IMG/VR virus record: IMGVR_UViG_3300017963_000201
Coordinates: 80,960 to 144,959 of that record
DNA from: a virus
DNA: 64,000 nt
Direction: 5' to 3' (one strand)
Part shown: positions 1 to 64,000 of the stretch, piece after piece
How the letters are laid out: each line of letters begins with the position of its first letter
How positions within the stretch are numbered: position 1 is the stretch's first letter
Position numbers and translations under genes: made by a program
The notes under the pieces: model-generated
What the model saw: only the letters and a program-made list of their open reading frames with translations
Told to the model about the DNA's origin: nothing
Database searches by the model: none

Positions 1-150
1 AAACGATACTGGAAGAAAAAAAGACTGAGTATAAAAGATCTATGACAGGATGCGTACCGATAGATCACGGAAAAACATATATTAAATTATATAGATCTTT
101 ATTTTGGTACCAACAAAAACATGCTTTATATGATGCCCTACTAGAGTTAT

Positions 151-411
151 GTGAAAATGATTAAGAATATCTTAGAAACTATATTTATCGTACTGAGCCT
201 TGCTGCCGGGATAACGGGGTATGTTGGCTTCCTTATACTAGGTTTGTATTCTTTTTGGTGTACTTTAGAATATTTTAATAATCATGAAAGTATACTAGTT
301 GGCATAATTGTCGGGGTATTCCCATTGGTACTAATATCTGCGCTAACCTTTATCTTTGGTCGATTATTTTTTGAATGGTGGCTCATAAAATATAGGAGGA
401 GTCACCTATGA
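151..411 (+). CDS. small membrane protein, hypothetical
   Basis: Two long hydrophobic segments; stop overlaps next start (ATGA). Confidence 0.6.
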   Translation: MKMIKNILETIFIVLSLAAGITGYVGFLILGLYSFWCTLEYFNNHESILVGIIVGVFPLVLISALTFIFGRLFFEWWLIKYRRSHL

Positions 412-728
412 TTGATTACGCTAAATTAAAAATGGATCTCGCCAAGGCTAAACAGAGAGCAAAAGACGCAGCAGATAAAGTGGAAGACACAGGGTCCTGC
501 AACACGGATCACGTATTTATTCCTGTAGGATCGTGTAATAAGATCAAAAGAGGTAGCAAGAAATTATCAGAAATTTTCGGGGATGTCATTTTTCATAGTG
601 GTTGGCACCATGGGTATTTTGCACCTATACCCACGTATGGCTTAGGATATAAAAATACTGTTGCTCAGGAAGCTGCAGCAAAGGCACTTCGAGAATATGG
701 GGCATACGTATTTTACCAACTTGATTAA
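408..728 (+). CDS. hypothetical phage protein
   Basis: AGGAGGAG RBS upstream; coupled to neighbours by ATGA/TAATG overlaps. Confidence 0.7.
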   Translation: MIDYAKLKMDLAKAKQRAKDAADKVEDTGSCNTDHVFIPVGSCNKIKRGSKKLSEIFGDVIFHSGWHHGYFAPIPTYGLGYKNTVAQEAAAKALREYGAYVFYQLD

Positions 729-933
729 TGAAAAAAAGATTATTAAAGGAATTAGAAAAACAAAGGTTTTGGAAAATAGCCAAGAAAGTAGGCTTTCTAA
801 AACTAGACTATGAAGATCAGCATTTATTAATTTTCAAAATTTATCAGATTGCGGAAGAAATGAGTAGCAGGAAAATGGATACTACCCCAATGATCGGTGA
901 GCTAGTATCTAAATACCTTATCGAGGACTAATT

Positions 934-1254
934 ATGGGATTTGGAGATCAAAAGTTAATAGAAGAACAAAAAAGATTAGCCAAAATAGAAAAAGCAGAAA
1001 AAGAACATAAGCCCGTATTATATAAAGTTGTGGGTGAGAGGCAAGTGTCGGTCAAGACAGAATTAACTATTAAAGCCAGATCGGAAGAGGAAGCTGAAGA
1101 TTTGTTTTTCAAAGAAATTAAAAACTACGATTTAAATCAATTTGATTATTGCCCTGGAAATGAGGACATCGAAATTGAATCGATTGAAGCTTTACAAGCC
1201 ATAGAAGAACCAGATGATAAAACGCTAAATCTTTTTAATACAAAATCCTCATGA
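934..1254 (+). CDS. hypothetical phage protein
   Basis: GAGGA RBS; 'TIKARSEEEAED' segment typical of small phage proteins. Confidence 0.6.
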   Translation: MGFGDQKLIEEQKRLAKIEKAEKEHKPVLYKVVGERQVSVKTELTIKARSEEEAEDLFFKEIKNYDLNQFDYCPGNEDIEIESIEALQAIEEPDDKTLNLFNTKSS

Positions 1255-1835
1255 TATTTTTTACGGCTGATACGCACTTTAACCATACAAATATTTTAAA
1301 GTTATGTATGCGTCCTTATTACTGTATCAAGGAAATGAACGAGGATATAATTGAAAGGTGGAATACCACAGTAACAACAAATGATATTGTTTTTCATTTG
1401 GGTGACTTTAGCTTTTCAGACCCAAGACCCTTTTTAGCTCGATTAAATGGGCAAATTATTATTATAAAAGGTAACCACGACAACAGATCTGTACGTAAAA
1501 AGTTTAATATATATTCACACCAAATGCGCATGAGGATTGGCAACTTTTTTTGTTTATTAAATCACCGACCCCTATACTCAGGGACTAATAAAGATCACCA
1601 CGATCCAAAAGAAGAAATAGCTTATCCAGCAAGATACGATTTTATAATTTCCGGCCACGTTCACGAGAAATGGCTCTGGACGGGCCGATCTTTAAATGTA
1701 GGGGTTGATCAACACGAATTTACGCCTCTGAGTTACCCCCTTGTCCTAAACTTACTTTATGCTCGTAAAGAGCACCTTATGACTAAACATGCTACATCGT
1801 GGGATAAAATTAAACAAAAAAACTTAGACGAATAG
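1251..1835 (+). CDS. calcineurin-like metallophosphoesterase
   Basis: Motifs ADTHFNH, HLGD, KGNHD, NHRP, SGHVH, LNVGVD in canonical order. Confidence 0.92.
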   Translation: MIFFTADTHFNHTNILKLCMRPYYCIKEMNEDIIERWNTTVTTNDIVFHLGDFSFSDPRPFLARLNGQIIIIKGNHDNRSVRKKFNIYSHQMRMRIGNFFCLLNHRPLYSGTNKDHHDPKEEIAYPARYDFIISGHVHEKWLWTGRSLNVGVDQHEFTPLSYPLVLNLLYARKEHLMTKHATSWDKIKQKNLDE

Positions 1836-1980
1836 TTGGTTCATTCAACCAACTTACCTACCTAAACTAAGCAAACTTTACCTACTAAAATTTTCCAAAA
1901 TTGCAAAATTTATATAGGATTTTCGTGTAGGTTTTATGCCTACTTCTTTATAATTCGAATACTTATACGTAATACAATTG

Positions 1981-1996
1981 TGGCACGCTATTTGCT
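1981..1996 (+). promoter_or_regulatory. sigma54 (-24/-12) promoter
   Basis: TGGCAC-GCTAT-TTGCT matches TGGCAC-N5-TTGCW exactly, in an intergenic region. Confidence 0.7.
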
Positions 1997-2012
1997 AATT
2001 ATATAAATTGTA

Positions 2013-2090
2013 ATGGCTACCGGACTCAAAAAAATAGGGCTAGTGGTTATGGTCGCCCTGGCCATCTGCAAAACCGAGCCCGGTGGCTAT
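2013..2090 (+). ncRNA. putative structured RNA / 5' leader
   Basis: ATGGCTACCGGACTC (2013-2027) pairs with GAGCCCGGTGGCTAT (2076-2090): 14 of 15 positions including G-U; inner AGGGC/GCCCT stem; starts just after the predicted sigma54 +1. Confidence 0.4.
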
Positions 2091-2102
2091 CGAAAAAATA
2101 CC

Positions 2103-2132
2103 TTGACAAACGTAACACGTTTGTGTTACGTT
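2103..2132 (+). promoter_or_regulatory. sigma70-type promoter overlapped by palindromic operator
   Basis: TTGACA at 2103; TG-n-TACGTT at 2124-2132; perfect inverted repeat AACGTAACAC-gttt-GTGTTACGTT (2109-2132). Confidence 0.7.
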
Positions 2133-2154
2133 AGACGGTAGAAAGGGAATTTCC

Positions 2155-4140
2155 ATGAAAATCCATTACAGCGCACAACAAAAATTATACTATGCGGAAG
2201 CGACGAAGGAAGAGCGCTTCCCACTAAAAGAAGCGGGGTTCTGGTTCCACGGGCCAGAATACCGTTGCAGCTTCTCTGGGTGCAAATGCTGTGCCATCAA
2301 ACTAGAGTGGGTTTGGTGGACCACCAAACCTGAAATCGCAGCCAGACTCCTGGAAGTCTGTGACGATGACGCAAAATGTGCCCTCACGGGGCACGTCGAG
2401 AGCGTGGAGGCTTCCCGAGCCTCCGACGCTGAGATAGATATTCCCTGCCCCGAAAATCTCGCTTACCGCCCCTTCCAGCGGGCCGGTGTAGCCTACGCAG
2501 CCGAGCGTAGCGCTACAATGATCGCCGACGAAATGGGGCTTGGAAAAACAATACAAGCCCTGGGGATTGCCAACTATAAAAAAGCAAAAAACATCTTAAT
2601 TGTTTGCCCCGCGTCTCTACGATTAAATTGGAAGCGGGAGGCCCAGAAATGGCTCGTAGAGCCACACACGATCCAAGTTGTCACCAAGCCATCGGACGAC
2701 GTGAGCGCTGCTGATATCGTAATCATTAATTATGACCGCTGTAAAGGTCAGCACCTTGAAGCGCTGAAAGCCAGAGAGTGGGATCTTATAGTAGTGGACG
2801 AGGTTCACTATTGCAAAAACCCGAAAGCCCAGCGGACCAAGAATATCCTGGGCTATTGGGATCGCAAAAACCGTACAGCGGTCCCCGGCCTGGTAGACCG
2901 AGCGAAAATTAAACTTTTTCTCACGGGCACCCCGATCACAAACCGCCCCATTGAGCTGCACCCACTGGCCGCAAAACTCGATCTCCGAGAGTTTGGAAAT
3001 TTTATGCGCTTCGCCAAACGCTACTGTGACGCCCACGAGACCAGATACGGATGGGACTTTTCGGGCGCGAGTCATCTAGACGAACTCCAAGCCAAACTTC
3101 GCGGAAGTTTTATGGTTCGCAGGCTAAAGAAAGACGTGCTCAAAGAGCTTCCGGCAAAAGTCAGACAGGTTGTCATTTTGAACCAAAATGGGTGCGCAAA
3201 CGCGGTAAAAGCCGAACAAAAGGCATGGGCGCAAGCCGGGGGAGCGGACTTTGAAGCACTAAAAGCTAACGTGGAGCTTGCCGCTGCCAGTGAAGATCAA
3301 AATGCTTACAGGTCTGCAGTACATGCCCTTAATTCAGCAATCCGGGTCGCTTTTGAAGATATGGCCGAAATTCGACATGAAACAGCAGAAAAGAAAACCC
3401 CAGCAGTGCTTGAACACTGCGATGACATACTTGAAAATGTCAGCAAGCTGGTGATTTTTGCACACCACAAAAAAGTAATTGCAGGGATCAAAGAGCATTA
3501 TGGCGAAAAAGCAGTAGTCGTGGATGGATCAACTCCTAATGATGCCCGGCAAGCAGCTGTAGACGCATTTCAAAACGATCCTAGCATTAAAGTTTTCATC
3601 GGATCGATCAAGGCTGCTGGTGTTGGCCTAACACTGACCGCAGCCTCCCACGTTGTTTTTGCCGAGCTGGATTGGACACCAGCAAACATGACGCAAGCGG
3701 AAGATCGTTGCCACCGGATCGGGCAAACCGATTCCGTCACTGTCCAGCACTTGGTTGTCAATGGCAGCCTTGACGCCAGGATGGCTGAAATCCTCGTGTG
3801 GAAACAGGAAATTATTGAAGCTGCGCTGGATAATCCTGAGAAGGCCATAGAGGTTCCTGAGCCCACCGAACTCCCCAAACCCAAATATCCCAAAGCGACT
3901 GATGAGCAGCGCAAGGCTTGCACCGATGCCCTCCGAATGCTTGCAGGACTGTGTGATGGGGCACTTAAAATAGATGGGCATGGATTCAATAAATGCGATA
4001 GTACAATTGGAAAAAGTTTAGCTTCGCGCTCTATGGATCGTGAGCTAACGGACGGCGAAGTGTTCTTGGCCAAACGAATCCTGCCAAAATACCACAGGCA
4101 GGTCGGTAGCGATCTCATTGAAAAGGTAAAAGCGGCATGA
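2155..4140 (+). CDS. SNF2-family (HARP/SMARCAL1-like) helicase
   Basis: IADEMGLGKT, IVCPASL, VVDEVH, LTGTPITNRP, RRLKKDVL.ELP, GVGLTLTAA, QAEDRCHRIGQ. Confidence 0.95.
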   Translation: MKIHYSAQQKLYYAEATKEERFPLKEAGFWFHGPEYRCSFSGCKCCAIKLEWVWWTTKPEIAARLLEVCDDDAKCALTGHVESVEASRASDAEIDIPCPENLAYRPFQRAGVAYAAERSATMIADEMGLGKTIQALGIANYKKAKNILIVCPASLRLNWKREAQKWLVEPHTIQVVTKPSDDVSAADIVIINYDRCKGQHLEALKAREWDLIVVDEVHYCKNPKAQRTKNILGYWDRKNRTAVPGLVDRAKIKLFLTGTPITNRPIELHPLAAKLDLREFGNFMRFAKRYCDAHETRYGWDFSGASHLDELQAKLRGSFMVRRLKKDVLKELPAKVRQVVILNQNGCANAVKAEQKAWAQAGGADFEALKANVELAAASEDQNAYRSAVHALNSAIRVAFEDMAEIRHETAEKKTPAVLEHCDDILENVSKLVIFAHHKKVIAGIKEHYGEKAVVVDGSTPNDARQAAVDAFQNDPSIKVFIGSIKAAGVGLTLTAASHVVFAELDWTPANMTQAEDRCHRIGQTDSVTVQHLVVNGSLDARMAEILVWKQEIIEAALDNPEKAIEVPEPTELPKPKYPKATDEQRKACTDALRMLAGLCDGALKIDGHGFNKCDSTIGKSLASRSMDRELTDGEVFLAKRILPKYHRQVGSDLIEKVKAA

Positions 4141-4888
4141 GTCACTACATATGGTCATGCGGGCATAAGACTGCTAAGTCTTACAAAACCTATCCGATGT
4201 GCCCTGTTTGCGCAGTAGAGCAAGGCAAATATGCGGCTATGATTGCTCAGATTGAGGCGATAAGAGATCAAGAGAATGAGCGAAACAGAAGAGAAGGGAT
4301 TGCTTGGTCCAAAATTTTCAACCGGCAAGGTTGCCCTTACTGTGGGGGAATCACATGAAAGCTCAAGTTACTTTTCACTTTGACATGGAAGACATTATAT
4401 CGATATGTATTCATTGCTATCGGTACACCGGAGTTAGCTTAATCAAAAGTAAAAAACATATACTTAAAACAGTCCGTAACCATTTTGAAAACTACGGCTA
4501 CTGTTTGCTACAGACGGAAGTACCGTCTTGGGATAAACGCCTAGATCTAACTATGGAAGAAAAATTGTTCGCAGCATGGTGCAAAGAACAAAAGTGGGGA
4601 AACTAGGCCATGTCTAGATTCCATTGTTATCACGATTGGGCTAGCGAGCCCGCTTTGCTTACTCATACAAAAAATGGCTATTGAATACGAGAAAAATAAT
4701 GCAAGATAAAAACCAAATACAAGTACGTGCTTGCCAATGTATCCGTTGTGGGCATCTTTGGGTTGCGAGAGTTATACTATCAAGCAATACAACCAACCTA
4801 TCAGGGGAAGCTACAAAGTGGTGCCCTTCTTGCGGATCAAAAGCGGGATACTGTGGCCCAATACAGATATTAAAATTTGAGGAAAACC

Positions 4889-5044
4889 ATGAAAACAATC
4901 TGCGCACAATGCGGAAAAATACTTACTGATGAGTTTGGGAATCGTTTACATTCTGCTAATTTTGATTCAGAAATACCACACCCAACTAAGTACTTTACGT
5001 ATGCATGGTGTAATATATGTGCAGCAAAACGCAAAAAATGGTGA
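4889..5044 (+). CDS. 51-aa zinc-ribbon protein (not in ORF track)
   Basis: MKTICAQCGK...AWCNICAAKRKKW with two CxxC motifs and a GAGGA RBS. Confidence 0.6.
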   Translation: MKTICAQCGKILTDEFGNRLHSANFDSEIPHPTKYFTYAWCNICAAKRKKW

Positions 5045-5273
5045 AAAGAAACGGTATGTACGTATATATTTTAGAGATCACAACAGAAAAGCTAAATGGT
5101 ATTGGGCTATAAAGATTAAGAATAAAAAATATATAAGATGCAAAAAAGATGGTGATGATTTTTCTTACATGAGAAAATGTGGTACTGAAATAGAGAAATT
5201 GTATATTATGTTTGGAGAGCCGGAAAAAGAGATCCCGTTTAGGGTATATAGAATATTTTAAACGAGGTAGGAG

Positions 5274-5963
5274 ATGTGGAGTTACTACGGTAGCAAAAAA
5301 AAAAAGATTGCAAAACTTTACCCTTTTCCCAAATACGAATTAATTATAGAACCGTTTGCAGGTGCAGCTTGGTATAGTGTTTTGCACCGAGATAAAAATA
5401 TATTGCTTAACGAAAAGTATATTGTAATATATAATATTTGGAATTGGTTAATAAACAGAGCAAGTTCTAAATTGATTTTGGAAAATGCAGACTTCTATAA
5501 CGGCCAAGATATTAGCTAAATTGATTTGGAAAAACCGCATAAAGACTTGATAGGTTTTTGTATCAATAGAGGTAGCATAGCACCTAAAAATATTGTTCAA
5601 AAATGGAGTTGCCAAGTAGCATCTAAGCCCAATTGGGCAAGCACAACTAACTTTTTTTTAAAGAGAGTAGCAAAACTATTGCCTTAAATTAAGCACTGGA
5701 AAACACAATTTGGCGATTACAAAAAACTACCTAATGTTAAGGCAACTTGGTTCATTGACCCGCCTTATCAGTTTGGGGGCGAACACTACGCAATCAATGA
5801 TATTAACTATCATGAACTTAGTGACTGGTGCAAAACACGAAAGGGGCAAGTAATTGTCTGTGAAAATAATAAGTCTGATTGGCTGCCATTTGTAGCTTTA
5901 ACAGGAATTACAGGACAGCGTTGTAACACAACAGAATCGGTTTGGATAAATGAAAATCTATAA
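5274..5963 (+). pseudogene. D12-class (Dam-like) N6-adenine DNA methyltransferase with two in-frame TAA
   Basis: YYGSK, EPFAG and later FIDPPY (DPPY at 5757-5768) lie in one 230-codon frame interrupted by TAA at 5517 and 5685. Confidence 0.85.
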
Positions 5964-6248
5964 GATTTAGTTATGAAACAGGGAATGCGTCAAATATACA
6001 ATGGGTTTACTCGAGGTACTGGTGGATTAAAGTGCTATTGTTGCGGTGCCCGCTATAGAGCTATGAAAGCTATAAGAGCAAAAAACAAAATAAAAAATAA
6101 GCAAATTACCCGCGAAGCAAACTCTAATGGGTTACACACCCGATAACCACTCTTTGTATTGGGTTTATGGGTGTGGTGATAAGAATAGGGCTTTTACTGA
6201 GCTAGATCCCTACCTAAGTTTCATAAGATAACTGGTATTATACACTTT

Positions 6249-6680
6249 ATGAAATCTATTACAAGCTTCCGTGGTGAATACGCTTTTCTAAGTAATTTCT
6301 ATCCAGCATCAGTCCCCTTTCGGGGTATCATCTTCCCTACCGCCGAGCATGCTTATCAAGCGCAAAAGTCAAAAAGCCTAGAAGACCAAAAAAGGATAGC
6401 ACAAGTCAAAACTCCCGGAGAAGCTAAAAGACTAGGTAGATTTCTTAATCTTTATTCCGGATGGGATCAGATACGTATCCCCATCATGTTTGCAATTATT
6501 TACCGCAAATTTACTCACAACAAATATTTAGGTAAAAAGTTAGTAGCGACTAACCCAAAGATACTTATTGAAGAGAATACCTGGGGCGATAAATACTGGG
6601 GAAAAGTAAACGGAGATGGGCTTAATCTATTAGGATCACAGCTAATGCAGGTACGTTGGCTTCTCATAGAAAAAGGTTGA
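6249..6680 (+). CDS. NADAR (YbiA-like) family protein
   Basis: FLSNFY, FPTAEHAYQAQK, AKRLGR, KF, LIEEN.WGD.YWG, G.NLLG..LM.VR. Confidence 0.93.
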   Translation: MKSITSFRGEYAFLSNFYPASVPFRGIIFPTAEHAYQAQKSKSLEDQKRIAQVKTPGEAKRLGRFLNLYSGWDQIRIPIMFAIIYRKFTHNKYLGKKLVATNPKILIEENTWGDKYWGKVNGDGLNLLGSQLMQVRWLLIEKG

Positions 6681-6797
6681 CACACTCAAGTACTATTATT
6701 AATATAGGTACTAGAGAGTCGATTCAGCTTGGTATCCTGGTTCGATGTCTAAGTTGGCAGACTCTCTTGCTCCTAAGCTAAATGCTTAGGAGTTTTT
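6677..6797 (+). ncRNA. sRNA unit 1 (promoter + ~85-nt RNA + terminator)
   Basis: TTGACA(6677)-17 bp-TAATAT(6700); AGAGAGTC/GACTCTCT stem (6713-6720/6760-6767); terminator CTCCTAAGC/GCTTAGGAG + T5. Confidence 0.7.
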
Positions 6798-6799
6798 AT

Positions 6800-6896
6800 T
6801 TGACAGGATTAGCCTAATACAGTATATTACCTTTTGGGTGTTAGAAGTGGCCTTGGATTGATGATCGCTCCCGGAATTATCCGGGAGCACTTTTTT
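6800..6896 (+). ncRNA. sRNA unit 2 (promoter + ~60-nt RNA + terminator)
   Basis: TTGACA(6800)-17 bp-TATATT(6823); terminator GCTCCCGGA/TCCGGGAGC + T6. Confidence 0.7.
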
Positions 6897-6897
6897 A

Positions 6898-6989
6898 TTG
6901 ACACGTATTACTATTTTGATAAGTTAGCTAACGAACGTGATCTCCGGAATAACCCCCTTCAATTACCGCTACGATTGAAGGGGGGTTTT
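6898..6989 (+). ncRNA. sRNA unit 3 (promoter + ~58-nt RNA + terminator)
   Basis: TTGACA(6898)-16 bp-TAAGTT(6920) with extended TG; terminator CCCCCTTCAAT/ATTGAAGGGGG + T4. Confidence 0.65.
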
Positions 6990-6991
6990 CC

Positions 6992-7082
6992 TTGACACTG
7001 TGAATTAATTAAGATATAAGAAAAATACTGCGTATCCGTCTGGCCCCTCAGACTTTGGCAAGAGTTTGGGGGGTACTTTTTT
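6992..7082 (+). ncRNA. sRNA unit 4 (promoter + ~56-nt RNA + terminator)
   Basis: TTGACA(6992)-17 bp-TATAAG(7015); 13-bp stem 7044-7073 with three G-U pairs (folds fully only on + strand) + T6. Confidence 0.65.
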
Positions 7083-7953
7083 AATCACTTCTAGCAGAAG
7101 AAAAGAATCTGGACCAGAATCCTGCAGGTAGTGCGGAGTAGATTCTCCCGGCCCCCATATAGCCCCCAGGGCCAACCTGATGCAAAACAGTACCCTTGGT
7201 CCTATATTGTTGTTTGAAGCCCACAGAAGCCTTTGTAAAGCGGTTCAGGATGGCGCTAATCATCCCAGACAACTTTCCGTAGTGATCAATGACTAGACTA
7301 TTCCCACCCAAAGCATAATTGAAATCAGTATCGATAGAAAAGATTCCCTGAGATTCCAAAGCTGCTATAGTAGCAGCATCGATTAAAATTGTACCGTATT
7401 GAGCAAATGGGTAGTTGTCTACGGTCAAACTCGTATAAGGTGGAATTGCATTTATGAATTGAACACCGCGATCTAGGTAAAAGATTAAATGTTTATCATC
7501 ATATCCATAGAAAAGCTGAATGTCGGGGTCGGTAGAAGCCCGATCCATGTTTTCGATATAATCACTGATTGACTTTCTTGCCTTATCTACTTGGACTCTG
7601 AGTTGAGCCGCGTATGCATAATACTTGGTAGAAACGGATTTTACAAAAACGTTATTACTGACAGTGACGTTTTCTAATATGCATCTCGTAGCCAGTAAAT
7701 ACTCTTCGTTATAGGTAGAAGCATCAAAGGAATATTGATATATCCCTGTACCCGCGTGAGTAATACTAGTCCCGCCAGATGCCGTAAATGATCCTGAATC
7801 TTCCGATGAATCATCTGATATGTTAATCAAATTAAAAGAACTAGTGCCTGCTACATCTGTTAGGGAGTTTGTCAACGTATCCCGAACATAGAAAGTAATG
7901 GGCTCGGTTTGGTTAGCCAACACTACATGAAAATCGGTAAATGATTGGCTCAT
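7081..7953 (-). CDS. putative head-tail adaptor/neck protein with N-terminal beta-sandwich domain
   Basis: Position downstream of capsid gene; beta-rich N-terminal half (GTGIYQYSF) and helical C-terminal half with 'DFNYALGGNSL.ID', resembling large-phage neck proteins. Confidence 0.5.
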   Translation of the reverse strand: MSQSFTDFHVVLANQTEPITFYVRDTLTNSLTDVAGTSSFNLINISDDSSEDSGSFTASGGTSITHAGTGIYQYSFDASTYNEEYLLATRCILENVTVSNNVFVKSVSTKYYAYAAQLRVQVDKARKSISDYIENMDRASTDPDIQLFYGYDDKHLIFYLDRGVQFINAIPPYTSLTVDNYPFAQYGTILIDAATIAALESQGIFSIDTDFNYALGGNSLVIDHYGKLSGMISAILNRFTKASVGFKQQYRTKGTVLHQVGPGGYMGAGRIYSALPAGFWSRFFSSARSD

Positions 7954-8207
7954 GCTGTCCTCTGGGCAAAGAGTAATTTCTTTAGCTTTCTTATAGCATC
8001 GTCAAAGATAGCACAATCGGAATTTACATACTGATATTGTAAGCTCTGAATTCTAGGCTCATCCTTAAAAGAAAACTTATAGCTAGTCCCTAGCCTTCTA
8101 GCGTCAATAAGTTTGATTCGATGCATAAGCAGGTAAGCTGCTAAAGGTAGGTCGTTTGTAACAAAGACCTTTACAGAGACAACCTTTTCTTTATCTTGCT
8201 CATTCAC
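7950..8207 (-). CDS. DUF5659-like small protein
   Basis: TNDLPLAAYL motif and C-terminal F..AIRKLK. Confidence 0.6.
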   Translation of the reverse strand: MNEQDKEKVVSVKVFVTNDLPLAAYLLMHRIKLIDARRLGTSYKFSFKDEPRIQSLQYQYVNSDCAIFDDAIRKLKKLLFAQRTA

Positions 8208-8405
8208 TATTGTTTAGCATATCCATGATACTTTGAAATTGATCTTCCGTGGCCGCGTCAGCAATAGACTCAAAGATAATATCTGGATGTAGATCAAATA
8301 ACCTGTCTAGCATAGTATATTGTTGGTTAGCATCAAATTGATCTAAGAACAGATCAATAACTGCCATACGTTCTTGCTTGGTTAAATCGTATAGATATTT
8401 TGGCA

Positions 8406-8608
8406 TTAATAACTCCAATCAAAGTCAGGCATCCTATCACCATATATCTCGTAATAATCTGTCAGATAAATGGGTATATAGGAATGTCCATTTCCTCAAT
8501 CGATTCTAAAGTATCCCTAACATGCTCTGGCAATATATCTAGGGCTTTGTCTAACGATATAGTAATACTTACACTATCTTTTTGGGCAAATCTTGAGCGC
8601 ATCATCAT
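8406..8608 (-). pseudogene. AQ-tagged acidic protein, apparently frameshifted
   Basis: MMMRSRFAQKDSV... stops at TGA 8462; another frame continues LTDYYEIYGDRMPDFDWSY to a TAA overlapping the next ATG. Confidence 0.5.
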
Positions 8609-8612
8609 AACC

Positions 8613-9317
8613 TCAAAAGCTAATATTCCAAACATCCATTACATAGCTAACATTACCAAAATCGTCCTGGACAATTAGGAATGGTTCATTGTCAACTTCT
8701 AACACTTGGAAGTCTTCCCCAGGAAATGCTGCGTGCTTTACCCAGTCTCCTGGTTGTATATCAATTGGGAACTTTCTGCCTGTAATCTTTTTCTCAAGCA
8801 TGTATGCTTGATGGTTCATCCTAGAAGCAATAGTCCTAAGCTCTTTACCTTGTGAAGTCTTGGATAGGATGTATTCGCTATATAGCTTAGATCCAAAGTC
8901 AGGCATACGGGCATTGAGATAAATCATAGCCTGATCTTCTTCGTCAAATACCGCAGCATGCTCCATCAAGCTTATGAAATTTTGAGGAGTAATACCCAAA
9001 GACATATACCAATGTTTTGGGTAAGGATCTTTAATATGGTTTTCCACAACCTGAGCAATGAAATCCTTGAAGCTCTTTTTCGCTGCAGTCTTCAACAAAC
9101 GGTTGGCACCACGAAACAGACCGAATAGAAATAGATGCAAACTCTCGGTCCAGTCTTCCGGGTTTTGAATCTCTGCATTCTTAGCAAACTCTAAAACCTT
9201 ATCGTAATCCCCTTCCATTTCTTGCCAAAATACAGCCCATTCGGGTCGGTGCTCTTCCGCAAACTGGTACACACCTTGAGGCTTTGGATCTAGCCAGGGT
9301 CTTTGTGCAAAGGGCAT
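8613..9317 (-). CDS. hypothetical multi-domain protein with C-terminal SH3-like segment
   Basis: AGGAG RBS; IQPGDWVKH...FQVLEVD pattern; internal basic linker RLLKTAA. Confidence 0.6.
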   Translation of the reverse strand: MPFAQRPWLDPKPQGVYQFAEEHRPEWAVFWQEMEGDYDKVLEFAKNAEIQNPEDWTESLHLFLFGLFRGANRLLKTAAKKSFKDFIAQVVENHIKDPYPKHWYMSLGITPQNFISLMEHAAVFDEEDQAMIYLNARMPDFGSKLYSEYILSKTSQGKELRTIASRMNHQAYMLEKKITGRKFPIDIQPGDWVKHAAFPGEDFQVLEVDNEPFLIVQDDFGNVSYVMDVWNISF

Positions 9318-9806
9318 ATTAGTACTCCTTAATACATCATACGAGTTCCAGGCTCATATACTTCTCTAAAATACTCTAAGGCCAGAGTCTTAGCATCTGA
9401 CTTACTTCTAGCTTCTTCACGCGCAAGCTCTAACGCTTCCTGCCAGGTATTATAGTCTACTCTAATACCGCGTTCAGCTTTGAATTCCTCAATCGCTTGA
9501 TCTACACCTTTATCGATCATGGGACCTTTGGCCGTGTAGTGCATGGCAAGACCTTTCCTATAGTAAACTCCTAGTGCTTAGGACAGCACTATCCAAAGTT
9601 TCTGTCGATACAATACCGTAAACCGCTGCGAATTTTACTTCTGTATCGTCTTTATCTACGTATAAAGCATCTATATCGGAAGCTATTTCTACCAATCTAT
9701 CTTTTTTCATACCCCGAAGCAAGCCCATCTAATAGGAACTCTAGATCCTCCTTGCACCATTGACCCCAATCCTCCTCTTCCATAAAAGGTAGGGAATAAT
9801 CTTTAC

Positions 9807-10238
9807 TTACTCCTCTTGGTTAGCGCGTACAAACGTACAATTGTTATAGCCTTTGAAAATAGCCATGACTTCAAAAGATCGATTCCCTGAACTATTATTG
9901 GTAATAGTAATTTGTACAGGTAAACCTATATACACATTTCGATTTGGATCAAAATATTTTGGTATCGTATCTACTCCAACATTAGCAGGGAACCAAACAT
10001 TAGGATAGTTCATATGCGCTACGACTCTAGCAGCACCGTCAGGGTAATTATGGCTCTCAGATAATTCCCCATTGAAATAAACATCCACTTGGTAAGTAAC
10101 AATAGCTTCCAAAGGTCGAACAATTAAAGTCAAATCTGTAAATGGTGTATTGCTTCTTACGGGTATTACTGAAGCCGTACCAGATGCACTCGTAGTAACA
10201 GTACTGACAACCTGATTGACAATAGGATAGTTCATCAA
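9807..10238 (-). CDS. putative virion structural protein (beta-rich)
   Basis: S/T/V-rich, beta-strand pattern, inside head module. Confidence 0.45.
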   Translation of the reverse strand: MMNYPIVNQVVSTVTTSASGTASVIPVRSNTPFTDLTLIVRPLEAIVTYQVDVYFNGELSESHNYPDGAARVVAHMNYPNVWFPANVGVDTIPKYFDPNRNVYIGLPVQITITNNSSGNRSFEVMAIFKGYNNCTFVRANQEE

Positions 10239-10251
10239 AACCTCACAAAAT

Positions 10252-10313
10252 GCAAGGAAGGGGGATAATGCCGAGGTGGGGGGATTGTCCTAACATTATC
10301 CCCTTTCCTTTGC
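10252..10313 (-). terminator. long-stem hairpin, probable terminator
   Basis: ~18-bp near-perfect inverted repeat followed by ATTTT on the minus strand. Confidence 0.6.
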
Positions 10314-10316
10314 TAA

Positions 10317-10946
10317 CTATTTAATCGCTTTTTCAATAGGATCGTTTAATTTATTCAATCGATCCTGTGCCCACTTCTTTACTTTATCGTATACACCATG
10401 CTTCTCAATATAAGCATAGTCAGCTTCTTTCAAAATCTTTTGAATCTCTCTAAAACTTTCCATGACATTCAGCTCTGGGACTTTACGGCTTGCTATCTGC
10501 GAACAGATATTTTCAACCTTCGGATGAATCAAACTCTCAGGCTGCTCTACCGCAGGGGGGATAAGAACGTCAGGAAGATTACGACGTACTCTATTAATCT
10601 TGTCTTTAGAAATTGCCCTACGTTCACGGTTGATCCGATAATACTCTTCAGCTTTATCCGGATCTAATAATTCTAAAGCACCCGCATTCACTGCAGCATA
10701 TAGGTCACGGCACGTTCTCAAAGATTCAGGATCCATCTGATCCGTAATACACACAGGATCATCTCCCGGTGGAATAATAACCCTACCACGAGTTTCACCC
10801 GCACCGACCTGTAACGGGATGAAACCGGGTTCTTTAGTAATCCCAGGATCTCCGGTAGCATTTCTTACCCAAATGGGTAATCGCTTATTAATAAGGTATT
10901 GCAAAGTTAATTTCACAGGTTTTTCACTTCTCTTCTTGGCTTGCAT
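10317..10946 (-). CDS. hypothetical head-module protein (start revised to MQAKK)
   Basis: AAGGAG RBS before ATG at 10946; lies downstream of capsid gene. Confidence 0.65.
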   Translation of the reverse strand: MQAKKRSEKPVKLTLQYLINKRLPIWVRNATGDPGITKEPGFIPLQVGAGETRGRVIIPPGDDPVCITDQMDPESLRTCRDLYAAVNAGALELLDPDKAEEYYRINRERRAISKDKINRVRRNLPDVLIPPAVEQPESLIHPKVENICSQIASRKVPELNVMESFREIQKILKEADYAYIEKHGVYDKVKKWAQDRLNKLNDPIEKAIK

Positions 10947-11355
10947 TTTTTTCTCCTTTTCGTTGGCAAAGCAAAAATAATAATACAATACTAACAAGTA
11001 TACATAGTATAAAGTTAACTATTGTATGCTATCTTTGATAAAGTTAATAAGATGATCAATAGTAACTAAAGATTTTTGTACCTTAACTTTTTTCCCATCT
11101 AACAACACAGATCCAAGACTAAGATCTTCCCCATTGGGTGCTTCTATCTGACCACCAATTATAGATCCTCTTTCTGTCTCAGTCTCAGTCTTGTTTAATA
11201 TAAAGCCCATCTCTTTTAGTTCAGGTACTCTGTCACTTAGTCTATCTATAGCTATGGGGTTAAAGTATACATCCTCTACCTTGAATTGATCCGATAATAT
11301 ATTAATTATCTTTTCTATCTTTAGTCCTAGTTCGTGAGGAACCATAAAACCCTCC

Positions 11356-11395
11356 AATAAAAAGGGCGCAATCAAGGATCCCTCGAATGCGCCCT
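11356..11395 (-). terminator. intrinsic terminator after Arg-rich gene
   Basis: AGGGCGCA/TGCGCCCT stem followed by a T-rich tract on the minus strand. Confidence 0.7.
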
Positions 11396-11418
11396 AATGC
11401 ATACATATCTAAATTTGG

Positions 11419-11901
11419 TTACCGAAATCGCCTACGAGGAAGCGGACGCCTAGAGATACTGGCCCTTCTTCGTGCCCTACGCAAAGAAGCTAATCGGGGG
11501 CTTACTCTTCGAGCTTGCCTCATGCGACGTTGTGCTGCTCTACGCGCCAAAGCTCGAAGCCTTGCTCTACGTACTGCTTCTGCGGCACGAAGGGGTCTAC
11601 GTCGAGCTACGGGCCTTCTGCTAATAGGTCTCCGAGCAACAGCCCGCCTACGTGCCACCGGGCGTCTACGTGCTAACGGTCGCCGCCTAGCTACCGGGCG
11701 ACGTGATCTACGATCTTCGAGTTGATTATAAATGCGCTCTAGGCCACGCTCAACCATAGCTACTGTGCGCAAGTCCCTAGCACGCATAAGCATATCGTTA
11801 TATCTATCCACTTTAGCCGCCAAGTCATTTCGACCTTCACGCTCAAGATACTCAGCCGCTTTGTCCAATTCGTTTCTAAGTGCGATTTTATTGATCCGCA
11901 T
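11419..11901 (-). CDS. protamine-like Arg-rich protein (start revised to MRINK)
   Basis: AGGAG RBS; last 97 aa contain 44 Arg, no Lys, one Glu; RRRPVA-type repeats with varied codons. Confidence 0.8.
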   Translation of the reverse strand: MRINKIALRNELDKAAEYLEREGRNDLAAKVDRYNDMLMRARDLRTVAMVERGLERIYNQLEDRRSRRPVARRRPLARRRPVARRRAVARRPISRRPVARRRPLRAAEAVRRARLRALARRAAQRRMRQARRVSPRLASLRRARRRASISRRPLPRRRFR

Positions 11902-11928
11902 AGCCCTACTCTCCTTAGTATAGATTAG

Positions 11929-11971
11929 AAAAGTGGTTACCCTGACCAAGGGCTAGTTGATCAAGGTAACC
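11929..11971 (-). terminator. intrinsic terminator after major capsid gene
   Basis: GGTTACCTTGATCAA/TTGGTCAGGGTAACC stem (G-U pairs on minus strand) + ACTTTT. Confidence 0.7.
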
Positions 11972-11996
11972 GATACGAAGCACTCGCCACAAGTAA

Positions 11997-13133
11997 CTAC
12001 AGCCGCGAACCGTAGGCAACACCAGCAGCATTGCCAAGGTACATAGAGATCAGCTCATAGAAGAACCAACCCTCGCGGGGTCTACCTTCCATGAATTCAT
12101 CCGTGGGTTTCGAGAACAGCTCAACCCGGATAGGCATGCCACCCAGGTACTCAGGAGCCGCAACACCGTAAACCTCTCCCGGACTCAAGATCTCATAGGT
12201 GTTTGTGCCAGCGGTCGTAATAACCATAGCATTGAGAATCACACCGATATAACCAGCAAGAATTAATTCACGTTGCGCAATCGGGTCTACCTGCTGGCTT
12301 ACGGTGGTTACGAGATCAGAGATCTCTTGACGATGGACGATGAATTTGTCCAAGACAAGGCGATGCCGTTCAACCTGATATCGAATACTCTCTAAGGCAG
12401 CCAGGTTCAGAGCCGCAAAGAAAGTAGTCGTATTAGCCGCATTCGCGCCAGCGGCAAACAGGTTAATCATAGCCAGGTCTTCTTGGTATTCGATGGCTTG
12501 ACGTGCCTTATCTTGCGCTCGTTGCACGATATCAAACTGTGCGCGGAACTTATCCTTGATCTCAATCGAAGGATAGGCGGTAACTTCAAACTCCGGTGGG
12601 TAGTAGTAGCGACCCTCAACTACGCTCTGTGGAGTCTGACCATCCTCGGCAATCTGAAAGCCAAGGACATACGGATCTTTATCATAACGAATAACATCGC
12701 CTGATCCTACGGTACGGGGCATCCAAACTTTTCGAGCAAGACCCTCGTAGTCAATCACTTCTTTGATCACGTTGATTATGCCCTGGCCAACCATCCTAAA
12801 TCCCTGAGACGTGGGATCCGAGAAAGCCTCTTTCAAGATAGCTTCAGCTTCGGCATCCTCCATACCATCTGAAAAAGAAGCTTCACGAGCAATCTGATAC
12901 TTACCACTCGCAACACCGTCCAATACGCCTTGGATCTTATCCAGAGCTTCTGGGTTATTGGATGCATTCAGCTCGCCATGCTGACTAAATAAACGTTCGG
13001 AAGAAGACTCAGGACGCTTACCGTTCCGAGCCACCCTACCGAAACTAGGCGGATTGAATTCGTCTCCCGTCCGCTTGTCAATAGAGACCGTGGCAGCGGC
13101 GGCTTTTTTAAGATACGGATTATTGAAGCGCAT
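11997..13133 (-). CDS. major capsid protein (HK97 fold, Bxz1-like)
   Basis: GQGIINVIKEVIDYEGLARKV, FEVTAYPSI, AQDKARQAIEYQED, C-terminal GWFFYELISM...N..GVA; AGGAGGA RBS; canonical protease-scaffold-decoration-capsid order. Confidence 0.88.
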   Translation of the reverse strand: MRFNNPYLKKAAAATVSIDKRTGDEFNPPSFGRVARNGKRPESSSERLFSQHGELNASNNPEALDKIQGVLDGVASGKYQIAREASFSDGMEDAEAEAILKEAFSDPTSQGFRMVGQGIINVIKEVIDYEGLARKVWMPRTVGSGDVIRYDKDPYVLGFQIAEDGQTPQSVVEGRYYYPPEFEVTAYPSIEIKDKFRAQFDIVQRAQDKARQAIEYQEDLAMINLFAAGANAANTTTFFAALNLAALESIRYQVERHRLVLDKFIVHRQEISDLVTTVSQQVDPIAQRELILAGYIGVILNAMVITTAGTNTYEILSPGEVYGVAAPEYLGGMPIRVELFSKPTDEFMEGRPREGWFFYELISMYLGNAAGVAYGSRL

Positions 13134-13171
13134 TCTTAGTCCTCCTCCTTACGATTTATTTTTATTATTGT

Positions 13172-13906
13172 TTACGCAGTCACACGAACTTGGGCAACCC
13201 CAAGGAACGGGTTAGCAGCAGTAGGAACGTTAATACAGCGACCACAAACAGAACTGATAGCACCACCGGCAATCCCAGCACTTGTCCACAGGCTGTTAGC
13301 ATCGGAGCGCAGCGCACAATTCAAAGTGTAGGTTTGCGCTACATCGTATTGATCGGTGTAGAGAATTGCATCGCCTTCGGCAATCGCAATCCGATCACTC
13401 CCTAAAGTGTCGTTACGGCACCGATCATAATTCTGACTCGTACTCCACCTAGTCGAAGACATCTCGTACTGAAGCTGAGAGCTACTTACCGAATACTCAT
13501 ACCAAATAACCACAGTCTGGCCTGCCGTGATTGCACCTGCAGCAATTCGAGTCACAACACCATTAGCCGTCGAGATAGAGTAATCGGTACCCTGCGTATA
13601 GGTGGTCGTGCCCGCAGAGTTAGTAACCTTAATCTTCGTGGTACCAGTGATATTGCCACCGCGAAGATTAATAGTTCCGGTCGTAGTTGAGAAGCTCTGA
13701 GATTCTACCGTTGTTCTAATATAAGTAGAAGCAGCATCCTTCCAAAAGGTCCCAATAGGAACCGTACCCGAAGCTGCGGTTGTAGCAACGGTAACACCGC
13801 TGGCATCAGTAGCCAAAAAGGCAATCATACCAGCAACGATACTAACATTGCTATCCACATGGTAAAATGGACGATAGTAAGCATAGGATACTTGTTTGTC
13901 GATCAT
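13172..13906 (-). CDS. capsid decoration/cement protein with inserted beta-sandwich domain
   Basis: Directly upstream of MCP; DTLGS...YTDQYD motif; inserted TYTQGTDYSI...G.VTRI...I.AGQTV.I.Y.Y module. Confidence 0.65.
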   Translation of the reverse strand: MIDKQVSYAYYRPFYHVDSNVSIVAGMIAFLATDASGVTVATTAASGTVPIGTFWKDAASTYIRTTVESQSFSTTTGTINLRGGNITGTTKIKVTNSAGTTTYTQGTDYSISTANGVVTRIAAGAITAGQTVVIWYEYSVSSSQLQYEMSSTRWSTSQNYDRCRNDTLGSDRIAIAEGDAILYTDQYDVAQTYTLNCALRSDANSLWTSAGIAGGAISSVCGRCINVPTAANPFLGVAQVRVTA

Positions 13907-13959
13907 AGTTTATCTCCTTTGTAGAAAAACAAAAATATAGGTTTACTCAGAACAATGGC

Positions 13960-15282
13960 TTACATCTTTTTTACATACTGCCCGACATGGGACAGTCTTG
14001 GTTTAGGTAATGCACGTTGAATTCTCTGTGCTAACGATTCAGCTTCATTAGGGGTATAATCACTTGCTGTCGAAATATTTAAAGAGTTGTGAGACGCCTG
14101 CCTTCGAAGATCTTGCGCCTTTTGTGACAATTTAGATCCAGAAGAAGCAACCTTGGGAACATCAGTGTTCATCTCACCAATGGCAGCTTCAATCTCAACA
14201 AAAGCTTCATCGCTCTTAGCTAAGTATTTTGCGGTCTCATTAAGCGCTACATCGAAATGATCCATAGACGCCTTATGGAAAGTGCCTTCTATAGCCGTAA
14301 TGGCATCCGAAGCTTCAATGCCAAAGTTGTCTAAAACCTCAAGCATGGAAGCCTTGAGCGGATTCGAAACTAGATTTTTATTCATAGCGGTCAAAGCCAA
14401 TTTGAAAGCACGGACAAACCGTCTGTGGTGATCTTTACCGCTTGCGGTCTTGTGTGCCTTTTTCTTAACCACGATGCGTTTGGCATTGTACTTTTTGAGT
14501 GTATTTACAACACCTCTAGCCTTCATTTGCCGCAAAAGATTAATCCCGAAAGATCTGGTAGCCTGAATAGGATTTTTAACCGGGACGATACAAAATGGGA
14601 TTTCTTTTCCCGCTTTCTTCTGTAAGACGATCCAATTCCTTTTGTCTCTACCAAGCTCCAACTCGATATTAGCAATCTTGAACATATCGGGGGCCGGATC
14701 TGCCTTAACCTTAGTATTAGGGGCAGAGGGAATCGTGCTTTTGTACTTCTTACTCTTTGCCTTATCGTAACTAAAAGAATCACCAAGATCCTTAAACGGA
14801 GTCATGCTCTCGGACTTCTTGTATAGACGGGCCTTTCTCGCAGCTCTTAATTTTGATTTAACGCTCATTGGATCCTCTTTGCTCACGACCAGATTATCGG
14901 GATTGATACCGAATTCCTCCGCAGTGAAATCTTCGCTTTCTTCCTCTTGGGCTTCATCCAGCTCTTCTTCCATCCCAGAATCATCAACACCTTTTTCAAT
15001 AACCTTTTTAATATCTTCTAAGGAATCCACGATGACTTCGTTAGTATCGGCCAACTCATCAAGTTTATCGCCTAACTCTTCGAGCTGTACCTCTTCCTCT
15101 TTTTCTTCCCGAACCTCTTCTTCTACCTCTTCCTCAATTTCAGCCTTGTCCGGACCTTCATTTCCACCGCTCGGTCCTTCATCCCCAATCTCAGGAACGG
15201 GAGCTTTGGCTTCTTCCTCTTGCGCTCGAATTAGATGCCTACGCGCTTTGTTGGCTATTTTAGCTCTAAGCCCTGGTTTCAT
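13960..15282 (-). CDS. putative scaffold/core protein
   Basis: Between protease and capsid genes; long Glu-rich coiled region; several basic-x-A motifs. Confidence 0.65.
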   Translation of the reverse strand: MKPGLRAKIANKARRHLIRAQEEEAKAPVPEIGDEGPSGGNEGPDKAEIEEEVEEEVREEKEEEVQLEELGDKLDELADTNEVIVDSLEDIKKVIEKGVDDSGMEEELDEAQEEESEDFTAEEFGINPDNLVVSKEDPMSVKSKLRAARKARLYKKSESMTPFKDLGDSFSYDKAKSKKYKSTIPSAPNTKVKADPAPDMFKIANIELELGRDKRNWIVLQKKAGKEIPFCIVPVKNPIQATRSFGINLLRQMKARGVVNTLKKYNAKRIVVKKKAHKTASGKDHHRRFVRAFKLALTAMNKNLVSNPLKASMLEVLDNFGIEASDAITAIEGTFHKASMDHFDVALNETAKYLAKSDEAFVEIEAAIGEMNTDVPKVASSGSKLSQKAQDLRRQASHNSLNISTASDYTPNEAESLAQRIQRALPKPRLSHVGQYVKKM

Positions 15283-15350
15283 GTGTTACTCCTTTGTACA
15301 ATTTTAGGATTGATTAAATAAATTGTTTAACTAGTGTTTTCTAACCTTAG

Positions 15351-16229
15351 TTAAATCAACCTATCAACTACCCGTAAAACGGATTCGGGTAATCTAGATA
15401 GGTTGCCCTGAACATAACGAACAAACTCTCCAGCGTCCTCCGTTGAAACCAGATTATAGAGTAAAGGATGGGTAGCTACACTTGCTGCTTTTTGTCGTTT
15501 ACGTGCTGCAGCTTTTAGCAAGTACTGTGTTGTCGCTCCAGCATATGCGGGATCACCCACAGAGGACAGCTCTCGATACTCAACGTCACCACACTTTTCG
15601 TATACTAATTTACCGTTGATATAGCTCATCTTGTGCCAACGGATATGATCACAAAGATCGTTATCTGTATAAGCACGCTTATTACAGTAGCTACAGTCAA
15701 CATGCCCACAGGCACAGCCCATGGAGAATTTATCAATATCCCCGCTCAACAAACCTTCCGCTAGTGGGGGATCCTTTGTCGTATCCATAGCAACAACAGT
15801 AAGTACATGCCTATCTTTAGGATCACTCTGCATATAGTAGGCATCAGGGATAAAACCACGAGCCGCTTTCGGGTTAGCTGAAGCATGCTCAATATGAAGA
15901 GGCACGTTACGAAAAGTCTGAAACACAAGACACTTGTGCGCTGAAGAAAACCTAACTAGCTCTTCATGCGGAAACATATCACCATTACTGTTTGGGATAT
16001 CTGCAGCAACCGCTCTGGGAACAGGGAAAATGTAATCGTCAATGCTTGGAGAAAGATCGTATACCTTAGCAACCCCAGCCAGAACACTAGGCGATATTAA
16101 GTTTAGTGCTCTTTGTACCGTATCGTGCTCTATATTGCTGATGTCAGCGTTTTTCTGAGCGCATTTACTAAATTTCCCTGAGGATTGATATACACCTACG
16201 ACGGGTACTGAGGCAATCTTATAAAACAT
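15351..16229 (-). CDS. prohead (capsid maturation) protease with Zn-finger insertion
   Basis: PNSNGD.F...EL, TF...PLHIEH, GFIPDA, FSMGC....CSYC...CDHI, ELSSVGDPA. Confidence 0.85.
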   Translation of the reverse strand: MFYKIASVPVVGVYQSSGKFSKCAQKNADISNIEHDTVQRALNLISPSVLAGVAKVYDLSPSIDDYIFPVPRAVAADIPNSNGDMFPHEELVRFSSAHKCLVFQTFRNVPLHIEHASANPKAARGFIPDAYYMQSDPKDRHVLTVVAMDTTKDPPLAEGLLSGDIDKFSMGCACGHVDCSYCNKRAYTDNDLCDHIRWHKMSYINGKLVYEKCGDVEYRELSSVGDPAYAGATTQYLLKAAARKRQKAASVATHPLLYNLVSTEDAGEFVRYVQGNLSRLPESVLRVVDRLI

Positions 16230-16232
16230 TAA

Positions 16233-16270
16233 TCTACTCCTATAGGATGTGAACTACCTATAGAAGTAGA
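16233..16270 (-). promoter_or_regulatory. 14-bp hairpin sequestering the protease RBS
   Basis: Minus strand TCTACTTCTATAGG-10 nt-CCTATAGGAGTAGA; the 3' arm contains AGGAG just before ATG 16229. Confidence 0.65.
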
Positions 16271-16310
16271 CTAACTTTTTTTTGAAATAATGTTTAACTA
16301 ATGTAGTTTT

Positions 16311-16436
16311 TTAATCTTTTGGTGGGGTGTATTCTTTACCGCACTTCTCACATTTCTTAGTTTCCTTATTAATCTTACCTCCACACGAACAATAGATTTC
16401 TTGGATTGGTGCCTGACCACTTTTCTTAAATGCCAT
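16311..16436 (-). CDS. 41-aa zinc-ribbon protein (not in ORF track)
   Basis: MAFKKSGQAPIQEIYCSCGG...CEKCGKEY; GAGG RBS. Confidence 0.6.
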   Translation of the reverse strand: MAFKKSGQAPIQEIYCSCGGKINKETKKCEKCGKEYTPPKD

Positions 16437-16447
16437 TTCAAACCTCA

Positions 16448-17455
16448 CTAGGTATCGATTACAGGAGCTAAAACACCCTTGCAAGCCTGATAAAATACAT
16501 ACAAAGGTTGCTTTTCTTCACCAAAAGCTATCTTTACCTCATCCTCATGATCATAGAGTAAATCTTTTAGCAACTTCGAATTAAACTGAGCCCTAGCCTT
16601 TGTCTTCATGTCGATCCGGTTATCTGAAGAGAGTTTTACACTATCCATATCGGATTCTAAAGTCAACTCCTTATCTAGATCAAGGTAGACATGCTGACTC
16701 GTGTTACTAAGGGCGTTTATAACAGCGTTATTCTGAAATACCCCAGTAGCCGACCACGATTTTTTATCAACCACAGATTTACATTCTTTTACCTCATCTG
16801 TTTTTACTAATCGGGAAACAATGTGCCATCTATCCGTAGAAAACCTAATATAGTTTTTGTAAGCTGATACCTCAATATTACTCATCTTCCTCAACAGTAC
16901 AGAAAGAACCTTAATCACCCCAGAACTTGTGACACCGCTTTCTATATCAGCCCAATTAAAATTTGCCCCATGTATCCTATGAGGATCAGCTACAAATATG
17001 CCATCATTACAAATGTAAGCGGGCATCGAACTTTGCGCTCTTAGGGTATACAGTAGTTTGGGTAGATCTTCGGCTGTTAAGGTATCTTGAACCCCCCAAG
17101 TACAAGAACTCAATAGGTCATCTTCTTTTCGTATTTTAATATCAAACTTTTCGTGCTTAGTAGAGTTTCCGATCACCACACTTTTATTTTTAATCTTGAG
17201 CGCAATCCTACCATTATTGGGGATACTTAATCGAGGACACCCAAAACTGTATACCGTTCTTGGTTCCAATTTATCCCCGGAGTGTTCCTTAGCAGGTATG
17301 TCTGTAAATATATAAAACTCCCCATTAGTAATAAATAACCGTAAAGTGTTAATCCGCTTAGTAAAAGACAAGCCATAAAATCCGAATAAATACTTGTCTG
17401 ATAACTTTCGAAGCGTAGCTATAGACTTATTAAAAATCTCAGCATCAATAATCAT
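16448..17455 (-). CDS. divergent DNA polymerase III beta-clamp-like protein
   Basis: ~335 aa; FVADPHRI, VSRLV, C-terminal FNSKLLKDLL...VKIAF.....PL......GVLAPV as in DnaN. Confidence 0.65.
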   Translation of the reverse strand: MIIDAEIFNKSIATLRKLSDKYLFGFYGLSFTKRINTLRLFITNGEFYIFTDIPAKEHSGDKLEPRTVYSFGCPRLSIPNNGRIALKIKNKSVVIGNSTKHEKFDIKIRKEDDLLSSCTWGVQDTLTAEDLPKLLYTLRAQSSMPAYICNDGIFVADPHRIHGANFNWADIESGVTSSGVIKVLSVLLRKMSNIEVSAYKNYIRFSTDRWHIVSRLVKTDEVKECKSVVDKKSWSATGVFQNNAVINALSNTSQHVYLDLDKELTLESDMDSVKLSSDNRIDMKTKARAQFNSKLLKDLLYDHEDEVKIAFGEEKQPLYVFYQACKGVLAPVIDT

Positions 17456-18243
17456 AATCCATCCTCCCCATCACGGTTACAATACAATTTGTAGTCACAG
17501 TTAAAGCAATATTGATACTTAGTGTTTCTAGGAAATTTTGCCCCATTTTTTAGCTCAAAAACTACTCGGCTGTATTTTTCAATGGCATCAGCAATAAGTG
17601 CATCTGTGATCTCATAGGTCTTTGCTTCCCGCTTCGTGCCCATATGCTTTAGGTATATGTATTCACCGTAGATAGGAAAATCTTCTGGTATCTTACCCAT
17701 CCTCCGTAACCAAATACCATAAGTAGGAAGCTGAACTGACTCTTTGATTTGATTCTTCGTAAACGGCTTAGAGTTGGTTTTATAGTCTACAATTTTTACA
17801 CAGTCATCGAGCTTATCCACTCTATCGGCTTTCCCCCAAACCTGAACATCAGAGATAGATACATTAAACAACCGCTCAATAAATACCGTCTTTGGAAAAG
17901 AAGCAAAACCAGAGTAATACTCTAAGTAGCCTTTGAGCATAGTATGGATACTTTGTACATCGTTTTTTACAAACAAACCACTCTTTATTTTATCCGGGAC
18001 TTTATATTCTTGGTAAGCCTGCCTAAAACTATCACTCATTAATTTTCGTATATCTGTCGATCCTGAATTAGGTAATCCCTTGTGGAAATTTTCCAAAGCC
18101 TTGTGGGCAATACTCCCAATCAGAAAATACTTATTCTCAGGTACCTCAAAAGGTGCCTTTATATAGCGATACTTGAAAAGACGCTTACAGCCAAAGTAAC
18201 AATCAACCTTGGTCGGCGATAAAGACTTAACTGGCAATCCCAC
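17452..18243 (-). CDS. PD-(D/E)XK nuclease, RecB/AddB/Cas4-like with Fe-S cysteines
   Basis: LSPT...Y..C, GSIAH.ALE, GKADRVD, IVDYKT, QL..Y, C-terminal CxxC.....C. Confidence 0.9.
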   Translation of the reverse strand: MGLPVKSLSPTKVDCYFGCKRLFKYRYIKAPFEVPENKYFLIGSIAHKALENFHKGLPNSGSTDIRKLMSDSFRQAYQEYKVPDKIKSGLFVKNDVQSIHTMLKGYLEYYSGFASFPKTVFIERLFNVSISDVQVWGKADRVDKLDDCVKIVDYKTNSKPFTKNQIKESVQLPTYGIWLRRMGKIPEDFPIYGEYIYLKHMGTKREAKTYEITDALIADAIEKYSRVVFELKNGAKFPRNTKYQYCFNCDYKLYCNRDGEDGL

Positions 18244-18859
18244 TTTCGTACCTCACTAGTCTTAGGTTTTTATCAGCTATGGCCCAACCCAAAGATATTC
18301 TTTCTCGAAGAACTGACTTTACAATACTTTCCAAATTTTCATAACCCCACTGGATCTTACCATCATACCAATTACTGACATAGGCCCATCGGATAAAATC
18401 GTTGAGTCTATAATTAAAAACGCAAACATTATGACCGCCAACATTATGACCGTAAAATGGAACGGACAATAAAAAAAGATCTCGAACCTTAATCTTAATT
18501 CCAGTTGTCCCGGTCAAAACACCACGCTCACTCATGCTCCTAATCATATGCATGGCAAAGTAAGAATGATCATCGCAATCTCCTTGGGGTGCGCCCTTCT
18601 CTAACCATCTACCGTAAATTGCCTTTGGGCTTGAGATAACGTCACCTAACATGTACCATGTATCTTCACGCCAACCAAATGAACCTATTAGGTTTTCAAA
18701 CTCGGTTGTAGAAAGTGGTTGGGGTAGAACAACTGAATCCCATTTGGATTCAAAAGCACATTGATAAAAGCGACTCCAAAGGTAGTAAAGCCTACAGCGA
18801 AGAGCAAACCAAACTAGCACCTTAAGTATTTTTATCTTCAATCCCAATTTCTTTTGCAT
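18227..18859 (-). CDS. transglutaminase-like cysteine-fold protein
   Basis: GDCDDHS and GHNVCVF motifs. Confidence 0.5.
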   Translation of the reverse strand: MQKKLGLKIKILKVLVWFALRCRLYYLWSRFYQCAFESKWDSVVLPQPLSTTEFENLIGSFGWREDTWYMLGDVISSPKAIYGRWLEKGAPQGDCDDHSYFAMHMIRSMSERGVLTGTTGIKIKVRDLFLLSVPFYGHNVGGHNVCVFNYRLNDFIRWAYVSNWYDGKIQWGYENLESIVKSVLRERISLGWAIADKNLRLVRYESGIAS

Positions 18860-19255
18860 GGATCTGCTTTCCTAATTTTCTTTGAATAGCTTCTGGTAAT
18901 TTAGAACCCGCGTAGTAAGAAAGATACCCATCTTGTTGGATAGCCCAAACACGCCACTTTTGTTCTTTAGCTTTAGCAATGGCATCCTTCTTAATCTTTT
19001 CTTCGAAAAAACCTTCGAACCAACGACCCATTACTTCCCTTTCCTTCTACGTCTTTGTGCTTTTCTAGTTTGTTTTGCAACTTTAGCTCTTGCCCTTCGT
19101 CTAGCCAATTCCTTTTCATAGGTTATTTTCTTTTGTAGAGCAGCTACCCTACTCAGCGGGGCATCACGACCGATAGCTCTAATAATTTCTTCTTTTGCTT
19201 GCCCCGGTAATTCCTTAGTCCTATCTTCTTTAAAATCAGTATCCATATTTTCCTC

Positions 19256-19810
19256 CTACTCAACATAATACTGGAAATGCATTGGATCTTTGGGTCTTCG
19301 CCAAAAACCACCCCACTGCCACCCATACTGTTTAAACAGCGTCACAACCTCAACAGGCATATTTCCCCGGGTGTTTAGTTTATTCTCCTTCCAATTAATA
19401 TCGATTGCCATACCATAAGCATGTAACGACAATGACTTTGTTGGATTAGACAGCTTATGCCTTGGAACAAAACCACCTAGTTGGTAGATCGGATATAGAT
19501 TGTCGTATTTATTAATTATGTAGTCGTAGAACAAATTTCTAACGTTCAAAGCTAATTTTTTGTGAACTTGTATTGTCCAGAACTTATCCATTAAAGGGAT
19601 TGGGACAGGCAAATTTAGTATGACCAAATTTTCTTTGATCCATGCAGGATTAATCTTTACAAAACCCTTTCTTTTAGGGTCCTCAACATAGCCCATCTTT
19701 CCTACAAAATTTTTGAGTTCTTTAGGATTACTAGGCGGTGTATATGTTTTTGATCTGTATTCGCCCTTGATTACTTTGTATAAAAAATTAACGTACCAAC
19801 GTATTAGCAT
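19256..19810 (-). CDS. M15-family peptidoglycan peptidase (endolysin-like)
   Basis: GGFVPR, SLHAYGMAIDIN, WGG.W...KDPMHFQ. Confidence 0.9.
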   Translation of the reverse strand: MLIRWYVNFLYKVIKGEYRSKTYTPPSNPKELKNFVGKMGYVEDPKRKGFVKINPAWIKENLVILNLPVPIPLMDKFWTIQVHKKLALNVRNLFYDYIINKYDNLYPIYQLGGFVPRHKLSNPTKSLSLHAYGMAIDINWKENKLNTRGNMPVEVVTLFKQYGWQWGGFWRRPKDPMHFQYYVE

Positions 19811-19813
19811 TTC

Positions 19814-21670
19814 TTACCCCGATCCTGTTAGCAAATTTGCCCCTCCCTTCGGAATTAACCTCTCTATATTATCTATACGCTTCTTAGTATCCCCATCTAC
19901 AGGCCCATTACTCTTAATAAGATCTAGAACGTCTTGCACATGAACCCGATCATCCATTTCTGCTAGTTTAGAAATCTGGTCCTCCAGATCCTCTGCAAAT
20001 TCTTTAGTAATCGAGCTTTGCTTCGAAGCCCCAGGTAAGGGCAAAGGTGATGCCCCACCGCCTCCACCGCCCCCAGGGGCACTTCTAGGGGCTCTAGGGG
20101 CCGGTCCTGGAGCTTCCTCACCTTCCTCCTCACTTTCAGCTTCAGGGAAAAACTCAGGATGGTCTACTACGTATTGTCGCTCTTCTTCCTGATTCTTACG
20201 CTCAACATCCAGGTCAACACCCGCACCCTGAGAGTATGTTCTGTCAGAAAGAATACCTCTATCCTTAAGATCTCGCCACACACCCAGGATAGAAACATCT
20301 TGACTTGGATCTAGGTTTTTGCGCCACTTAATAGTAGGTACCAAAGGATCTTTAGGTCTTTGTACTCTGATCCTGTTTTCTAATTCTTTTTCTGGGGTCT
20401 TATAAAAATCGTGCATTTCCGCAATAGGAACACAAAGTTTCTTTATGATCCACTCTTGCTCAAAAAGCATACGGATTGAAGCCAACCTTTCAAGCAAGGT
20501 CTGAAGACCCGCAATAGCAGCCGCGAATGAAGCCTCACCTATCAAAAAGCTCTTGGCAATACCCATCGCCAACAGTTTGATACGCTCGATAAAATCCCAT
20601 TCACGAGAGATCAATAAAACCCTATCGCTTACTCCGACTAACTCAACACTTAAAGCATTATGCGTGATGATGGCAGCCAAAGGATCCGACTCTGCCAAAC
20701 TTAGCTGATACGCTAAGGCTTCTTCGTCTTCTTGACTACCTAACCACCCTGTCGCCGGATCACCCAATTTGAAAATTCTTAATGGAGCTGCATGTCTTTG
20801 TGCAATTGCCAAAGATGCATTAACTACAAAGTCTTCGTACATAGTGGTACGATATAGTCTTGTATAGAAACTCGTTCCACGTATATCTGTAGAATTAATC
20901 TTACGCGCTAGAAATGTCGTGTTCAAAGACTCCAAAGGAATAGCTCGATTCATCCTAAAAGCATTCATAATGTCTCTAGGTATGAATTTTTGAAGTCTCC
21001 TAAACAAAGGGTCCTGCGCGTTTACGAGTTTTCGAATCTCTGGCGTTGGTAATAACCAAAGCAAAGGTTGTTCTACCGCAAGACCAACACCTTCAATTCT
21101 TACGTAATCTGGATCATGCGGAATAACACGCGCCCATATACCTTCTGTAGAGTCAAAGATAGCATGCAGAATAAGCTCTCCGGTTATCAAGTAATCCCTG
21201 GTAAAGCCCGCGAGCTTTGGGACTAAGTTTAACTTATTAAACATATCCTCGTAAACTTTTTTTATTCCTGGATCATCAATACCAACTAGGTCGAAAGCAG
21301 ACCATGGAAGCTCAGAATACATGTCAGTTGCAATTGACACAACCGCGTCCCTGCGATACATCTCACGCCATACAGCATTTGCTAATCTTCTATTCCTTGG
21401 AAAGTAATATTTATCAGGGGTAGACTTTCTATAATCGTAAAAAAGAGGGGCCTGTGCAACACTGTTACCCCCAGTATTCTCACTTCCATAAGCGTTTGTT
21501 GCGTTCAATTGCCCACGCTTACGCATAGAGCTGTAAAGGGTAAAGCTGTGAGGGGTTTTTGGTGGGCTCTCTACAGCACTACTCTTTTCGTATGGTTGTT
21601 GATCTGCTTGTCTTCTGGGATCCCCATCTTTACCAGGCACAATTAATTGTCCTGTTTTTTTCATACCCAA
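19814..21670 (-). CDS. portal protein
   Basis: 618 aa; 'D.YSELPWS.F', 'RDY...GE', 'RGTS...R', 'P.RIFKLGD...GW' as in Bxz1-type portals; low-complexity acidic/Pro/Gly C-terminus. Confidence 0.85.
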   Translation of the reverse strand: MGMKKTGQLIVPGKDGDPRRQADQQPYEKSSAVESPPKTPHSFTLYSSMRKRGQLNATNAYGSENTGGNSVAQAPLFYDYRKSTPDKYYFPRNRRLANAVWREMYRRDAVVSIATDMYSELPWSAFDLVGIDDPGIKKVYEDMFNKLNLVPKLAGFTRDYLITGELILHAIFDSTEGIWARVIPHDPDYVRIEGVGLAVEQPLLWLLPTPEIRKLVNAQDPLFRRLQKFIPRDIMNAFRMNRAIPLESLNTTFLARKINSTDIRGTSFYTRLYRTTMYEDFVVNASLAIAQRHAAPLRIFKLGDPATGWLGSQEDEEALAYQLSLAESDPLAAIITHNALSVELVGVSDRVLLISREWDFIERIKLLAMGIAKSFLIGEASFAAAIAGLQTLLERLASIRMLFEQEWIIKKLCVPIAEMHDFYKTPEKELENRIRVQRPKDPLVPTIKWRKNLDPSQDVSILGVWRDLKDRGILSDRTYSQGAGVDLDVERKNQEEERQYVVDHPEFFPEAESEEEGEEAPGPAPRAPRSAPGGGGGGGASPLPLPGASKQSSITKEFAEDLEDQISKLAEMDDRVHVQDVLDLIKSNGPVDGDTKKRIDNIERLIPKGGANLLTGSG

Positions 21671-22321
21671 CCATACCCTTCCGGTTTAGTGTCCCTCAAT
21701 ATGTCTACGCAGTTTTGATCATGATCATTGGCAATACATAAATCACAGTTTGTTAAACCAGAGAAAGGGCAACGCCCATTCCTTAACTTAACATAAACCT
21801 GCAGCTTACATGGAGGATTGTATATAACATTATGTATTCGCCGCCCTCTCCATTGCTCTAACATAGAATTTGCTCCCCGCAATCCTCTCGATGGTATGCA
21901 TATTCACAGGAGCACCGCCATTAAAGACTGCTTGCAATACAGCTTCCCGTGCTTGATTACAGGTAAAGCCGTACTGTTTTAGTTTTTGTACGGAATGGGT
22001 AATAGGTCCCAGGAAGATAACCTCTTCCCTAGCTACCAAAGTAAACATTTTACTAACTCTGTCATAGAATAATTCCATAACATCCTCCAGGCTATAATAC
22101 AAAAATTACTTATGTTTTTGTCACGGCAGTAATCTTGGTTATGTACTTTCTACAAAATATTTCAAAGTCTTTTTTATTTATATGTATTCTATAGTTCCCA
22201 AAATTAAAAGATACGTAAGGCTCACCTGATGCCATCACGGGAACATAAGCAATACATGCACCACGCCCAACGCATTTTAGCGTTCCAGGCTTTTCTTCTT
22301 TGTAGACCGCAGCTCTGAGCT

Positions 22322-23635
22322 TCATCGTCTTCTTGCTAACCGCATAGCTTGGCTAACCCTCTTTGCCTTTCTTCCGGTTTCAGAAGCTACTAAAAATTGA
22401 TCCATTATACCTATACCCTCTTCAACCTCATCTATGCTTTGCTCAATCCCAAAGATAGCATTCTTTACAGAATCCCACACATCCTTGAACCAGTTTTTAA
22501 CCTTGGTCCATACCTGCGCATCAACCCTATAACCCATTCGGGTCTTTCCTGGTTCAATAATCGCAAACTCTTTTTGTAGCTTCTCTTCTATAGTATCGTT
22601 TGCCATCCTAAATAATTCAATCTCTTTATCCACCTCTTCTGCAATCTTTGGGAATTTGTTTTTCAAAAAGTCTAATACATAATTCATCTCTTCAATTGGG
22701 CCTGCAGGTACTGGGGTACTCAACACTTGGGCTCTTACGGCTACAATTTTCTCTTTAAAGCGTCTTACAACCACATCTTCAAGTTTAGACAATGTTTGTT
22801 GTTCATTGCTCAAAGTAGCATAGATAGACTGCATAATCTCGGTACGTTTCATTTGCTTTTTCTTTAGCTTTTCTTGAGCTTCCTTCATCATTTCTTTTGC
22901 AAGATCAACTTCGGATTGGATATTATCAATATCTTGCCCCAACGCTTCTACCCGATTTAATGCTTGTTGCGCTGCTTTATCAACTTCCTTCACATCCATA
23001 AACTTCTCAGGAATAAATTCACCGTAATCATGAGGAGCCCTTCTAGTAGGGGTTGTTCGTTCCTTAAACGTCTCAGGCATATCTGGTTGATCTGGGGCTG
23101 CCATAGGTGCGCCAGGAAGCGTAATACTAGTAGTTGGTCCCTTGAGTTTCTTTTGACTTTGTACGTAAATCTTATGAGCTACTTTTCTTAGCAAGTAAGC
23201 CTTTCTTAATAACCTAGATGCATCAAAGTCAATCTGATTGGCCTTGACTTCCAGCTCTTTCTCTGGTTCCATCCCTACTACTACGTGATTAGCCGATCTG
23301 CGAATCAAAGGATATACATCTTTGTTATTAAGCCTTATAAGCTGCCCCTCTTTGAGACTCTTAAATGGACCTTGATTTAATGTCTCATGGGCATATTCTT
23401 GGGTTTGTTTAATTACGCTATTTACAATCTGAGGCGAGAAGCCCATGTCCTCTAGTAAAGCCTCTATCTCTTCCCACGCCATGCCCATGAACCAATAAGA
23501 CTTGGCATGCTGAAGAGCATCGTCTTTAGCAGAGTAGTTATCTTCCTCTTGAGCTACCCTGTTTATGGGCTCTTTATTTATAAGCCTTTGGGCCAGTCTA
23601 AGAGTTTCTTTAGGGTACTTATTGGTCAAGCGCAT
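22322..23635 (-). CDS. coiled-coil protein with several AQ motifs, putative inner head protein
   Basis: RLAQ, RVAQ, VRAQ, RVSQ; long heptad region. Confidence 0.6.
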   Translation of the reverse strand: MRLTNKYPKETLRLAQRLINKEPINRVAQEEDNYSAKDDALQHAKSYWFMGMAWEEIEALLEDMGFSPQIVNSVIKQTQEYAHETLNQGPFKSLKEGQLIRLNNKDVYPLIRRSANHVVVGMEPEKELEVKANQIDFDASRLLRKAYLLRKVAHKIYVQSQKKLKGPTTSITLPGAPMAAPDQPDMPETFKERTTPTRRAPHDYGEFIPEKFMDVKEVDKAAQQALNRVEALGQDIDNIQSEVDLAKEMMKEAQEKLKKKQMKRTEIMQSIYATLSNEQQTLSKLEDVVVRRFKEKIVAVRAQVLSTPVPAGPIEEMNYVLDFLKNKFPKIAEEVDKEIELFRMANDTIEEKLQKEFAIIEPGKTRMGYRVDAQVWTKVKNWFKDVWDSVKNAIFGIEQSIDEVEEGIGIMDQFLVASETGRKAKRVSQAMRLARRR

Positions 23636-23645
23636 AGTTAAACTC

Positions 23646-23864
23646 CTATAGGTTATCTAGCAGACTATCAATCTCAGAAGCGTGCTGTTGAATCTCAAAC
23701 ATGTTATCCCGTAACATATTCTCAAGACCGGGATCTAGCTCTACAATCTTATTACCTACCTCTTGAGATACTTCACCGGCAAGCATAGTAATGGCATAGA
23801 GCAAATCTATAATGTTGGATTTAACTTCATCTGGATCGTAGTATTCTTGGGCTTTGATCTTCAT
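23646..23864 (-). CDS. AQ-tagged small acidic protein
   Basis: N-terminus MKIKAQ; GAGGAG RBS. Confidence 0.7.
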   Translation of the reverse strand: MKIKAQEYYDPDEVKSNIIDLLYAITMLAGEVSQEVGNKIVELDPGLENMLRDNMFEIQQHASEIDSLLDNL

Positions 23865-23876
23865 AAATAAACTCCT

Positions 23877-24860
23877 CTAGTGTTGATAATCAATAACACC
23901 TAAATTTCTAGTATACATATCGTCTATATCATAAACCACTAATCCGTCATTAGTAATCACAGCAGAAGGATCAAAATGATCCCCAAACCAATTAACCAAT
24001 TCATAGTTGTCAAACGCTTCTGCAGATTCTACTATATTTTTTGGGTTAAATTCCATACTCAAAGATTTAATAGAATCTTCATAATCATCATCCGGGTTTC
24101 CTTCTCTCTCTATGTATTCTTCTATGTATTCTGGTAAAATGTTTCCACTAAAAAAGTCTTCAGTAATAGCTTTAATCACTAGATTTAACATTTGTGGCTC
24201 ATTCATATTAATAAGTCTAGCATTAGGCTTTGGCTGAATAAGCCATACACCACCATCTTCAGTAGAGTACTGAATACCAACATCCCAACTTTTGCTGCAT
24301 AGGATAATGTGACCCGTATTTAGGTCGTGTCTACTAGACCTACCATGGATCCAAACATCTTTAGGTAAGGGATCAAAAGGATTTATATCCTGTATACCTA
24401 CGCTACCAAAAAATCCTTGTCTTAAATACTTTCCCTTTCGTATAATTTCTACCAATTCTAACTCATCTTCACGACCCGTCATAGGGACGATATAAACTGT
24501 TCCCTGCTCATCTATGTCTTCGCAACCATCGAACCCCATTTTTTTACCACACTCACCCCGCTTACCCTGAAGCCACCACGAATCTTCCGCGTCTGCTTTG
24601 TCGTGATACTCTGATGCTCTTCCATCAAGTATCTTTTCTGCAGTTTCTAAATCAACCCTAAAGCGTTCTGCAATATCGTTAATAATCTCTTCGTCGTATA
24701 ACTTATACACAGGCACACAATCGAAATCCGCTTCATACACATAAACAGTAGAACTTTCTGTCATCATATAAATACCATCAGAGAAGAATAAACAATCACC
24801 CGCTACACCAAAAGGGTTAATATCACCCTTCTCTATAGGTTCTGGGCTAGTATGAATCAT
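23877..24860 (-). CDS. AcrIF11-like ADP-ribosyltransferase domain fused to a second ART-like domain
   Basis: HTSPEPI...GV.G..LFF...W.LQ..RG.....G.....DEQGT matches my recollection of the AcrIF11 pattern; second domain HG...S....V..QY...G.V. Confidence 0.65.
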   Translation of the reverse strand: MIHTSPEPIEKGDINPFGVAGDCLFFSDGIYMMTESSTVYVYEADFDCVPVYKLYDEEIINDIAERFRVDLETAEKILDGRASEYHDKADAEDSWWLQGKRGECGKKMGFDGCEDIDEQGTVYIVPMTGREDELELVEIIRKGKYLRQGFFGSVGIQDINPFDPLPKDVWIHGRSSRHDLNTGHIILCSKSWDVGIQYSTEDGGVWLIQPKPNARLINMNEPQMLNLVIKAITEDFFSGNILPEYIEEYIEREGNPDDDYEDSIKSLSMEFNPKNIVESAEAFDNYELVNWFGDHFDPSAVITNDGLVVYDIDDMYTRNLGVIDYQH

Positions 24861-25113
24861 TACTACTCCTCAGGAGTAATAACATCTAGCAAATCGTTTA
24901 GCTGCACAGACATTTGATCCGCATGGTCAGCTAAAGAATCCGTAATCTCTATCGATGCTTCACCTTGATCCAATAGCTTCTCTATTTTTTCTTCGTTCAA
25001 CTCTTCTTTGGCCATACCTAGTAGCTTTTCTACAGAGGCTACCAAAGATCCAGAGATCTCTTGGATCTTAGTTTTCAATTCCATTATGTTTTTGATTTGT
25101 GTTTCCATTTTTA

Positions 25114-25632
25114 TTAATAACTTCTATTGCGTGGGGCTTCAGGCATTAAAGCACGATCAAATATATCCCAGGCTTTTACCCAAATGTGCTCCGGGATAGC
25201 TTCTAATTCTGATCTAGAATATTTATCAGATAAATGATCTAAAACAATTCCCCAATCCTCTAGCAACTCTTCTTTTACCACCCAAGATGCAAAATTATCT
25301 TGTAATACCTCAGCCAGCTTTCTTGCATCCCAGTCCCTCTGCGCCCATTTTCTAGAACTATACTTCTTCCGAATCTCCTCCCATTCCGACTCATCCATCT
25401 CATAATAATTCGAATCATCCACTTCGTAACCATCAGCTTTTAGCTCTTCTACCAAACCGGGTTTATCCATAATAATAGCGTATGCTATATCCATATCACT
25501 GGGTGCTTCCCACATAGTATCCATGATACTAAATTCATATACAGCCTCTTCAATATCGAAAGTATGGACAGTTACGAAACCGTCGTCATGGTCCATATTA
25601 TCTAAATAGATTTTGAAAGCATTGCGTTTCAT
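25114..25632 (-). CDS. two-domain acidic protein with internal RKWAQ linker
   Basis: N-terminus MKRNA; internal SSRKWAQ. Confidence 0.7.
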   Translation of the reverse strand: MKRNAFKIYLDNMDHDDGFVTVHTFDIEEAVYEFSIMDTMWEAPSDMDIAYAIIMDKPGLVEELKADGYEVDDSNYYEMDESEWEEIRKKYSSRKWAQRDWDARKLAEVLQDNFASWVVKEELLEDWGIVLDHLSDKYSRSELEAIPEHIWVKAWDIFDRALMPEAPRNRSY

Positions 25633-25635
25633 GTT

Positions 25636-26208
25636 TTACCCCTTTATAATTTCCCACAGATCTCTTTTGGCCTGATTAACATCTTCACGATCTACGTCGT
25701 AATCTTTAGCATGATTATTTATATAATCCAATGCATACTGATAAAATTCTTCTGGGTAAGCATCGCATGCGGCATCCTCAGTAATTAAAACAATACCACC
25801 ATACGTATGTCCCTCCCCTAACTCTGGGTGATCCTCCAAAACTTTTGCTCTAGCATAAATATACGAATCGCTAAGTAATTCCAGTAACTGTATACTATAA
25901 ATCCCAGAAAAATTGGTAGATATGTCTACCTCAGATCCATCATAGTATGCCTGTGCAGCTACGTCTTCTATCTGATCAAAAAAGTTTTTTGCGTCATCGG
26001 GGTGATTAAACAGCATAATCCACCCATATTTTCCTGCATCCAGGTCCTTTTGATTATACTTAACTACAGCGGGTTCTCTAGGAAATAGCGCGTAAACCAA
26101 CCCATCCTCACTAGATAAAAAATCATCTTCTGGAGTACCTAAAGCATAAATCTCATTGAAAGGAATTTTCTTCCATTCTGCTGCCTGTGCTCTAACTTTA
26201 CGGTACAT
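25636..26208 (-). CDS. AQ-tagged acidic protein
   Basis: N-terminus MYRKVRAQ. Confidence 0.7.
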   Translation of the reverse strand: MYRKVRAQAAEWKKIPFNEIYALGTPEDDFLSSEDGLVYALFPREPAVVKYNQKDLDAGKYGWIMLFNHPDDAKNFFDQIEDVAAQAYYDGSEVDISTNFSGIYSIQLLELLSDSYIYARAKVLEDHPELGEGHTYGGIVLITEDAACDAYPEEFYQYALDYINNHAKDYDVDREDVNQAKRDLWEIIKG

Positions 26209-26210
26209 TC

Positions 26211-26885
26211 TTACCCCCTTTTATGTGCTGCCTTATCCACTCTATTGTCACGCAGGATTTCATCCAAAACGTCTTCAGCTTCCTCATCTGACATTTCCAG
26301 GATCATAGTCTCTAGCTCATCATCTGGACCTGTAATTTGAAGCACCCGATCCAATTTATCTAGCACCTCGGCTTGGAACGCAGAGTTATGTCTTAGAGCA
26401 GCACCTTTTCCCTTAGGTATTTTATAAATACCATCAGCCGGGCTTATGCGTAACCCACAAGGACAACCAACACTCTCGTTTTCAATAAACCCACCAACAC
26501 CATACTCCTCATAAACAAAAAGAGGACGATCACATATAGGACAGCGTTTGTTGTCTCTCACGTACTTAAAAATTTTTCGGGCTTCCCTATATCGGGTTTC
26601 CCAATCTTGGGTTTCCAGATCTTGGAACGCGGCATTATGTCTTCGATAACCTCTACGTCCACTAATAGGAATTGGGGGGTTACCCTCATCATCTACCCAA
26701 TCTTCTGCACAGTCTTCACAAAGGTACACCCAACGATCTCCTGTATTACCAAAGGGGTGATGCATATACGCTTTGTACTTTGCTGGATTCTTATTGCTCT
26801 CATCGTAGTACAAACAATTCTCACACAGTTCTTGTCCTGCACTATGTCTTCGATAACCTCTACGTCTTTGTGATCTGACTCTCAT
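26211..26885 (-). CDS. three-domain protein (two Cys/Zn domains + helical acidic domain) with repeated basic linkers; start revised to MRVRSQ
   Basis: RRGYRRHSA, RRGYRRHNAAFQ, LRHNSAFQ separate the domains. Confidence 0.7.
   Translation of the reverse strand: MRVRSQRRRGYRRHSAGQELCENCLYYDESNKNPAKYKAYMHHPFGNTGDRWVYLCEDCAEDWVDDEGNPPIPISGRRGYRRHNAAFQDLETQDWETRYREARKIFKYVRDNKRCPICDRPLFVYEEYGVGGFIENESVGCPCGLRISPADGIYKIPKGKGAALRHNSAFQAEVLDKLDRVLQITGPDDELETMILEMSDEEAEDVLDEILRDNRVDKAAHKRG
26636..26866. repeat. 24-bp exact direct repeat (26636-26659 and 26843-26866) encoding the RRGYRRH linker
   Basis: TATGTCTTCGATAACCTCTACGTC occurs twice. Confidence 0.9.
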
Positions 26886-27110
26886 AATTTCTCTCTCTCT
26901 CTCAAAAGTTATTAAACTTAGTTCCAATATCACCCAGTATAGAAATTAACTTTTCCATACTTTCTTTGAGAACTTTATACTTCTCTAAATCTTCTACAGG
27001 TATATTATCGTCTTTAGCTGCTAATTCATTTAACTGTCGATACTTTGAATCTAATTCAACTAAAGATTTAGCAACAGTAATATTAAGTTCAGCAATTTTT
27101 TGATTAATCA

Positions 27111-27644
27111 TTAGGACACTTCAACAGAAGAATTAAGCTTAATACCAAGGGCTTTGCAGCTACCACCAGGAATTTCCAAAACACCACGAACCCTATCACA
27201 AGACCAATGCTCTCGGGCACCCGGTTGGGCATTATGGATAATCTTGGCCACCTTGAGACCTAGAATGCTATCCTTGATAAACAGGATGTCTATTGGAAAG
27301 CCCACAGAGCCCATATGGAACGTTACGTGGTCCCCACCAAAGGGAAACCACATCCCCTCGTCTTCGGCAAGGCTAGAGACCACTTCTAGCCCTCGGGCTT
27401 TTTGCCAAGCCGTCGAAGCTACGGTCACCCTAAAATTGTAATCATTTACCTTGACACGCTTGGTAGCTTTTGGTAAGAAGCTAAGATTCCTGACAGGCCA
27501 CCAAGATCCATCCACATAGGCATAGATACTCGATGTGGCTTGGACTATACCCTGCTCACCGTTTGGCAAAATAACTTCCATACCTTTTTCTATAAAAGGT
27601 ACATGGGGTCTCTCAGGATTTCTAAAGTTTACTTTGTGGCGCAT
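27111..27644 (-). CDS. DUF192-domain protein with N-terminal SH3-like domain
   Basis: VA.T...KARGL....L..DEGM.F.F, FHM..V.FPIDILFI, VLEIPGG.....GI. Confidence 0.85.
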   Translation of the reverse strand: MRHKVNFRNPERPHVPFIEKGMEVILPNGEQGIVQATSSIYAYVDGSWWPVRNLSFLPKATKRVKVNDYNFRVTVASTAWQKARGLEVVSSLAEDEGMWFPFGGDHVTFHMGSVGFPIDILFIKDSILGLKVAKIIHNAQPGAREHWSCDRVRGVLEIPGGSCKALGIKLNSSVEVS

Positions 27645-27767
27645 TCATTCCTCCACAGTACCAAGGTTTCTGGTATTCATAGAATCCACGTCATAAACTA
27701 CAAAGCCCTCGTTTGTAACTACCGCCGATGGATCAAAAGGTTGTATATATTCCAACGATTCAGTCAT
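27645..27767 (-). CDS. 40-aa fragment paralogous to the C-terminus of 23877-24860
   Basis: FDPSAVVTNEGFVVYDVDSMNTRNLG vs FDPSAVITNDGLVVYDIDDMYTRNLG. Confidence 0.7.
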   Translation of the reverse strand: MTESLEYIQPFDPSAVVTNEGFVVYDVDSMNTRNLGTVEE

Positions 27768-28009
27768 AGTAATTGCTTAAGCAAACCATTCTTCGCCAAA
27801 TTCCTCGGCATATAATAAAGCCATTTCGTTAAGGACCTCCTCAAAAGAATCCACACGAATAAAAGAGATATTAAAACCTAAAGATTTGGCTAAAGCCTTA
27901 ATATCTCCTCTATCTCTTAGGTTGCGACCTGACCAATCGATTACAAACTTTGCTTGCCCATTCTCACTAACCACGGCCACATCCATACCAGTGTCTATGT
28001 ACGCTTTCT

Positions 28010-28318
28010 TCATCCCAACACATCCTGTTCCCAATATTCTCCACCAAGAGCATTAATAACACGCTCTTGTGTTTTATTAATTATGTCTTTCACAAAGTCA
28101 AACTCCGCACCTTTAGGGTGAGTGAATATAGAATTAATGTAATTACCGACCCGAAGGGCAGCATCGTCTAAGATTAACTTTGTAAGTATACTCACATGAT
28201 GTTCTACATAATCCTTCCATTCTTGATCCGTAAGGTGAGCATATTCATCCTCAGTATCAAATATGCCCGGTGTATTGTACTCTCTTTGGGCTATTCTATA
28301 CATGTTACGCTCCCTCAA
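28010..28318 (-). CDS. AQ-tagged protein
   Basis: MYRIAQ near N-terminus. Confidence 0.65.
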   Translation of the reverse strand: MRERNMYRIAQREYNTPGIFDTEDEYAHLTDQEWKDYVEHHVSILTKLILDDAALRVGNYINSIFTHPKGAEFDFVKDIINKTQERVINALGGEYWEQDVLG

Positions 28319-28544
28319 TCAGCAAGATAACATTGTTGAACTTTCAAACCGTTCTCATTTAGGGCATCCCATATGTCCTCAAATTCTTCTTTTGACATAG
28401 GATCTGAGAATTCTACCTTATTAGGGCCTACCATTACATCGTCCCTCCCATAATCATCCAAAATGTCATAGAGTAAATCCTCAGAACCGGGACTAAGGTA
28501 CCAAACAAATTTAAAGTAGGTACGATCTACTTCGTTGGGCATAA

Positions 28545-28748
28545 CTACCCTCTCAATCCTCGAATAGCCCTTCTCAGATATAAACTAGCCAACCTCCCTG
28601 TACCTTTGCCCCTTCCTTCCCCTTCACCGTACCCAGGTCCATCCTCTTTGCATGGACCTGTGTTTCTATTCCTACGACCACTTCCGGGTTGCCCTCTACC
28701 CTTACCAGACCCATCTTGCCTTGGTCCCCTTTGTGATCTTCTAAACAT
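28545..28748 (-). CDS. Gly/Arg-rich small protein (start revised to MFRRSQ)
   Basis: GGAGGA RBS; DGSGKGRG...GPC...GPGYG; C-terminal SLYLRRAIRGL. Confidence 0.6.
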   Translation of the reverse strand: MFRRSQRGPRQDGSGKGRGQPGSGRRNRNTGPCKEDGPGYGEGEGRGKGTGRLASLYLRRAIRGLRG

Positions 28749-28749
28749 T

Positions 28750-30708
28750 TTAATCCTCCACACTTTCTAATTTTGATACATCACCACCATCTGATTCATA
28801 AGAATCAAATGTCTCAAGAACTAATTCACCATTTTCATATAACCCATCTGAACCCCTAGTTAGATAAGGACGATCCCAACCCATCTGATCACACATATCA
28901 TAAAATTGATCTTCAGTTATAATATAGGGATCCTATGAGTAATGATCGCTCACAAGAACATACTTTTGATCTTCTTGAGCTAGAATTCTTAATGCTTTAT
29001 TTAGTTGTCTTTTTGCACTACCCTTTAATACATCCCTGTCACCATTTTCATAGATCACTTCTACCCAAACATCACCTTTACCCAGCACTCTTTCAAGTGA
29101 CCTTTTTGCTTCTAATGCAGTTTCTTTATCCCAAGTTGTAATATAGGCATCGTCACAATATAGCTTTTTTCCTGCATCTTCTAATTCATAACAAACATCT
29201 TGATAATTTCCATCAATTGCATTTTTACCAACGACATGGTATTCTACTACATTTTCCTTTTGTGCTTTCATACCTTTTCTCCTTGAGGCTAATTCTAATG
29301 GTCCCTCATCAGTGTCTTCAAATTCTACAAACTCACGATACTCATGAGTCTTCTCAGGACCCTTGGTGTCTTCTTTAGTTTTCCAAAGTGCATCCCAAAT
29401 AGATTTCAGATGATTCCAAGTTGAGCTTTGTTTTACCGCTTGGATCCATTCTTTGAGATTAGGAAGTTTTGGTTCCCATGCTTGCAATGCCCTAATCAAC
29501 TCGTTTTGCTCCCCGGCAAAATCCAAGGCTTGAGCACCCCTACTTAGCATATCCGATATACTTCTGTTTTTGTACATCGGGATGTCAGTAGGCCCGCTCC
29601 AAAGATCGTCCTCAACCTTGGTATAGTTTCGGTTCTTTACTTTGACGTTTGTACCAATTGGAGCTTTATCTACATCAACTTGGGCTCTTCTTCTATTTGC
29701 TCTTTGTACCGTAACAGGATAAAAGCCGTACCCCTCTAATTTTTGTTCTGCTTCCTGTAAAGAATCTGCGTCTACTATATTACCGTCCGCATACTCAACA
29801 AAATAATATGGCCCTTTCTTTATAATCCAGGCATCTTCATCTTCGGTACGCCACTTGCTAATAGTCTCTTCGGGAGCAAACTCTTTAATCACTTTGCCGG
29901 TATTAGCATCAAAAATACTTAAATCTTCTTTGAGCACATCAATGTCTTTTGCCAATAGAGCATAGGCTTCTTCAGCTTGCTCCAAGTTATCATAATCCTC
30001 TTCGTACAGAATCTCACCATGCCCCTCCCCCGGAACTAAGCCAGTAATCGCTACCGTATATTGATCAGGGTATTTTTCACTCCTAGGTGGCACATGGAAA
30101 AAGTCATCGTGACCTTGGGCTCGCTTACGCATAACGGATCCTTTCTTTAGTTTTCTACGCTGTTCCCGCAATGATTCCACTTCGTTTTGCGGAAGCAAGG
30201 TACGCAACTTCCTAAGAGCACTTCCGGGAGATGGGTTATCGATAGCCAAAAATAAATCGATTGCTTCCTGTATCTCAGAATCCTTAATGAGTTGGGCGCT
30301 CTCAAACTTATCTATATACCCACGCGCTAAATTACCAACATACGCATCTATAGTCTTATCCCCCCGATCCTTTGCTGCAAACCACCTATGCTTACCATCT
30401 AGTATAATAACATCCGGAGGAACACCATGGGTACCAAACTCGCTCTGAATTCTTCCTACATTATTAATATTAATATCTACTATTATAGGACCTTCTGACA
30501 TAGATTTGCCATCTTCAACCAAGGTAACCGGAGCTACAGAGTCTATAGGTATAGTATCAAGATAAAAGACATCACTTTCGATCCAATAATCAGCAAGATC
30601 CTGCGCGTCTTTACCCAAGTTGTAATACTGATCAGCTAAAATTTGTGCTACTTGATCTTTATCTATACTATTAGACAATATTACCTTCCTCGTCGAATTC
30701 GTAGTCAT
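28750..30708 (-). CDS. multi-domain polyprotein-like ORF (N-terminal ParB-like domain), interrupted by TAG at 28933
   Basis: IILDGKHR ParB/Srx motif; linkers RKRAQ, RRRAQ, RGAQ, MKAQ, RILAQ; frame continues 60 codons past TAG to a TAA just before the next ATG. Confidence 0.7.
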
Positions 30709-31294
30709 TTGCGATAAGTGTTTCTGCTATAGCTTCATCTGATGTTATACTTTCGTACGCATCCTCTAGTCTCTCATAGATCTCATCTGCAAAGTCTCTA
30801 GCATCGTCTAAGACGGCATCCTCTAGCATATCAGCTTCTCTGTTTAATCCGGCTAAGTCTTCTTCACTTAATTCGTATTCAGAATCTAGCCATTGAATAA
30901 ATTTTTCCATATTGTCGCCGTCTATGTGCATTGTCTTAGAGTGGTTATAAAAACCAGCATGATAAATTTTTGCTCCCTCGCTTATTTGATCTATAAACTC
31001 CATAAAAGTAGGAAACTCATCTGCATGTTTAGGAATCCAATCGTCATATGAAACACTGCCTACCCAACAGGCACCATCACCCTGAGACCAAAACCCAGAA
31101 AAATATATGTCATCAATATAAAATCCTTTTTTCTCTCCGTCTTCTTTAACCCAATCGTACACGTAATCCCACCAGTCTACTAAATCTGTATTGATATCTC
31201 GATTATTCTCTATAGCTTTTTTTTGGGTTTCAGGATCCAGATCTTCAAACTTCTTCCCTTCTTGTGCAAAGCGCCTCATTTTAGCTCTCCTCAT
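30671..31294 (-). CDS. AQ-tagged member of the 'YFSGFWSQGDGA' family (often auto-annotated as antitoxin of a TA stability system)
   Basis: MRRFAQ then FEDL....Q.KAIE, YFSGFWSQGDGAC, TSDEAI.ETL.ANDYEF.E.G. Confidence 0.65.
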   Translation of the reverse strand: MRRAKMRRFAQEGKKFEDLDPETQKKAIENNRDINTDLVDWWDYVYDWVKEDGEKKGFYIDDIYFSGFWSQGDGACWVGSVSYDDWIPKHADEFPTFMEFIDQISEGAKIYHAGFYNHSKTMHIDGDNMEKFIQWLDSEYELSEEDLAGLNREADMLEDAVLDDARDFADEIYERLEDAYESITSDEAIAETLIANDYEFDEEGNIV

Positions 31295-31967
31295 AGCCTA
31301 AATAAAAATAGTCTTCGAGTAATCTGATTACTTCGTCAGCCGCTTTATTTCCAGGCATACCCATACCACCAAAATAGGTATCCTTAAAATCGCTGATGTC
31401 AGGCAACTCTTCCAATACCCATTCAGGTGCAGAATTTAAATCGATACTCCATCCGGCAGGGATCCTAGATACATCAACGTAATCACCTGTAGCATAACCA
31501 ATGATTAATATGATATCACCAAACACACCCTGTAAAATTAATTCGAAATAGGCTAGTCCAAGGATACCATCATTCGTGTCTGTCTCAATAGGGCTAAAAA
31601 CATAGTCATGCCAAATACGGTCATACTTTAAATAGTCATCTAGTAAACTACCGAGGTGGTCTATTAATGATTGAAGTTTACTTACAGGGTCCTCTTTGGC
31701 TTTTTTATTAATTGGAAACTCTTTACCCTCTATGGCATAGGCTAAGTTATATTCTCCAGTATTAATATCCTGAAAAGCTATAAGGGTACCGGGGATATCC
31801 TGTAAGGTCATCTCATCTTTGAGATCCTTTTCTATTTCCTCAAGGGCATCCCAAGAATCCGCTTCTACATCCAAGAAATAAAAATACCCATCTTTAGTAT
31901 TCGGATCGTGATACTTACCCGGTTCCTTAAGAATAGCTTCGAGGGCTTTTTTAATTTGATTAATCAT
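31281..31967 (-). CDS. acidic two-domain hypothetical protein
   Basis: Coupled by overlaps; internal NKKA linker. Confidence 0.6.
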   Translation of the reverse strand: MINQIKKALEAILKEPGKYHDPNTKDGYFYFLDVEADSWDALEEIEKDLKDEMTLQDIPGTLIAFQDINTGEYNLAYAIEGKEFPINKKAKEDPVSKLQSLIDHLGSLLDDYLKYDRIWHDYVFSPIETDTNDGILGLAYFELILQGVFGDIILIIGYATGDYVDVSRIPAGWSIDLNSAPEWVLEELPDISDFKDTYFGGMGMPGNKAADEVIRLLEDYFYLGYEES

Positions 31968-32428
31968 TAATAATCTTTACCGGGCCAGGTCGTGACAGGA
32001 CCTAACCTTTCGGCTTCGCCTACAATGTCATCGTATACGTTTCCCGAATCATACCCTTGAGATTCGACAAACTTTTCCACTTTGTTTATGGCTTTAATCA
32101 TTCTGTCATAAAGCCTTTCTTGATCTCTAACCCTTGCACCTTGGCTTCCCAGATATTTTCTTGTAGCCTCTACGGCATCATCTAGCATTTTTTTTGGTGG
32201 TCTTTTCTGCGCCTTCTTCCTTGTAATACCTGTCCCATATTCTCTGGGTGTTTTCCAGGGAGGCAAAAACATATCGTCTTTAAAATCATCATGGACATCT
32301 TGCTTAATCATCCAATGCCCAGTTTGGTAAGGCCAATTAACCGAAGGTAAACCATCCAATACATCTTGAGGTGTTCTTGTAGCTTTGAGTGTACGTATAG
32401 CCCGTCTCAAGTAAACTAAAGATTTCAT
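31967..32428 (-). CDS. tagged hypothetical protein
   Basis: N-terminus SLVYLRRAIRTLKA; internal RKKAQ. Confidence 0.65.
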   Translation of the reverse strand: MKSLVYLRRAIRTLKATRTPQDVLDGLPSVNWPYQTGHWMIKQDVHDDFKDDMFLPPWKTPREYGTGITRKKAQKRPPKKMLDDAVEATRKYLGSQGARVRDQERLYDRMIKAINKVEKFVESQGYDSGNVYDDIVGEAERLGPVTTWPGKDY

Positions 32429-32437
32429 AGTAAGCTC

Positions 32438-34087
32438 CTAATCGATATCCAAGTCTTTTGGAAGCATATTCCTAATCTTCTGTTCAACGAACTCAGACAT
32501 TTCTATACCAACCTCTTCCAAGGCTTCATACTGCTCATTGGTTAGCAAATCTTTAGCTACATCTTTTGCTGATATCTCTATGCCGGACAACTCAGAAAGT
32601 TCTTCGGCAATTTCTTCAGCCCTTAATATTCTTTCCTCTGATCCACCCCAATAACTTGGGTATCCGAGAAGAAGGGACCACAAAGATCCTATAGCATCTT
32701 CTTCATCCTCTGGTATTTCCTCACCCCCAGCATACCTAATAACCTCTCTAGCACTTTTATCCCATATAATTTCTGTTATGGGGATATTCTCAAAACTACC
32801 ATAGGCATTCATAAGATTTTGGTAATTTTCCATCATACTACCAATATCTACGTCACCCCCAGTGTAACCCCACCACCCATCTTCACTATAGCCAAAGTCA
32901 ATAAATTCTACACCCTCCCCACCATCCCACTTGAGTTGAATACCGCCATGCGTTAAATAGTCCACATCACCGTAGTTTACCCATTTATCTTTAATGGATG
33001 CTAATACCTCACCTATAGTTTTGGATCTAGGTTTGTCTTCGTATACGTCTTTATCAAACATCTCTTCTTGTTGTGCTCTAAGTCTTCTCATTGTTCTTTT
33101 TAGACAGGCTTTACTATCCAAAAAATCATCATTATCATCATACCCTAAAAAAATCCCGCACACTATACCACCAACTTCATTGGCTACTTCTTGGGCTTCC
33201 TCCTCTGTTTCATACCATTCTTCAGACATAGGGGAATTAGACCATTCTTCCCCAGTCCACACAGTGTTGCTGTCATCAGGATCTTCCACTACATATTTAA
33301 TAATCTCACCGGCAATGTGCCTCCTAGCATTAAAGTCTCGTATAGTTCCTCCTGATCCCTGACTATCTTTAACAACATCACCATTTTTTAAAAGCTGAAT
33401 AACATATTCATCCAAGCGGTCCCCATACTTATCTAGCATTTGTTGGAAGCGACCTTCAGGATCATTGTCTCCTCGTATGTTTTGCACCACTTGATCATTG
33501 AGGGTATCAATAACTTCTATTGTATAATTAGCAGCAGTTTTCCTACTCTCCATAGGGAAGCCCCCCAAGTAAGGATTACCAAAGTAGGCATCAGGGGACT
33601 GTGCAAGCCTACGACCTTTAATCTTATTCACGTTGGGATGCTTTACCATGTCTTTTACCTCTTTTTTGTACTTATCAGAGATTGGTTTTTTAGGTTGGTT
33701 TGGCTTCATAGGTAAACCAGAAGCTACAAGCCAAGTATTAATGTCACGAACAAGACGAGCATTTGTGATATGGTGCATCAGTTTGTCATAATCATCTTCG
33801 TAAATGCACCCCTGCTTATAAGCTATCTGCTCAAACTCATCCTGGAGATTTTCCAGTTCACGGTTTTGTACCTTGATACTTTCTGCAGCCAAACCCATGG
33901 TAAATGCATTTTGCTCCGTCTCACCGAGCTTAGAAAGCAGCCCAACATACCAAGACTCTTCTAGCTCGTTGTCTACAATATGAGCTAAAGCAATCTCCAA
34001 GGCTTGATCCACTGTGAGGTTCAAAACTTTGTCAAGATCTTCTGGGACAACAATTTCCGTAGAAGTGTCTTGGGCAGTGATACGCAT
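32438..34087 (-). CDS. multi-domain acidic polyprotein-like ORF
   Basis: MRITAQ, RRLAQ, RKTA, RRHIA, RRLRAQ separate acidic segments. Confidence 0.7.
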   Translation of the reverse strand: MRITAQDTSTEIVVPEDLDKVLNLTVDQALEIALAHIVDNELEESWYVGLLSKLGETEQNAFTMGLAAESIKVQNRELENLQDEFEQIAYKQGCIYEDDYDKLMHHITNARLVRDINTWLVASGLPMKPNQPKKPISDKYKKEVKDMVKHPNVNKIKGRRLAQSPDAYFGNPYLGGFPMESRKTAANYTIEVIDTLNDQVVQNIRGDNDPEGRFQQMLDKYGDRLDEYVIQLLKNGDVVKDSQGSGGTIRDFNARRHIAGEIIKYVVEDPDDSNTVWTGEEWSNSPMSEEWYETEEEAQEVANEVGGIVCGIFLGYDDNDDFLDSKACLKRTMRRLRAQQEEMFDKDVYEDKPRSKTIGEVLASIKDKWVNYGDVDYLTHGGIQLKWDGGEGVEFIDFGYSEDGWWGYTGGDVDIGSMMENYQNLMNAYGSFENIPITEIIWDKSAREVIRYAGGEEIPEDEEDAIGSLWSLLLGYPSYWGGSEERILRAEEIAEELSELSGIEISAKDVAKDLLTNEQYEALEEVGIEMSEFVEQKIRNMLPKDLDID

Positions 34088-34089
34088 AG

Positions 34090-34587
34090 CTACTCCTTTT
34101 CACTATCCCCAATAAAAGTCATAGGGCCAAAGTCTGCAATTGCCGCTTCGATAGGATCAACTTCTTCCTTTTTAGTTTTCTTCGATTTCACTGCTTTCTT
34201 CTTTGCTGCAGCAGCTTTCTTTTCTTTAGTCTTTGTCTTTTTCTTGGGTTTGACTTTTTCTACCACCTTGGGTTTTATCTCTTCTTCCTCTTCTAGGGGC
34301 TCTTCGTCAAAATCGATAACAATAGGCTCGTCGATCTTTTTAGCCTTCGGTAGCTTTCGAATTCTAGGGTGAGCCTTTAGCTCATGCTTACCGATAACTT
34401 TCTCAGAGTCATGAAGTACAGTGAGATTACCCGTATTAACTAAATAATTAAAAACTGGATCTTCCTTAATCCACTTACGAGAGCATATGCCATCCACATC
34501 GTAAGATTGTCCAGGGTTAAGAATAATGCTTCCCTTTTCAAGTTGCAAAGGTAACGAGCCGCCTGTGCCATTTCTAACTTTAAACAT
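34090..34587 (-). CDS. hypothetical protein with Lys/Ala-rich tail
   Basis: AAGGAG RBS; KPKKKTKTKEKKAAAAKKKAVKSKK. Confidence 0.65.
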   Translation of the reverse strand: MFKVRNGTGGSLPLQLEKGSIILNPGQSYDVDGICSRKWIKEDPVFNYLVNTGNLTVLHDSEKVIGKHELKAHPRIRKLPKAKKIDEPIVIDFDEEPLEEEEEIKPKVVEKVKPKKKTKTKEKKAAAAKKKAVKSKKTKKEEVDPIEAAIADFGPMTFIGDSEKE

Positions 34588-34668
34588 AAACTTTCTCCTT
34601 TAGCTTTTCTTGGTCTCTGCCTCTGATTGAATAATAAGGTAAAAAGATAAAGACAATTTAAGTATTGT

Positions 34669-36588
34669 CTACACGAACCTCTTTAGTCGAATAACTCTAA
34701 GGGAGGGCCTTGGGTTTGCTTTTCGGATCATACTAACTTTATGTCTGTCCTGTATAGCTTTGTTAGTAAAGACCCTCTCGGGAGTCTTTAGTAATCTATG
34801 AACCCCAATATAACATTGGATCATATCGTTCGATCCATCACTTCTGTGGTCTACCTTGACTCCATTATCTTGCAAACCTCTAAGCTCTCTTAGAGCTAAA
34901 GAACAAGGCATATTTCTGTGATAATAGGGATCTAGTGCGGGATGTTCTTTAGCCGGAAAACTTAATTTATTATTACGCATACTTTCTAAAAACTTAATAT
35001 GATCATCCCGATCTATATCTTTACCCATGGCCAAGATTCCTACATTTCTTAGCCTATCAATTTGTTCCATTGAATTCCAACGGTCATAGGATACATACTT
35101 AATAGTTAACTTCTTATGTAGCTCCAATATCAAATCTGTCATCGCAGGAAAATAAACTTCTCTTGGCTTTAGCTTTTGTTTATTCCCCTTGGGGATCGGC
35201 TTCAAAGTCACAGCACCGTCTATGATAACTTTATCTTCTTCGAGGTGTCCTATACATAAACAAAAGCTATCCTTCTTTTTTCCTGGATCACAATGTATAG
35301 CATACTCAGCTAAGTTTTTATATTTTACGTTTTTTATTTCTAGCCCAATATAACTAAAGATAACATTCCCAACCTTCATATCGAAGTACTTCTCACCATA
35401 ATCAAAAATAGAAAATCTAGTATTGTCTGTACAGGCTTCTATAATTCTCGTATCTCGAATAAAAGGATTCTCCGCACCAGGGGGGTTAGCACCGTAATCC
35501 CTTTCGGCACCCAAGGGATCATCCTCAAATTCGTCTGCCAGGTCCTCTTGAGTAATCTCAGGATTTGCTTCCCAGGTAGCTTTCCTAAAAGCAAACATCT
35601 TGTGCTGTCTTTGCGCTTGCTCTAACAATTGCATAATCTTATCGTCTTCAAACATCGGACTCGATATACTAATCATCCTGGCATCGGGTAAATTATAAAT
35701 ACCAAGCTCCCGTGCCCTTCGTACAGCAGAGCTAATCGTTCTAAGGGATCTCTTGAGTACCCTGTAGACTTCCTGAGCGCTTTTCTTACTGTCTCCCGTA
35801 TCAAATCTTGCCAGCTCGTCAATGATCGCAATCAGTCGTGTTTTACCGGCCAGGGAAGCTGAGTTAGAATGCAAAGCCTTCAAAGCTAGATTTTTATACT
35901 TGAAGTGGATTTCTTTGTCGGTTTCTTTATAGAGCTTACCTGTCTTGTACTTAGGGTGCGTCTTTTCTAAAGTCTGTAGCTTTTCTTTGAGATCCTGAAA
36001 CCAGGGGCTCTCTTCGTAAAAAGCCCTAAAGTGCCCCCAGACCGTCTCAGAAGCCTGTTGGGCACTCGTAGCGACAAAGGCTATATCCAAGGTCTGCCTT
36101 TTGATAACTCGTAGCCTAGACTGAAGATCTGGGGTACAGAGCGCGTCGTGGACTAGCCCAGCAGATAAACAACCTATGGTCACACCCTTGCCCGAGCGCA
36201 TCCCCTCGCATCCAACGAATTCATTGTAGAAGCTCAGATCGTCTACTATATCTGATTTCTTTAGCCCACAATTTGGACAAACCTCATACTCAAATAATAT
36301 CTGATCTCTTCTGGGAACATCATTTATAGTACGGATTCTCTGTACGTCGTTACACATGGGGCAGAGTAATTCTAAGAAGTCCCTAATTACTTCGTACTGA
36401 ACCGGCCAAAGCTCAGGACCATTAAGGTATTCTGGAGATTCTATAAAATGGATTACGTTGGGTGCGCGTTTGAGGGTGACAAGATCCGTAGTTACTAAGT
36501 TTGACGATTGAGTAATTTTGCCCTCAATCATGTCATCTAGATCTGCAAATAAATTATCTCTAGCTACATACTCCATATGACTTAACAT
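34669..36588 (-). CDS. terL: terminase large subunit
   Basis: Walker A GMRSGKG, Walker B IAIIDE, ISSP, TWEANP, nuclease HCDPG...D, YDRWNS, KVDH...GSND. Confidence 0.93.
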   Translation of the reverse strand: MLSHMEYVARDNLFADLDDMIEGKITQSSNLVTTDLVTLKRAPNVIHFIESPEYLNGPELWPVQYEVIRDFLELLCPMCNDVQRIRTINDVPRRDQILFEYEVCPNCGLKKSDIVDDLSFYNEFVGCEGMRSGKGVTIGCLSAGLVHDALCTPDLQSRLRVIKRQTLDIAFVATSAQQASETVWGHFRAFYEESPWFQDLKEKLQTLEKTHPKYKTGKLYKETDKEIHFKYKNLALKALHSNSASLAGKTRLIAIIDELARFDTGDSKKSAQEVYRVLKRSLRTISSAVRRARELGIYNLPDARMISISSPMFEDDKIMQLLEQAQRQHKMFAFRKATWEANPEITQEDLADEFEDDPLGAERDYGANPPGAENPFIRDTRIIEACTDNTRFSIFDYGEKYFDMKVGNVIFSYIGLEIKNVKYKNLAEYAIHCDPGKKKDSFCLCIGHLEEDKVIIDGAVTLKPIPKGNKQKLKPREVYFPAMTDLILELHKKLTIKYVSYDRWNSMEQIDRLRNVGILAMGKDIDRDDHIKFLESMRNNKLSFPAKEHPALDPYYHRNMPCSLALRELRGLQDNGVKVDHRSDGSNDMIQCYIGVHRLLKTPERVFTNKAIQDRHKVSMIRKANPRPSLRVIRLKRFV

Positions 36589-36677
36589 AGCTTGATTAAT
36601 TTAAATAAGTCAAGTTGTGTTTTAGTTTATCCCTGATAAACGATCACTTTTTATATTATACAAACAAGGAGTAAATT

Positions 36678-36959
36678 TTGAAAAAGATTTTAATTTGTCC
36701 CATCTATCAAACCCATTATTTAGCAGATACTAATAGACTTAAGTTTGGTAGACAAACTACATGTAGTAGATCCTGTTCTTATAAATTAAGGTCTATAAAA
36801 AAGAGCAAGAGTATTACATTTAAATGTTCTGTATGCGGAAAACTAACCAAGCGCAGCCCCTCTTGTTTAAAAACTAAACATGAAGGACATTACTGCATGA
36901 TTATCTTTGATGACAAGATTGACACAAATTTCATTACGAGATTTCATTTTTACTCATGA
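36678..36959 (+). pseudogene. truncated HNH-endonuclease-type Zn-finger N-terminus
   Basis: Degenerate CP(I)Y...CSRSC and CSVC...YC repeats; no HNH catalytic domain; lone plus-strand ORF with AAGGAG RBS. Confidence 0.55.
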
Positions 36960-37121
36960 TCAAAGATTCCTGAAGTTTCTCTTCAAGTATCTTTACCCTT
37001 GCTCTTAGGTCTTTTATGTCTTGGGTAACTTCCTGGATAAATTCTGCAGGGTGAGTACTGACTTTTAAATGTCCGTATTGATAAAGGTCTGCCAGTTCAT
37101 TAATAGCTTTGTCAAAATTCA

Positions 37122-37538
37122 TTACGCTACCGCAAATGGATTAAACAATACTTGTGTATACCCCGCGTGCTTTAGTATGTCAACCATTCTAGTAGCTCCC
37201 GCATGATTCCAACTATGAACTATAATCTTTGGGTCAGCTCTAATGTATACTTCAATACCTGCCAAAGACTGAGCTAATGCTACCCCGTTATTATTCTCAT
37301 CATGATTAGGATCCATATCGTGGTCCAGGCATATAAGTTGAAACAAATAAGGACTATTAACCTGACGGCTTCTTTGTACGGATTCTAATAAGAGGGATCT
37401 AGCTTGAAAAACATTATACGCATGCACAATAATAAAATTATCCCTAGTACAAGTATGGACCTGCCCATGTTGTTTATGTTTGCGCGTACAGATAAAATCA
37501 TGCCTAGCGGGGCTGTCATCAACGAATAGGATCTTCAT
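37122..37538 (-). CDS. atypical receiver domain (cyclic-phosphate-processing type)
   Basis: ILFVDD...R, ICLDHD, G...A..L, IIVHSWN..G..RM. Confidence 0.75.
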   Translation of the reverse strand: MKILFVDDSPARHDFICTRKHKQHGQVHTCTRDNFIIVHAYNVFQARSLLLESVQRSRQVNSPYLFQLICLDHDMDPNHDENNNGVALAQSLAGIEVYIRADPKIIVHSWNHAGATRMVDILKHAGYTQVLFNPFAVA

Positions 37539-37828
37539 CCGTAGCTTCCTTTATCTTTATACCTGCAAGCTCATGGGACATAGCTCCGTACTCGTGCATT
37601 ACATCCTTACATAGCTGTGTAAGATGATCCACCTTTCTCTTGAGCTGTATTATCTCAGATGCTTCTTTAGCTTTGATAGCATCAAAGATAGCCCGAGCAT
37701 GATTCCCGGTTGCACTCATGATGCCAGAGTAAGCAAAAGGAACATTAATATCCCAATCTTTAATACATTCCCATATCGCATTAAAGATCGGATTATCCAA
37801 CATCTCTTTGGTGGGATCTGGCCAAGGT

Positions 37829-38200
37829 TCATTTCTTAATCTTTCTAGATATTCTTTTTTCATGGGCTCTCTCACATTTTAAACAAGTAATTTCTCCGTC
37901 ATGGTTGTTAGTTAATATATACCAATTTTCGTCAATACTCTTTCCGCATAAGGTTTGACTACCATCCTCACTTCCGTGGATTGGGCCGTAAAGCTTATCA
38001 CTCTTTGTTATCTTCTGTACTGTGTATGGAGGATTCATTAAATTTTTCCTTGCTGCAGATGACATAACCCTCGGCATCAACCCAAGTTCTTTTCTGTGCG
38101 CATAGTAGGTTTGCAACGTACCTTTGGCGTCTTCTATCGCATCCTTAACTGTATGTCCCGTACCCGTTGCTCCCGGGATCTCTAAGCACCCGGCAAAGAA
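37829..38200 (-). pseudogene. 5'-truncated HicB-like antitoxin fragment in frame with a Zn-binding domain
   Basis: FFAGCLEIPGATGTGHTVKDAIEDAKGTLQTYY...ELG..P has no start codon (preceded by TGA). Confidence 0.6.
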
Positions 38201-38279
38201 TCACTTACAGGTAATTCAAAATATGGGAAATCTAAGTTGATATTCTTGCACTCATCTTTTGCAAGTAATACAGCATACA

Positions 38280-38528
38280 TTACTCTTTCTCCACAGGGCA
38301 TGTAACCATTACCGGCTGTTCATCAATAACCACATACTTAGGAAATACAGAAACCCCACTACCCTGAGAAAATACTAAATATACAATACCATTAATACAA
38401 GTTTCTTTAATAGGATCTCTTTTGGCTTTCGAACTCTTCTCACCTACCGGAAAAAACATAACCAAAAAAATTGCTACAATACAAACTACAATCATTAACT
38501 CTATCAGTGTAAATCCTCTTCTAGGCAT
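38280..38528 (-). CDS. prepilin-type N-terminal cleavage/methylation domain protein
   Basis: MPRRG|FTLIELMIVV class III signal peptide. Confidence 0.85.
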   Translation of the reverse strand: MPRRGFTLIELMIVVCIVAIFLVMFFPVGEKSSKAKRDPIKETCINGIVYLVFSQGSGVSVFPKYVVIDEQPVMVTCPVEKE

Positions 38529-38776
38529 AATACTAACCTCGGCTTGTTGTCCTCTAGCACATATCTAGGTGCCAACGCAAATCCCGATTTATCTTTATTC
38601 GTAACCAATACATAAACAGTACCCTCAATACAAAGATCCGTCGTAATCATAAGATCCATATTCATGCTAGGATCTTCTTTATAATACCCAGCAAAGAGCA
38701 TACCTAACCAAAAAGTAGATCCTAGTATTCCTATAATACCCATGAATACCGAGATACCTTCTATTAGCTTTGTCAT
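38504..38776 (-). CDS. membrane-anchored paralog of the 38280 C-terminal domain
   Basis: CIEGTVYV...G....PRY...P..V.C vs CINGIVYL...G....PKY...P..V.C. Confidence 0.65.
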   Translation of the reverse strand: MTKLIEGISVFMGIIGILGSTFWLGMLFAGYYKEDPSMNMDLMITTDLCIEGTVYVLVTNKDKSGFALAPRYVLEDNKPRLVLCLEEDLH

Positions 38777-41700
38777 GGGTAAACCTAATCAGATTCTCCG
38801 GATTCGTCATATGTATCTAGATCTATTTTTGCGGACTCAGGATAACAATCAGGGCAGAGCATACCTTTGGGCATAGGAGTAACCCAAGGCCCCTCATTCC
38901 CACATTGCCAGCATGGGCTAATCGGAATCTTGCGGATAACTTCCGGTGGGCAATCGTACTGCCTAACTTGCTCAAATAGATCTTTAAGAGGTTTTGGTGG
39001 ATCAAACTTCTTCACAGGGATACCATCTTTTCCATACTTAGGATGATACTCAATTTCTGATAAGGCTTGATCCATCATTTCTTGGTCATTTTATATCACT
39101 AAGCTCCTTTTTAAACTTTTGTTCTTTTACGTAATCCTGCAAAAACCAGGAAAGTTCATAAATAACCTGATGACCTGTAGATTCTAAGTACCACTCAACC
39201 CCATTCAAAGAAAGATAATTCTCTCTCTGAGGTGTCTTCTTCCGGAAGCGCTCCCACCAAGTTTGATTAAATTCTAAGGTTATGGATATAAGTCCTTTGG
39301 CTTTTGTATATTCGATAACCCGGTACATCTTATGGCCCTTTCGACATAAGATAAATACACCGTTCGATCTATTAGTATCTGTTCTACCTCAAATTTAGTC
39401 AAATACAATCCTTTACTTTTCTCTACGGCATTTTGGAGTTTTTTTTGTTAATGTAGTCATATGGTCTAAGAATCCTGCATAACTTTATTAAATAAACTAC
39501 GAAGCTCGTTTACTTGATCCAGCATCTCTTTTGTATCCTCGTGGAACTGTAAGGCATCTGAAGCAAGTTTATCAATTAATGTTTCCATATCCTTTATCAA
39601 GACGCTTTTACTTATTTTAGGATATTCTGTTTCTAGTTTTTCCATGCTTATCCCCTTTTCAAAAAACAACACCAGACCAGGGTGCTTTATCTTCTGTCAA
39701 TGGTAACAGTTCTTCTTGGGTAGGTCTTCTAAGATCCCCACCCTGTAAATGCTCCCAATTTTCACTATCATCAACAACTTCTTTAGGATCATAACTTACC
39801 GTGTATACGTACAGACCATTAGGATTCTTCCCACCTTCTATGTTATGCAAATAGATAGATTCAAAAAACGCCTCCACATTAAGGGAACTCTCCCAAAGAG
39901 CATAAAACCCATATTCTGCATAAGGGATCTTATCGGGGTTATCTTCCCAACTATGATGGGAGCATGCAATGGGTAAACAATGATCGGAACCTATAATACC
40001 AGCAGGTCTACTAGAAACAAATCCTTTATGCACCGCAAACAATAATTGTTCCGTAATAATCATACAGATTCTCCTTGTAATAATTTAGGTTTTGCATGCC
40101 CATAAATCTTATCGTTCTCAGCAAGTTTTGTTTCTCTAAGATCAATAATACCCGATCCAAGAAACTTAGAATCTTCTAACACACAAAATTTATCTTCTAC
40201 AAGTAAAGACCACTCAGCAATACCCAACCGCTTTACTACCCAAGTGAGCTTACCATTTACGAACCATGCTAGATGATATTGTCCGTTTAAGTATGAGTCT
40301 ATAAAGTCTTGCGGGTGATGCCCCTCTCTTCTCCAATAAAACCTTCTTGCACAAGCAGGAAAAAGGCTCACACCTTTAATTTTGTGTGTCATGCCCGTTA
40401 CTAAATCTCTAATTGTACTAAATTGGTCTTTTTCCTCACAAGAGAAACTATCAAGATAAACTTCCATTATCCGTTCATCGTTATATTGTTTAGTTTCGAT
40501 TGCTTTTTTGAGCATTTGATCGTCTAGTAGACAGGCATAGTAATGAGCTTGTAACCTTTGTTTGCTATCCAAAGATTTATAATCTATATAAGAATTCTTA
40601 TTTGGAGTGTCAAAGTGTAAGGGTTTAAATTGATTATTAGTACACACCCGTACAGGAAATATATCACCATTCTTATTGATATGATCTTTCCGTTCTATAG
40701 GGAAGGTAAAAACTTTTTGTGCCTTTTCGAATTTAGGTTCATCGGGAAGAGTTTTTGTGTATTTACTAAACTCAACCAAAAATCTTGAATTTATATCTTG
40801 GGCTATTTCTTTCGCATATACTCTAGATATTATCCTGATAAGCTCTTCTAGCCCGTTCAAGGGACTAATACTTTCTTGTTTCCATGATAAGATCATTTCC
40901 CTCATTTTTTTAGTATCCATTATCTTTCCTTCATAGCTGTTTCTTGTAAAGCCTTAACCACGTCATACTTAGCATTCTTTATCTCACTTGCTACAATCCT
41001 AACAACTTGATCTTGGGATACTGGCTTTGGACCTTCCTCGTGCTTCCAATACTTATACAAAGTTTCGAATGCTTCTTTCTTAGTCTTATACGGGCCGAAT
41101 ACATGAGTATACTCTATGCTCCAGAAATACCAGCCGGGTTTATCGTACCCTGCAAGTTTCATATCGTCGTTCTGAGGATCTTCAAAATACCTCACAGGCA
41201 TCCTGGTATGAAACTCTACATAAGCTACTACTGCAGCTTCGGCAAAAGTTAAGTACTTCCACTGATCTTTAGACTTTATGTAAGAGATTGCACCCAAGAC
41301 AGTTATACTATTCTTACTATAATTATACCAATCCCGCCAAGGTAAATCTTCTTCGAGAATGTATCCTGCCACTGTCTGTACGGAATCGCTATCAGTTTCT
41401 AGACCACACGCTCTTGCTGAATCCAAGTAGCTCTTCATGGCTTTGTATTATCCAATTCTCTTTTCTGTTCTTTAGTTAATTTTTTCTTTTCTTCAGGGAT
41501 AAGTGACATAACCACTCTCTCCATCTCTTCTATAGACACAAGCATCTCAGACATAGCATTGGTAACCTTATCCCAATCCTTTTGCATTTTCTTTAGCTCT
41601 CCGGAAGCAAACTCAGAAGATGTTATTAATGACTTGGCATATAGCCTAAGCTCGTTCAAATGACCTTTCAAGGTTCTAGCTACGGATTGGGTAGACATTT

Positions 41701-43597
41701 ATCTATACCTATAGTTCGATTTAGTAATTAATTCCCATATTACTTTCCTTAGTGTTTGTATCACAGACTCTATTACATTATCTGTGGCTAACCAAAAATT
41801 ACTTAATAACTTATCACAGACAGATCTTAATGAGTTACGTGGGTACAATTGTTTAAATAGACCATCCGCAGCCATCTTTTTATCAAGGGACTTCATCTTC
41901 GTCCCTCACAATATGCTTTTTCCCACAGACCCAACCCTCATCATAATCTACAGGTTCACCCGGATCGACCATAACCGCACTGCTAGAAACGTCTGACCAA
42001 TTCATATTACCTTCGGCCCACTCTTTAATCTCATCCTTATTAGATTCAAATAGCTCCGTAGTTTCTTTCAGAGCTTTATCAAAACTTATATTATCCCTCT
42101 CGGCGTAATACTCTGCTCTGTCATTCGCAATAACTTCAACAGGAATCTTCCAGGTTGATCCATCCAACATCTTTACGTGCAAATACCAATTTTTCATAGC
42201 CGCTCCTCGATTTCGTTTAATACACGCTTTAGCTTTCCTGCCAAAGCCTCCAAACCTTCCTTGCATGCCTTATCAGGATCCCTCCCACTTAGTTTATAGG
42301 AATCCACATTCAAACCTTTAACATGCATCCATAAACCATCATAATCCTCATCTATAGTAAAATATACCCTACCCAGATTAATATTCACCACGGTCTTATC
42401 TGCCAAAAACTCACTACAATTCTTATTCCCCATAGTCTTTCCTTTAAGGCACTCAGTATAGCCACCTGGATCGTCTTTTCCTAATGCATCGTAATAAAGA
42501 AAGCGACATTTACAGCAAGGCTCTAGAGTATTCATTGTATATGACCTGTACCTAATCTTTCAATAATAAGTGCATCGGGAAATACTTTACTTACTTCCTG
42601 AGCATCCTTACAGATGATATAAATTATACCCAGGTCAGCTTTTACGTACTTATCATTAATAACCACGGTATCATGCAACACATTGGTGCATTCCAATTTT
42701 ACCCTATAACAGTAAACCATTATACGTCCTTTTTCTTACCAAACCCGGTACGTTCTGCTAAAATTGCAATCCCATCCTTATACGAATCGTCTCTCCAGCC
42801 CAGAATCTCTCTTAGGCACTTCAAAGCAAAGCTATCCTTACCAAACCCTGCCTGAACCGCAAGGAATGATTCTCTGAGCCTCTGAACGGCCCCTGCCGCG
42901 CATTCTACCGCTTGTAGCATCTGGGATTGCTCCCATGCTTCCCAGTGCTCTACTCTTTTAGTGGCTTCAGATGGGGGATTATTAATATTATAATACTTAG
43001 CAAAAACTGACGCCCAAACCAATTGTTCTCCGAGTGTCATAGCCCAATCAACCTATCCTCATCCCACGTAGGGATTCAGTTTCGTATTTGTTTCTTTCAG
43101 CAAGCTTACAAGCCAAACATCTTAAAAGCCAACTATCCTTCTCTTCTAACGCTATGGGTTGTCCTCGGTTATCTTTAGCATGGAATATCTGGCAGTAGTA
43201 AAGAGTACCGAATTTGTTAGTTCTTAGAAAAACACAAAACTTACCTGGTTCACTCGCGCAGGTATTTTCACCGCAATTTATCTCCAGCCTTATAATTTTC
43301 ACACTCATGGATCATGCCATCCTCTTCTTGTAATCTCCAATTAGGCTTTCCTCTACTACCAAGATTATACCAAGACAAACCCCCCTTCCCACAGTACTTA
43401 CACTTTAGTGTACCTTCGTATCCTCAATCATGCCATTATCATTTACCCAATCGGCCATATCTCCCATGGCATTCTCCTTAGCTTTTCTACGTGCTCTTTT
43501 CTTACTAACATTATACTGCAAGCAAATCCCGCATTCATTGTGGGGGTGTATCTTATGAGTTCATTTTTCTAATCCGTAGGTTTTCATGGCATACCAA

Positions 43598-43663
43598 TAA
43601 AAAGTGGGGAGCGCTTCTTTAGGTCAACATAGGGGGTAGTTAACTTTTCCGGTCGCTCCCCAC
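43598..43663 (-). terminator. long-loop hairpin with U tract
   Basis: GTGGGGAGCG/CGCTCCCCAC perfect 10-bp stem, 40-nt loop, T-run on minus strand. Confidence 0.55.
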
Positions 43664-45213
43664 CCAATCTTGTAACAGATTTGGCAGGTTCAAAACTATT
43701 ACAAAATATTCGCAATGTGTCAGAGTCAATCCAAGGGGGACTCCTTTCTTTGCGCCTGCTAGTTAATATGCAAATAGGGTTCTCATAGATATTATCTCTT
43801 GGGGGTTCAGTTAACTATATTAAAAGTATTAATAACAGCATCGGTAATTAAATAACAAATTGGCTCCATCGAACCTAGCTTACCCTTTTCCCACTGGGAA
43901 CTACGTGCAGGAACATACCAATTATTAAGATAAGGATGATAGAATGGTCGCGCCACAATTAAATGAATGCACGTAATCTTTGATACCCTAACCATTAGAA
44001 TAACCCCAGGCTTCGGTATAAATTCTGTCTCTATATATTAAGAACATTAAAATGTAAGGTTAGCTCAAGCATTCGGCCCTTTCAAAACCTTCCACGCTTT
44101 AAGTAATCTCGAAACCATAGGTGGGGTATCAGGAAGCAATACCCACCTACCATCTTGAAAATCAATCGTTGTCTCGGCAATGATGGCTAATAATTGTGGG
44201 GGACAGTTATGAGCAAGCTCTTCTAATGTGTTTGCCTTATCTTGGTACTCTTGTGCTTTCTCTCTGTACTCTCGGGCAAGATTTAGGATTTGCTCAATCT
44301 GTGTTGGTTGTTGTTCTTCTTCTTTGGTCTTTTCTTCTGTCTCCAAGTCTTTCCCATTCATCGAGCTTGCTCCTTATCTTTTCCTTAGCTTCTTTAGTTT
44401 TTGTCGTCACTGTGTCTACTAGCATTATACCACTCATTACCTTATCAAACAGTGCCTCATGAATTCTTAATCTTTCCCCTATAAGATAAAGATGGTCAGC
44501 AACGATCTCTAGCTTATTCTCGTCCTCTTCCAAGGCCCCATCGTAACGATCCTGTAGCCTATCCAGGATAACATCAAAGGACTCTCGGAGCTTGTGCATA
44601 CTTGAGCGCCAATCATTATAGACCTGCGTCTCAAACCACTTTTGGTATTGTTTAAAATGCACATGGAAAAGAGATTTGATCAAAAGCATAACTAGGAGCA
44701 TCCATACGGCTGAAACCACAAGTACCATCTTGAACAAGGGCAGTAACCCAATAGTGACTTGTTGGCCTGTAATGTAATAGTAGTCTTGTGGATTCATACC
44801 TAATATTATATCTAGGTTTTACTATCTTATTAAATTATTATCCCTAACCGCCTTCCGACTAACTCAATAATAGCTTGATCTACTTCTTTAGCATATCTCA
44901 ATGCCTCTTGTTGGCTTTCCAAATCTTTCAAGAAATACCCAGACCGCCCAGAATTAGGCGAGGGCATTAATTCAACCAACCAAGGCTTATCTAAATTACT
45001 CATAGGAATGTCATAGCGTACTTGAACAAACACAAGATTATTTTTATCTATTGGTTTCATTACCCATGTGTCTTTGTATAGGCACAGCGTAAGCATTGGA
45101 AAAGCTAACACCAGGAAGATTAAGAACCATACCCAAGACTTTTACTAGGTATGATCCTAATGCGGCATACATGGTATCATAAACCCCAACCTTACAATAC
45201 GCTCTACCCCAAA

Positions 45214-45570
45214 CTATTTCTCGCATTCTATACCCCATGCCTCACAGAGTTTTCTGATTACTACCTCAAGCTTGACTACCTTATCATAGGTTGCTTCTTG
45301 TAGGTCTCGTTCATAGTCTAGCATTTGATTAGCTACCCTATCCCAGGCTTCATCCTTGGTAGCTTGATCTCTTTCCTTTATTCTTTGGAAGTACCTAGCA
45401 CATGCTGCCCCGGTTACGATAACATCAGGTAAAAGTTTTCCGGCTACCGCGTCCCACCAATTCTTTTTCGAGTAACCTTGATTAGTATAGTGCTCCATAA
45501 GAGGCATACACTCTTCAATAGCTTTGATTAATCTTTGCTCATCCTCTTCTGTCCACTTATGACTCTTCAT
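45214..45570 (-). CDS. Myb/RsfA-like HTH regulator
   Basis: WTEEDEQRL...W..VA.KL.....T..AC...F pattern followed by coiled coil. Confidence 0.55.
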   Translation of the reverse strand: MKSHKWTEEDEQRLIKAIEECMPLMEHYTNQGYSKKNWWDAVAGKLLPDVIVTGAACARYFQRIKERDQATKDEAWDRVANQMLDYERDLQEATYDKVVKLEVVIRKLCEAWGIECEK

Positions 45571-47253
45571 TGGTCATACCCCACTGGTACATGGCTCTTT
45601 TAATTAACTTATCTTTCTCTTCTACGGTTTTTTTATCAAGTACCGCTTCTAGAATTGTCTTTACGGATTCTTTAAGAGATTTAATCTTAAGATCATTTTC
45701 GTTGTGTGTCGCATCCGCAAGCATGGCAATACTTATAGGGATGGCCCTCATATATGTCGCTGGGTGATCCAGAAGCATATCTCTTATTGACCTTTCATAC
45801 TTGTCCATTACGACTCTTTCCTATATTTAGTAAGCGGTAATTACCTACCCTCCAGTGATCCAACCAAAGAACCTTTTTCTTGCACCCATTACAAATTAAC
45901 CAAGTACCTTGTTTATCTCTATAGATTGACATTTACATATGCCCCCTCGTAGCTTTCCTTGGATATCTACTGCCCAGGTATTGGTAAGAGTCTGAAGTAA
46001 AGGTATCCTCGGAATAATGCGTGTAGCTTCATCCATGGAATCATACAGAAAACAAGAATACTCATCAATTCTCTCTATTAAACTTTTCATTCCTCAAACT
46101 CAACTCTATTGTCATGCCCACCTTACTAAAACTAGCTAATAGGTACTGAGGATTCATAAAGCACTCTAATATCAGTAATCTTTTGTAAATATTGCCCACC
46201 TCGTCTGGTATCGTAATCTTTTTCAAACAATAACTCCTACATCAATGGGTAATTTAGGTTGTAATAAAGAATCCACCATCCTTGATTGTTTAAAACATAG
46301 ACAGGTAACCAAGCAGGTTTCATTTAGCTATATCCTTTCGGAGTCTTTGATCTATTAGTAACCTACCCAAAAGCATATTATCTTTATTTAGTGACTCAAT
46401 ACCCTTGGGTGAACAATAACGATCTTTCATAAGATTTAACTGTACAAGAAGTAATCTGTGATTAATTGCTATCATTCTCTAAACTCTTATCCACTTCAAT
46501 TCTAAATTTGGCATACCATCTACCATCACTAGTTGGTTGCAAAGGTACTATAGGTTTAATCGAAAAAAGAAATCCGTACTTTTCAATAACCCACTTCCTT
46601 AAGTTATCCAATGCCTCTATTCTATCGCTTCCTCGTACTTTGACTTCAAGCTCTTCCAAAGGGATTCTCCCATTATATGTTGATTTACACGCCACAAAAA
46701 ATGGGGATAACAGTAGCCTTTACCCATGAGGACACGAAAATATAATTTGCTTATATATATATATTATTTAATTTCTTCATTTTTGTTCCACGTGGAACAT
46801 TGATCCACTTCCTCAACACTTATCTTGACTTCTTCACGACTAATAATTAACTCACACATGTATTTCTCTGTCCCATTGCTCTCTGAAACTATCTTTGCCC
46901 CTATAACTTCTGGCTTTACATTAAATGTTAATCTTTTTTTATCATCCCCTGTGGCATCTTGCAACATTATAGATGTCAAAAATGGAACATTAACTATTAA
47001 GTTTTGATCCATTTCCTCTAGGATATAAATTAATTCTTTGATAGTCATTCTTCATTACCATCATTAATAATTACAGTATGCATAAACTTACCTAATGCAT
47101 GCTCAAGAAAAAAAGTAACAGGACCTATCCCCAAATCCCCAGTTGTCGGTGCTTTATCTTCGTAAGGTATACTCTTATTCAAAGCCCATACCAAGCAATC
47201 AAAAATATGGTAGGACATAAGCCTAATAATACTTTTCACCCAAAATCCCCAAT

Positions 47254-47775
47254 CTATAGACTGTCTTTCTTCACAGTATTAAGTAACTCCCTAACCCTTG
47301 CGATCTCTTTATCATCATGGACTACCCCACCCGAGTTAATATCTAGGTACCACTGCAATACATCTTTGTAATGGTTCAGATCATTTACATAGAACAGAAA
47401 ATCATGCCTATGTAATCGCAGTGTTCCTTGGTACTCATTTCTATAATAACCAAATGCTTTGACTTCGTTGTTCAAAAACCTTCTTACGGCTGTTAGCCTT
47501 TGCAAACCATCAACCAACAACATAGGACCCTTAAAATCCCCCATCCACCCAGGGCAATTGAAAAGTATATCCCGCCCAGTTCTGCCCCCTCTTAAAATCC
47601 ACTCAACATATCTAGACCTTTGGGTATCATTCCAAACAGGACCCCTTTGGAATTCCGGCTCTAAATTTAGATTGTACGTATTGTAGCTGTCTAGCATGTC
47701 CTCTACGTAATCCCAAGATACATTGACGTAGTAATTAGCATACGTTATCTGTTTTATATCGGCAAAATTAGGCAT
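47254..47775 (-). CDS. DUF262 (ParB-like/GmrS-like) domain protein
   Basis: LNLEPEFQRGPVW...Q...VE.IL.G and LVDGLQRLTA. Confidence 0.85.
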   Translation of the reverse strand: MPNFADIKQITYANYYVNVSWDYVEDMLDSYNTYNLNLEPEFQRGPVWNDTQRSRYVEWILRGGRTGRDILFNCPGWMGDFKGPMLLVDGLQRLTAVRRFLNNEVKAFGYYRNEYQGTLRLHRHDFLFYVNDLNHYKDVLQWYLDINSGGVVHDDKEIARVRELLNTVKKDSL

Positions 47776-47985
47776 AAAATTTTCCTACACCTGAGAATGT
47801 TCCAATACCCATTGGGTAGCACCCTCTACTAACCCACAATAATTAAAAAAGACACCGCTCCGAAATTCTATCGTCACAAAACGATACATATTCGTACTTA
47901 AGAAATCCCTCTGGGACATAATCATGAGATTGAATTTTACAGTTTTCATCATAACACACGAGATAAAGATGCACCCCAGAATTCC

Positions 47986-48183
47986 TTAATCGGTCTTCTC
48001 CAGCAGTATACATCGGGTAGCCCTATTCTGGATATATTTAAAATTAACATTAATTTCTTTTCCCGTAGCTCTTACAAGAACCCTGTAGCCATCATCTGTT
48101 TCTTACCTTATCTCAATAATATTACAGGATGGAGTTAAAAAGAGATCCCCAGGTTTTACGTTATATAAATAGTTCTTTGGCAT
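47986..48183 (-). pseudogene. small SH3-like ORF with in-frame TAA at 48103
   Basis: MPKNYLYNVKPGDLFLTPSCNIIEIR*ETDDGYRVLVRATG... one frame, 66 codons. Confidence 0.55.
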
Positions 48184-48622
48184 ACTGCGTACCCCACACT
48201 CTATTAATTCTTCTATCTTTCTCATGATAAGGGATCTTTCGTCGGCAGACTATGACATTGCTCTTGCTCCACAATTACAACAGCATCAAGCATAGTATCC
48301 CTATCATTATACATACCCAGCCGTAGGAAATCTATGGTGCCCCTTTCAAGCACCTGTGTGCATCGCACCATAAGATTCCCATATCTACCATTTTGCACTG
48401 CTTTTACTTTTATCATTTTTAATCTAAAGTCCAATAGTAAAAATAGTCTTCATGTTCTAAAACCGCTTCGGTATAGACTTCTACAGCATGACAAACGCTA
48501 ACAGAGGATCTATGTATATTATTTAGCAATAGCCTACTAATCATACACTGATCATGATTTTTGATCTCGAAATCCTGCTGCATACTAAATAATCTTTCAG
48601 CTATCGATACCAATCTCTTAAC

Positions 48623-49105
48623 CTAATCTGGTATTTGTAGCGCACGCCACTTAGCCGCATACCTTATATGTTCACCATACTCTTTTATTTGCTCAGGAGT
48701 ATAGTCATACTTTTTGCCTATCTCTTCGTAATTCCCCAACCAAAAATCGATATCATGAGATACACATCCAATTAAACAAATTTTCCCACAAAGTACCAGC
48801 CTATCCCGTGTACCTTGAATCAGGAATATACCTTGGGCATTCCCAAGATTTGCATACAAAATATTAGCATTCTCAAGATCGGCATTCTCAAGATGGGCAT
48901 ACCCAAGATTGGCATCCTCAAGATTGGCATCCTCAAGATTGGCATACCTAAGATTTGCATTTATAAGATTTGCATTTATAAGATGGGCATACCCAAGATT
49001 GGCACCCCAAAGATTGGCATTCTCAAGATTGGCATTTGACAAACTAACACGCTCCCCCAAAAACCACTTTTTAAGCAGTTCCAAACTTTCTTCTTTTGTT
49101 TTCAA
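48623..49105 (-). CDS. pentapeptide-repeat protein
   Basis: About 13 A(N/H/D)Lxx repeats (15-bp period) plus C-terminal IGC..H....W domain. Confidence 0.92.
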   Translation of the reverse strand: MKTKEESLELLKKWFLGERVSLSNANLENANLWGANLGYAHLINANLINANLRYANLEDANLEDANLGYAHLENADLENANILYANLGNAQGIFLIQGTRDRLVLCGKICLIGCVSHDIDFWLGNYEEIGKKYDYTPEQIKEYGEHIRYAAKWRALQIPD

Positions 49106-49148
49106 TAGGTGTTACCTTTTTATACTAGTTTTCGAACTACCCTAAACA

Positions 49149-50138
49149 TTAACTTCTAATCCCAGGCTCGAATCGCTCTTCCGAGATATCCCAAGTCCAA
49201 GCTACGGCTTCTTTAGCTGTCTTCATCTCAGGAGGTACTCTTAGAAAATAAATCTTTCTTGTACCATCCAGCTCTATACTTTGATTAAATACTTGGACCA
49301 TAACCAAGGGCTCATCGTTTGGTATCTCTTTTCTCCAAAGAATCCCATACTCGTCTTCATTGATTTTAGTTGGATTAGCCTTTTGAATATAATTTTCGAG
49401 CCCCATTTGTTCCATTTTGATTCTTCGAATCTCAGCATTTTGTTCTTGCTCAATATCTTGGACTGTGATATTTTCTGGGTGTTCAATAATTCTACCTTCG
49501 ACTAATATCCCATGGTAGGCGTAAACTTTCCAACCATCCCGAAATAACACTGCAGGACCTTTAGCGTTATGTAACCTATAACGCTTTTCCCGTTCCTCTT
49601 CCCAATGAATCTCTTTAGGTCGTTCACACACAATGCAGGCTTTGTCATACGCCCACCACCAACCACAGGACTTAGCTATCTCTGACCAAAGATGCAATTG
49701 CTCAGATTCATCCGTTTTGTACTTTACGTTAAGATATTTCTCTGGAAACTCATAAAAAGCTACCCAATAGCTCTCCTGTTGTCCCCAAAGATAAGTAGCA
49801 TGGTATTGGTATTTTAATCCATACGCAACCTCTTTAGATACCTTATTACCAAGCAAAGGCAATACCCGATCTATATAAGGCTTAAACCAATCCTTAGTTT
49901 GGCTGCGCTCAACTTGATCCCCATCAGCATAATGCAAAAGAGTAATCAAGACACAAGCCTCTGCAGGAGAGTCTACCCAGTAAAAAGGTGGACAACTTAT
50001 GTTTAATCTTTCGTAAAGCTGTCTTATATTTTTTTCTGCTCTAGGTCTTTCGGCAGGATCGGTACAGGAACCAATCTCGAACCACTCTTCTCTAAATTTT
50101 TCTAATTGTTTAAGTTGTTCCGGTGTCAAGTTATTCAT
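49149..50138 (-). CDS. DUF6745-like protein
   Basis: CGWWWAY...CIVCERP, RLHN..GPAV.FRDGW..YA.HG, I..E.NAEIRR, YFLRVPP...TA.EAVAWT. Confidence 0.8.
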   Translation of the reverse strand: MNNLTPEQLKQLEKFREEWFEIGSCTDPAERPRAEKNIRQLYERLNISCPPFYWVDSPAEACVLITLLHYADGDQVERSQTKDWFKPYIDRVLPLLGNKVSKEVAYGLKYQYHATYLWGQQESYWVAFYEFPEKYLNVKYKTDESEQLHLWSEIAKSCGWWWAYDKACIVCERPKEIHWEEEREKRYRLHNAKGPAVLFRDGWKVYAYHGILVEGRIIEHPENITVQDIEQEQNAEIRRIKMEQMGLENYIQKANPTKINEDEYGILWRKEIPNDEPLVMVQVFNQSIELDGTRKIYFLRVPPEMKTAKEAVAWTWDISEERFEPGIRS

Positions 50139-50324
50139 TACTTACCCTCACTGTGTAAAGTATCCACTAAATACCTTATTTGTTTATCTTGGCGATCTAT
50201 TATAGCTTCTAGTTCTTTGATCCTATCCTCATACCAATTCGTAGTCGGATCTTTGCACCTTTCGCACTTATTCAACCACACCCTGGCAGTATTCCCACAA
50301 GATTCACACTTCAATAGGGCTGAA

Positions 50325-50636
50325 TCAGTCTTGTACGTACTTAATCTCTTCTGGAGTATACTCTCTTTGTCTTTTGACAACGTAGGTACCTTCCTTCAAC
50401 GGGATATTATCATGCTCCTCATGCATAAGCTCTGTAGCTTTCTTTACAACAAGCAGCATTCCAATAGTACCAAGATACAAAGCAGCATGCTTGGAATCAA
50501 CAGCATGTGCGTGCCCCGTTACTTCACCCTCAATTAAGATTAATCTTCCTTGGGGATCTGGCTTCACTTCTTTCATACCCATAAAGTTAGAAACATTAAC
50601 CTTTTCTAGATACACATCGCCTTGGGTTATTTGCAT
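50325..50636 (-). CDS. His-rich beta-barrel partner of DUF6745-like protein
   Basis: QGDV, L.EGEVTGHAH, L.HEEH..I.L..G.Y.V.RQREY. Confidence 0.75.
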   Translation of the reverse strand: MQITQGDVYLEKVNVSNFMGMKEVKPDPQGRLILIEGEVTGHAHAVDSKHAALYLGTIGMLLVVKKATELMHEEHDNIPLKEGTYVVKRQREYTPEEIKYVQD

Positions 50637-50638
50637 TA

Positions 50639-51241
50639 CTATCTCTCCTGTTTATTAAGATAATCAGCTACACTATCTAGATCGTAAAAAACTTTAGCCC
50701 CGTTATTCTTTATTAGGTCTGCGACAGCTTGCAGACTAATAACTTGAGATCTAGTAAACTCATCACTTCTATCAATTCGAAGATAACAAAATATTGTCTT
50801 ATGAGGGAATTTGTTAGAGCTGTCCACAACTTCAGCGATGGAATACACCCCTTGCATTTTGGGCGTAATCACGAACAAGTGATAATCACATTCCTGCTTC
50901 TGTCTTTCTTCCTCCTGCCTTGCTTTGTCATCCCAATTATCCACTACAGGATCAAAAAAATTAATCTTTAATTTGTCTTTTATAATAGCTCGCCAGTCAG
51001 ATCCGTTACACGTCCCACCGAGAAATACCTTATTTTCTGGTTTTTCTAAAATACTTTGTAGCTCAAAATAGTAAAAACTATACTTGCAATGATCACAGGT
51101 AATCTTACCGTTTTTGAGCCAATTCTCTATGGGAAGATTTTTCTTACACTTAGGGCACTTCCAGCATTTACTACATACTTTTGGTCCGTGCCTTACAGGA
51201 GAAAACACACCATCACATATAACACAATTAATCAAATCCAA
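50639..51241 (-). CDS. nucleoside 2-deoxyribosyltransferase-like domain with N-terminal Zn ribbons
   Basis: KVFLGGTC..S.WR, FFDPVV..W, E, FVITP.M.GVYSIAE. Confidence 0.75.
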   Translation of the reverse strand: MDLINCVICDGVFSPVRHGPKVCSKCWKCPKCKKNLPIENWLKNGKITCDHCKYSFYYFELQSILEKPENKVFLGGTCNGSDWRAIIKDKLKINFFDPVVDNWDDKARQEEERQKQECDYHLFVITPKMQGVYSIAEVVDSSNKFPHKTIFCYLRIDRSDEFTRSQVISLQAVADLIKNNGAKVFYDLDSVADYLNKQER

Positions 51242-51747
51242 CCTTCTTTCTTTAATGCTTCAAGGATATCTTTTGCTTCTGGGTTATCTTTTAATAACTC
51301 ACTTAGCTTTCTTAGATACTCTCTTTGAAGCGCAATTGTCTTTCGCAAATCTTCTAGGACCATTCTTAGAAATGGGGCATCGTAATCCAATCTGACATTT
51401 ATTATACACAATATCCTCAACACACTTTTTAGCTGCAGTTAACGATCTAAACTTATTAATTGTATAGCAACCCCCATATATATCTTTTCCCAAAATGTCC
51501 GTAACATACCAAACTTTTTTATTGTATAATTTGGTGACACTGCCTAGATTAAACTCATAAGATTCACCGAAAATGTTATCCACGCACCCAACTAAAGAAT
51601 AATAGATCTTCCGGTTACGCCAACCAACTTTCATAGACTACACCTAACTAACTAATCCCTTTTATCTCAATGTGTTAGCGGCAAAATCAGGTAACCTTAG
51701 CAAACAAACATAAGGTTGGCAAGAAAATAATAATGCAATAATTTTAG

Positions 51748-52335
51748 TTACTTAGGCAAGCGGTTTGGATCTACTAAAATCTTTATGGATTCGGTACTTA
51801 CATTCTCCCAAAAAAACCAAGCATACTCGCAAGCATCAGTGCCTTTATTCACAAAGCTAGGACGGGGTACCAAGACCCGTATCTTTGACGGAGGATGCTT
51901 TAGTAGGAACCCCGCACGGGTTAGGCTACCTAGCCAATTCAAACGCAGCAGGAAGGCTGCAAAGGACCCATTAGGGGATTTCCTGAGTACTTTGCACGCA
52001 CGAACAATCCAGGGCTTCGCCTGACTAAATGGAGGATTCGATACTATACCTAAAGCACGCTTTGCTTTAGGTTTAGATTCTTTGAGCCACAGCCTAGCAT
52101 CGTACTCAATGCACGCATGATCCGGCTTAGGATACTTTTCTATCAAATATATCTTTTTAGCCTTCGTATACTTTTGTACGGTAACTCCGATCCTCCCATC
52201 CCCCGATCCTAAATCGACTAGTATATCCGGCTGAACTTCCCTACTTGCTATCTCTTTAGCTAATAGATCAACGCACCATTGCGGAGTTTCATAGTAATCT
52301 CTATCATCCCTTTTCGGTTGTCTCGTGAGGCTCAT
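51748..52335 (-). CDS. amino-DNA methyltransferase (start revised to MSLTR)
   Basis: DYYETP, DLGSGDG, SNPPF, FLLRLNWL, RPSF...GTD..EYAWF.W. Confidence 0.88.
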   Translation of the reverse strand: MSLTRQPKRDDRDYYETPQWCVDLLAKEIASREVQPDILVDLGSGDGRIGVTVQKYTKAKKIYLIEKYPKPDHACIEYDARLWLKESKPKAKRALGIVSNPPFSQAKPWIVRACKVLRKSPNGSFAAFLLRLNWLGSLTRAGFLLKHPPSKIRVLVPRPSFVNKGTDACEYAWFFWENVSTESIKILVDPNRLPK

Positions 52336-53254
52336 CTTTCCCTTCCAATATAACTTCTTTGATCGTACTCGAATGTACCTGCCAACCAACTTTTACATTA
52401 TCAGCAATAAAGGATCCAACTTTGGCTTTGAGCGCATCTGGGGTAAAATTGTGTGCTTGTGCATAATTAATTAAAGTATCCTCAAACAAGATCTCCCACA
52501 TATCCGTGTCTATATTGTACGATAATCGACTAACCTTACATGCCCATCCATGATCATCATGATACTCGAAGCCCACCTGAGGACGTTCTTGTACTTCAAA
52601 ATCACGAACAAACTTTATCTCTTTCGGTTTCTCGTTCAGAGCATCATGTACTCTAAATATTTTGTAAGCTCGGATCTTCATCCACACTCTTCCTCATTTT
52701 TTGCATAATAGCATTATCTTTAACTGTTACCCAGAGCTGCCCATTATGTAAATTAACATCAGCATACTTATCCGATTTTTTCAACTGCTCTGCCATCTCT
52801 TCTAGAGCTTCAAGTGTAGTAATCTTATTACCTTTAAAATCTAACGCACCTACCCGCCACAAGCAAACACGCATAGCCATAAGATACCACCTTTCAAATC
52901 ATAAGGGGCTATCAACCTAAAGCAGCGCCAGACAGTCAACATTACCTATACTTATAGTCAATAGCCCCTTAATGTTAATCAACAACCACTGCACTACAAG
53001 CATCCAATACACAATCAGCACATACGTGAGTGTAAACGTACCCTACCCTTGATTCAACCACTCTTGGTATCTTCCAATATATAATAGTCACGCCCTTTAT
53101 CTGTTCTTCATTAACCTTTACCGCATGAACACACGGTTTACTTTTTTCCGTCTGAACATCGAAGTCTTTTACAATTCTCCAAGCATTCATAATACACCTT
53201 CAATGGGGTACTCACCCCAGGCGATGAGATGGTTTATATCCAGGACAAGTACCC

Positions 53255-53827
53255 CTAATCTTCTTTCTTGAGTTTATCTGCCATGCCCCATCTAGGCTCA
53301 AAACATTTCGGGACTTGATTAACATCCTGCATACTTTTGAACTTGAAAACACGTATCCCCTGAGAGTCAGGACAATAAGCAAATAAAATAATCTCCCCTT
53401 TCTTATTTCGCTCAATCTTATAAGGTTCAACAGATCTAGCGGATTTGTTGCCATTACGGTCTACATACTTAAAAGACACTAGTTGACAATCCTGCATCCC
53501 ACTTCTAATAACATCAAGAATTGGACCTTCTTTAGGCAGTTCTTCGGTTATCTCTTTGTCATCTTTTTCTTCCTTGCTTCTATCTCGCACGATCACTCCC
53601 GGATTTATACCCTCTGTGTGTCTTTTATCTTTCTGTCCTAACTTACGACGGAACGTATTTATCGCATTGCAACTAGTACATTGATAAACTTCTTTAGTAG
53701 CATACCGCTCAATTACCCTAGACTCATTACCACAACGAGGGCATGGTCGAATGCTAGTTGCGTGTTCAGCCGCCTTCTTCGCTTCGACTGTACGAATATT
53801 TCTCCGTGGCGGTAAGATAGCACTCAT
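53255..53827 (-). CDS. Zn-ribbon + WYL-domain protein
   Basis: CPRC...CTSC; V.F.Y...G..S.R.VEPY.I......L.AYC....GIR.FK. Confidence 0.8.
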   Translation of the reverse strand: MSAILPPRRNIRTVEAKKAAEHATSIRPCPRCGNESRVIERYATKEVYQCTSCNAINTFRRKLGQKDKRHTEGINPGVIVRDRSKEEKDDKEITEELPKEGPILDVIRSGMQDCQLVSFKYVDRNGNKSARSVEPYKIERNKKGEIILFAYCPDSQGIRVFKFKSMQDVNQVPKCFEPRWGMADKLKKED

Positions 53828-54190
53828 GCTTGCATATTCCTTATTATCTGTCTTAACTCATCCACTAAATCAAGCATCTCTTTATGGGCTAAGTATTCAT
53901 CGTCCAAAATCATGGCTTCGATAGTATTGACTTTCTTAAAAGCCGCATGGGCAGTGAATTCATCAATTTTGCCAATGATACGATAAGTAGAATGGTCTAG
54001 CAGATCATCCAACTCTGTAATGCATGCAACTAAATTTTTTACTCTTGGGCTACCCATTTTTACCTATAGTATAGTATTAATATAGTAAACCACTAAGGAC
54101 AAAAAACCCAAAAAACCGATCAACACAAGGATAAGAACGACTATCCAAGGAACATCTTTTTCTTTAGGTTCATCAAAAATATGTTTATCT

Positions 54191-54943
54191 TTATCCTTCA
54201 TTTTTATTTACCAACTTGTTTGCTAAGTGATACGATCCCAAAGTACCAGCATCGGTCCAATACCCATCGAACAAAGAATAATGTATCTCCCCCCACTCTA
54301 AATAAGTCCGATTCACGTCCGTTATCTCTAATTCCCCCCGATCTGATGGAACTAGATTTTTTATAATTTTGAAAACCCTGGAATCATAAAAGTAGATCCC
54401 TGTTATAGCATATACATACCTCTTCGGTACTGCACTTAAGTGCTCCGCGATCTGTTCCTTATTCGGTTTTTCAACCATACCCATAATTTGATTCTGGGTA
54501 TCGATTACGGCAATACCGAACCTGGTAGGATCACTTACAACCTTTAGTAATATTCGCGCACCCCTCGGTTGCTTTTGGTATGCCTGCAAAAAATTAACTA
54601 AACTATCTTGAAAAATATTGTCACCCAAAATAACACAGATCCGTTCCCCATAGGCAAAGTCTTCACACAAGCCCAAGGCTTCCGCTATCCCACCTGACCT
54701 ATCTTGTACTTTAAGCGTAATACGGCAATTGTAATCTTTACCGGATCCTAAAAACTTTGCTACAGTATCTACATGCTCAATCCCAGAGACTACGGCAATA
54801 TCTGTAATACTGGCCTGAACTAGCTTTTCAATAGCATGTTGGATCATAGGTTTGCTACCAACTGGCAATAAATGCTTATTGATAACTTTAGTCAGAGGAA
54901 AAAGCCTACTGCCCGTACCCCCAGCTAAAATTATACCTTTCAT
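54191..54943 (-). CDS. rmlA: glucose-1-phosphate thymidylyltransferase
   Basis: KGIILAGG.GSRL.PLT...NKHLLPV..KPMI, ILGDNIF, VEKP, PSDRGELEITDVN, W.DAGT. Confidence 0.92.
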   Translation of the reverse strand: MKGIILAGGTGSRLFPLTKVINKHLLPVGSKPMIQHAIEKLVQASITDIAVVSGIEHVDTVAKFLGSGKDYNCRITLKVQDRSGGIAEALGLCEDFAYGERICVILGDNIFQDSLVNFLQAYQKQPRGARILLKVVSDPTRFGIAVIDTQNQIMGMVEKPNKEQIAEHLSAVPKRYVYAITGIYFYDSRVFKIIKNLVPSDRGELEITDVNRTYLEWGEIHYSLFDGYWTDAGTLGSYHLANKLVNKNEG

Positions 54944-55206
54944 TCCTCATCCTCTGTATCTTCAGGTTCAGGCTCACAAGGTTCTATATCTGATAAATGA
55001 TAAATCTCGTAGTAACCTCTATCACACGAGTAACAATAGTAATGTACTCTTACCTGACAACCATCCTCCTCATTGTGCATCCATTCGTCTTTTTGCCAAA
55101 CAATTTCTTGCTTAAATGGTGCATAACAATAGGGGCACTTACTAGGATCATTGAGATACTTTTTCTTTTTTTTCTCATCTATTTCCATTTTATACTTGCC
55201 ACCCAA
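54940..55206 (-). CDS. small Zn-ribbon protein
   Basis: CPYC...CYSC...Y.EIY.L. Confidence 0.6.
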   Translation of the reverse strand: MGGKYKMEIDEKKKKKYLNDPSKCPYCYAPFKQEIVWQKDEWMHNEEDGCQVRVHYYCYSCDRGYYEIYHLSDIEPCEPEPEDTEDEE

Positions 55207-56015
55207 GTCTTCATTACATCCAAACCTAAATCTTGTAATTTTTGATTTTTGAGAATACAGTTTTTCGGTCTAGATGCTTGATTTTTAAAAATGTAAAACG
55301 CAGCAGTTTCCCATATATCAATTGATACCTTCATCTCTTTGGCTAAGTGTGTAATCAGATCATAAGGTGTCACAGGATCTTTGGCCGCTGCATGAAAAGT
55401 TCCTTGTAATTTGTTTCTATAAATAAGGTAGATCTGTTTTGCCAGATCATCAGCATGCGTTGGGGTTATCTTTTGATCGTTTGCCGCACTAATAGGCTCT
55501 TTCGTACTTTTTATTTTTTCCATCAAACCAGGAATCAAACCGGAATCATCATCATATAACCGCGTAGTTCTAACAATGCTGTACCTACAACCCGAATCTT
55601 TAATATACTCTTCACCGACTAACTTTGTCTGACCATACCAATTAATAGGATTAGTAATATCAGACTCAACATAAGCCTGACTCATATCTTTTTGCCCATC
55701 AAAAACATAATCCGTAGAGACGTGGATTAAATGCTTATTGGTTACAGAACAAGCTTGCGCTATTTTCAATACCCCTGAAGCATTTACCTTATAGGCCAAA
55801 TCACGGGCATACTCAGCTTGATTAACATCGGTATAAGCAGTAGTGTTAATAAAATAGCCCCCACCAATAGTATTTATTTGTTCTACAAGCTGCGAATATG
55901 TAATCTGAGATAAGTCTATATTATTCCTTGTCCACCAAACAAGGAGGACTTCTTTAGAGCTGAAATACTTATAACAAGCTTTTCCCAGTTTACCATTACC
56001 AAAAAGTATAACCAT
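55179..56015 (-). CDS. rmlD: dTDP-4-dehydrorhamnose reductase (start revised to MVILFG)
   Basis: G.GKLG, IN..AYTDV..AE, HVSTDYVFDG, Y.E.D..NPIN.YGQTK..GE, DQ...PT, RP. Confidence 0.9.
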   Translation of the reverse strand: MVILFGNGKLGKACYKYFSSKEVLLVWWTRNNIDLSQITYSQLVEQINTIGGGYFINTTAYTDVNQAEYARDLAYKVNASGVLKIAQACSVTNKHLIHVSTDYVFDGQKDMSQAYVESDITNPINWYGQTKLVGEEYIKDSGCRYSIVRTTRLYDDDSGLIPGLMEKIKSTKEPISAANDQKITPTHADDLAKQIYLIYRNKLQGTFHAAAKDPVTPYDLITHLAKEMKVSIDIWETAAFYIFKNQASRPKNCILKNQKLQDLGLDVMKTWVASIKWK

Positions 56016-56017
56016 TA

Positions 56018-56425
56018 CTATCTCCGCAGCAAAACTATCGCTGTAGTCGAAGCAGCCGCTCCTACTATAATACCGAAGGTAGCCCATACAACAGGAGAGT
56101 AATACCAGGATGATTGCTCTTTGACTGAATCCATAAGAGCGTAATTCATGTCATATAACTTTAGCATTTGCTTATCAAGGGTATTCTTTATCTCTAATAG
56201 TTTAGAAAACTTCCCATCCAGAATATCAATGAGATTTGAGTAGTGCTTAATTTCTTCTTGCAGTCTAGGGTAATCGGTAACTATCTTTAATAACTTTTGA
56301 GAAGTTTGTACCTGAAAACAAATACGGCCCTCACCATCAACATAGATAATTTTCGGATCAAGCAAAGCCTGTTCTACTGCAGTTGGATCTGATGACAATA
56401 ACAAAAGAAGGATTAGGGTATTCAT
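56018..56425 (-). CDS. coiled-coil membrane protein (possible spanin-like)
   Basis: N-terminal hydrophobic leader, coiled coil, C-terminal WY..P..W + transmembrane helix. Confidence 0.45.
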   Translation of the reverse strand: MNTLILLLLLSSDPTAVEQALLDPKIIYVDGEGRICFQVQTSQKLLKIVTDYPRLQEEIKHYSNLIDILDGKFSKLLEIKNTLDKQMLKLYDMNYALMDSVKEQSSWYYSPVVWATFGIIVGAAASTTAIVLLRR

Positions 56426-56868
56426 GGTAGCTTTCCAATACGTTTAAATGCTTCCACGATCTCCTCAGCCGTCATACTCACATCTAAGCTCTGTGCTAGA
56501 GTATCCTCAATCTCTCGTATCTGGCCGCGCAATACTGTATCTTGAACCTCAAGCTCCCTCAGCTCATTCAAAGTCACTTGATTTTTGGCAGCTAACTTCT
56601 CTAGCTCAACTTTGGCTTTTTGGATATGAATCTCTGCTTGTAATTTATTAACTTTCTTTTTGTTGCTGAACCAAAAAATAAAGAAGATAGATGCTAGAAT
56701 GGATAGAATAACAAGGAGGATATTTTTGGCATGGGCTTTTACTAGTCTAGCACCATTTTTAATCTTTGCCCACACAAGACACCACCACTTTGTAAGGCTC
56801 ATACGGTTTCGGCAGCGATTCTTCCAGAGATTCCCAGGTAGGAAATATCTTGGATTTCCCGTATTCAA
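56422..56868 (-). CDS. membrane-anchored coiled-coil protein (possible i-spanin-like; true start probably ~56802)
   Basis: Single TM helix followed by coiled coil; overlaps the next membrane gene. Confidence 0.45.
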   Translation of the reverse strand: MNTGNPRYFLPGNLWKNRCRNRMSLTKWWCLVWAKIKNGARLVKAHAKNILLVILSILASIFFIFWFSNKKKVNKLQAEIHIQKAKVELEKLAAKNQVTLNELRELEVQDTVLRGQIREIEDTLAQSLDVSMTAEEIVEAFKRIGKLP

Positions 56869-57112
56869 CTTTGAGATCTAATTCTTGAATCATAAATTTA
56901 TCTTCTTCTAGCCATGCAACGTCATAAAGATTGCCTTCCTTATCTATGATTCTTAGTCTATCCCCTATATCTAATCCGTTGGCAGCAAACGCTTGCTCAA
57001 TCATCAGAACACCCATATCCGGGATAGAATAAGGTTCTTTGTCTAATATAGGCTGTTCAAAAGTTATTTCATCCAGACCTAAAGAAAGTACCTCTTGTGC
57101 TTTGATGCGCAT
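56759..57112 (-). CDS. AQ-tagged acidic protein
   Basis: N-terminus MRIKAQ. Confidence 0.7.
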   Translation of the reverse strand: MRIKAQEVLSLGLDEITFEQPILDKEPYSIPDMGVLMIEQAFAANGLDIGDRLRIIDKEGNLYDVAWLEEDKFMIQELDLKVEYGKSKIFPTWESLEESLPKPYEPYKVVVSCVGKD

Positions 57113-57183
57113 GACAAGCCTCTTAGGGTAATCTAATGTTTAGGATAACAAGGAAAGGTGGGAATTGTTAAACAAGTATAAGT

Positions 57184-57645
57184 TTATCTACGGTCATAAA
57201 TTTCTCTTTTACGGGATTCTTCCTCTTCGATACCACGCTCAACCCTATCGTAATAGGCATCCTCGTTTTGTTTCAGAAGATCTTCGATAACAGGCTTCCA
57301 ATCTTCCGCAACCTGAAGATCCTCATAATACTGATCCCATTCTTCCTCTGCCCTACTAGCTTCCTCTTCCGTCAGATCCGGATCATCCGGTTCATAGCTA
57401 GGAGCAAACTTACCCGATAGGACTTCCTCTAAAGCATCATTAATCGCATCAATCTCTTCGTAGGCAATTCTACCATTACTGCCACGGCTCATAACGGCAT
57501 ACAGTGGATCTCCTTGACCAGAATATAGAGTACCAATAAGATCTAATAGCTAACTCCAATGAGAATCCTCTACGTACTCTGGAAGAGTAATCGTGTAGTC
57601 ATCCGGATATTTCTGTGCCCTCACATTCTTAATGAATTTTCTCAT
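57184..57645 (-). pseudogene. AQ-tagged acidic protein interrupted by TAG at 57550
   Basis: MRKFIKNVRAQ...HWS*LLDLIGTLYSGQGDPLYAVMSRG... one frame. Confidence 0.7.
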
Positions 57646-57750
57646 AGCACCCTCACTTTTCAAATTGATCTTGGGAATAACTTGGATTTCCCTTCTTGAT
57701 CTCTTCTTCTTTTTCATCCCACCACTTCTTAGGAGGTTTTTTTGGCATAA

Positions 57751-58146
57751 TTATGAATCCCTAAAATAGACCGCACCCGAAGGTAAAGAAGAATAGTCAC
57801 CTGTATAGTGAGACAGAAAATGCTCCCATCCAGCCCCACGAATAGCATCCTCTTCGGTTTTATATAAGATATAGTTACCAATTTTATAAGCATCACCGTA
57901 AGCAAACTTAGGATACGGCTTATACTCTTCAATCAATTCCATAATATCATCACCGGAGTCTTCAGCTACTTCTATTACTAACTCAAGATCTTCATCAGAA
58001 AAATCTTCGAGTAAGAAATCCCTTACCAATTCTATTTCGTCTTCGTCTTTACCTTTTAGTAGTTTATTAAGTTGGTTAAAAAGCTTGGTATCGAGATTGT
58101 CTTCGATCTCTTTCAAAGCAGTGCTTTTTTGGGAATATCTATACAT
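57751..58146 (-). CDS. SQ-tagged acidic protein
   Basis: N-terminus MYRYSQ. Confidence 0.7.
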   Translation of the reverse strand: MYRYSQKSTALKEIEDNLDTKLFNQLNKLLKGKDEDEIELVRDFLLEDFSDEDLELVIEVAEDSGDDIMELIEEYKPYPKFAYGDAYKIGNYILYKTEEDAIRGAGWEHFLSHYTGDYSSLPSGAVYFRDS

Positions 58147-58175
58147 GACTCTCTCTCTTAAGAGATTAATACAAG

Positions 58176-58571
58176 TTACCCTTTATTTACTACAGCTTTA
58201 ACCTGACTCTTTAACTTTTGTACAGAATTTGATTCTGTCGTAACCTTAATCGCATGGCGCGTACCTATAGTAGTTAATCCTACGGTAATCCCACCCAAAG
58301 CACCATCCATAAAACCTAAAAATGAAGGGTTTTGTGATCCTAAAGTTACTAGTCCCCCAGCAACACCAAACAAAAATAATAGTACCCAGGTCTTTATATT
58401 TTTGTTTGGGAGTTTATCAAAAAACTTGGTAACTAATGGAATATTAAATCCCGCTTTTCCTCTTAAGATTTGAATCAAAAGATAAAGCACAGTAGCTACT
58501 CCAATGTACCAACCGGCTTGGAAGTCTTGAAATAGCTGTCTAAGTGTCGCTATTATTCCTCCAATTTCCAT
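58176..58571 (-). CDS. multi-pass membrane protein, holin candidate
   Basis: Three hydrophobic helices, basic C-terminus, GAGGAG RBS. Confidence 0.5.
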   Translation of the reverse strand: MEIGGIIATLRQLFQDFQAGWYIGVATVLYLLIQILRGKAGFNIPLVTKFFDKLPNKNIKTWVLLFLFGVAGGLVTLGSQNPSFLGFMDGALGGITVGLTTIGTRHAIKVTTESNSVQKLKSQVKAVVNKG

Positions 58572-59090
58572 TTTTATTCTCCTCTTCTACTGTTTTCTTA
58601 TATGGCAATACCCGATTACCACATATGCCGCATATGGAACCTAGTTTCTGGATAGTCTTGCATATAGAGCAGACAACCATCCTAACTTGTTCTTTCATGA
58701 TCTAAGTATAAGAGGAAATAGGGAGGGCAAGTTAACTATTGTTTTTACGCTTTTTTGTACGGTCGATTCTTCTCTGTGCTACAGCAGCAAGATTAACTAA
58801 TTCAAGCTTTGTATTGTTAAGATTGGCTCTTTGAGCTAAATACTCTGATACTTTCAAATATAAACTATGCTTACCTTTTTCGTCAATAGGAGGAATCTCC
58901 AAAAAAGGTAAACCATCTAGATTAACTACCAAGCGAAACCTAGTAAATCTTTTATTAGTAAAGCATATCGCTTCTAAGTTTTTCAGCGAATAGTCTTTAA
59001 TAATTTTATTTAAGAAATTTCCCTGAGCCGTAATAAACCGCAGGTCTACATAATCAACCTGGCCTTTTATCTTCAATCTATTTTTCGCCA

Positions 59091-59549
59091 TTACATACCG
59101 ACCACTTGTTTTATAATATTTAGTATTTGGGTCTTTGTAAGTCCTACTTTAAAAGTAGTACCTTCAAAAGATATAGTAACATCAATAGCACTATTCTTAT
59201 GACCATTTTTCTTAGGACCAGATTCCTTCCTATCCTTATAATACCAATATCTCAAGGTGGCTTCTGGAATATTGGTATCCGGAAAATCCTCTTTGATCTA
59301 ATCTCTAACATCAGTAAAACGAACATTCATGGCACTGTATGCCTGAATCTTTTCACATACCTCTGATCTGTCTTTTTTTGGTTTTCCCAGATCCCTTTTG
59401 TAGCGATAGATTAAACCACTCACAACCTTTTCTGTAAGATCTTTAAATTCAGGATTGTTCTTTATAAGGTGTTTTATTATCTGTTTTCTAGTTTTGCCCT
59501 GTTGCTTAAATTCATAAGCTATCTTAGGCCAATCGCTCGGGTATACCAT
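59091..59549 (-). pseudogene. tandem-HTH protein interrupted by TAG at 59298
   Basis: ...FTDVRD*IKEDFPDTNIPEATLRYWYYK... continues to a TAA that overlaps the next ATG (59091). Confidence 0.7.
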
Positions 59550-59609
59550 CTTAATCCCTCCGTATTAGAGGGTCTATAAATGATTAATCTTCAGGATGCA
59601 AGAGAAAAA

Positions 59610-60110
59610 TTAATCGAAGGATTTTTCCATATCTTCTAGTAGGTTATAGTAGTCTGAAGATTCTTTTAGGTGCGCCCATGCAATCTTAGCCGTAGTTTCC
59701 AGGTCCCCTCCCGTTACGTCTGTTTCTTCGTCTTTAGGTCCGTGTTCCTTCTCTACCTCGATCCCTTTCTTTAGATCATCCGGGGTAAATTCTACTTCGT
59801 CCCAGTTAATCCCAATCCTCTCACCGATCTCTTTAGCATCGTATGCCGTCTTTAAATAACGAACAACAAAAGCGAGGGATGCTAAAGATTTTCCTGGTTG
59901 TAAGGTTTGTTGGGTCGTATTTAGCTCTCTGTTTTCTGCAGGAAAGGCTTCCTCTGGCTCATCGGGTTCGCCGGGCGCTTGGCTTTCTACGGCCTGTTGT
60001 AGAGTCTGTTTAACCTTTTCTATCTCTGTATCCGCGATCCCAAGATCCTTCATTGACTTTTGAAGATCATCAATAAAGGATTGGTCTATTTGTTGCGATA
60101 GCTTTTTCAA
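59610..60110 (-). CDS. SQ-tagged DUF5661-like protein
   Basis: MKKLSQ; LKKGIEVEKEH...TAKIAWAHLKE..DYY..L. Confidence 0.8.
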   Translation of the reverse strand: MKKLSQQIDQSFIDDLQKSMKDLGIADTEIEKVKQTLQQAVESQAPGEPDEPEEAFPAENRELNTTQQTLQPGKSLASLAFVVRYLKTAYDAKEIGERIGINWDEVEFTPDDLKKGIEVEKEHGPKDEETDVTGGDLETTAKIAWAHLKESSDYYNLLEDMEKSFD

Positions 60111-60928
60111 AATTCTTCTTCCTCGGTATACCCTAAACTTTTCAATGCATCTGCAACTTCATCCTCTGAAAAATCCTCTAAAGTTAAAATCTCATTTGCA
60201 TTTTCTGCATTTTCCAAAAGATAGTCATACACCTCCTGTACTATAGCATCAGATGGGTTGTCTACATGATACCAAACAAATTCTTCTATAATCTCATTAA
60301 TCCTAGCAGACTCATATTCTTCTATAATCTCATTAATCCTAGCAGACTCATACGCTTCATACCAATCACCCTTAGTTGTAATCATAACCGTCCCATCCTC
60401 TATATCATAAAGAACACACGTAGAATACATATCACCAGAATTAGTATACATAGCAACAGTCTCACCATAATAAGCATCATATTTAGTTGGATCCCTAATG
60501 CCTTCTATCCCATGAAAACCACCAGCATCATTGATAGCCAACAATACATCATTTATTTCTTTAGAACCAGCTTCTTTTAATGCTTGGTACAACTCGGGGG
60601 CCATATCCTCATTACCTTCGTGCTCTAATAACTCCGCTAGATCACCTACACTAAAGTCTACTTTAGCCGCATTTCTATAGATACGCATACTTTCCATAAC
60701 AAAGCCTCCGTAAGTTTCTGTAAAGTTTAATGCATCAGTTTTGTACTTATTGCCACCGTTATCCTGATAGTAAATCATAGATAATTCTGGATTCTCAGGA
60801 TCCCGTCTAACATTAGTTATGATTACTTCTGGGACATTCCACTTCCAATTATTAGGATTTCTCAATGATACGGTTGACTCAGGATTGCTAAACCGCATAC
60901 CCTTAGCTAGATCCCGATAATCCATCAA
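60107..60928 (-). CDS. multi-domain acidic protein
   Basis: Internal linker MRIYRNAA; HGIE.I...Y.N.GD.Y..T.LY...GDW.E motif. Confidence 0.65.
   Translation of the reverse strand: MMDYRDLAKGMRFSNPESTVSLRNPNNWKWNVPEVIITNVRRDPENPELSMIYYQDNGGNKYKTDALNFTETYGGFVMESMRIYRNAAKVDFSVGDLAELLEHEGNEDMAPELYQALKEAGSKEINDVLLAINDAGGFHGIEGIRDPTKYDAYYGETVAMYTNSGDMYSTCVLYDIEDGTVMITTKGDWYEAYESARINEIIEEYESARINEIIEEFVWYHVDNPSDAIVQEVYDYLLENAENANEILTLEDFSEDEVADALKSLGYTEEEEF
60281..60352. repeat. perfect 36-bp tandem duplication
   Basis: TTCTTCTATAATCTCATTAATCCTAGCAGACTCATA x2 = YESARINEIIEE x2. Confidence 0.95.
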
Positions 60929-61109
60929 TCTTGCTCCTTGATAATTAACTTTCCTTGTATATGCACAGGTTATTCTCCAGGAGGCTCTATGCCGTCACCG
61001 CATACAAGAATGGTATAATTGAATGGGTCTTCATATTTAATTATTGTCTGCAAATTCTTTAACTTTTTGATCTCTCTATTACCCAAAGAATGTATATCTA
61101 ATTTTTTCA

Positions 61110-63617
61110 TCAATAAGGATCTTTCGGCGGCCTTCCATCGTTGAACCCGTGCTTAGGCCAAACGGCGTTGTAGGGCACGATTGCCCAGTTGGCTATGTAG
61201 CCATCGAAATGATCACTGTTACCAGGATCAGAGCCTATATACAAGTCACCAGCGCCATCCTGTATACCTGTCCCTGATCCTGTGGAACTATTCCAATCAT
61301 ACCAAGTAGAATTATTCACATTGTAATGATGTCCTGCCACAATCCCAGTGTTATCTGTGCATATTTCAACAAACTTCCAATCCCCAGCAGTCCAGTTTAT
61401 AGCCGTAGTGGCCAAATATTTTGCTTTATAATCACCCGCTGAATCATAAATATACACTTCTAATCTATTGCTATTTTCTCTTCTAACCCACCAAATATTG
61501 TTTGCGCCAGCCGTTGCGGAGGTTCTAACAAAATGATGTCTAGAACTATCGGTTGCGGACCAATCGTTGTACACCCATGCAGACCAACAGAATCCATTCT
61601 CCCACGCATACCCGTCTTCTTCTTGCACGTAGTCGGCAAGCGGGTTATGTACTTCTAAAGATCTGTCTGTGTACGTGACCGCTCCACCGCTTGCGGGAAC
61701 GTGAACCGGAGGTGTCCTGTAACTTGCCACCTTCACGTCAACCAGATCAAAAAAAGACTCTGATGCTTGCGCGCTTCTATCGCGGAAAAAAACATAATAA
61801 CTCTGTGTTGAGCCATCCCAAGATGCAGCGGCAACAGATCCACCATACCAAGTCCAAACATCCGTCAACGGTTGATTGGCTTTAAAAGTCAAAGCTGATA
61901 GATAACCAGTGCAAGCCACGCCAGAATATTGCGCGATATACAGATCCGTCAAAGTAGCAGTGCCTTTGGCTTTGATGTAACCATACATGTCTGATCCCAC
62001 ACCCACCGTTTGACAATCAGAGTGCCATGAGCAATATGACGTAGAACCAGTTTTAATGCACCTTGCGCTCGCATCGCCATGAACACTTTCGGCAAGATAG
62101 GCTGTTATACTCGCAGTTCCATCGCCAGCATATTCCGTCTCGGTCCAATTCGTAAAATTAGCTACACTCGGATCTCCCGTGTACGTCTCAAAAGAATTGT
62201 TTTCTATCAGCCCGCTGTATTGTTCGAAAGAAGCATATGAATTCCATTCAGCTTCGCATTTTCCTGCTGTGCCATCACGACATCTGTCTGTGCTGCAAGT
62301 GGCGTGACTGGTCGTGTTCGTGCAATCTGTTGAATATGTACCATCCAATCCATGATAACGAACGCCCGGATAGTATGGACTGATAAACTTCACCGCTTCT
62401 GTACCTGACAATGCCTTATCCCAATAGCAACACTTTTCAACCGTTACATTCGCAGCCGCATTTCCACCATACCTTGAAGCCACGTTCACCGAAGATGTAG
62501 AATCATTGATCTCCAATTCAGACAATGATTTGTTGTTCGACAAAAAATCAACATAAGCATATGACGTGCTTGCTTGGTGATACGAAAAAACTAGATCGCT
62601 TCTATTGCCATTAACCAACGAATTGTTCACAGCGAAAGCATCCGTTGCCGTGCCATCAGAAGAAACATAAACAAGCAACGCGCCACCGTTGTTTTGCAGA
62701 TCCCAGGCACGTTCATTGCCCGCAGTGTCGTGTTTCGAGATTATAGAATCACTGCTAGTAACGCTATGGGGGATCACAGAGCAAGCAACACTAAAATCAC
62801 CATTCGGATTGAACGTACCGTCGTTGGCTCTGTAAAGATAATCGTTCGACCCGTCAAAATATGCGCCCCTATTTTGTGTCGGTCCAGTTGAATTCTGTGA
62901 TTTGTACAAAGTATCTTTGTTGCCATATGCAGGATGATCCAACCCGTTAGCAACGGTCAATTCGTAGTTGCCGGGTTTCGATGTGATCTTTGACTTCAAC
63001 TCCGCGATCTCCACACCGTCAATGATCACATCGCCGTCGATGCAACCGATAGACACTTTGTAACTGCTTTTGTCAGCAGGACCAACGATAATATTGGCCG
63101 TGCCTTTGGCCCAACTTGTCGAGGTCGTGGTTGACGAATAAGTGAAAGCAGCGCCCCACGCATCAGTCGTGAAATTGTAGAATTCGGTGTTGCCTGCGTT
63201 CGAGACACTGACATCAACCGTGTCCGCACCGTCACCCAAAGACCAAAAAGAGATCTGGTATGTCTTGCCCGCTTCAAGGTCCATAGTGTAATGGACAACG
63301 GAATAATTTATAAGACCACCGCCCACTACATTCAACGAACTCGAACCGTCATATATCTGTGTCGTTTCTTGCGCGATAGCGCCAGTCCCTATCGACCCGT
63401 CAACCCAACCATCAGGAACGCCACCCGTCCAACCCTCGAAAGAACCAGTTCCTTGAAAGTGATCTCCCGTTGTTCCAGGATCGATCTCCCAACACGCTTT
63501 GAGCTTGTCGTGGGTGTAACAATCTCGCCTTGAATAATCAGCCGATCCATAGGGACCGTCCGCAAATGCGGACATCGAAAAAAACAAAACAAGGAAACCC
63601 AATATTGATCGTGTCAT
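61110..63617 (-). CDS. large carbohydrate-binding protein (two CBM-like + two LamG/concanavalin-like domains); start revised to MTRSI
   Basis: GSFE.W/NSFE.Y CBM starts, GAYFDGSNDY...FSV, FDGYIAN LamG motifs; hydrophobic signal-peptide-like N-terminus; visibly higher GC. Confidence 0.75.
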   Translation of the reverse strand: MTRSILGFLVLFFSMSAFADGPYGSADYSRRDCYTHDKLKACWEIDPGTTGDHFQGTGSFEGWTGGVPDGWVDGSIGTGAIAQETTQIYDGSSSLNVVGGGLINYSVVHYTMDLEAGKTYQISFWSLGDGADTVDVSVSNAGNTEFYNFTTDAWGAAFTYSSTTTSTSWAKGTANIIVGPADKSSYKVSIGCIDGDVIIDGVEIAELKSKITSKPGNYELTVANGLDHPAYGNKDTLYKSQNSTGPTQNRGAYFDGSNDYLYRANDGTFNPNGDFSVACSVIPHSVTSSDSIISKHDTAGNERAWDLQNNGGALLVYVSSDGTATDAFAVNNSLVNGNRSDLVFSYHQASTSYAYVDFLSNNKSLSELEINDSTSSVNVASRYGGNAAANVTVEKCCYWDKALSGTEAVKFISPYYPGVRYHGLDGTYSTDCTNTTSHATCSTDRCRDGTAGKCEAEWNSYASFEQYSGLIENNSFETYTGDPSVANFTNWTETEYAGDGTASITAYLAESVHGDASARCIKTGSTSYCSWHSDCQTVGVGSDMYGYIKAKGTATLTDLYIAQYSGVACTGYLSALTFKANQPLTDVWTWYGGSVAAASWDGSTQSYYVFFRDRSAQASESFFDLVDVKVASYRTPPVHVPASGGAVTYTDRSLEVHNPLADYVQEEDGYAWENGFCWSAWVYNDWSATDSSRHHFVRTSATAGANNIWWVRRENSNRLEVYIYDSAGDYKAKYLATTAINWTAGDWKFVEICTDNTGIVAGHHYNVNNSTWYDWNSSTGSGTGIQDGAGDLYIGSDPGNSDHFDGYIANWAIVPYNAVWPKHGFNDGRPPKDPY

Positions 63618-63627
63618 CAACTCACCT

Positions 63628-64000
63628 TCATGGCGTGATGTATTCACCGGGAATTATTTCTAGGTTCTTGATGTAGAAATCGGCGTCAACATCGCCAATA
63701 TATGTTTGTCCAATTCTGATCATAGCATCTGTAGTATCGAAATCAAAACTTCCAGAGCCACTAGTTGTAACAGATATATGTGTTCCATCAATGTACAATT
63801 CAGTATTTGCCCACGAAGAAAAATCTATAACAACCACATACAAATGCCATTCAGAATAATCAACAGGATTCGCAGCAGTATAAATTCTGTATTCTGTTGT
63901 TGAATCCGCATTAACCCTAACATTAAACTTTCCATCAGGTTCAGGTCCAAGTCTTAATCTATTTCTTGTATTGCTTGTCGTACCAGTATTGCCATTAATC
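63628..64000 (-). CDS. C-terminal part of a LamG-like protein (runs off window)
   Basis: ELYIDG...IRIGQ...DFYIKNLEI. Confidence 0.6.
   Translation of the reverse strand, partial: INGNTGTTSNTRNRLRLGPEPDGKFNVRVNADSTTEYRIYTAANPVDYSEWHLYVVVIDFSSWANTELYIDGTHISVTTSGSGSFDFDTTDAMIRIGQTYIGDVDADFYIKNLEIIPGEYITP

What the first reader, a model, noticed from the sequence alone, without database searches (positions are those of the whole stretch)
6677..7082. Array of four tandem promoter-sRNA-terminator units
Seen: four perfect TTGACA hexamers (6677, 6800, 6898, 6992) at ~90-120 bp spacing. Each has a 16-17 bp spacer and a -10-like box, then a short stretch with no credible ORF, then a strong hairpin with a T run; the next TTGACA starts within ~3 nt of that T run. 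The first -35 overlaps the NADAR stop codon. The units share architecture rather than sequence, so repeat and CRISPR finders would miss them. Units 2-4 look like minimal 'seed + terminator' sRNAs (5' parts GGGUGUUAGAAGUGGCCUUGGAUUGAUGAUC, ACGAACGUGAUCUCCGGAAUAA, AUACUGCGUAUCCGUCUGG). G-U pairs in unit 4 fix the + strand. Inference: an early-expressed battery of phage small RNAs (antisense silencers, guides, or decoys for RNA-sensing defence proteins). Alternatives are an RNA-polymerase sink or emptied gene cassettes.
Basis: partly seen in the sequence, partly recalled or inferred. Interest (0 to 1): 0.88.

Follow-up and report, generated by a model that had tools for sequence, protein, structure and literature searches.

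The report
Four stacked phage small-RNA transcription units
Between two converging gene blocks of a large uncultured phage lie four back-to-back units, each a host-type promoter, a short gene-less stretch and a terminator; they look like genes for four different 55-87-nt non-coding RNAs, they change far less than silent sites in the neighbouring genes, and no transcript or target has been seen.

Summary
Four perfect TTGACA boxes each have a 16-17-nt spacer and a -10-like box. Each is followed by 16-57 nt with no credible ORF, then a -16 to -22 kcal/mol hairpin with a T run that ends 0-3 nt before the next -35.

They are the only clustered consensus promoter-terminator units in the 145-kb phage record. 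They close an 18-kb plus-strand accessory island (tRNAs, SNF2 helicase, NADAR) where it meets the minus-strand structural genes.

Only one sequence-distinct relative carries the array. Against it the array shows 4 substitutions and one loop rewrite in about 400 nt, while the two flanking genes differ at about 11% of synonymous sites (Fisher p = 3e-8). All four promoters are identical.

There is no Rfam or tRNA match, no similarity between units, no coding potential and no antisense target in the phage. The host is unknown and no expression data could be obtained.

Best reading (about 0.5): four independent host-RNAP-driven small non-coding RNA genes. Main rival: a transcription barrier or RNAP sink whose RNAs are by-products. 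Emptied cassettes are disfavoured by the conservation.

The same architecture recurs in unrelated phage contigs, and this scan has noted it before on other DNA. I class it as a new variant of a known kind, of moderate interest.

The parts
6249..6680 (+). NADAR-domain gene, last gene of the + strand island; its stop codon lies inside the -35 box of P1
   Evidence: Pfam PF08719, E = 9.7e-26; ORF list
6677..6705 (+). P1: TTGACA, 17 nt, TAATAT
   Evidence: identical in the relative
6712..6799 (+). Unit 1 predicted RNA, about 87 nt. An 8-bp closing stem and a 13-bp imperfect hairpin with G-U pairs (6713-6767) are followed by terminator T1 (6769-6793) and a U tract.
   Evidence: MFE -41.1 kcal/mol, z = -6.6; body -24.6 and T1 -16.0 kcal/mol; terminator scan
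6800..6828 (+). P2: TTGACA, 17 nt, TATATT (11 of 12 to consensus)
6835..6897 (+). Unit 2 predicted RNA, about 62 nt: a 32-nt mostly unpaired 5' segment, terminator T2 (6867-6888) and a U tract
6898..6925 (+). P3: TTGACA, 16 nt, TAAGTT, with extended -10 TG at 6917-6918
   Evidence: sequence; scan
6932..6991 (+). Unit 3 predicted RNA, about 58 nt: a 21-nt 5' segment, terminator T3 (6953-6984, 12 bp) and a shorter U tract
6992..7020 (+). P4: TTGACA, 17 nt, TATAAG
7027..7082 (+). Unit 4 predicted RNA, about 55 nt: a 16-nt 5' segment and terminator T4 (7043-7074, 14 bp including 4 G-U pairs). Its U tract abuts the stop codon of the converging gene.
   Evidence: the substitution at 7063 turns U-A into U-G and so keeps the pair only in + strand RNA
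7081..7953 (-). Converging last gene of the minus-strand structural module (weak match to head-tail connector proteins)
   Evidence: PHROG 17327, E = 4e-4; ORF list

Best explanation
The stretch is a row of four autonomous transcription units read by unmodified host RNA polymerase. Each unit has a consensus sigma70/sigmaA-type promoter, a short non-coding body and a strong intrinsic terminator.

Predicted products are four unrelated small RNAs of about 87, 62, 58 and 55 nt. Unit 1 is a long, stable, strand-specific hairpin followed by its terminator. Units 2-4 are a 16-32-nt mostly single-stranded 5' segment followed by a terminator, which is the usual build of base-pairing or protein-titrating bacterial sRNAs.

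These are the only consensus host promoters found in the 145-kb record. They should therefore fire as soon as the DNA enters the cell and give abundant RNA. I infer that the RNAs are the selected products and act in trans on host or phage RNA or protein. As a side effect, the four terminators in series seal the + strand accessory island off from the late genes.

Shown: the anatomy, the strand bias, the lack of coding capacity and the strong sequence conservation. Inferred: transcription itself, its timing, action in trans, and the targets.
For: - Anatomy and statistics.
- Hairpins of -16 to -22 kcal/mol with U tracts on the + strand only. Units 1 and 4 fold much better as + strand RNA.
- The only substitution in T4 turns U-A into U-G, which keeps the pair only in + strand RNA.
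- No ORF survives inspection. The 14-codon frame in unit 1 changes its length and C-terminus in the relative. The AUG in unit 2 becomes GUG, and that frame has no stop before the terminator.
- Conservation against the only distinct relative: 4 substitutions and one loop rewrite in about 400 nt. Synonymous differences are 12/92 in NADAR and 19/197 in the connector-like gene.
- Fisher test, 5/400 against 31/289: p = 2.7e-8.
- Each part is depleted on its own: promoters 0 changes against 14.9 expected, 5' bodies 2 against 13.5, terminators 3 against 14.9.
- Substitutions are dense right up to both edges of the array (6566-6638 and 7111-7150).
- A control intergenic stretch (8419-8612) evolves at about the local synonymous rate.
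- No enrichment of promoter-like sites elsewhere, and no phage sigma or RNAP gene was detected.
- Analogy: in an unrelated family of seven phage contigs, a unit of the same build keeps its 5' segment while its terminator stem covaries.
Against:
- The conservation rests on a single pairwise comparison in a mosaic region. A recent recombination patch that happens to cover the array would give the same picture.
- The one change in the closing stem of unit 1 (6718, G to T) breaks a pair without compensation.
- No target was found. Matches to the phage genome are 12 nt or shorter, at chance level. Duplex energies against 213 phage start regions are no better than for shuffled seeds.
- No known RNA family matches.
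- More distant relatives of the phage do without the array.
Confidence: 0.5

Rival explanations
1. The array works at the level of transcription and the RNAs are by-products. On the + strand, four terminators in series stop any read-through from the accessory island. The four strong promoters keep the DNA loaded with polymerases that face the late operon. This would block late minus-strand transcription by collision or occupancy, supply perfectly complementary RNA against any late read-through transcript (as lambda oop RNA does for cII), or simply sequester host RNAP.
For: - The array sits exactly at the convergent junction of the two modules.
- No terminator-like site on the minus strand was found downstream of the connector-like gene's stop at 7081, inside the array or beyond it to 5500, so late transcripts should run into the array.
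- The T4 U tract abuts the converging stop codon.
- The promoters are the best-conserved part, with 0 changes in 139 nt.
- Tight packing, with each terminator 0-3 nt from the next promoter, fits a compact barrier.
Against: - The transcribed 5' bodies are also conserved (2 changes in 126 nt against 13.5 expected). A pure barrier would not need this.
- The other clear convergent junction of the genome has one ordinary terminator and no promoters.
- Promoters add transcription towards the late genes, which works against insulation.
- I know of no described precedent for such a barrier (my own knowledge, not searched exhaustively).
Confidence: 0.27
2. The units are leftovers of gene shuffling: former promoter-gene-terminator cassettes (morons, or PeSL-like terminator/promoter linkers) whose ORFs were deleted, now kept only by chance.
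For: - The surrounding 5 kb is an indel hot spot between two phages that are 97-98% identical. There are five insertions or replacements, one of them directly beside T4.
- A likely frameshifted methyltransferase lies 0.7 kb upstream.
- The terminator-promoter junctions resemble the composite PeSL elements of T4-type phages (PMC2839356).
Against: - Neutral remnants should diverge at about the synonymous rate. The array diverges about 8-fold more slowly.
- The units share no sequence on which recombination could act.
- No such elements occur elsewhere in the genome.
- No indel boundary lies within a unit or between two units. The indel beside T4 lies at a 29-bp repeat of a gene's 3' end.
- Recombination between PeSLs would leave one element, not four with unique spacers.
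Confidence: 0.12
3. It is a DNA-level site, such as a transcription-activated replication origin, a packaging site or a cluster of regulator-binding sites, and the promoter-like and hairpin features serve that role.
For: - It is a gene-free, conserved 400-bp region at a module boundary where the GC skew changes sign.
- An imperfect palindrome overlaps the spacer and -10 box of P1.
Against: - There are no iterons or repeated binding motifs beyond the -35 boxes.
- G-U pairs and the U-A to U-G change point to RNA-level hairpins on one strand.
- A convergent junction is a more likely terminus than an origin (general knowledge).
- The skew change follows gene orientation.
Confidence: 0.06

Closest known systems
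PeSLs (promoter-early stem-loops) of T4-type phages (Arbiol et al. 2010, PMC2839356; Comeau et al. 2014, PMC4122927)
   Same: Both are composite elements in which an effective terminator hairpin sits directly beside a strong sigma70-like promoter. Both lie in a plastic accessory region that differs by indels between near-identical phages.
   Different: PeSLs are sequence-conserved copies scattered through hyperplastic regions. They flank ORFans and recombine with one another. Here the four units share only the hexamers and T runs, occur nowhere else in the genome and enclose no ORF. No indel boundary lies within or between them.
Stand-alone phage and prophage sRNA genes, for example lambda oop RNA (my knowledge: 77 nt, own promoter and terminator, convergent with cII)
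   Same: A short RNA with its own constitutive promoter and intrinsic terminator. Unit 4 is convergent with the end of a protein gene.
   Different: oop overlaps the cII coding end and acts in cis through RNase III. Unit 4 reaches only the stop codon of the converging gene. Here there are four unrelated units in a row, and no target is known.
Tandem bacterial, prophage and phage sRNA arrays: sibling sRNAs, the FopS/GibS family (Rfam RF04319), PasB-type arrays
   Same: Several small-RNA genes stand head to tail, each with its own promoter and terminator.
   Different: Those arrays are paralogous copies with related seeds. These four are unrelated in sequence, and no Rfam family matched.
Tandem strong early promoters A1-A2-A3 of phage T7, and the multi-promoter host-takeover module of Bacillus phage SPO1 (my knowledge)
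   Same: The strongest host-type promoters of the phage are clustered within a few hundred bases.
   Different: In T7 and SPO1 the promoters drive protein-coding early operons. Here each is shut off after 55-87 nt, and all of them point at the 3' end of the late genes.

Membership tests
sigma70/sigmaA-type promoter | -35 TTGACA, 17 +/- 1 nt spacer, -10 TAnnnT | tested here: met
   All four have a perfect -35 and a 16-17-nt spacer. The -10 boxes match 3-5 of 6 positions. P4 lacks the final T, and P3 compensates with an extended -10 TG.
sigma70/sigmaA-type promoter | Transcription starts about 7 nt downstream of the -10 box | not testable with these tools
Intrinsic (Rho-independent) terminator | G+C-rich hairpin directly followed by a U tract, on one strand | tested here: met
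   Four sites on the + strand and none on the - strand inside the array. Energies are -16 to -21.6 kcal/mol. T3 has a weaker U tract.
Base-pairing sRNA (seed plus terminator) | Independent non-coding unit with a single-stranded 5' region | tested here: met
   The 5' segments of units 2-4 are mostly unpaired in the MFE fold. No credible ORF is present.
Base-pairing sRNA (seed plus terminator) | Seed conserved among relatives | tested here: inconclusive
   1 change in 69 nt against 7.4 expected (p = 0.005; p = 0.04 with the pooled rate), but from one pairwise comparison only.
Base-pairing sRNA (seed plus terminator) | Identifiable complementary target | tested here: not met
   Tested against the phage itself only: matches are at chance level, and duplex energies are no better than for shuffled seeds (unit 4 was not finished). 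Host targets could not be tested because the host is unknown.
PeSL mobile regulatory cassettes | Composite strong promoter plus terminator stem-loop | tested here: met
   Three terminator-promoter junctions with 0-3 nt between the T run and the -35.
PeSL mobile regulatory cassettes | Sequence-conserved copies dispersed in plastic regions and flanking ORFans | tested here: not met
   No similarity between the units, no other copies in the genome and no ORFs between them.
PeSL mobile regulatory cassettes | Indel boundaries between close relatives lie in the elements | tested here: not met
   The five indels between the window and L011 lie outside the units. The one beside T4 is flanked by a 29-bp repeat of a gene's 3' end.
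tRNA or tRNA-like RNA (lead for unit 1 from note e1-5825921) | Cloverleaf or elbow recognised by tRNA models | tested here: not met
   ARAGORN found nothing. There was no tRNA hit even at E up to 10. The MFE structure is one long hairpin that uses the supposed D- and T-loop bases as stem.
Any curated Rfam family (release 15) | Covariance-model match at the gathering score | tested here: not met
   0 hits in the window. In 6500-7300 there were only five chance-level hits, with E between 1.4 and 9.3 and scores far below the gathering thresholds.
Moron (promoter-gene-terminator insert) | Encloses a protein-coding gene | tested here: not met
   No conserved ORF with a ribosome-binding site in any unit.

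The most novel reading that the evidence does not exclude
The phage keeps its only consensus host promoters for a dedicated battery of four unrelated, very abundant small RNAs made in the first seconds of infection. These act as decoys or guides against host RNA-based or RNA-sensing systems, in line with the RNA-centred content of the island (tRNAs, and a Ro60/Y-RNA locus according to unchecked notes). Alternatively, the array is a new kind of collision barrier that ends late transcription where no terminator exists.
Probability: 0.15. Interest if true: 0.7.

Novelty: new variant of a known kind. Interest (0 to 1): 0.45.

Why it matters
Phage-encoded small RNAs are still poorly catalogued, because gene callers and repeat or CRISPR finders do not see them. 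This case shows that a purely architectural signature (promoter, short body, terminator, next promoter) can pick out conserved non-coding units in uncultured phages.

The same signature recurs above chance in unrelated viral contigs: 52 stretches against 14 for a reversed control. If the RNAs prove to be functional, the array would be a compact example of a phage spending its strongest host promoters on RNA rather than protein. Its build would also be of use as a set of natural, tightly insulated mini transcription units.

Tried and rejected
- tRNA or tmRNA: ARAGORN found none in the window.
- Rfam at gathering score and at E up to 10: nothing meaningful; the five weak hits are ctRNA_pT181, PyrR (twice), P9 and ncS54.
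- Coding potential: rejected.
- Homology between units: none. The apparent similarity of unit 2 and unit 3 around CCGGAAT is not significant.
- Iterons or other repeats: none.
- Antisense targets in the phage: blastn-short and duplex folding against 213 start regions were both at chance level. A whole-genome duplex scan timed out, and unit 4 was not finished.
- Relatives:
  - Phage database by DNA: no match.
  - Connector-like protein in phages, viral contigs and metagenomes, and NADAR in viral contigs.
  - 90% clusters and encoding contigs.
  - Result: only two sequence variants of the array exist. Relatives at 55-64% identity have other genes in its place and no TTGACA clusters.
- Host identification: the major capsid protein against GTDB genomes gave one weak unrelated hit. 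The protein-atlas look-up for NADAR gave no clear taxon.
- Phage-specific promoter motif by k-mer enrichment: only ribosome-binding motifs and a weak TACTATA-type word, not followed up.
- Phage RNAP or sigma genes: none detected in a record that is 79% complete.

Full report
**Setting**

The window is the last 64 kb of a 144,959-bp IMG/VR virus record that is estimated to be 79% complete. Minus-strand genes from 7081 to the window end encode a structural module. It includes a connector-like protein, the major head protein, the portal and the large terminase.

Plus-strand genes run from about 11.5 kb before the window to 6680 and form an 18-kb island inside a mostly minus-strand genome. The island holds three tRNA genes, a metallophosphatase, an SNF2 helicase and a NADAR gene. 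According to unchecked first-reader notes it also holds a Ro60/Y-RNA locus. The finding occupies the whole 400-bp gap where the island meets the structural module head-on.

**Observation**

All elements are as described.
- TTGACA stands at 6677, 6800, 6898 and 6992, with spacers of 17, 17, 16 and 17 nt.
- The -10 boxes are TAATAT, TATATT, TAAGTT and TATAAG.
- P3, which has the weakest -10, carries an extended -10 TG at 6917-6918. That detail fits a real promoter.
- Four terminator-like hairpins with T runs follow at 6769-6793, 6867-6888, 6953-6984 and 7043-7074, all on the + strand. Their energies are -16.0, -17.3, -18.8 and -21.6 kcal/mol.
- Each T run ends 0-3 nt before the next -35.
- The NADAR stop codon lies inside the first -35, and the last U tract abuts the stop codon of the converging gene.

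Four TTGACA within 330 nt occurred in 1 of 300 Markov simulations of the genome. With the -10 boxes and hairpins added, a scan of both strands of the genome and of about 120 fetched loci found the pattern only here and in the close relative. The sequence is identical in JGI, ENA and Logan assemblies.

**What the units contain**

Predicted RNAs are about 87, 62, 58 and 55 nt.

Unit 1 folds into an 8-bp closing stem and a 13-bp imperfect hairpin with several G-U pairs, followed by its terminator. The MFE is -41.1 kcal/mol with z = -6.6, against -28.3 for the opposite strand. Units 2-4 are 32-, 21- and 16-nt mostly unpaired segments followed by a terminator. Unit 4 folds at -23.0 kcal/mol on the + strand and -10.4 on the - strand.

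None of the following was found:
- a tRNA or tmRNA;
- an Rfam family at the gathering score;
- anything beyond chance at E up to 10;
- similarity between the units;
- iterons.

Short frames inside the units lack ribosome-binding sites and are not preserved in the relative. This is not supported, because the supposed D- and T-loop bases are paired in one long hairpin and no tRNA model responds.

**Relatives**

Searches by DNA and by both flanking proteins were run in phage records, IMG/VR, JGI metagenomes and the 15-billion-protein collection. They found only two sequence variants of this locus. Relatives whose connector-like protein is 55-64% identical have other minus-strand genes in place of the junction and show no promoter clusters.

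**Conservation**

The two variants are 97-98% identical but mosaic. Five insertions or replacements lie within 5 kb around the array.

| Region | Differences | Source |
|---|---|---|
| NADAR, synonymous sites | 12 of 92 | |
| Connector-like gene, synonymous sites | 19 of 197 | |
| The same two genes, nonsynonymous sites | 8 of 1010 | |
| Array, about 400 nt | 4 substitutions and one loop rewrite | |

The four substitutions are at 6718, 6769, 6861 and 7063. The rewrite is in the T1 loop.

The array evolves about as slowly as nonsynonymous sites and about 8-fold more slowly than the adjacent synonymous sites. Fisher's test gives p = 2.7e-8, or 7e-6 against the pooled synonymous rate of six neighbouring genes.

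Each class of positions is depleted on its own:
- promoters: 0 changes against 14.9 expected;
- 5' bodies: 2 against 13.5;
- terminators: 3 against 14.9.

Substitutions are dense up to both edges of the array (five in 6566-6638 and five in 7111-7150). A control intergenic stretch at 8419-8612 changes at about its local synonymous rate.

The change at 7063 turns a U-A pair into U-G, which keeps pairing only in + strand RNA. The change at 6718 breaks one pair of the unit 1 closing stem, but the overall fold is kept.

The caveat is that this is one pairwise comparison in a recombining region. A recent exchange patch that coincides with the array cannot be excluded.

**Genome context of the promoters**

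Promoter-like sites are not enriched anywhere else: 30 against 28.9 expected, 13 against 16.9, and 40 against 47.1. No other perfect -35 box has a good -10 box. No sigma70-family, T7-type or multisubunit RNA polymerase gene was detected in the record.

The array therefore holds the only consensus host promoters seen in 145 kb. No terminator-like site on the minus strand follows the connector-like gene's stop at 7081, within the array or beyond it down to 5500. The other clear convergent junction of the genome has one ordinary terminator and no promoters.

**Targets**

Matches of the RNAs to the phage genome are 12 nt or shorter, at chance level. Duplex energies against 213 phage start regions are no better than for shuffled seeds. 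The host could not be identified, so host targets are untested. Expression data could not be obtained.

**Interpretation**

The most economical reading is four independent small non-coding RNA genes driven by unmodified host polymerase. Conservation of the transcribed bodies is the main argument that the RNAs, and not only the act of transcription, matter.

The main rival is a transcription-level device: a stacked terminator set combined with a head-on promoter barrier, an RNAP sink, or a source of cis-antisense RNA against late read-through. That reading explains the position and the perfect promoters, but not the conserved bodies.

Emptied cassettes or PeSL-like scars fit the plastic neighbourhood. 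They fail on conservation, on the lack of shared sequence, on the lack of other copies, and on the position of the indel boundaries. A DNA-level site is unlikely because the hairpins are RNA-type and strand-specific.

**Recurrence**

I searched IMG/VR with a strict pattern: T run, consensus promoter, 45-75 nt, T run, perfect -35. It matched 52 stretches, against 14 for the reversed control. About 15 of the 52 have a proper hairpin. These include:
- a four-unit array between tail-fibre-like and endolysin genes (L090);
- a three-unit array at another convergent junction (L092);
- a family of seven contigs in which the 5' segment of the mini-unit is conserved while its terminator stem covaries.

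Earlier notes of this scan describe similar arrays in other phages. This is therefore a recurring but little-described architecture, not a singular object.

**Verdict**

I class it as a new variant of a known kind (phage sRNA genes and terminator-promoter cassettes), of moderate interest, with function and expression still to be shown.

Noticed in passing
window 7079-7107; L011:4861-5285: The close relative carries an extra 425 bp with a minus-strand ORF (134-163 aa, no Pfam hit) between T4 and the connector-like gene. The insert is flanked by a 29-bp direct repeat of the connector gene's 3' end, so both genes end with the same last codons.
   Followed up: partly
window 5274-5950: Three consecutive ORF pieces in different frames read like a frameshifted N6-adenine (Dam-like) methyltransferase. 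They show an EPFAGAAW-type motif, and a DPPY motif near 5757. This is my reading of the motifs; Pfam gave no hit on the pieces. In the relative, 5234-5952 is replaced by 2.2 kb of other ORFs.
   Followed up: partly
window 6127-6231 vs L011:3774-3983: A 100-bp indel turns a 69-aa ORF of the relative into a 34-aa remnant in the window. The relative also has a perfect TTGACA, 18 nt, TAAGAT promoter-like site in front of the 57-aa ORF, and the window lacks its -35 box.
   Followed up: no
L067:14947-16010 (about 4-6 kb before the window start): tRNA-Arg(TCT), tRNA-Leu(TAA) and tRNA-Tyr(GTA), and a fourth weak tRNA hit, lie on the + strand of the same island. First-reader notes also place a Ro60/Y-RNA locus there; I did not check that.
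   Followed up: partly
L090:2053-2400 (+); L092, reverse strand, 2666-2959 counted on the reverse complement: Unrelated viral contigs carry arrays of the same build. L090 has four units (RNAs of about 57, 46, 48 and 44 nt) between tail-fibre-like and endolysin genes. L092 has three units (about 62, 61 and 59 nt) at a convergent junction, and two of its promoters share their spacer sequence.
   Followed up: partly
L087:10459-10551 and the matching stretches of L091, L097, L109, L112, L122, L124: Seven related contigs from one sample share a mini promoter-RNA-terminator unit. Its roughly 20-nt 5' segment is conserved while the terminator stem shows compensatory changes. A second promoter and a roughly 115-nt RNA-like unit follow.
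   Followed up: partly
window 6682-6719: An imperfect 22-nt palindrome (AGTACTAT ... ATAGGTACT) spans the spacer, -10 box and start site of P1. It could be an operator.
   Followed up: no
window 11935-11971 (-): A strong 15-bp terminator-like hairpin lies directly after the major head gene. It is the best minus-strand terminator in the late region.
   Followed up: no
whole record G000: No sigma70-family, T7-like or multisubunit RNA polymerase gene was found, and sigma70-like promoters are not enriched outside the array, so it is unclear how the other genes are transcribed. A TTTACTATAG-like word occurs upstream of several genes.
   Followed up: partly

Follow-up and report, generated by a model that had tools for sequence, protein, structure and literature searches.

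The window analysed here comprises 64,000 nucleotides from an uncultured phage with a genome of about 180 kb. On its minus strand, the genes for the large terminase (34669..36588; phrog_17415, E = 1e-65) and the portal protein (19814..21664; phrog_16240, E = 2e-69) border, upstream and downstream respectively, a cluster of 20 genes, which are tightly packed and share their orientation with the head genes. A head-maturation protease (15351..16229; phrog_18299, E = 1e-40) and an HK97-fold major capsid protein (11997..13133; phrog_2522) are encoded on the same strand, with a scaffold-like protein of 440 amino acids (13960..15282) between them. The phage and its relatives carry the same tiny peptide, consisting of Met, basic residues and Ala/Ser-Gln, at the starts of about ten unrelated proteins, in the scaffold, and at module junctions of long proteins whose genes lie near those of the capsid.

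Seven open reading frames between terminase and portal, all on the minus strand (start at the higher coordinate), begin with M-x(3-5)-[AS]-Q. They encode a multidomain protein of 549 amino acids with additional sites after residues 163, 243 and 339 (32438..34087, leader MRITAQ), a 202-aa protein of phrog_5162 (30671..31279, MRRFAQ), a basic, Gly/Arg-rich protein of 67 amino acids (28545..28748, MFRRSQ), a 97-aa protein (28010..28303, MYRIAQ), a 224-aa protein (26211..26885, MRVRSQ), a 190-aa protein whose leader, MYRKVRAQ, is longer (25636..26208), and an acidic protein of 72 amino acids (23646..23864, MKIKAQ). These N-termini had been quoted in a first-pass annotation of the window, and all seven were found as described, each behind a Shine-Dalgarno-like GGAG or GAGG located 5–10 nt before the ATG; its variants MKRNA, MKKA and MKLRAA are likewise present. 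Four of the seven leader ATGs are internal to the longest open reading frame. When genes were called independently on L004, a contig of 97% identity, five tag starts out of the seven were selected, including that of the 67-aa protein and three of the four internal ones; of the two other genes, one has a frameshift in L004, and the one for the 190-aa protein is missing and so was gained or lost recently.

Among the other cluster genes, a multi-module protein of 591 amino acids (28933..30708) lacks an N-terminal leader and contains six K/R-x-x-A-Q sites in its interior. A 177-aa protein belongs to the DUF192 family (27111..27644; Pfam PF02643, E = 1e-19), and a clade-conserved 437-aa protein with seven sites is encoded just upstream of the portal gene (22322..23635). 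The 327-aa protein of phrog_11282 (23877..24860), also without leader, has an ADP-ribosyltransferase-like N-terminal domain of the AcrIF11 / ART-PolyVal type, as had been suggested at first: PDB entry 8DWQ was matched at E = 7e-9, AcrIF11 itself (6KYF) just at E = 0.16, look-alikes of ART-PolyVal/AcrIF11 type were found in the Atlas, and there was no Pfam match of the domain at E ≤ 0.01. A ParB-like domain, which had also been proposed, was not detected in the cluster by Pfam and PDB searches; no MuF domain was found with Pfam, and no peptidase domain with Pfam or PHROGs.

Genome-wide statistics were based on 145 kb and 256 called genes. [AS]Q occupied residues 5–6 in nine genes versus 1.29 expected (P about 1e-5) and occurred at expectation for all other positions from 2 to 11; six of the nine genes fall in the 20-gene cluster. 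In an unbiased scan of dipeptides by position, AQ and SQ at position 5 were not individually significant after multiple testing. The spacing of the leaders is uniform, with M-x3-[AS]Q in nine of eleven. BLASTP gave no pairwise similarity between the tagged proteins beyond the tag, in agreement with their earlier description as unrelated. Since the tag codons differ between copies (GCC/GCA/TCA, CAA/CAG, AGA/CGT/AGG), conservation is at the level of the protein.

The leader had been regarded as a mark of the cluster. This holds for the seven genes above, but three more leaders at 57–60 kb had been missed: MRIKAQ on a 117-aa protein (56759..57112, minus strand), MYRYSQ on a 131-aa protein (57751..58146, minus strand) and, possibly, MKKLSQ on a 166-aa protein (59610..60110, minus strand), which is the weakest member because of its TTG start. 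A fourth leader outside the cluster, reported before as RSRFAQ, does exist as MMRSRFAQ at 8605, but the 47-aa reading frame which it opens (8462..8605, minus strand) is of doubtful coding capacity. Over the initial 80 kb of the genome there was no leader, and several members of the clade lack leader-bearing genes downstream of the terminase.

In relatives, the leader is kept in the orthologues of two candidate cargo families while neighbouring residues diverge. Orthologues of the 117-aa protein start with MRILAQ, MIKKAQ and, in one variant, MRIYAK; the roughly 30 residues that follow are divergent. The 549-aa protein has a conserved N-domain (residues 1 to about 160), which stops at the site after residue 163, and its distant orthologues start with MK[ILV]xAQ. 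Of 38 representatives of the N-domain family (clusters at 50% identity), 13 start with M-x-[ILV]-x-A-Q, 11 of them with MK[ILV]xAQ, and 19 have Ala or Ser at residue 5. When 13 picked members, 12 of them picked because they carry the leader, were aligned, A5 was invariant, Q6 was present in at least 90% and residues 7–15 were variable. In the 97-aa protein, MYRIAQ is replaced by MYRISQ in L004, an Ala-to-Ser change which keeps the motif. Unrelated proteins of L007, a distant relative in which the cluster is expanded, bear MKRRAQ, MKRVAQ, MKISAQ and MKVQAQ. None of 119 phrog_5162 homologues from other sources has an M-x(3-5)-[AS]-Q start, and thus the leader of the 202-aa protein is an add-on in this phage.

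Internal recurrence of the motif in cluster proteins, as noted at first, was confirmed by enrichment tests: [KR]x(0-2)[AS]Q was found 18 times versus 4.8 ± 2.2 in shuffled sequences (z = 6) and [KR]x[AS]Q 13 times versus 1.7 (z = 8), while control motifs with E, N, [GT]Q or Q[AS] were flat in the same proteins. Following [KR]-x-A, Gln alone was enriched (13 versus 1.2). The supposed switch from a basic patch to an acidic domain was not upheld, the mean charge of the eight residues after the site being −0.04 versus a background of −0.60, which is not significant. KKTGQ in the portal protein, which had also been listed, falls outside the motif.

The motif bounds modules which differ from relative to relative in their order and in being fused or split. 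Proteins of 1377 amino acids in L003 and of 1045 amino acids in L006 contain, fused and reordered, pieces which are separate open reading frames here; residues 156–320 of the 327-aa protein are homologous to a piece of the latter. The DUF192 domain is fused, as C-terminal module, to the leader-bearing multidomain protein in L003, in L008 and in the P0123 contig. In the 591-aa protein, a module of residues 390–472 is flanked by sites after residues 383 and 473, and elsewhere this module is preceded by [AS]-Q in seven of eight other protein contexts, six of them with A-Q. Of the seven sites in the 437-aa protein, that after residue 374 is [SAG]-Q in 7/11, and that after residue 29 is matched by hydrophobic-A-[Q/D/E] in its orthologues. 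In an AF2 model of this protein (pLDDT 61, i.e., moderate confidence), four sites were situated at loop/helix borders and the other three inside helices. The internal sites MRKRAQ and MRRLRAQ have a Met in front.

In the scaffold-like protein, a basic N-terminal helix ends with LIRAQ at residue 21. This site, already pointed out in the first-pass annotation, proved to be strongly conserved, its A-Q at residues 19–24 being invariant in 15/15 distinct orthologues. It lies where the basic helix gives way to a hypervariable linker, Pro/Ala-rich or acidic, which in at least six orthologues has another K-x-A-Q at its far end. In other phages, the head protease has the scaffold as a substrate. The protease itself was recognised by PHROG 18299 "head maturation protease" alone; no Pfam protease family was matched at E ≤ 0.01, and comparison of its profile with T4 gp21 (hhalign) gave a probability of 0.1%. 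H88, H115 and S169, in invariant columns of the alignment, are candidate catalytic residues. The K-C-A-Q ascribed to it is present at residues 22–25, but [AS]Q occurs at this site in just 49 of 84 homologues; K22 and A24 are invariant, and the next two residues vary (AQ, QQ, SQ, SK). Since Ala outlasts Gln here and at site 29 of the 437-aa family, where Gln alternates with Asp or Glu, either of two registers is conceivable for a cut. Major capsid proteins are classical substrates of head proteases; the capsid protein has RLFSQ at residues 47–51, and the SQ is not conserved, the two columns being N/D and N/D/A in 115 orthologues.

Present, enriched, specific in position, conserved in relatives and placed at module borders, the motif is supported as a selected, clade-wide trait of head-module proteins. 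The explanation which we prefer, with belief and doubt in about equal measure, is that the K-x-A-Q peptide would be a site for the head-maturation protease and would mark head-internal proteins, in a system resembling the capsid-targeting sequence (CTS) of T4. We infer cleavage at the motif, with the head protease as the agent; the core K/R-x-A-Q (basic-x-x-[Ala/Ser]-Gln) would be recognised by this enzyme of the clade, and the predicted cut would be either after Gln or between Ala/Ser and Gln. Proposed sites are both ends of the low-complexity linker of the scaffold and the module junctions of the "polyprotein-like" proteins between terminase and portal; a minimal form, Met plus 3–5 residues plus A/S-Q, would stand at the N-terminus of modules which have become separate genes. 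Prohead proteases are active only inside the assembling prohead, and therefore the proteins bearing the motif would be located within the head; trimming or separation of their parts would take place in the prohead, and delivery with the DNA would follow. Set against this reading are the capsid protein, the protease's own site, the helical sites of the 437-aa protein, the clade members lacking a leader gene downstream of the terminase, the columns in which Ala is better conserved than Gln, and the brevity of the leader.

That the short leader itself loads its protein into the head, acting as the T4 sequence does, is a more tentative proposition, in our view doubtful. We consider it rather unlikely that the phage has a head-maturation protease of a family assignable to neither the T4 nor the HK97 type, with a Gln-linked K-x-A-Q specificity, and that five residues after Met suffice for capsid loading of any protein, perhaps by protease capture, where the protease, held in the core of the prohead, would grab its own substrates. 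If true, the clade would assemble its set of injected proteins by free fusion, splitting and addition of modules behind a minimal tag.

Alternatively, the motif could be a cleavage linker only, with the leaders as leftovers of polyprotein junctions, retained after modules had turned into genes of their own, and with loading through other parts of the proteins or without any signal. The fusing and splitting of modules between relatives would fit, as would the Met-preceded internal sites, which resemble fossil starts of fused genes, the shortness of the leader and its lack in several cluster proteins, including the ART-like 327-aa and the 591-aa proteins. We hold this to be improbable, since the conservation of the leader across deeply divergent orthologues and its uniform spacing speak for selection on the N-terminal form itself; moreover, the leader of the 202-aa protein belongs to a family which is devoid of it elsewhere. 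Encapsulins load their cargo via cargo-loading peptides, and in a similar way the motif might be an uncleaved docking peptide, a strand or helix cap, for the scaffold, the portal or the interior of the shell. Its conservation and N-terminal position, the capsid protein without conserved site and the location of some sites in predicted helices are consistent with docking, which nevertheless appears quite unlikely: module borders and either end of the scaffold linker are enriched in internal copies, a placement that fits processing better, and residues after Gln are not conserved.

Still another agent might cut the sites: the polyproteins could have a domain that processes them, or a protease of the host could act, perhaps once the proteins have been injected. 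Polyvalent proteins often bear their own peptidase domains, and processing after delivery is possible (PMC5512222); also, the head protease had no assignable fold in our searches. We rate this as very unlikely, considering that neither Pfam nor PHROGs showed a peptidase domain in the cluster and that the motif is invariant in the scaffold. Finally, that there is no common function at all, but chance, composition, paralogy or a codon preference at translation starts, is hardly credible: basic residues behind Met are common in all genes, and AQ and SQ each failed the multiple-testing threshold, but grouped [AS]Q is enriched solely at position 5, the internal enrichment has flat controls, the tagged proteins are not paralogues, their tag codons vary and the motif is conserved in relatives.

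Several known systems can be compared with the preferred explanation, that of a protease site marking head-internal proteins. Assemblin of herpesviruses cuts after a conserved Ala (A|S) which has a hydrophobic or basic residue two places ahead of it; here, Ala is the most conserved residue in several columns and Gln is specifically enriched after Ala. We know of no proven capsid-targeting peptide as short as the leader described here (4–6 residues). In T4, the internal proteins IPI–III and Alt carry the CTS, which is removed by gp21 (Mullaney & Black 1996, cited in PMC10052503; review PMC9026906). Both systems have a short N-terminal leader common to unrelated proteins, a leader-end motif which recurs in the scaffold, and genes situated with the head genes, among which a head-maturation protease is encoded. 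Unlike the CTS, which has 10–19 residues and the motif [LI]-x-E, the leader here has 6–8 residues and ends with basic-x-x-[AS]-Q; the protease has no detectable sequence similarity to gp21 (MEROPS S77), and the capsid protein lacks the motif.

In phiKZ and SPN3US, the scaffold, the portal, the capsid protein and ejection proteins are cleaved behind A-X-E by gp175 and gp245, respectively (PMC10052503, PMC5694885), the AXE sites of SPN3US gp245 being described for scaffold, portal and ejection proteins (PMC10052503, PMC9026906). These are likewise large phages with one short motif on many head-internal proteins, for which cleavage is predicted here, and with multiple sites per propeptide. Their propeptides are mostly 111–254 residues long with Glu at P1, compared with minimal leaders and a motif ending in Gln here, and their processing was seen by mass spectrometry. 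The antirestriction proteins DarA, DarB and DdrB of P1 are head-packaged and partly processed by proteolysis (PMC9024508, PMC5512222). Dar packaging needs N-terminal information, and head-internal cargo as well as processing tied to head morphogenesis would be shared features, both being predicted here; there is no sequence similarity between the two sets of proteins. To our knowledge, the Dar proteins have no common short motif.

For the polyvalent proteins which phages and conjugative elements encode, packaging and injection have been predicted (Iyer et al. 2017, PMC5512222). A term search of that paper did not return a short inter-module or N-terminal motif like the one described here, and Pfam gave no MuF, peptidase or other domain named there as polyvalent. 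Like the polyvalent proteins, the proteins here are multi-module, are encoded beside terminase and portal, have modules which are shuffled, fused and split between relatives (as in the 1377-aa and 1045-aa fusions), and probably include one ADP-ribosyltransferase module of AcrIF11 / ART-PolyVal-like type.

The source contig (IMG/VR) comprises 144,959 bases with a completeness estimate of 79%; its final 64 kb form the window, and nearly all genes of the window are carried on the minus strand from about 7 kb onward. Head genes were identified by PHROG profiles, i.e., large terminase (34669-36588), portal (19814-21664), head-maturation protease (15351-16229) and an HK97-fold capsid protein (11997-13133), all on the minus strand; a 440-aa low-complexity protein encoded between the protease and capsid protein genes was regarded as the scaffold. 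Rctr197k, NCTB, Yoloswag and PaBG, the nearest named phages, are large environmental or jumbo phages with terminase identities of about 30%. A sizeable clade of relatives was found in metagenomes, with capsid proteins 52-70% identical and contigs of up to 199 kb; near-identical contigs also exist, e.g., ENA ERZ27256796. A small ORF (38280-38528, minus strand) has a type IV pilin-like prepilin signal, consisting of a short basic leader, G-F-T-L-I-E and a hydrophobic helix; by these features its product looks like a phage-encoded pseudopilin.

The first-pass annotation had described short leaders (Met, basic residues and Ala/Ser-Gln) on seven proteins of the cluster between terminase and portal genes. 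All seven were confirmed, each with a Shine-Dalgarno-like sequence upstream. Four use an internal ATG that lies a few codons into the longest ORF, and the Shine-Dalgarno-like sequence falls within that extension. An independent gene call for L004, a 97%-identical ENA contig, gave the same tag start in five of the seven, including three of the four internal ATGs; of the remaining two genes the sixth is frameshifted and the seventh absent there. Since the tag codons vary from gene to gene, the similarity is selected at the protein level. Four further leaders were detected in the whole 145-kb genome (at 57112, 58146, 60110 and 8605), none of them in its first 80 kb. In 9 of the 11 leaders the spacing is Met, three residues and A/S-Q; this uniform minimal spacing suggests selection for the shortest peptide which would still fill the substrate pockets of the head-maturation protease.

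[AS]Q occupies residues 5-6 in 9 of the 256 called genes against 1.29 expected, six of the cases being in the 20 genes of the cluster, and each other position from 2 to 11 showed 0-3 occurrences. In an unbiased scan of dipeptides by position, which was restricted to the single genome because repeated orthologues confounded a clade-wide scan, both AQ and SQ ranked high when at position 5; neither individually survived 1661 tests, and thus the N-terminal statistic alone is only moderately convincing. Internal copies add independent weight. The suggested enrichment of [KR]x(0-2)[AS]Q within cluster proteins was borne out (18 versus 4.8 +/- 2.2 in shuffles); for [KR]x[AS]Q the values were 13 versus 1.7, four control patterns were flat, and of the residues following [KR]-x-A Gln alone was enriched (13 versus 1.2). 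A switch into an acidic segment at the motif, which had also been claimed, was unsupported on average. Shuffle tests on orthologue sets were inflated by relatedness, as seen with the capsid set, and were given little weight.

Several observations concern the turnover and variation of cluster genes. The proteins encoded by L004 are about 97% identical to those of the window; the MYRKVRAQ gene (25636-26208) is nevertheless missing from L004, which also has an unrelated 130-aa gene starting MRISAK in place of the 78-aa gene at 27777-28013. Both differences point to fast turnover. The L004 orthologue (4190-4260) of the MRRFAQ gene (30671-31279) contains a run of 8 A versus 7 in the window, which puts the leader and the first ~20 codons in a different frame from the body; the cause would be a sequencing error in the homopolymer or, alternatively, a slippage site. 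Directly after the terminase, a 165-aa protein (34090-34587, minus strand) has an N-terminus M-[FY]-K-[VI]-[RK]-N conserved in all relatives, leader-like in shape but with Asn at the end.

Comparisons with relatives showed where the motif is retained. In the scaffold, A-Q is invariant at residue 19-24 in all 15 distinct orthologues recovered around protease homologues; it ends a basic N-terminal helix and immediately precedes a linker that is hypervariable and either Pro/Ala-rich or acidic. At least 6 of the 15 have a second K-x-A-Q at the opposite end of this linker. The N-domain of a 549-aa cluster protein (32438-34087, minus strand) retrieved 38 relatives from 1.8 billion representative proteins; 13 start with M-x-[ILV]-x-A-Q (11 with MK[ILV]xAQ) and 19 have Ala/Ser at residue 5. 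An alignment was made of 13 picked members; as 12 of them had been selected for having the leader, it is no measure of family-wide conservation. In it neither Met1 nor Ala5 varies and Gln6 is almost invariant, while residues 7-15 differ in sequence and length. Orthologues of the 56759-57112 protein begin with MRILAQ, MIKKAQ or the variant MRIYAK, followed by unalignable linkers.

The terminase-portal cluster is likewise expanded in a 184-kb contig (L007) with a 48% identical terminase, where MKRRAQ, MKRVAQ, MKISAQ and MKVQAQ stand on mutually unrelated proteins; in several clade members no leader-bearing gene was found after the terminase. The 202-aa MRRFAQ protein belongs to the large family phrog_5162 (1334 matches), and 119 members from other sources among the matches listed have MRTI/MKTI-type N-termini without A-Q; as judged from these, the MRRFAQ leader was added in this phage. 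A second N-terminal pattern, M-x-x-[LI]-x-K/R-A-[IV]-x-x-L (e.g., MNWLKKAV, MKSLVKAI), recurs in at least 10 proteins of the terminase-portal cluster of this distant relative (L007/L016), and here in two adjacent genes (31281-31967 and 31967-32428, minus strand). Some versions continue into A-Q (RAIAQ), and the pattern may be a longer, helical form of leader.

In compact relatives, the terminase-portal interval contains only a 165-190-aa protein, one multidomain protein, usually with DUF192 at its end, a ~430-aa protein and 2-3 small genes. The multidomain protein appears to be dispersed over many ORFs in the window: segments of a 1377-aa protein in one relative match the window ORFs at 32438, 25114, 28933 and 27111, and those of a 1045-aa protein in another match 32438, 23877 and 28933 in a different order. 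Motif copies occur near the module borders. In the 549-aa protein the conserved N-domain ends at residue 155-164, with a site after residue 163. In the 591-aa protein (28933-30708, minus strand) the shared module 390-472 lies between sites after 383 and 473, and [AS]-Q precedes this module in 7 of 8 other protein contexts (A-Q in six), the flanks being different. Of 11 orthologues of the 437-aa protein (22322-23635, minus strand), 7 have [SAG]-Q at the site after 374, in a variable loop preceding a conserved helix, mostly with a basic residue 2-4 positions upstream; the site after 29 is aligned with hydrophobic-Ala-[Gln/Asp/Glu], and an acidic stretch follows. As to the expected coincidence of motifs with AlphaFold domain borders, an AlphaFold2 model of moderate quality for this protein (pLDDT 61) has four of seven motifs where a low-confidence loop meets a helix, and three within helices. 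A Foldseek search with the model gave no meaningful match. As a plausible alternative to addressing signals like the T4 CTS, the leaders may be retained polyprotein junctions.

Pfam and PDB searches of the cluster yielded two nameable domains, DUF192 (27111-27644, minus strand) and an ADP-ribosyltransferase-like domain; the other large proteins were without a match, and the ParB-like domain mentioned in the first-pass annotation was not recovered by these searches. The AcrIF11-like assignment of that annotation was supported: the N-terminal domain of the 327-aa protein (23877-24860, minus strand) is related to PDB 8DWQ (E = 7e-9), which is discussed in a preprint on the AcrIF11 ADP-ribosyltransferase (10.1101/2024.08.26.609590). 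The relation to AcrIF11 itself is weak, and look-alikes in the Atlas are of the ART-PolyVal/AcrIF11 type. Through this domain the cluster is linked to "polyvalent proteins", which are predicted to be packaged and injected (PMC5512222).

At the N-terminus of the protease K22 and A24 are invariant, and the following residues vary. With hhalign the protease profile gave no significant match to T4 gp21 or HK97 gp4; a PDB sequence search was likewise without a match, and by sequence comparison the enzyme would fall outside recognisable families. A 14-sequence alignment gave an AlphaFold2 model of the protease that was of too low quality for use (mean pLDDT 48). Since none of 96 homologues recovered afterwards is less than 44% identical, a deeper alignment was not expected to improve it. 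Invariant cysteines (C172, C174, C179, C182, C193, C213), directly following the candidate catalytic Ser169, represent a probable zinc-binding insertion in aa 172-213; to our knowledge, none such occurs in T4 or HK97 proteases. The capsid protein was discarded as an independent witness of cut sites, since orthologues have N/D-N/D/A in place of its SQ (aa 50-51), and no conserved [AS]Q was found among them.

Taken together, invariance in the scaffold, recurrence at module borders and retention at N-termini amid drift suggest that K-x-A-Q would most simply be the recognition site of the head-maturation protease, by analogy with other head proteases. Proteases of this kind act within proheads, and motif-bearing substrates would then be head-internal proteins. 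Gln is enriched after [KR]-x-A, and in the scaffold it does not vary. Cutting between Ala/Ser and Gln is possible, because K22 and A24 of the protease are invariant with varying residues next to them and because one site in the 437-aa family has either Gln or Asp/Glu. Herpesvirus assemblins cut between Ala and Ser.

If true, the motif should predict capsid-travelling proteins among the many unknowns of the clade, including the AcrIF11-like ADP-ribosyltransferase, and would serve as a tiny, portable tag with which foreign proteins could be loaded into capsids; interconversion of polyprotein and split-gene forms of one cargo set would also be shown. The principle of packaged and processed head cargo is already known from the T4 CTS, phiKZ/SPN3US and P1 Dar. 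Particular here, as read from the genes, would be the motif K-x-A-Q, a leader of very few residues, the clear interconversion of polyprotein and split genes, and a protease outside recognisable families. Comparable head-protease motifs are [LI]-x-E in T4 and A-X-E in SPN3US and phiKZ (PMC9026906, PMC10052503). In T4 addressing is done by the leader (CTS), a role which is putative here; if true, the "address and clip" of T4 would also hold in a clade of large uncultured phages that is new and widespread (contigs of ~199 kb at most), with a code which differs from that of T4 and is shorter.

What the first reader, a model, noticed from the sequence alone, without database searches (positions are those of the whole stretch)
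23877..24860. AcrIF11-like ADP-ribosyltransferase fused to a second ART-like domain inside the cargo cluster
Seen: residues 1-~140 have H-T-S-x-E-x-I, GVxGxxLF and WxLQxxRGxxxxxxG...DEQGT; a basic linker (RKGKYLRQG) leads to a second HG...S...Y domain. Known: AcrIF11 ADP-ribosylates the type I-F Csy complex. The motif match is from memory and needs confirming. Inference: a virion-delivered anti-CRISPR or other anti-defence ART, with no aca regulator beside it.
Basis: partly seen in the sequence, partly recalled or inferred. Interest (0 to 1): 0.75.

Follow-up and report, generated by a model that had tools for sequence, protein, structure and literature searches.

The report
Phage protein with two ADP-ribosyltransferase domains
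A large uncultured marine phage encodes one 327-residue protein that joins an AcrIF11-family anti-CRISPR enzyme domain to a second, uncatalogued ADP-ribosyltransferase-fold domain otherwise found in proteins that phages pack into their heads, an AcrIF11 arrangement not found elsewhere in the databases searched.

Summary
The ORF at 23877-24860 (minus strand, 327 aa) is real, has a ribosome-binding site, and occurs unbroken on five independent metagenomic contigs.

- **N-terminal domain (residues 1-138):** it is an AcrIF11-family ADP-ribosyltransferase (ART). It scores 92.7 bits against NCBIfam NF052490 (cutoff 50). The two solved AcrIF11 structures are its best structural matches (Z 9.8 and 7.8). 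The catalytic D117/E118 and H3 are conserved.
- **C-terminal domain (residues ~161-327):** it belongs to no Pfam family. It defines a family of about 119 clusters that occur alone or inside giant "polyvalent" phage proteins, including MuF, portal, LPD and ddrB-ParB fusions. Its model (pLDDT 87) matches almost only ART folds, including AcrIF11 itself (Z 6.3). It keeps the family's H-G-R, S/T, Y and D residues.
- **The fusion:** the combination was found only in this phage lineage. Stand-alone N-domain homologues number in the hundreds.

The most likely function is a two-headed NAD+-dependent anti-defence effector. One head would target type I-F Cas8f and the other an unknown host target. It is made with the head genes and is possibly packaged. 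Enzyme activity, targets and virion delivery are all untested. I rate it a new variant of a known kind, of moderate interest.

The parts
23877..24860 (-). Whole gene: 327-aa two-domain protein (P0001) plus stop codon
   Evidence: The same protein occurs on 5 contigs.
24866..24871 (-). Shine-Dalgarno-like GAGGAG, 5 nt before the ATG. The upstream gene's stop codon is 2 nt before the ATG.
   Evidence: Read from the sequence.
24447..24860 (-). N-terminal domain, residues 1-138: AcrIF11-family ADP-ribosyltransferase
   Evidence: NCBIfam NF052490 at 92.7 bits against a cutoff of 50. PDB 8dwq at E 7e-9. AF2 model with pLDDT 93.4. 6kyf at Z 9.8 and 8dwq at Z 7.8. Foldseek prob 1.00 for both.
24507..24512 (-). 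D117-E118 of the DEQGT motif. These are the counterparts of catalytic D146/E147 of AcrIF11_Pae2 and D115 of AcrIF11_Pae1.
   Evidence: HMMER alignments. Invariant in 29 homologues. Role of these residues taken from bioRxiv 10.1101/2024.08.26.609590.
24381..24440 (-). Basic, probably flexible linker, residues 141-160 (RKGKYLRQGFFGSVGIQDIN)
   Evidence: pLDDT below 50 for residues 141-152 in the C-domain model. Stand-alone N-domain homologues end at this point.
23880..24380 (-). C-terminal domain, residues 161-327: ART-fold domain of H-Y-D type with no Pfam family. It belongs to a family found alone or inside polyvalent proteins.
   Evidence: 119 representatives. Model with pLDDT 86.9. ART folds dominate the VIA, Foldseek and BFVD hit lists. 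Architectures.
24339..24347 (-). H172-G173-R174 at the end of strand 1 of the C domain
   Evidence: H in 102 of 106, G in 106 of 107 and R in 95 of 107 family members. Strand position.
24267..24269 (-). Y198, following strand 2 and a short helix of the C domain
   Evidence: Y in 108 of 109 family members.
23946..23948 (-). D305, in the turn between the last two long strands. It is the topological counterpart of D117/E118 of the N domain and the candidate catalytic acid.
   Evidence: D 72, N 20, E 7 of 113 members. Secondary-structure order compared.

Best explanation
The gene encodes a single polypeptide with two ADP-ribosyltransferase-fold domains joined by a short basic linker.

The N-terminal domain is a member of the AcrIF11 family with all catalytic residues intact. 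By homology it uses NAD+ to ADP-ribosylate Cas8f (Csy1) of a type I-F CRISPR surveillance complex in its host, probably a marine gammaproteobacterium, and so blocks target DNA binding.

The C-terminal domain is a second ART of the H-Y-D kind that Aravind's group described for phage and plasmid 'polyvalent' proteins. It retains the family's conserved H-G-R, S/T, Y and D residues. It most likely modifies a different host macromolecule that is still unknown.

The gene sits in the co-directional block between the large terminase and the portal. Its C-domain family is repeatedly fused to head-internal proteins (MuF, portal). The protein is therefore probably made late with the head proteins, and it may be packaged and injected with the DNA.

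Shown here: the domain identities, the conserved residues, the rarity of the fusion and the gene's location. Inferred: enzyme activity, both targets and virion delivery.

My odds: two ART-fold domains 0.9; N domain is an active AcrIF11-type enzyme 0.8; it targets type I-F 0.55; C domain is catalytically active 0.6; the protein is packaged in the virion 0.35.
For: - **N-domain membership:** NCBIfam AcrIF11_anti equivalog at E 3.7e-26 and 92.7 bits against a cutoff of 50. PDB sequence hits are 8dwq at E 7e-9 and 6kyf over the catalytic motif.
- **N-domain structure:** the model has pLDDT 93.4. Its two best structural matches are 6kyf (Z 9.8, rmsd 2.8 over 115 residues) and 8dwq (Z 7.8), above all other chains. 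Foldseek gives E 7.7e-5 and 1.7e-4.
- **N-domain catalytic residues:** D117/E118 align with D146/E147 of AcrIF11_Pae2, and D117 with D115 of AcrIF11_Pae1. H3, W95-Q98 and DEQG are invariant among 29 homologues.
- **C-domain family:** 119 representatives, 54 of them at E<=1e-10.
- **C-domain fold:** the model has pLDDT 86.9 and pTM 0.83. About 36 of the top 38 VIA matches are ART folds. They include the cyanophage A4 ejection protein (Z 7.1), AcrIF11 6kyf (Z 6.3), diphtheria toxin (Z 6.2) and ParT (Z 6.1). BFVD matches include several 'PolyVal ADP-ribosyltransferase' entries. The nearest ESM Atlas clusters carry PF18760 and PF26151.
- **C-domain residues:** the family-conserved H172, G173, R174, S189, Y198, D284, D305 and G306 are all present. 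This matches the H-Y-D configuration described for polyvalent-protein ARTs (PMC5512222).
- **C-domain architectures:** the family occurs in proteins with LPD1/23/38, ddrB-ParB, ART-PolyVal, PBECR5, MuF and portal domains.
- **Gene location:** between TerL (34669-36588) and the portal (19814-21670). PMC9503650 links such a position to head packaging of ARTs.
Against: - No biochemical or genetic data exist for this protein or for any member of the C-domain family.
- The N domain is only 23-28% identical to the two tested AcrIF11 proteins. The helical region thought to set target specificity is the least conserved part of the family. The target could therefore differ.
- The host is unknown, so the presence of a type I-F system could not be checked.
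- The C domain has no sequence-profile match to PF18760, to AcrIF11 or to any solved ART. Its structural Z scores (at most 7.1) lie in the range the tool calls middling.
- D305 is D or E in only 70% of the family. I could not superpose coordinates to confirm which acid faces the NAD site.
- The protein has no N-terminal extension that could be a capsid-targeting peptide, because it starts exactly where stand-alone homologues start. It has no A/S-Q motif of the kind proposed for neighbouring 'cargo' ORFs (read; note e1-5825923).
- Promoter and terminator scans show nothing above chance, so expression timing is inferred from position only.
Confidence: 0.55

Rival explanations
1. The protein is a two-ART host-takeover or general effector, not an anti-CRISPR. 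The AcrIF11-like subfamily in marine phages would ADP-ribosylate something other than Cas8f, for example RNA polymerase or translation factors as T4 Alt, ModA and ModB do, or another defence system. The second ART would widen the target range.
For: The N domain shares only 23-28% identity with tested AcrIF11 proteins. The helical target-recognition region is poorly conserved across the family. No aca-type HTH gene lies beside it. Its position in a late structural block resembles T4 Alt-type head-packaged ARTs. The host, and therefore any type I-F system, is unknown.
Against: The curated equivalog model for AcrIF11 is passed by a wide margin. The two AcrIF11 structures stand clearly above every other ART in the structural ranking. 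Close stand-alone homologues (60-71% identity) occur in Vibrio, Shewanella and Pseudoalteromonas. From my own knowledge, type I-F systems are common in these genera.
Confidence: 0.25
2. The C-terminal domain is a non-catalytic pseudo-ART. It would serve as a docking, packaging or substrate-binding module that brings the AcrIF11 head into the capsid or onto its target. Only one enzymatic activity would then be present.
For: In 28 of 35 mid-size relatives the domain sits at the C-terminal end behind unrelated N-terminal modules, as a common handle might. The strand-5 acid is not invariant (D 72, N 20, E 7 of 113). In this protein D218 of the family consensus is N and A195 is G. The best structural match is a structural ejection protein. 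The most conserved block (NPxxIVxSAxxxDN...W) lies in the helical insert and not at classical ART catalytic positions.
Against: H172 (96%), R174 (89%), S/T189 (98%) and Y198 (99%) are conserved at the positions where ARTs bind NAD+, and all are kept here. In P0036 the domain follows MuF, in the position that effectors occupy in MuF fusions. Thirty-eight representatives are stand-alone proteins with nothing to dock.
Confidence: 0.15
3. The C-terminal domain is an NAD+-consuming or small-molecule or nucleic-acid-modifying enzyme rather than a protein ART. Models would be RES/MbcT NADases, Arr or DarT. It might, for example, destroy NAD-derived defence signals or modify DNA or RNA.
For: ParT (Z 6.1), RES (5.7), MbcT (5.6), Tpt1 and Arr are among the structural matches, at scores close to those of the protein ARTs. 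The HGR triad with a conserved Arg differs from classical H-Y-E protein ARTs.
Against: Scores do not discriminate between ART subfamilies. AcrIF11 and diphtheria-type protein ARTs rank slightly higher. The literature groups polyvalent-protein ARTs with protein-modifying clades.
Confidence: 0.12

Closest known systems
AcrIF11 (AcrIF11_Pae1, PDB 6KYF; AcrIF11_Pae2, PDB 8DWQ): an enzymatic anti-CRISPR that ADP-ribosylates Cas8f N250 of type I-F
   Same: Residues 1-138 pass the NCBIfam equivalog model. They share the fold (Z 9.8 and 7.8), the N-terminal His and the catalytic D-E loop.
   Different: Known AcrIF11 proteins are single-domain proteins of about 130-170 aa, often next to aca genes. Here the domain carries a 187-aa C-terminal extension with a second ART fold, lies in a head-gene block and has no HTH neighbour. 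Identity to the tested proteins is only 23-28%.
ART-PolyVal (PF18760) / Tox-ART-HYD2 ARTs of polyvalent proteins (Iyer et al. 2017, PMC5512222)
   Same: The C domain has an ART fold and an H (strand 1), Y (after strand 2), D (before strand 5) pattern. It occurs alone, in several-domain proteins and in giant polyvalent proteins with LPD, ddrB-ParB, MuF and portal domains.
   Different: No member of the C-domain family tested reaches PF18760 or any other Pfam model over this domain. It has a conserved HGR triad and a long conserved helical insert (NPxxIVxSAxxxDN...W). It appears to be a separate, uncatalogued family.
T4 Alt and MuF-ART fusions (head-packaged, injected ARTs)
   Same: An ART encoded among head and packaging genes. 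Relatives of the C domain are fused to MuF and portal domains.
   Different: There is no sequence relation to Alt/VIP2 ARTs, no MuF or portal domain in this protein, no recognisable capsid-targeting peptide, and no virion proteome.
Cyanopodophage A4 ejection protein in the pre-ejectosome (PDB 9K3A chain B, about residues 1424-1608)
   Same: It is the best structural match of the C domain (Z 7.1) and also matches the N domain (Z 4.6; Foldseek rank 3). It is a protein shown by cryo-EM to sit inside the capsid (PMC12002296).
   Different: The similarity is at fold level only (12-13% identity). That protein is over 1,700 aa and structural, and its paper does not describe an ART domain.

Membership tests
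AcrIF11 family (NCBIfam NF052490 / Pfam PF26151) | Profile match above the curated cutoff | tested here: met
   92.7 bits against a cutoff of 50, E 3.7e-26, residues 2-125 covering model positions 4-142 of 142. PF26151 is precomputed for this protein.
AcrIF11 family (NCBIfam NF052490 / Pfam PF26151) | Fold of the solved AcrIF11 structures (ART beta-sheet core plus helical insert) | tested here: met
   AF2 model with pLDDT 93.4. 6kyf at Z 9.8, rmsd 2.8 over 115 residues. 8dwq at Z 7.8 over 134 residues. These are ranks 1 and 2 of 48,161 chains. Foldseek prob 1.00.
AcrIF11 family (NCBIfam NF052490 / Pfam PF26151) | Catalytic acidic residue(s): D115 in Pae1, D146/E147 in Pae2 | tested here: met
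   D117/E118 align to them and are invariant in 29 homologues. Residue roles.
AcrIF11 family (NCBIfam NF052490 / Pfam PF26151) | ADP-ribosylates Cas8f (N250) and blocks type I-F interference | not testable with these tools
   Needs biochemistry or a phage assay. The host and its CRISPR type are unknown.
AcrIF11 family (NCBIfam NF052490 / Pfam PF26151) | Typical (not defining) form: a single-domain protein, often beside an aca HTH gene | tested here: not met
   The protein is 327 aa with a second domain. The neighbouring small ORFs have no HTH family.
ART-PolyVal (PF18760) / Tox-ART-HYD2 | Match to the Pfam model PF18760 | tested here: not met
   No Pfam hit for the C domain or for 25 stand-alone relatives even at E<=1.
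ART-PolyVal (PF18760) / Tox-ART-HYD2 | ART fold | tested here: met
   About 36 of the top 38 VIA matches are ARTs, with Z 7.1-3.1. The Foldseek PDB list is ART-rich but has no hit at E<1e-3. BFVD hits are named PolyVal ART, with prob 0.92-0.96.
ART-PolyVal (PF18760) / Tox-ART-HYD2 | H in strand 1, Y in strand 2, D in strand 5 | tested here: inconclusive
   H172 ends strand 1. Y198 follows strand 2 and a short helix. D305 precedes the penultimate strand. No coordinate superposition on an NAD-bound ART was possible. D305 is D or E in only 70% of the family.
ART-PolyVal (PF18760) / Tox-ART-HYD2 | Occurs in polyvalent proteins and in MuF or portal fusions | tested here: met
   LPD1, LPD23, LPD38, ddrB-ParB, PBECR5, ART-PolyVal, Portal_Mu, Phage_portal_2 and Phage_Mu_F are found in 24 large relatives. 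P0036 is MuF plus this domain.
Head-packaged, injected phage effectors (T4 Alt type) | Encoded with head and packaging genes | tested here: met
   TerL at 34669-36588, portal at 19814-21670 and major head protein at 11997-13133, all on the same strand.
Head-packaged, injected phage effectors (T4 Alt type) | Capsid-targeting peptide, protease site or fusion to a head protein | tested here: inconclusive
   There is no N-terminal extension relative to stand-alone homologues. There is no MuF or portal domain. The only candidate is the basic linker.
Head-packaged, injected phage effectors (T4 Alt type) | Protein present in virions and released into the host | not testable with these tools
   The phage is uncultured and known only from metagenomes.

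The most novel reading that the evidence does not exclude
The phage packages an enzymatic anti-CRISPR into its head. The AcrIF11 head would be injected with the DNA and would disable type I-F surveillance complexes before any phage gene is expressed. The fused second ART, from an uncharacterised family widespread in polyvalent proteins, would knock out a second host defence. The result would be a pre-loaded, two-target, catalytic anti-defence warhead.
Probability: 0.25. Interest if true: 0.8.

Novelty: new variant of a known kind. Interest (0 to 1): 0.5.

Why it matters
AcrIF11 is one of the few enzymatic anti-CRISPRs and has so far been described as a small stand-alone protein. Here it is joined to a second ART domain and sits among head genes of a large phage.

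This suggests a testable answer to the timing problem of anti-CRISPRs, namely delivery as protein with the DNA. It also links Acr biology to the 'polyvalent protein' theme.

The work also defines an uncatalogued ART-fold family. It has about 119 clusters at 50% identity and no Pfam model. It keeps a conserved HGR...S/T...Y...D signature and a conserved helical insert. Its target is unknown, and it recurs in MuF, portal and polyvalent proteins. This 187-residue version is a compact, soluble-looking entry point for biochemistry.

Tried and rejected
- **Pfam and PADLOC:** Pfam on the whole protein gave only noise (FtsA, cytidylate kinase). PADLOC gave nothing.
- **Phage collection DNA search:** megablast of 11 kb around the gene found no match.
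- **C-domain sequence searches:** a profile search of the C-domain family against PDB sequences gave nothing significant. The best ART hit was TreX at E 1.4.
- **Are the two halves related by sequence?** hhalign of the N-family profile against the C-family profile gave only a 12-column chance match, WWLQGKRG against WYVHGR. The two halves are related at fold level only.
- **Full-length structure:** the joint alignment A5 was misaligned by that same chance match, so I did not fold the full-length protein. The tool would not have reported inter-domain geometry anyway.
- **Other fused forms of the N domain:** the near-length search found only P0002 and P0003, which have unrelated tails. The search among longer proteins found none, which is weak evidence.
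- **AcrIF11 model on relatives:** ten mid-size C-domain relatives gave no hit, and local phmmer and blastp gave none.
- **Related viral loci:** The search for related loci could not use the family alignment. With the single domain it found only an identical copy.
- **Gene neighbourhoods of relatives:** the contigs of the closest stand-alone relatives are too short to read. P0007 lies next to a T4 gp13-like neck gene. The Salicola phage SCTP-2 neighbourhood was uninformative.
- **Expression signals:** promoter and terminator scans found no more sites than in shuffled sequence.
- **85-aa ORF:** the ORF upstream of the 40-aa repeat has no similarity to the C domain.

Full report
**1. What is there**

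The minus-strand ORF at 23877-24860 encodes 327 residues. A GAGGAG ribosome-binding site lies 5 nt before the ATG. The upstream gene ends 2 nt before that ATG, and the next gene starts 12 nt after the stop. The gene is therefore one link in a tightly packed co-directional array.

The window is the last 64 kb of a 144,959-bp IMG/VR virus record that is estimated to be 79% complete. The large terminase is at 34669-36588, the portal at 19814-21670 and the major head protein at 11997-13133, all on the same strand. The gene thus lies in the roughly 13-kb block of mostly unannotatable ORFs between terminase and portal. No close phage relative exists in the phage collection at DNA level. The terminase is only 26-31% identical to those of 200-260-kb phages.

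The same 327-aa protein, or 98%-identical variants (P0243, P0244), occurs on five contigs from independent assemblies. The fusion is therefore real.

**2. The observation**

**3. The N-terminal domain (residues 1-138)**

- It passes NCBI's curated AcrIF11 equivalog model at 92.7 bits against a cutoff of 50 (E 3.7e-26).
- It matches phrog_11282 at E 1e-40.
- It hits the NMR structure 8DWQ at E 7e-9 and 6KYF over the catalytic motif. 8DWQ is deposited as 'H3 protein', and the bioRxiv paper 10.1101/2024.08.26.609590 identifies it as AcrIF11_Pae2.
- In those alignments D117/E118 fall on D146/E147 of AcrIF11_Pae2. D117 falls on chain residue 120 of 6KYF. That corresponds to D115, the residue required for activity in AcrIF11_Pae1, if the 137-residue chain carries a 5-residue N-terminal tag (my inference).
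- An AlphaFold2 model built on 29 homologues has pLDDT 93.4. Its two best matches among 48,161 PDB representatives are 6KYF (Z 9.8, rmsd 2.8 Å over 115 residues) and 8DWQ (Z 7.8). The next match scores 5.7. Foldseek agrees, with E 7.7e-5 and 1.7e-4 and prob 1.00.
- H3, S5, Y31, Y42, W95-W96-L97-Q98 and D117-E118-Q119-G120 are invariant in the subfamily.

The subfamily is large. There are 232 stand-alone proteins of 136-160 aa at 60-71% identity. Where named, they come from Vibrio, Shewanella, Pseudoalteromonas, Oleiphilus and Oceanospirillum. They also occur in the H20-like Vibrio anguillarum phages (67% identity).

**4. The C-terminal domain (residues ~161-327)**

Pfam, NCBIfam, PADLOC and PDB sequence searches give nothing for it. 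An exhaustive phmmer search of 1.84 billion representatives finds 119 relatives, 54 of them at E<=1e-10.

Of the 116 relatives aligned:
- 38 are stand-alone proteins of at most 220 aa;
- 35 are 221-450 aa, and 28 of these carry the domain at the C-terminal end behind mutually unrelated N-terminal parts;
- 43 are longer, up to 4,229 aa.

The long relatives carry LPD1, LPD23, LPD38, ddrB-ParB, PBECR5, ART-PolyVal, ResIII, MuF and portal domains. One 384-aa relative is MuF plus this domain. This is the domain vocabulary of the 'polyvalent proteins' of Iyer et al. 2017, which those authors predict to be packaged and injected with the DNA.

The AlphaFold2 model has pLDDT 86.9 and pTM 0.83. Its VIA matches are almost exclusively ART folds:
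- cyanophage A4 pre-ejectosome chain B, Z 7.1;
- AcrIF11 6KYF, Z 6.3;
- diphtheria toxin, Z 6.2;
- ParT, Z 6.1;
- RES and MbcT toxins, PARPs, exotoxin A, cholix, Tpt1 and Arr.

The Foldseek PDB list shows the same enrichment but has no hit below E 1e-3. In BFVD the model matches a 193-aa viral protein at E 1e-9, the large Pf-WMP3 protein, and several entries named 'PolyVal ADP-ribosyltransferase'. The ESM Atlas places it next to clusters carrying PF18760 and PF26151, which is a lead rather than proof.

The individual Z scores are middling by the tool's own caveat. The near-total ART content of the list and the full-domain coverage are what carry the argument.

Across the family the conserved polar residues are H172 (96%), G173, R174 (89%), S/T189 (98%), Y198 (99%), D218 (84%, N here), D284 (96%) and D305 (D 64%, N 18%, E 6%) followed by G306. 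This protein keeps all of them except D218N and A195G.

The order of secondary-structure elements is the same in both halves of the protein:
- strand 1 ending in His;
- strand 2 ending in Ser;
- an aromatic residue;
- two short strands;
- a long helical insert;
- a strand-turn-strand with the acid in the turn (D117/E118 in the N half, D305 in the C half).

This fits the H-Y-D configuration described for polyvalent-protein ARTs. I could not superpose coordinates, so the assignment of D305 rather than D284 is an inference. Profile-profile comparison finds no sequence relationship between the two halves.

**5. How rare is the fusion**

Among proteins of 179-573 aa, only this protein and two others extend the AcrIF11-like domain (P0002 and P0003, with unrelated tails). 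None was found among longer proteins. None of the C-domain relatives has an AcrIF11-like part. The combination was seen only in this phage lineage.

**6. Mechanism**

The best-supported reading is a two-headed NAD+-dependent effector.
- Shown: two ART-fold domains, intact catalytic motifs, location among head genes, and the association of the C-domain family with head-internal and polyvalent proteins.
- Inferred by homology: the N head ADP-ribosylates Cas8f of a type I-F complex.
- Inferred from family context: the C head modifies a second host target, and the protein may be packaged.

Several points count against delivery. The protein begins exactly where stand-alone homologues begin. There is no virion proteome. 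The neighbouring small ORFs have no HTH family, so no aca gene is evident.

**7. Comparison and novelty**

The N half is a member of the AcrIF11 family, since all testable defining features are met. The C half works like, and keeps company with, ART-PolyVal domains, but it fails the PF18760 model. It is better described as a separate, uncatalogued ART-fold family.

Polyvalent proteins with several ARTs and head-packaged ARTs are established ideas. An AcrIF11 domain fused to a second ART and placed in a head-gene block was not mentioned in the papers I read. I rate it a new variant of a known kind with moderate interest (0.5). If virion delivery of an enzymatic anti-CRISPR were shown, the interest would be high.

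Noticed in passing
window 27645-27767 (-), with 27777-28034 (-) and 27111-27644 (-): A 40-aa ORF repeats the last 31 residues of the ART C domain at 65% amino-acid identity. The DNA differences are mostly synonymous, which suggests that the peptide is under selection. The ORF lies in frame three codons after the TAA stop of an unrelated 85-aa ORF and directly abuts the start of a DUF192 gene. It could be a relic of a second copy, or a tail reached by read-through. This was not resolved.
   Followed up: partly
PDB 9K3A chain B, about residues 1424-1608 (cyanopodophage A4 ejection protein): Both halves of the protein match an ART-like domain in this capsid-internal ejection protein (VIA Z 7.1 and 4.6; Foldseek rank 1 for the C-domain model and rank 3 for the N-domain model). 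The A4 cryo-EM paper (PMC12002296) does not mention ADP-ribosylation. The large Pf-WMP3_26 protein of a related cyanophage also matches in BFVD.
   Followed up: partly
L001 6001-6626 (Vibrio phage VaK, VaK_0051 and VaK_0050): In the H20-like vibriophages the stand-alone AcrIF11-like gene (67% identical) forms a two-gene islet with a 65-aa ORF. The islet is oriented against its neighbours and sits next to the lysis genes. The 65-aa ORF has no HTH hit in Pfam.
   Followed up: partly
window 28933-30708 (-): The 591-aa ORF contains 'ILDGKHRWFAA', which by eye resembles the ParB/Srx motif found in ddrB-ParB domains of polyvalent proteins. Pfam, PHROGs and PDB sequence searches gave no support.
   Followed up: partly
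window 27111-27644 (-): A DUF192 (COG1430) protein at E 1e-19 is the only ORF in the terminase-portal block, other than the ART protein, with a significant family match.
   Followed up: no
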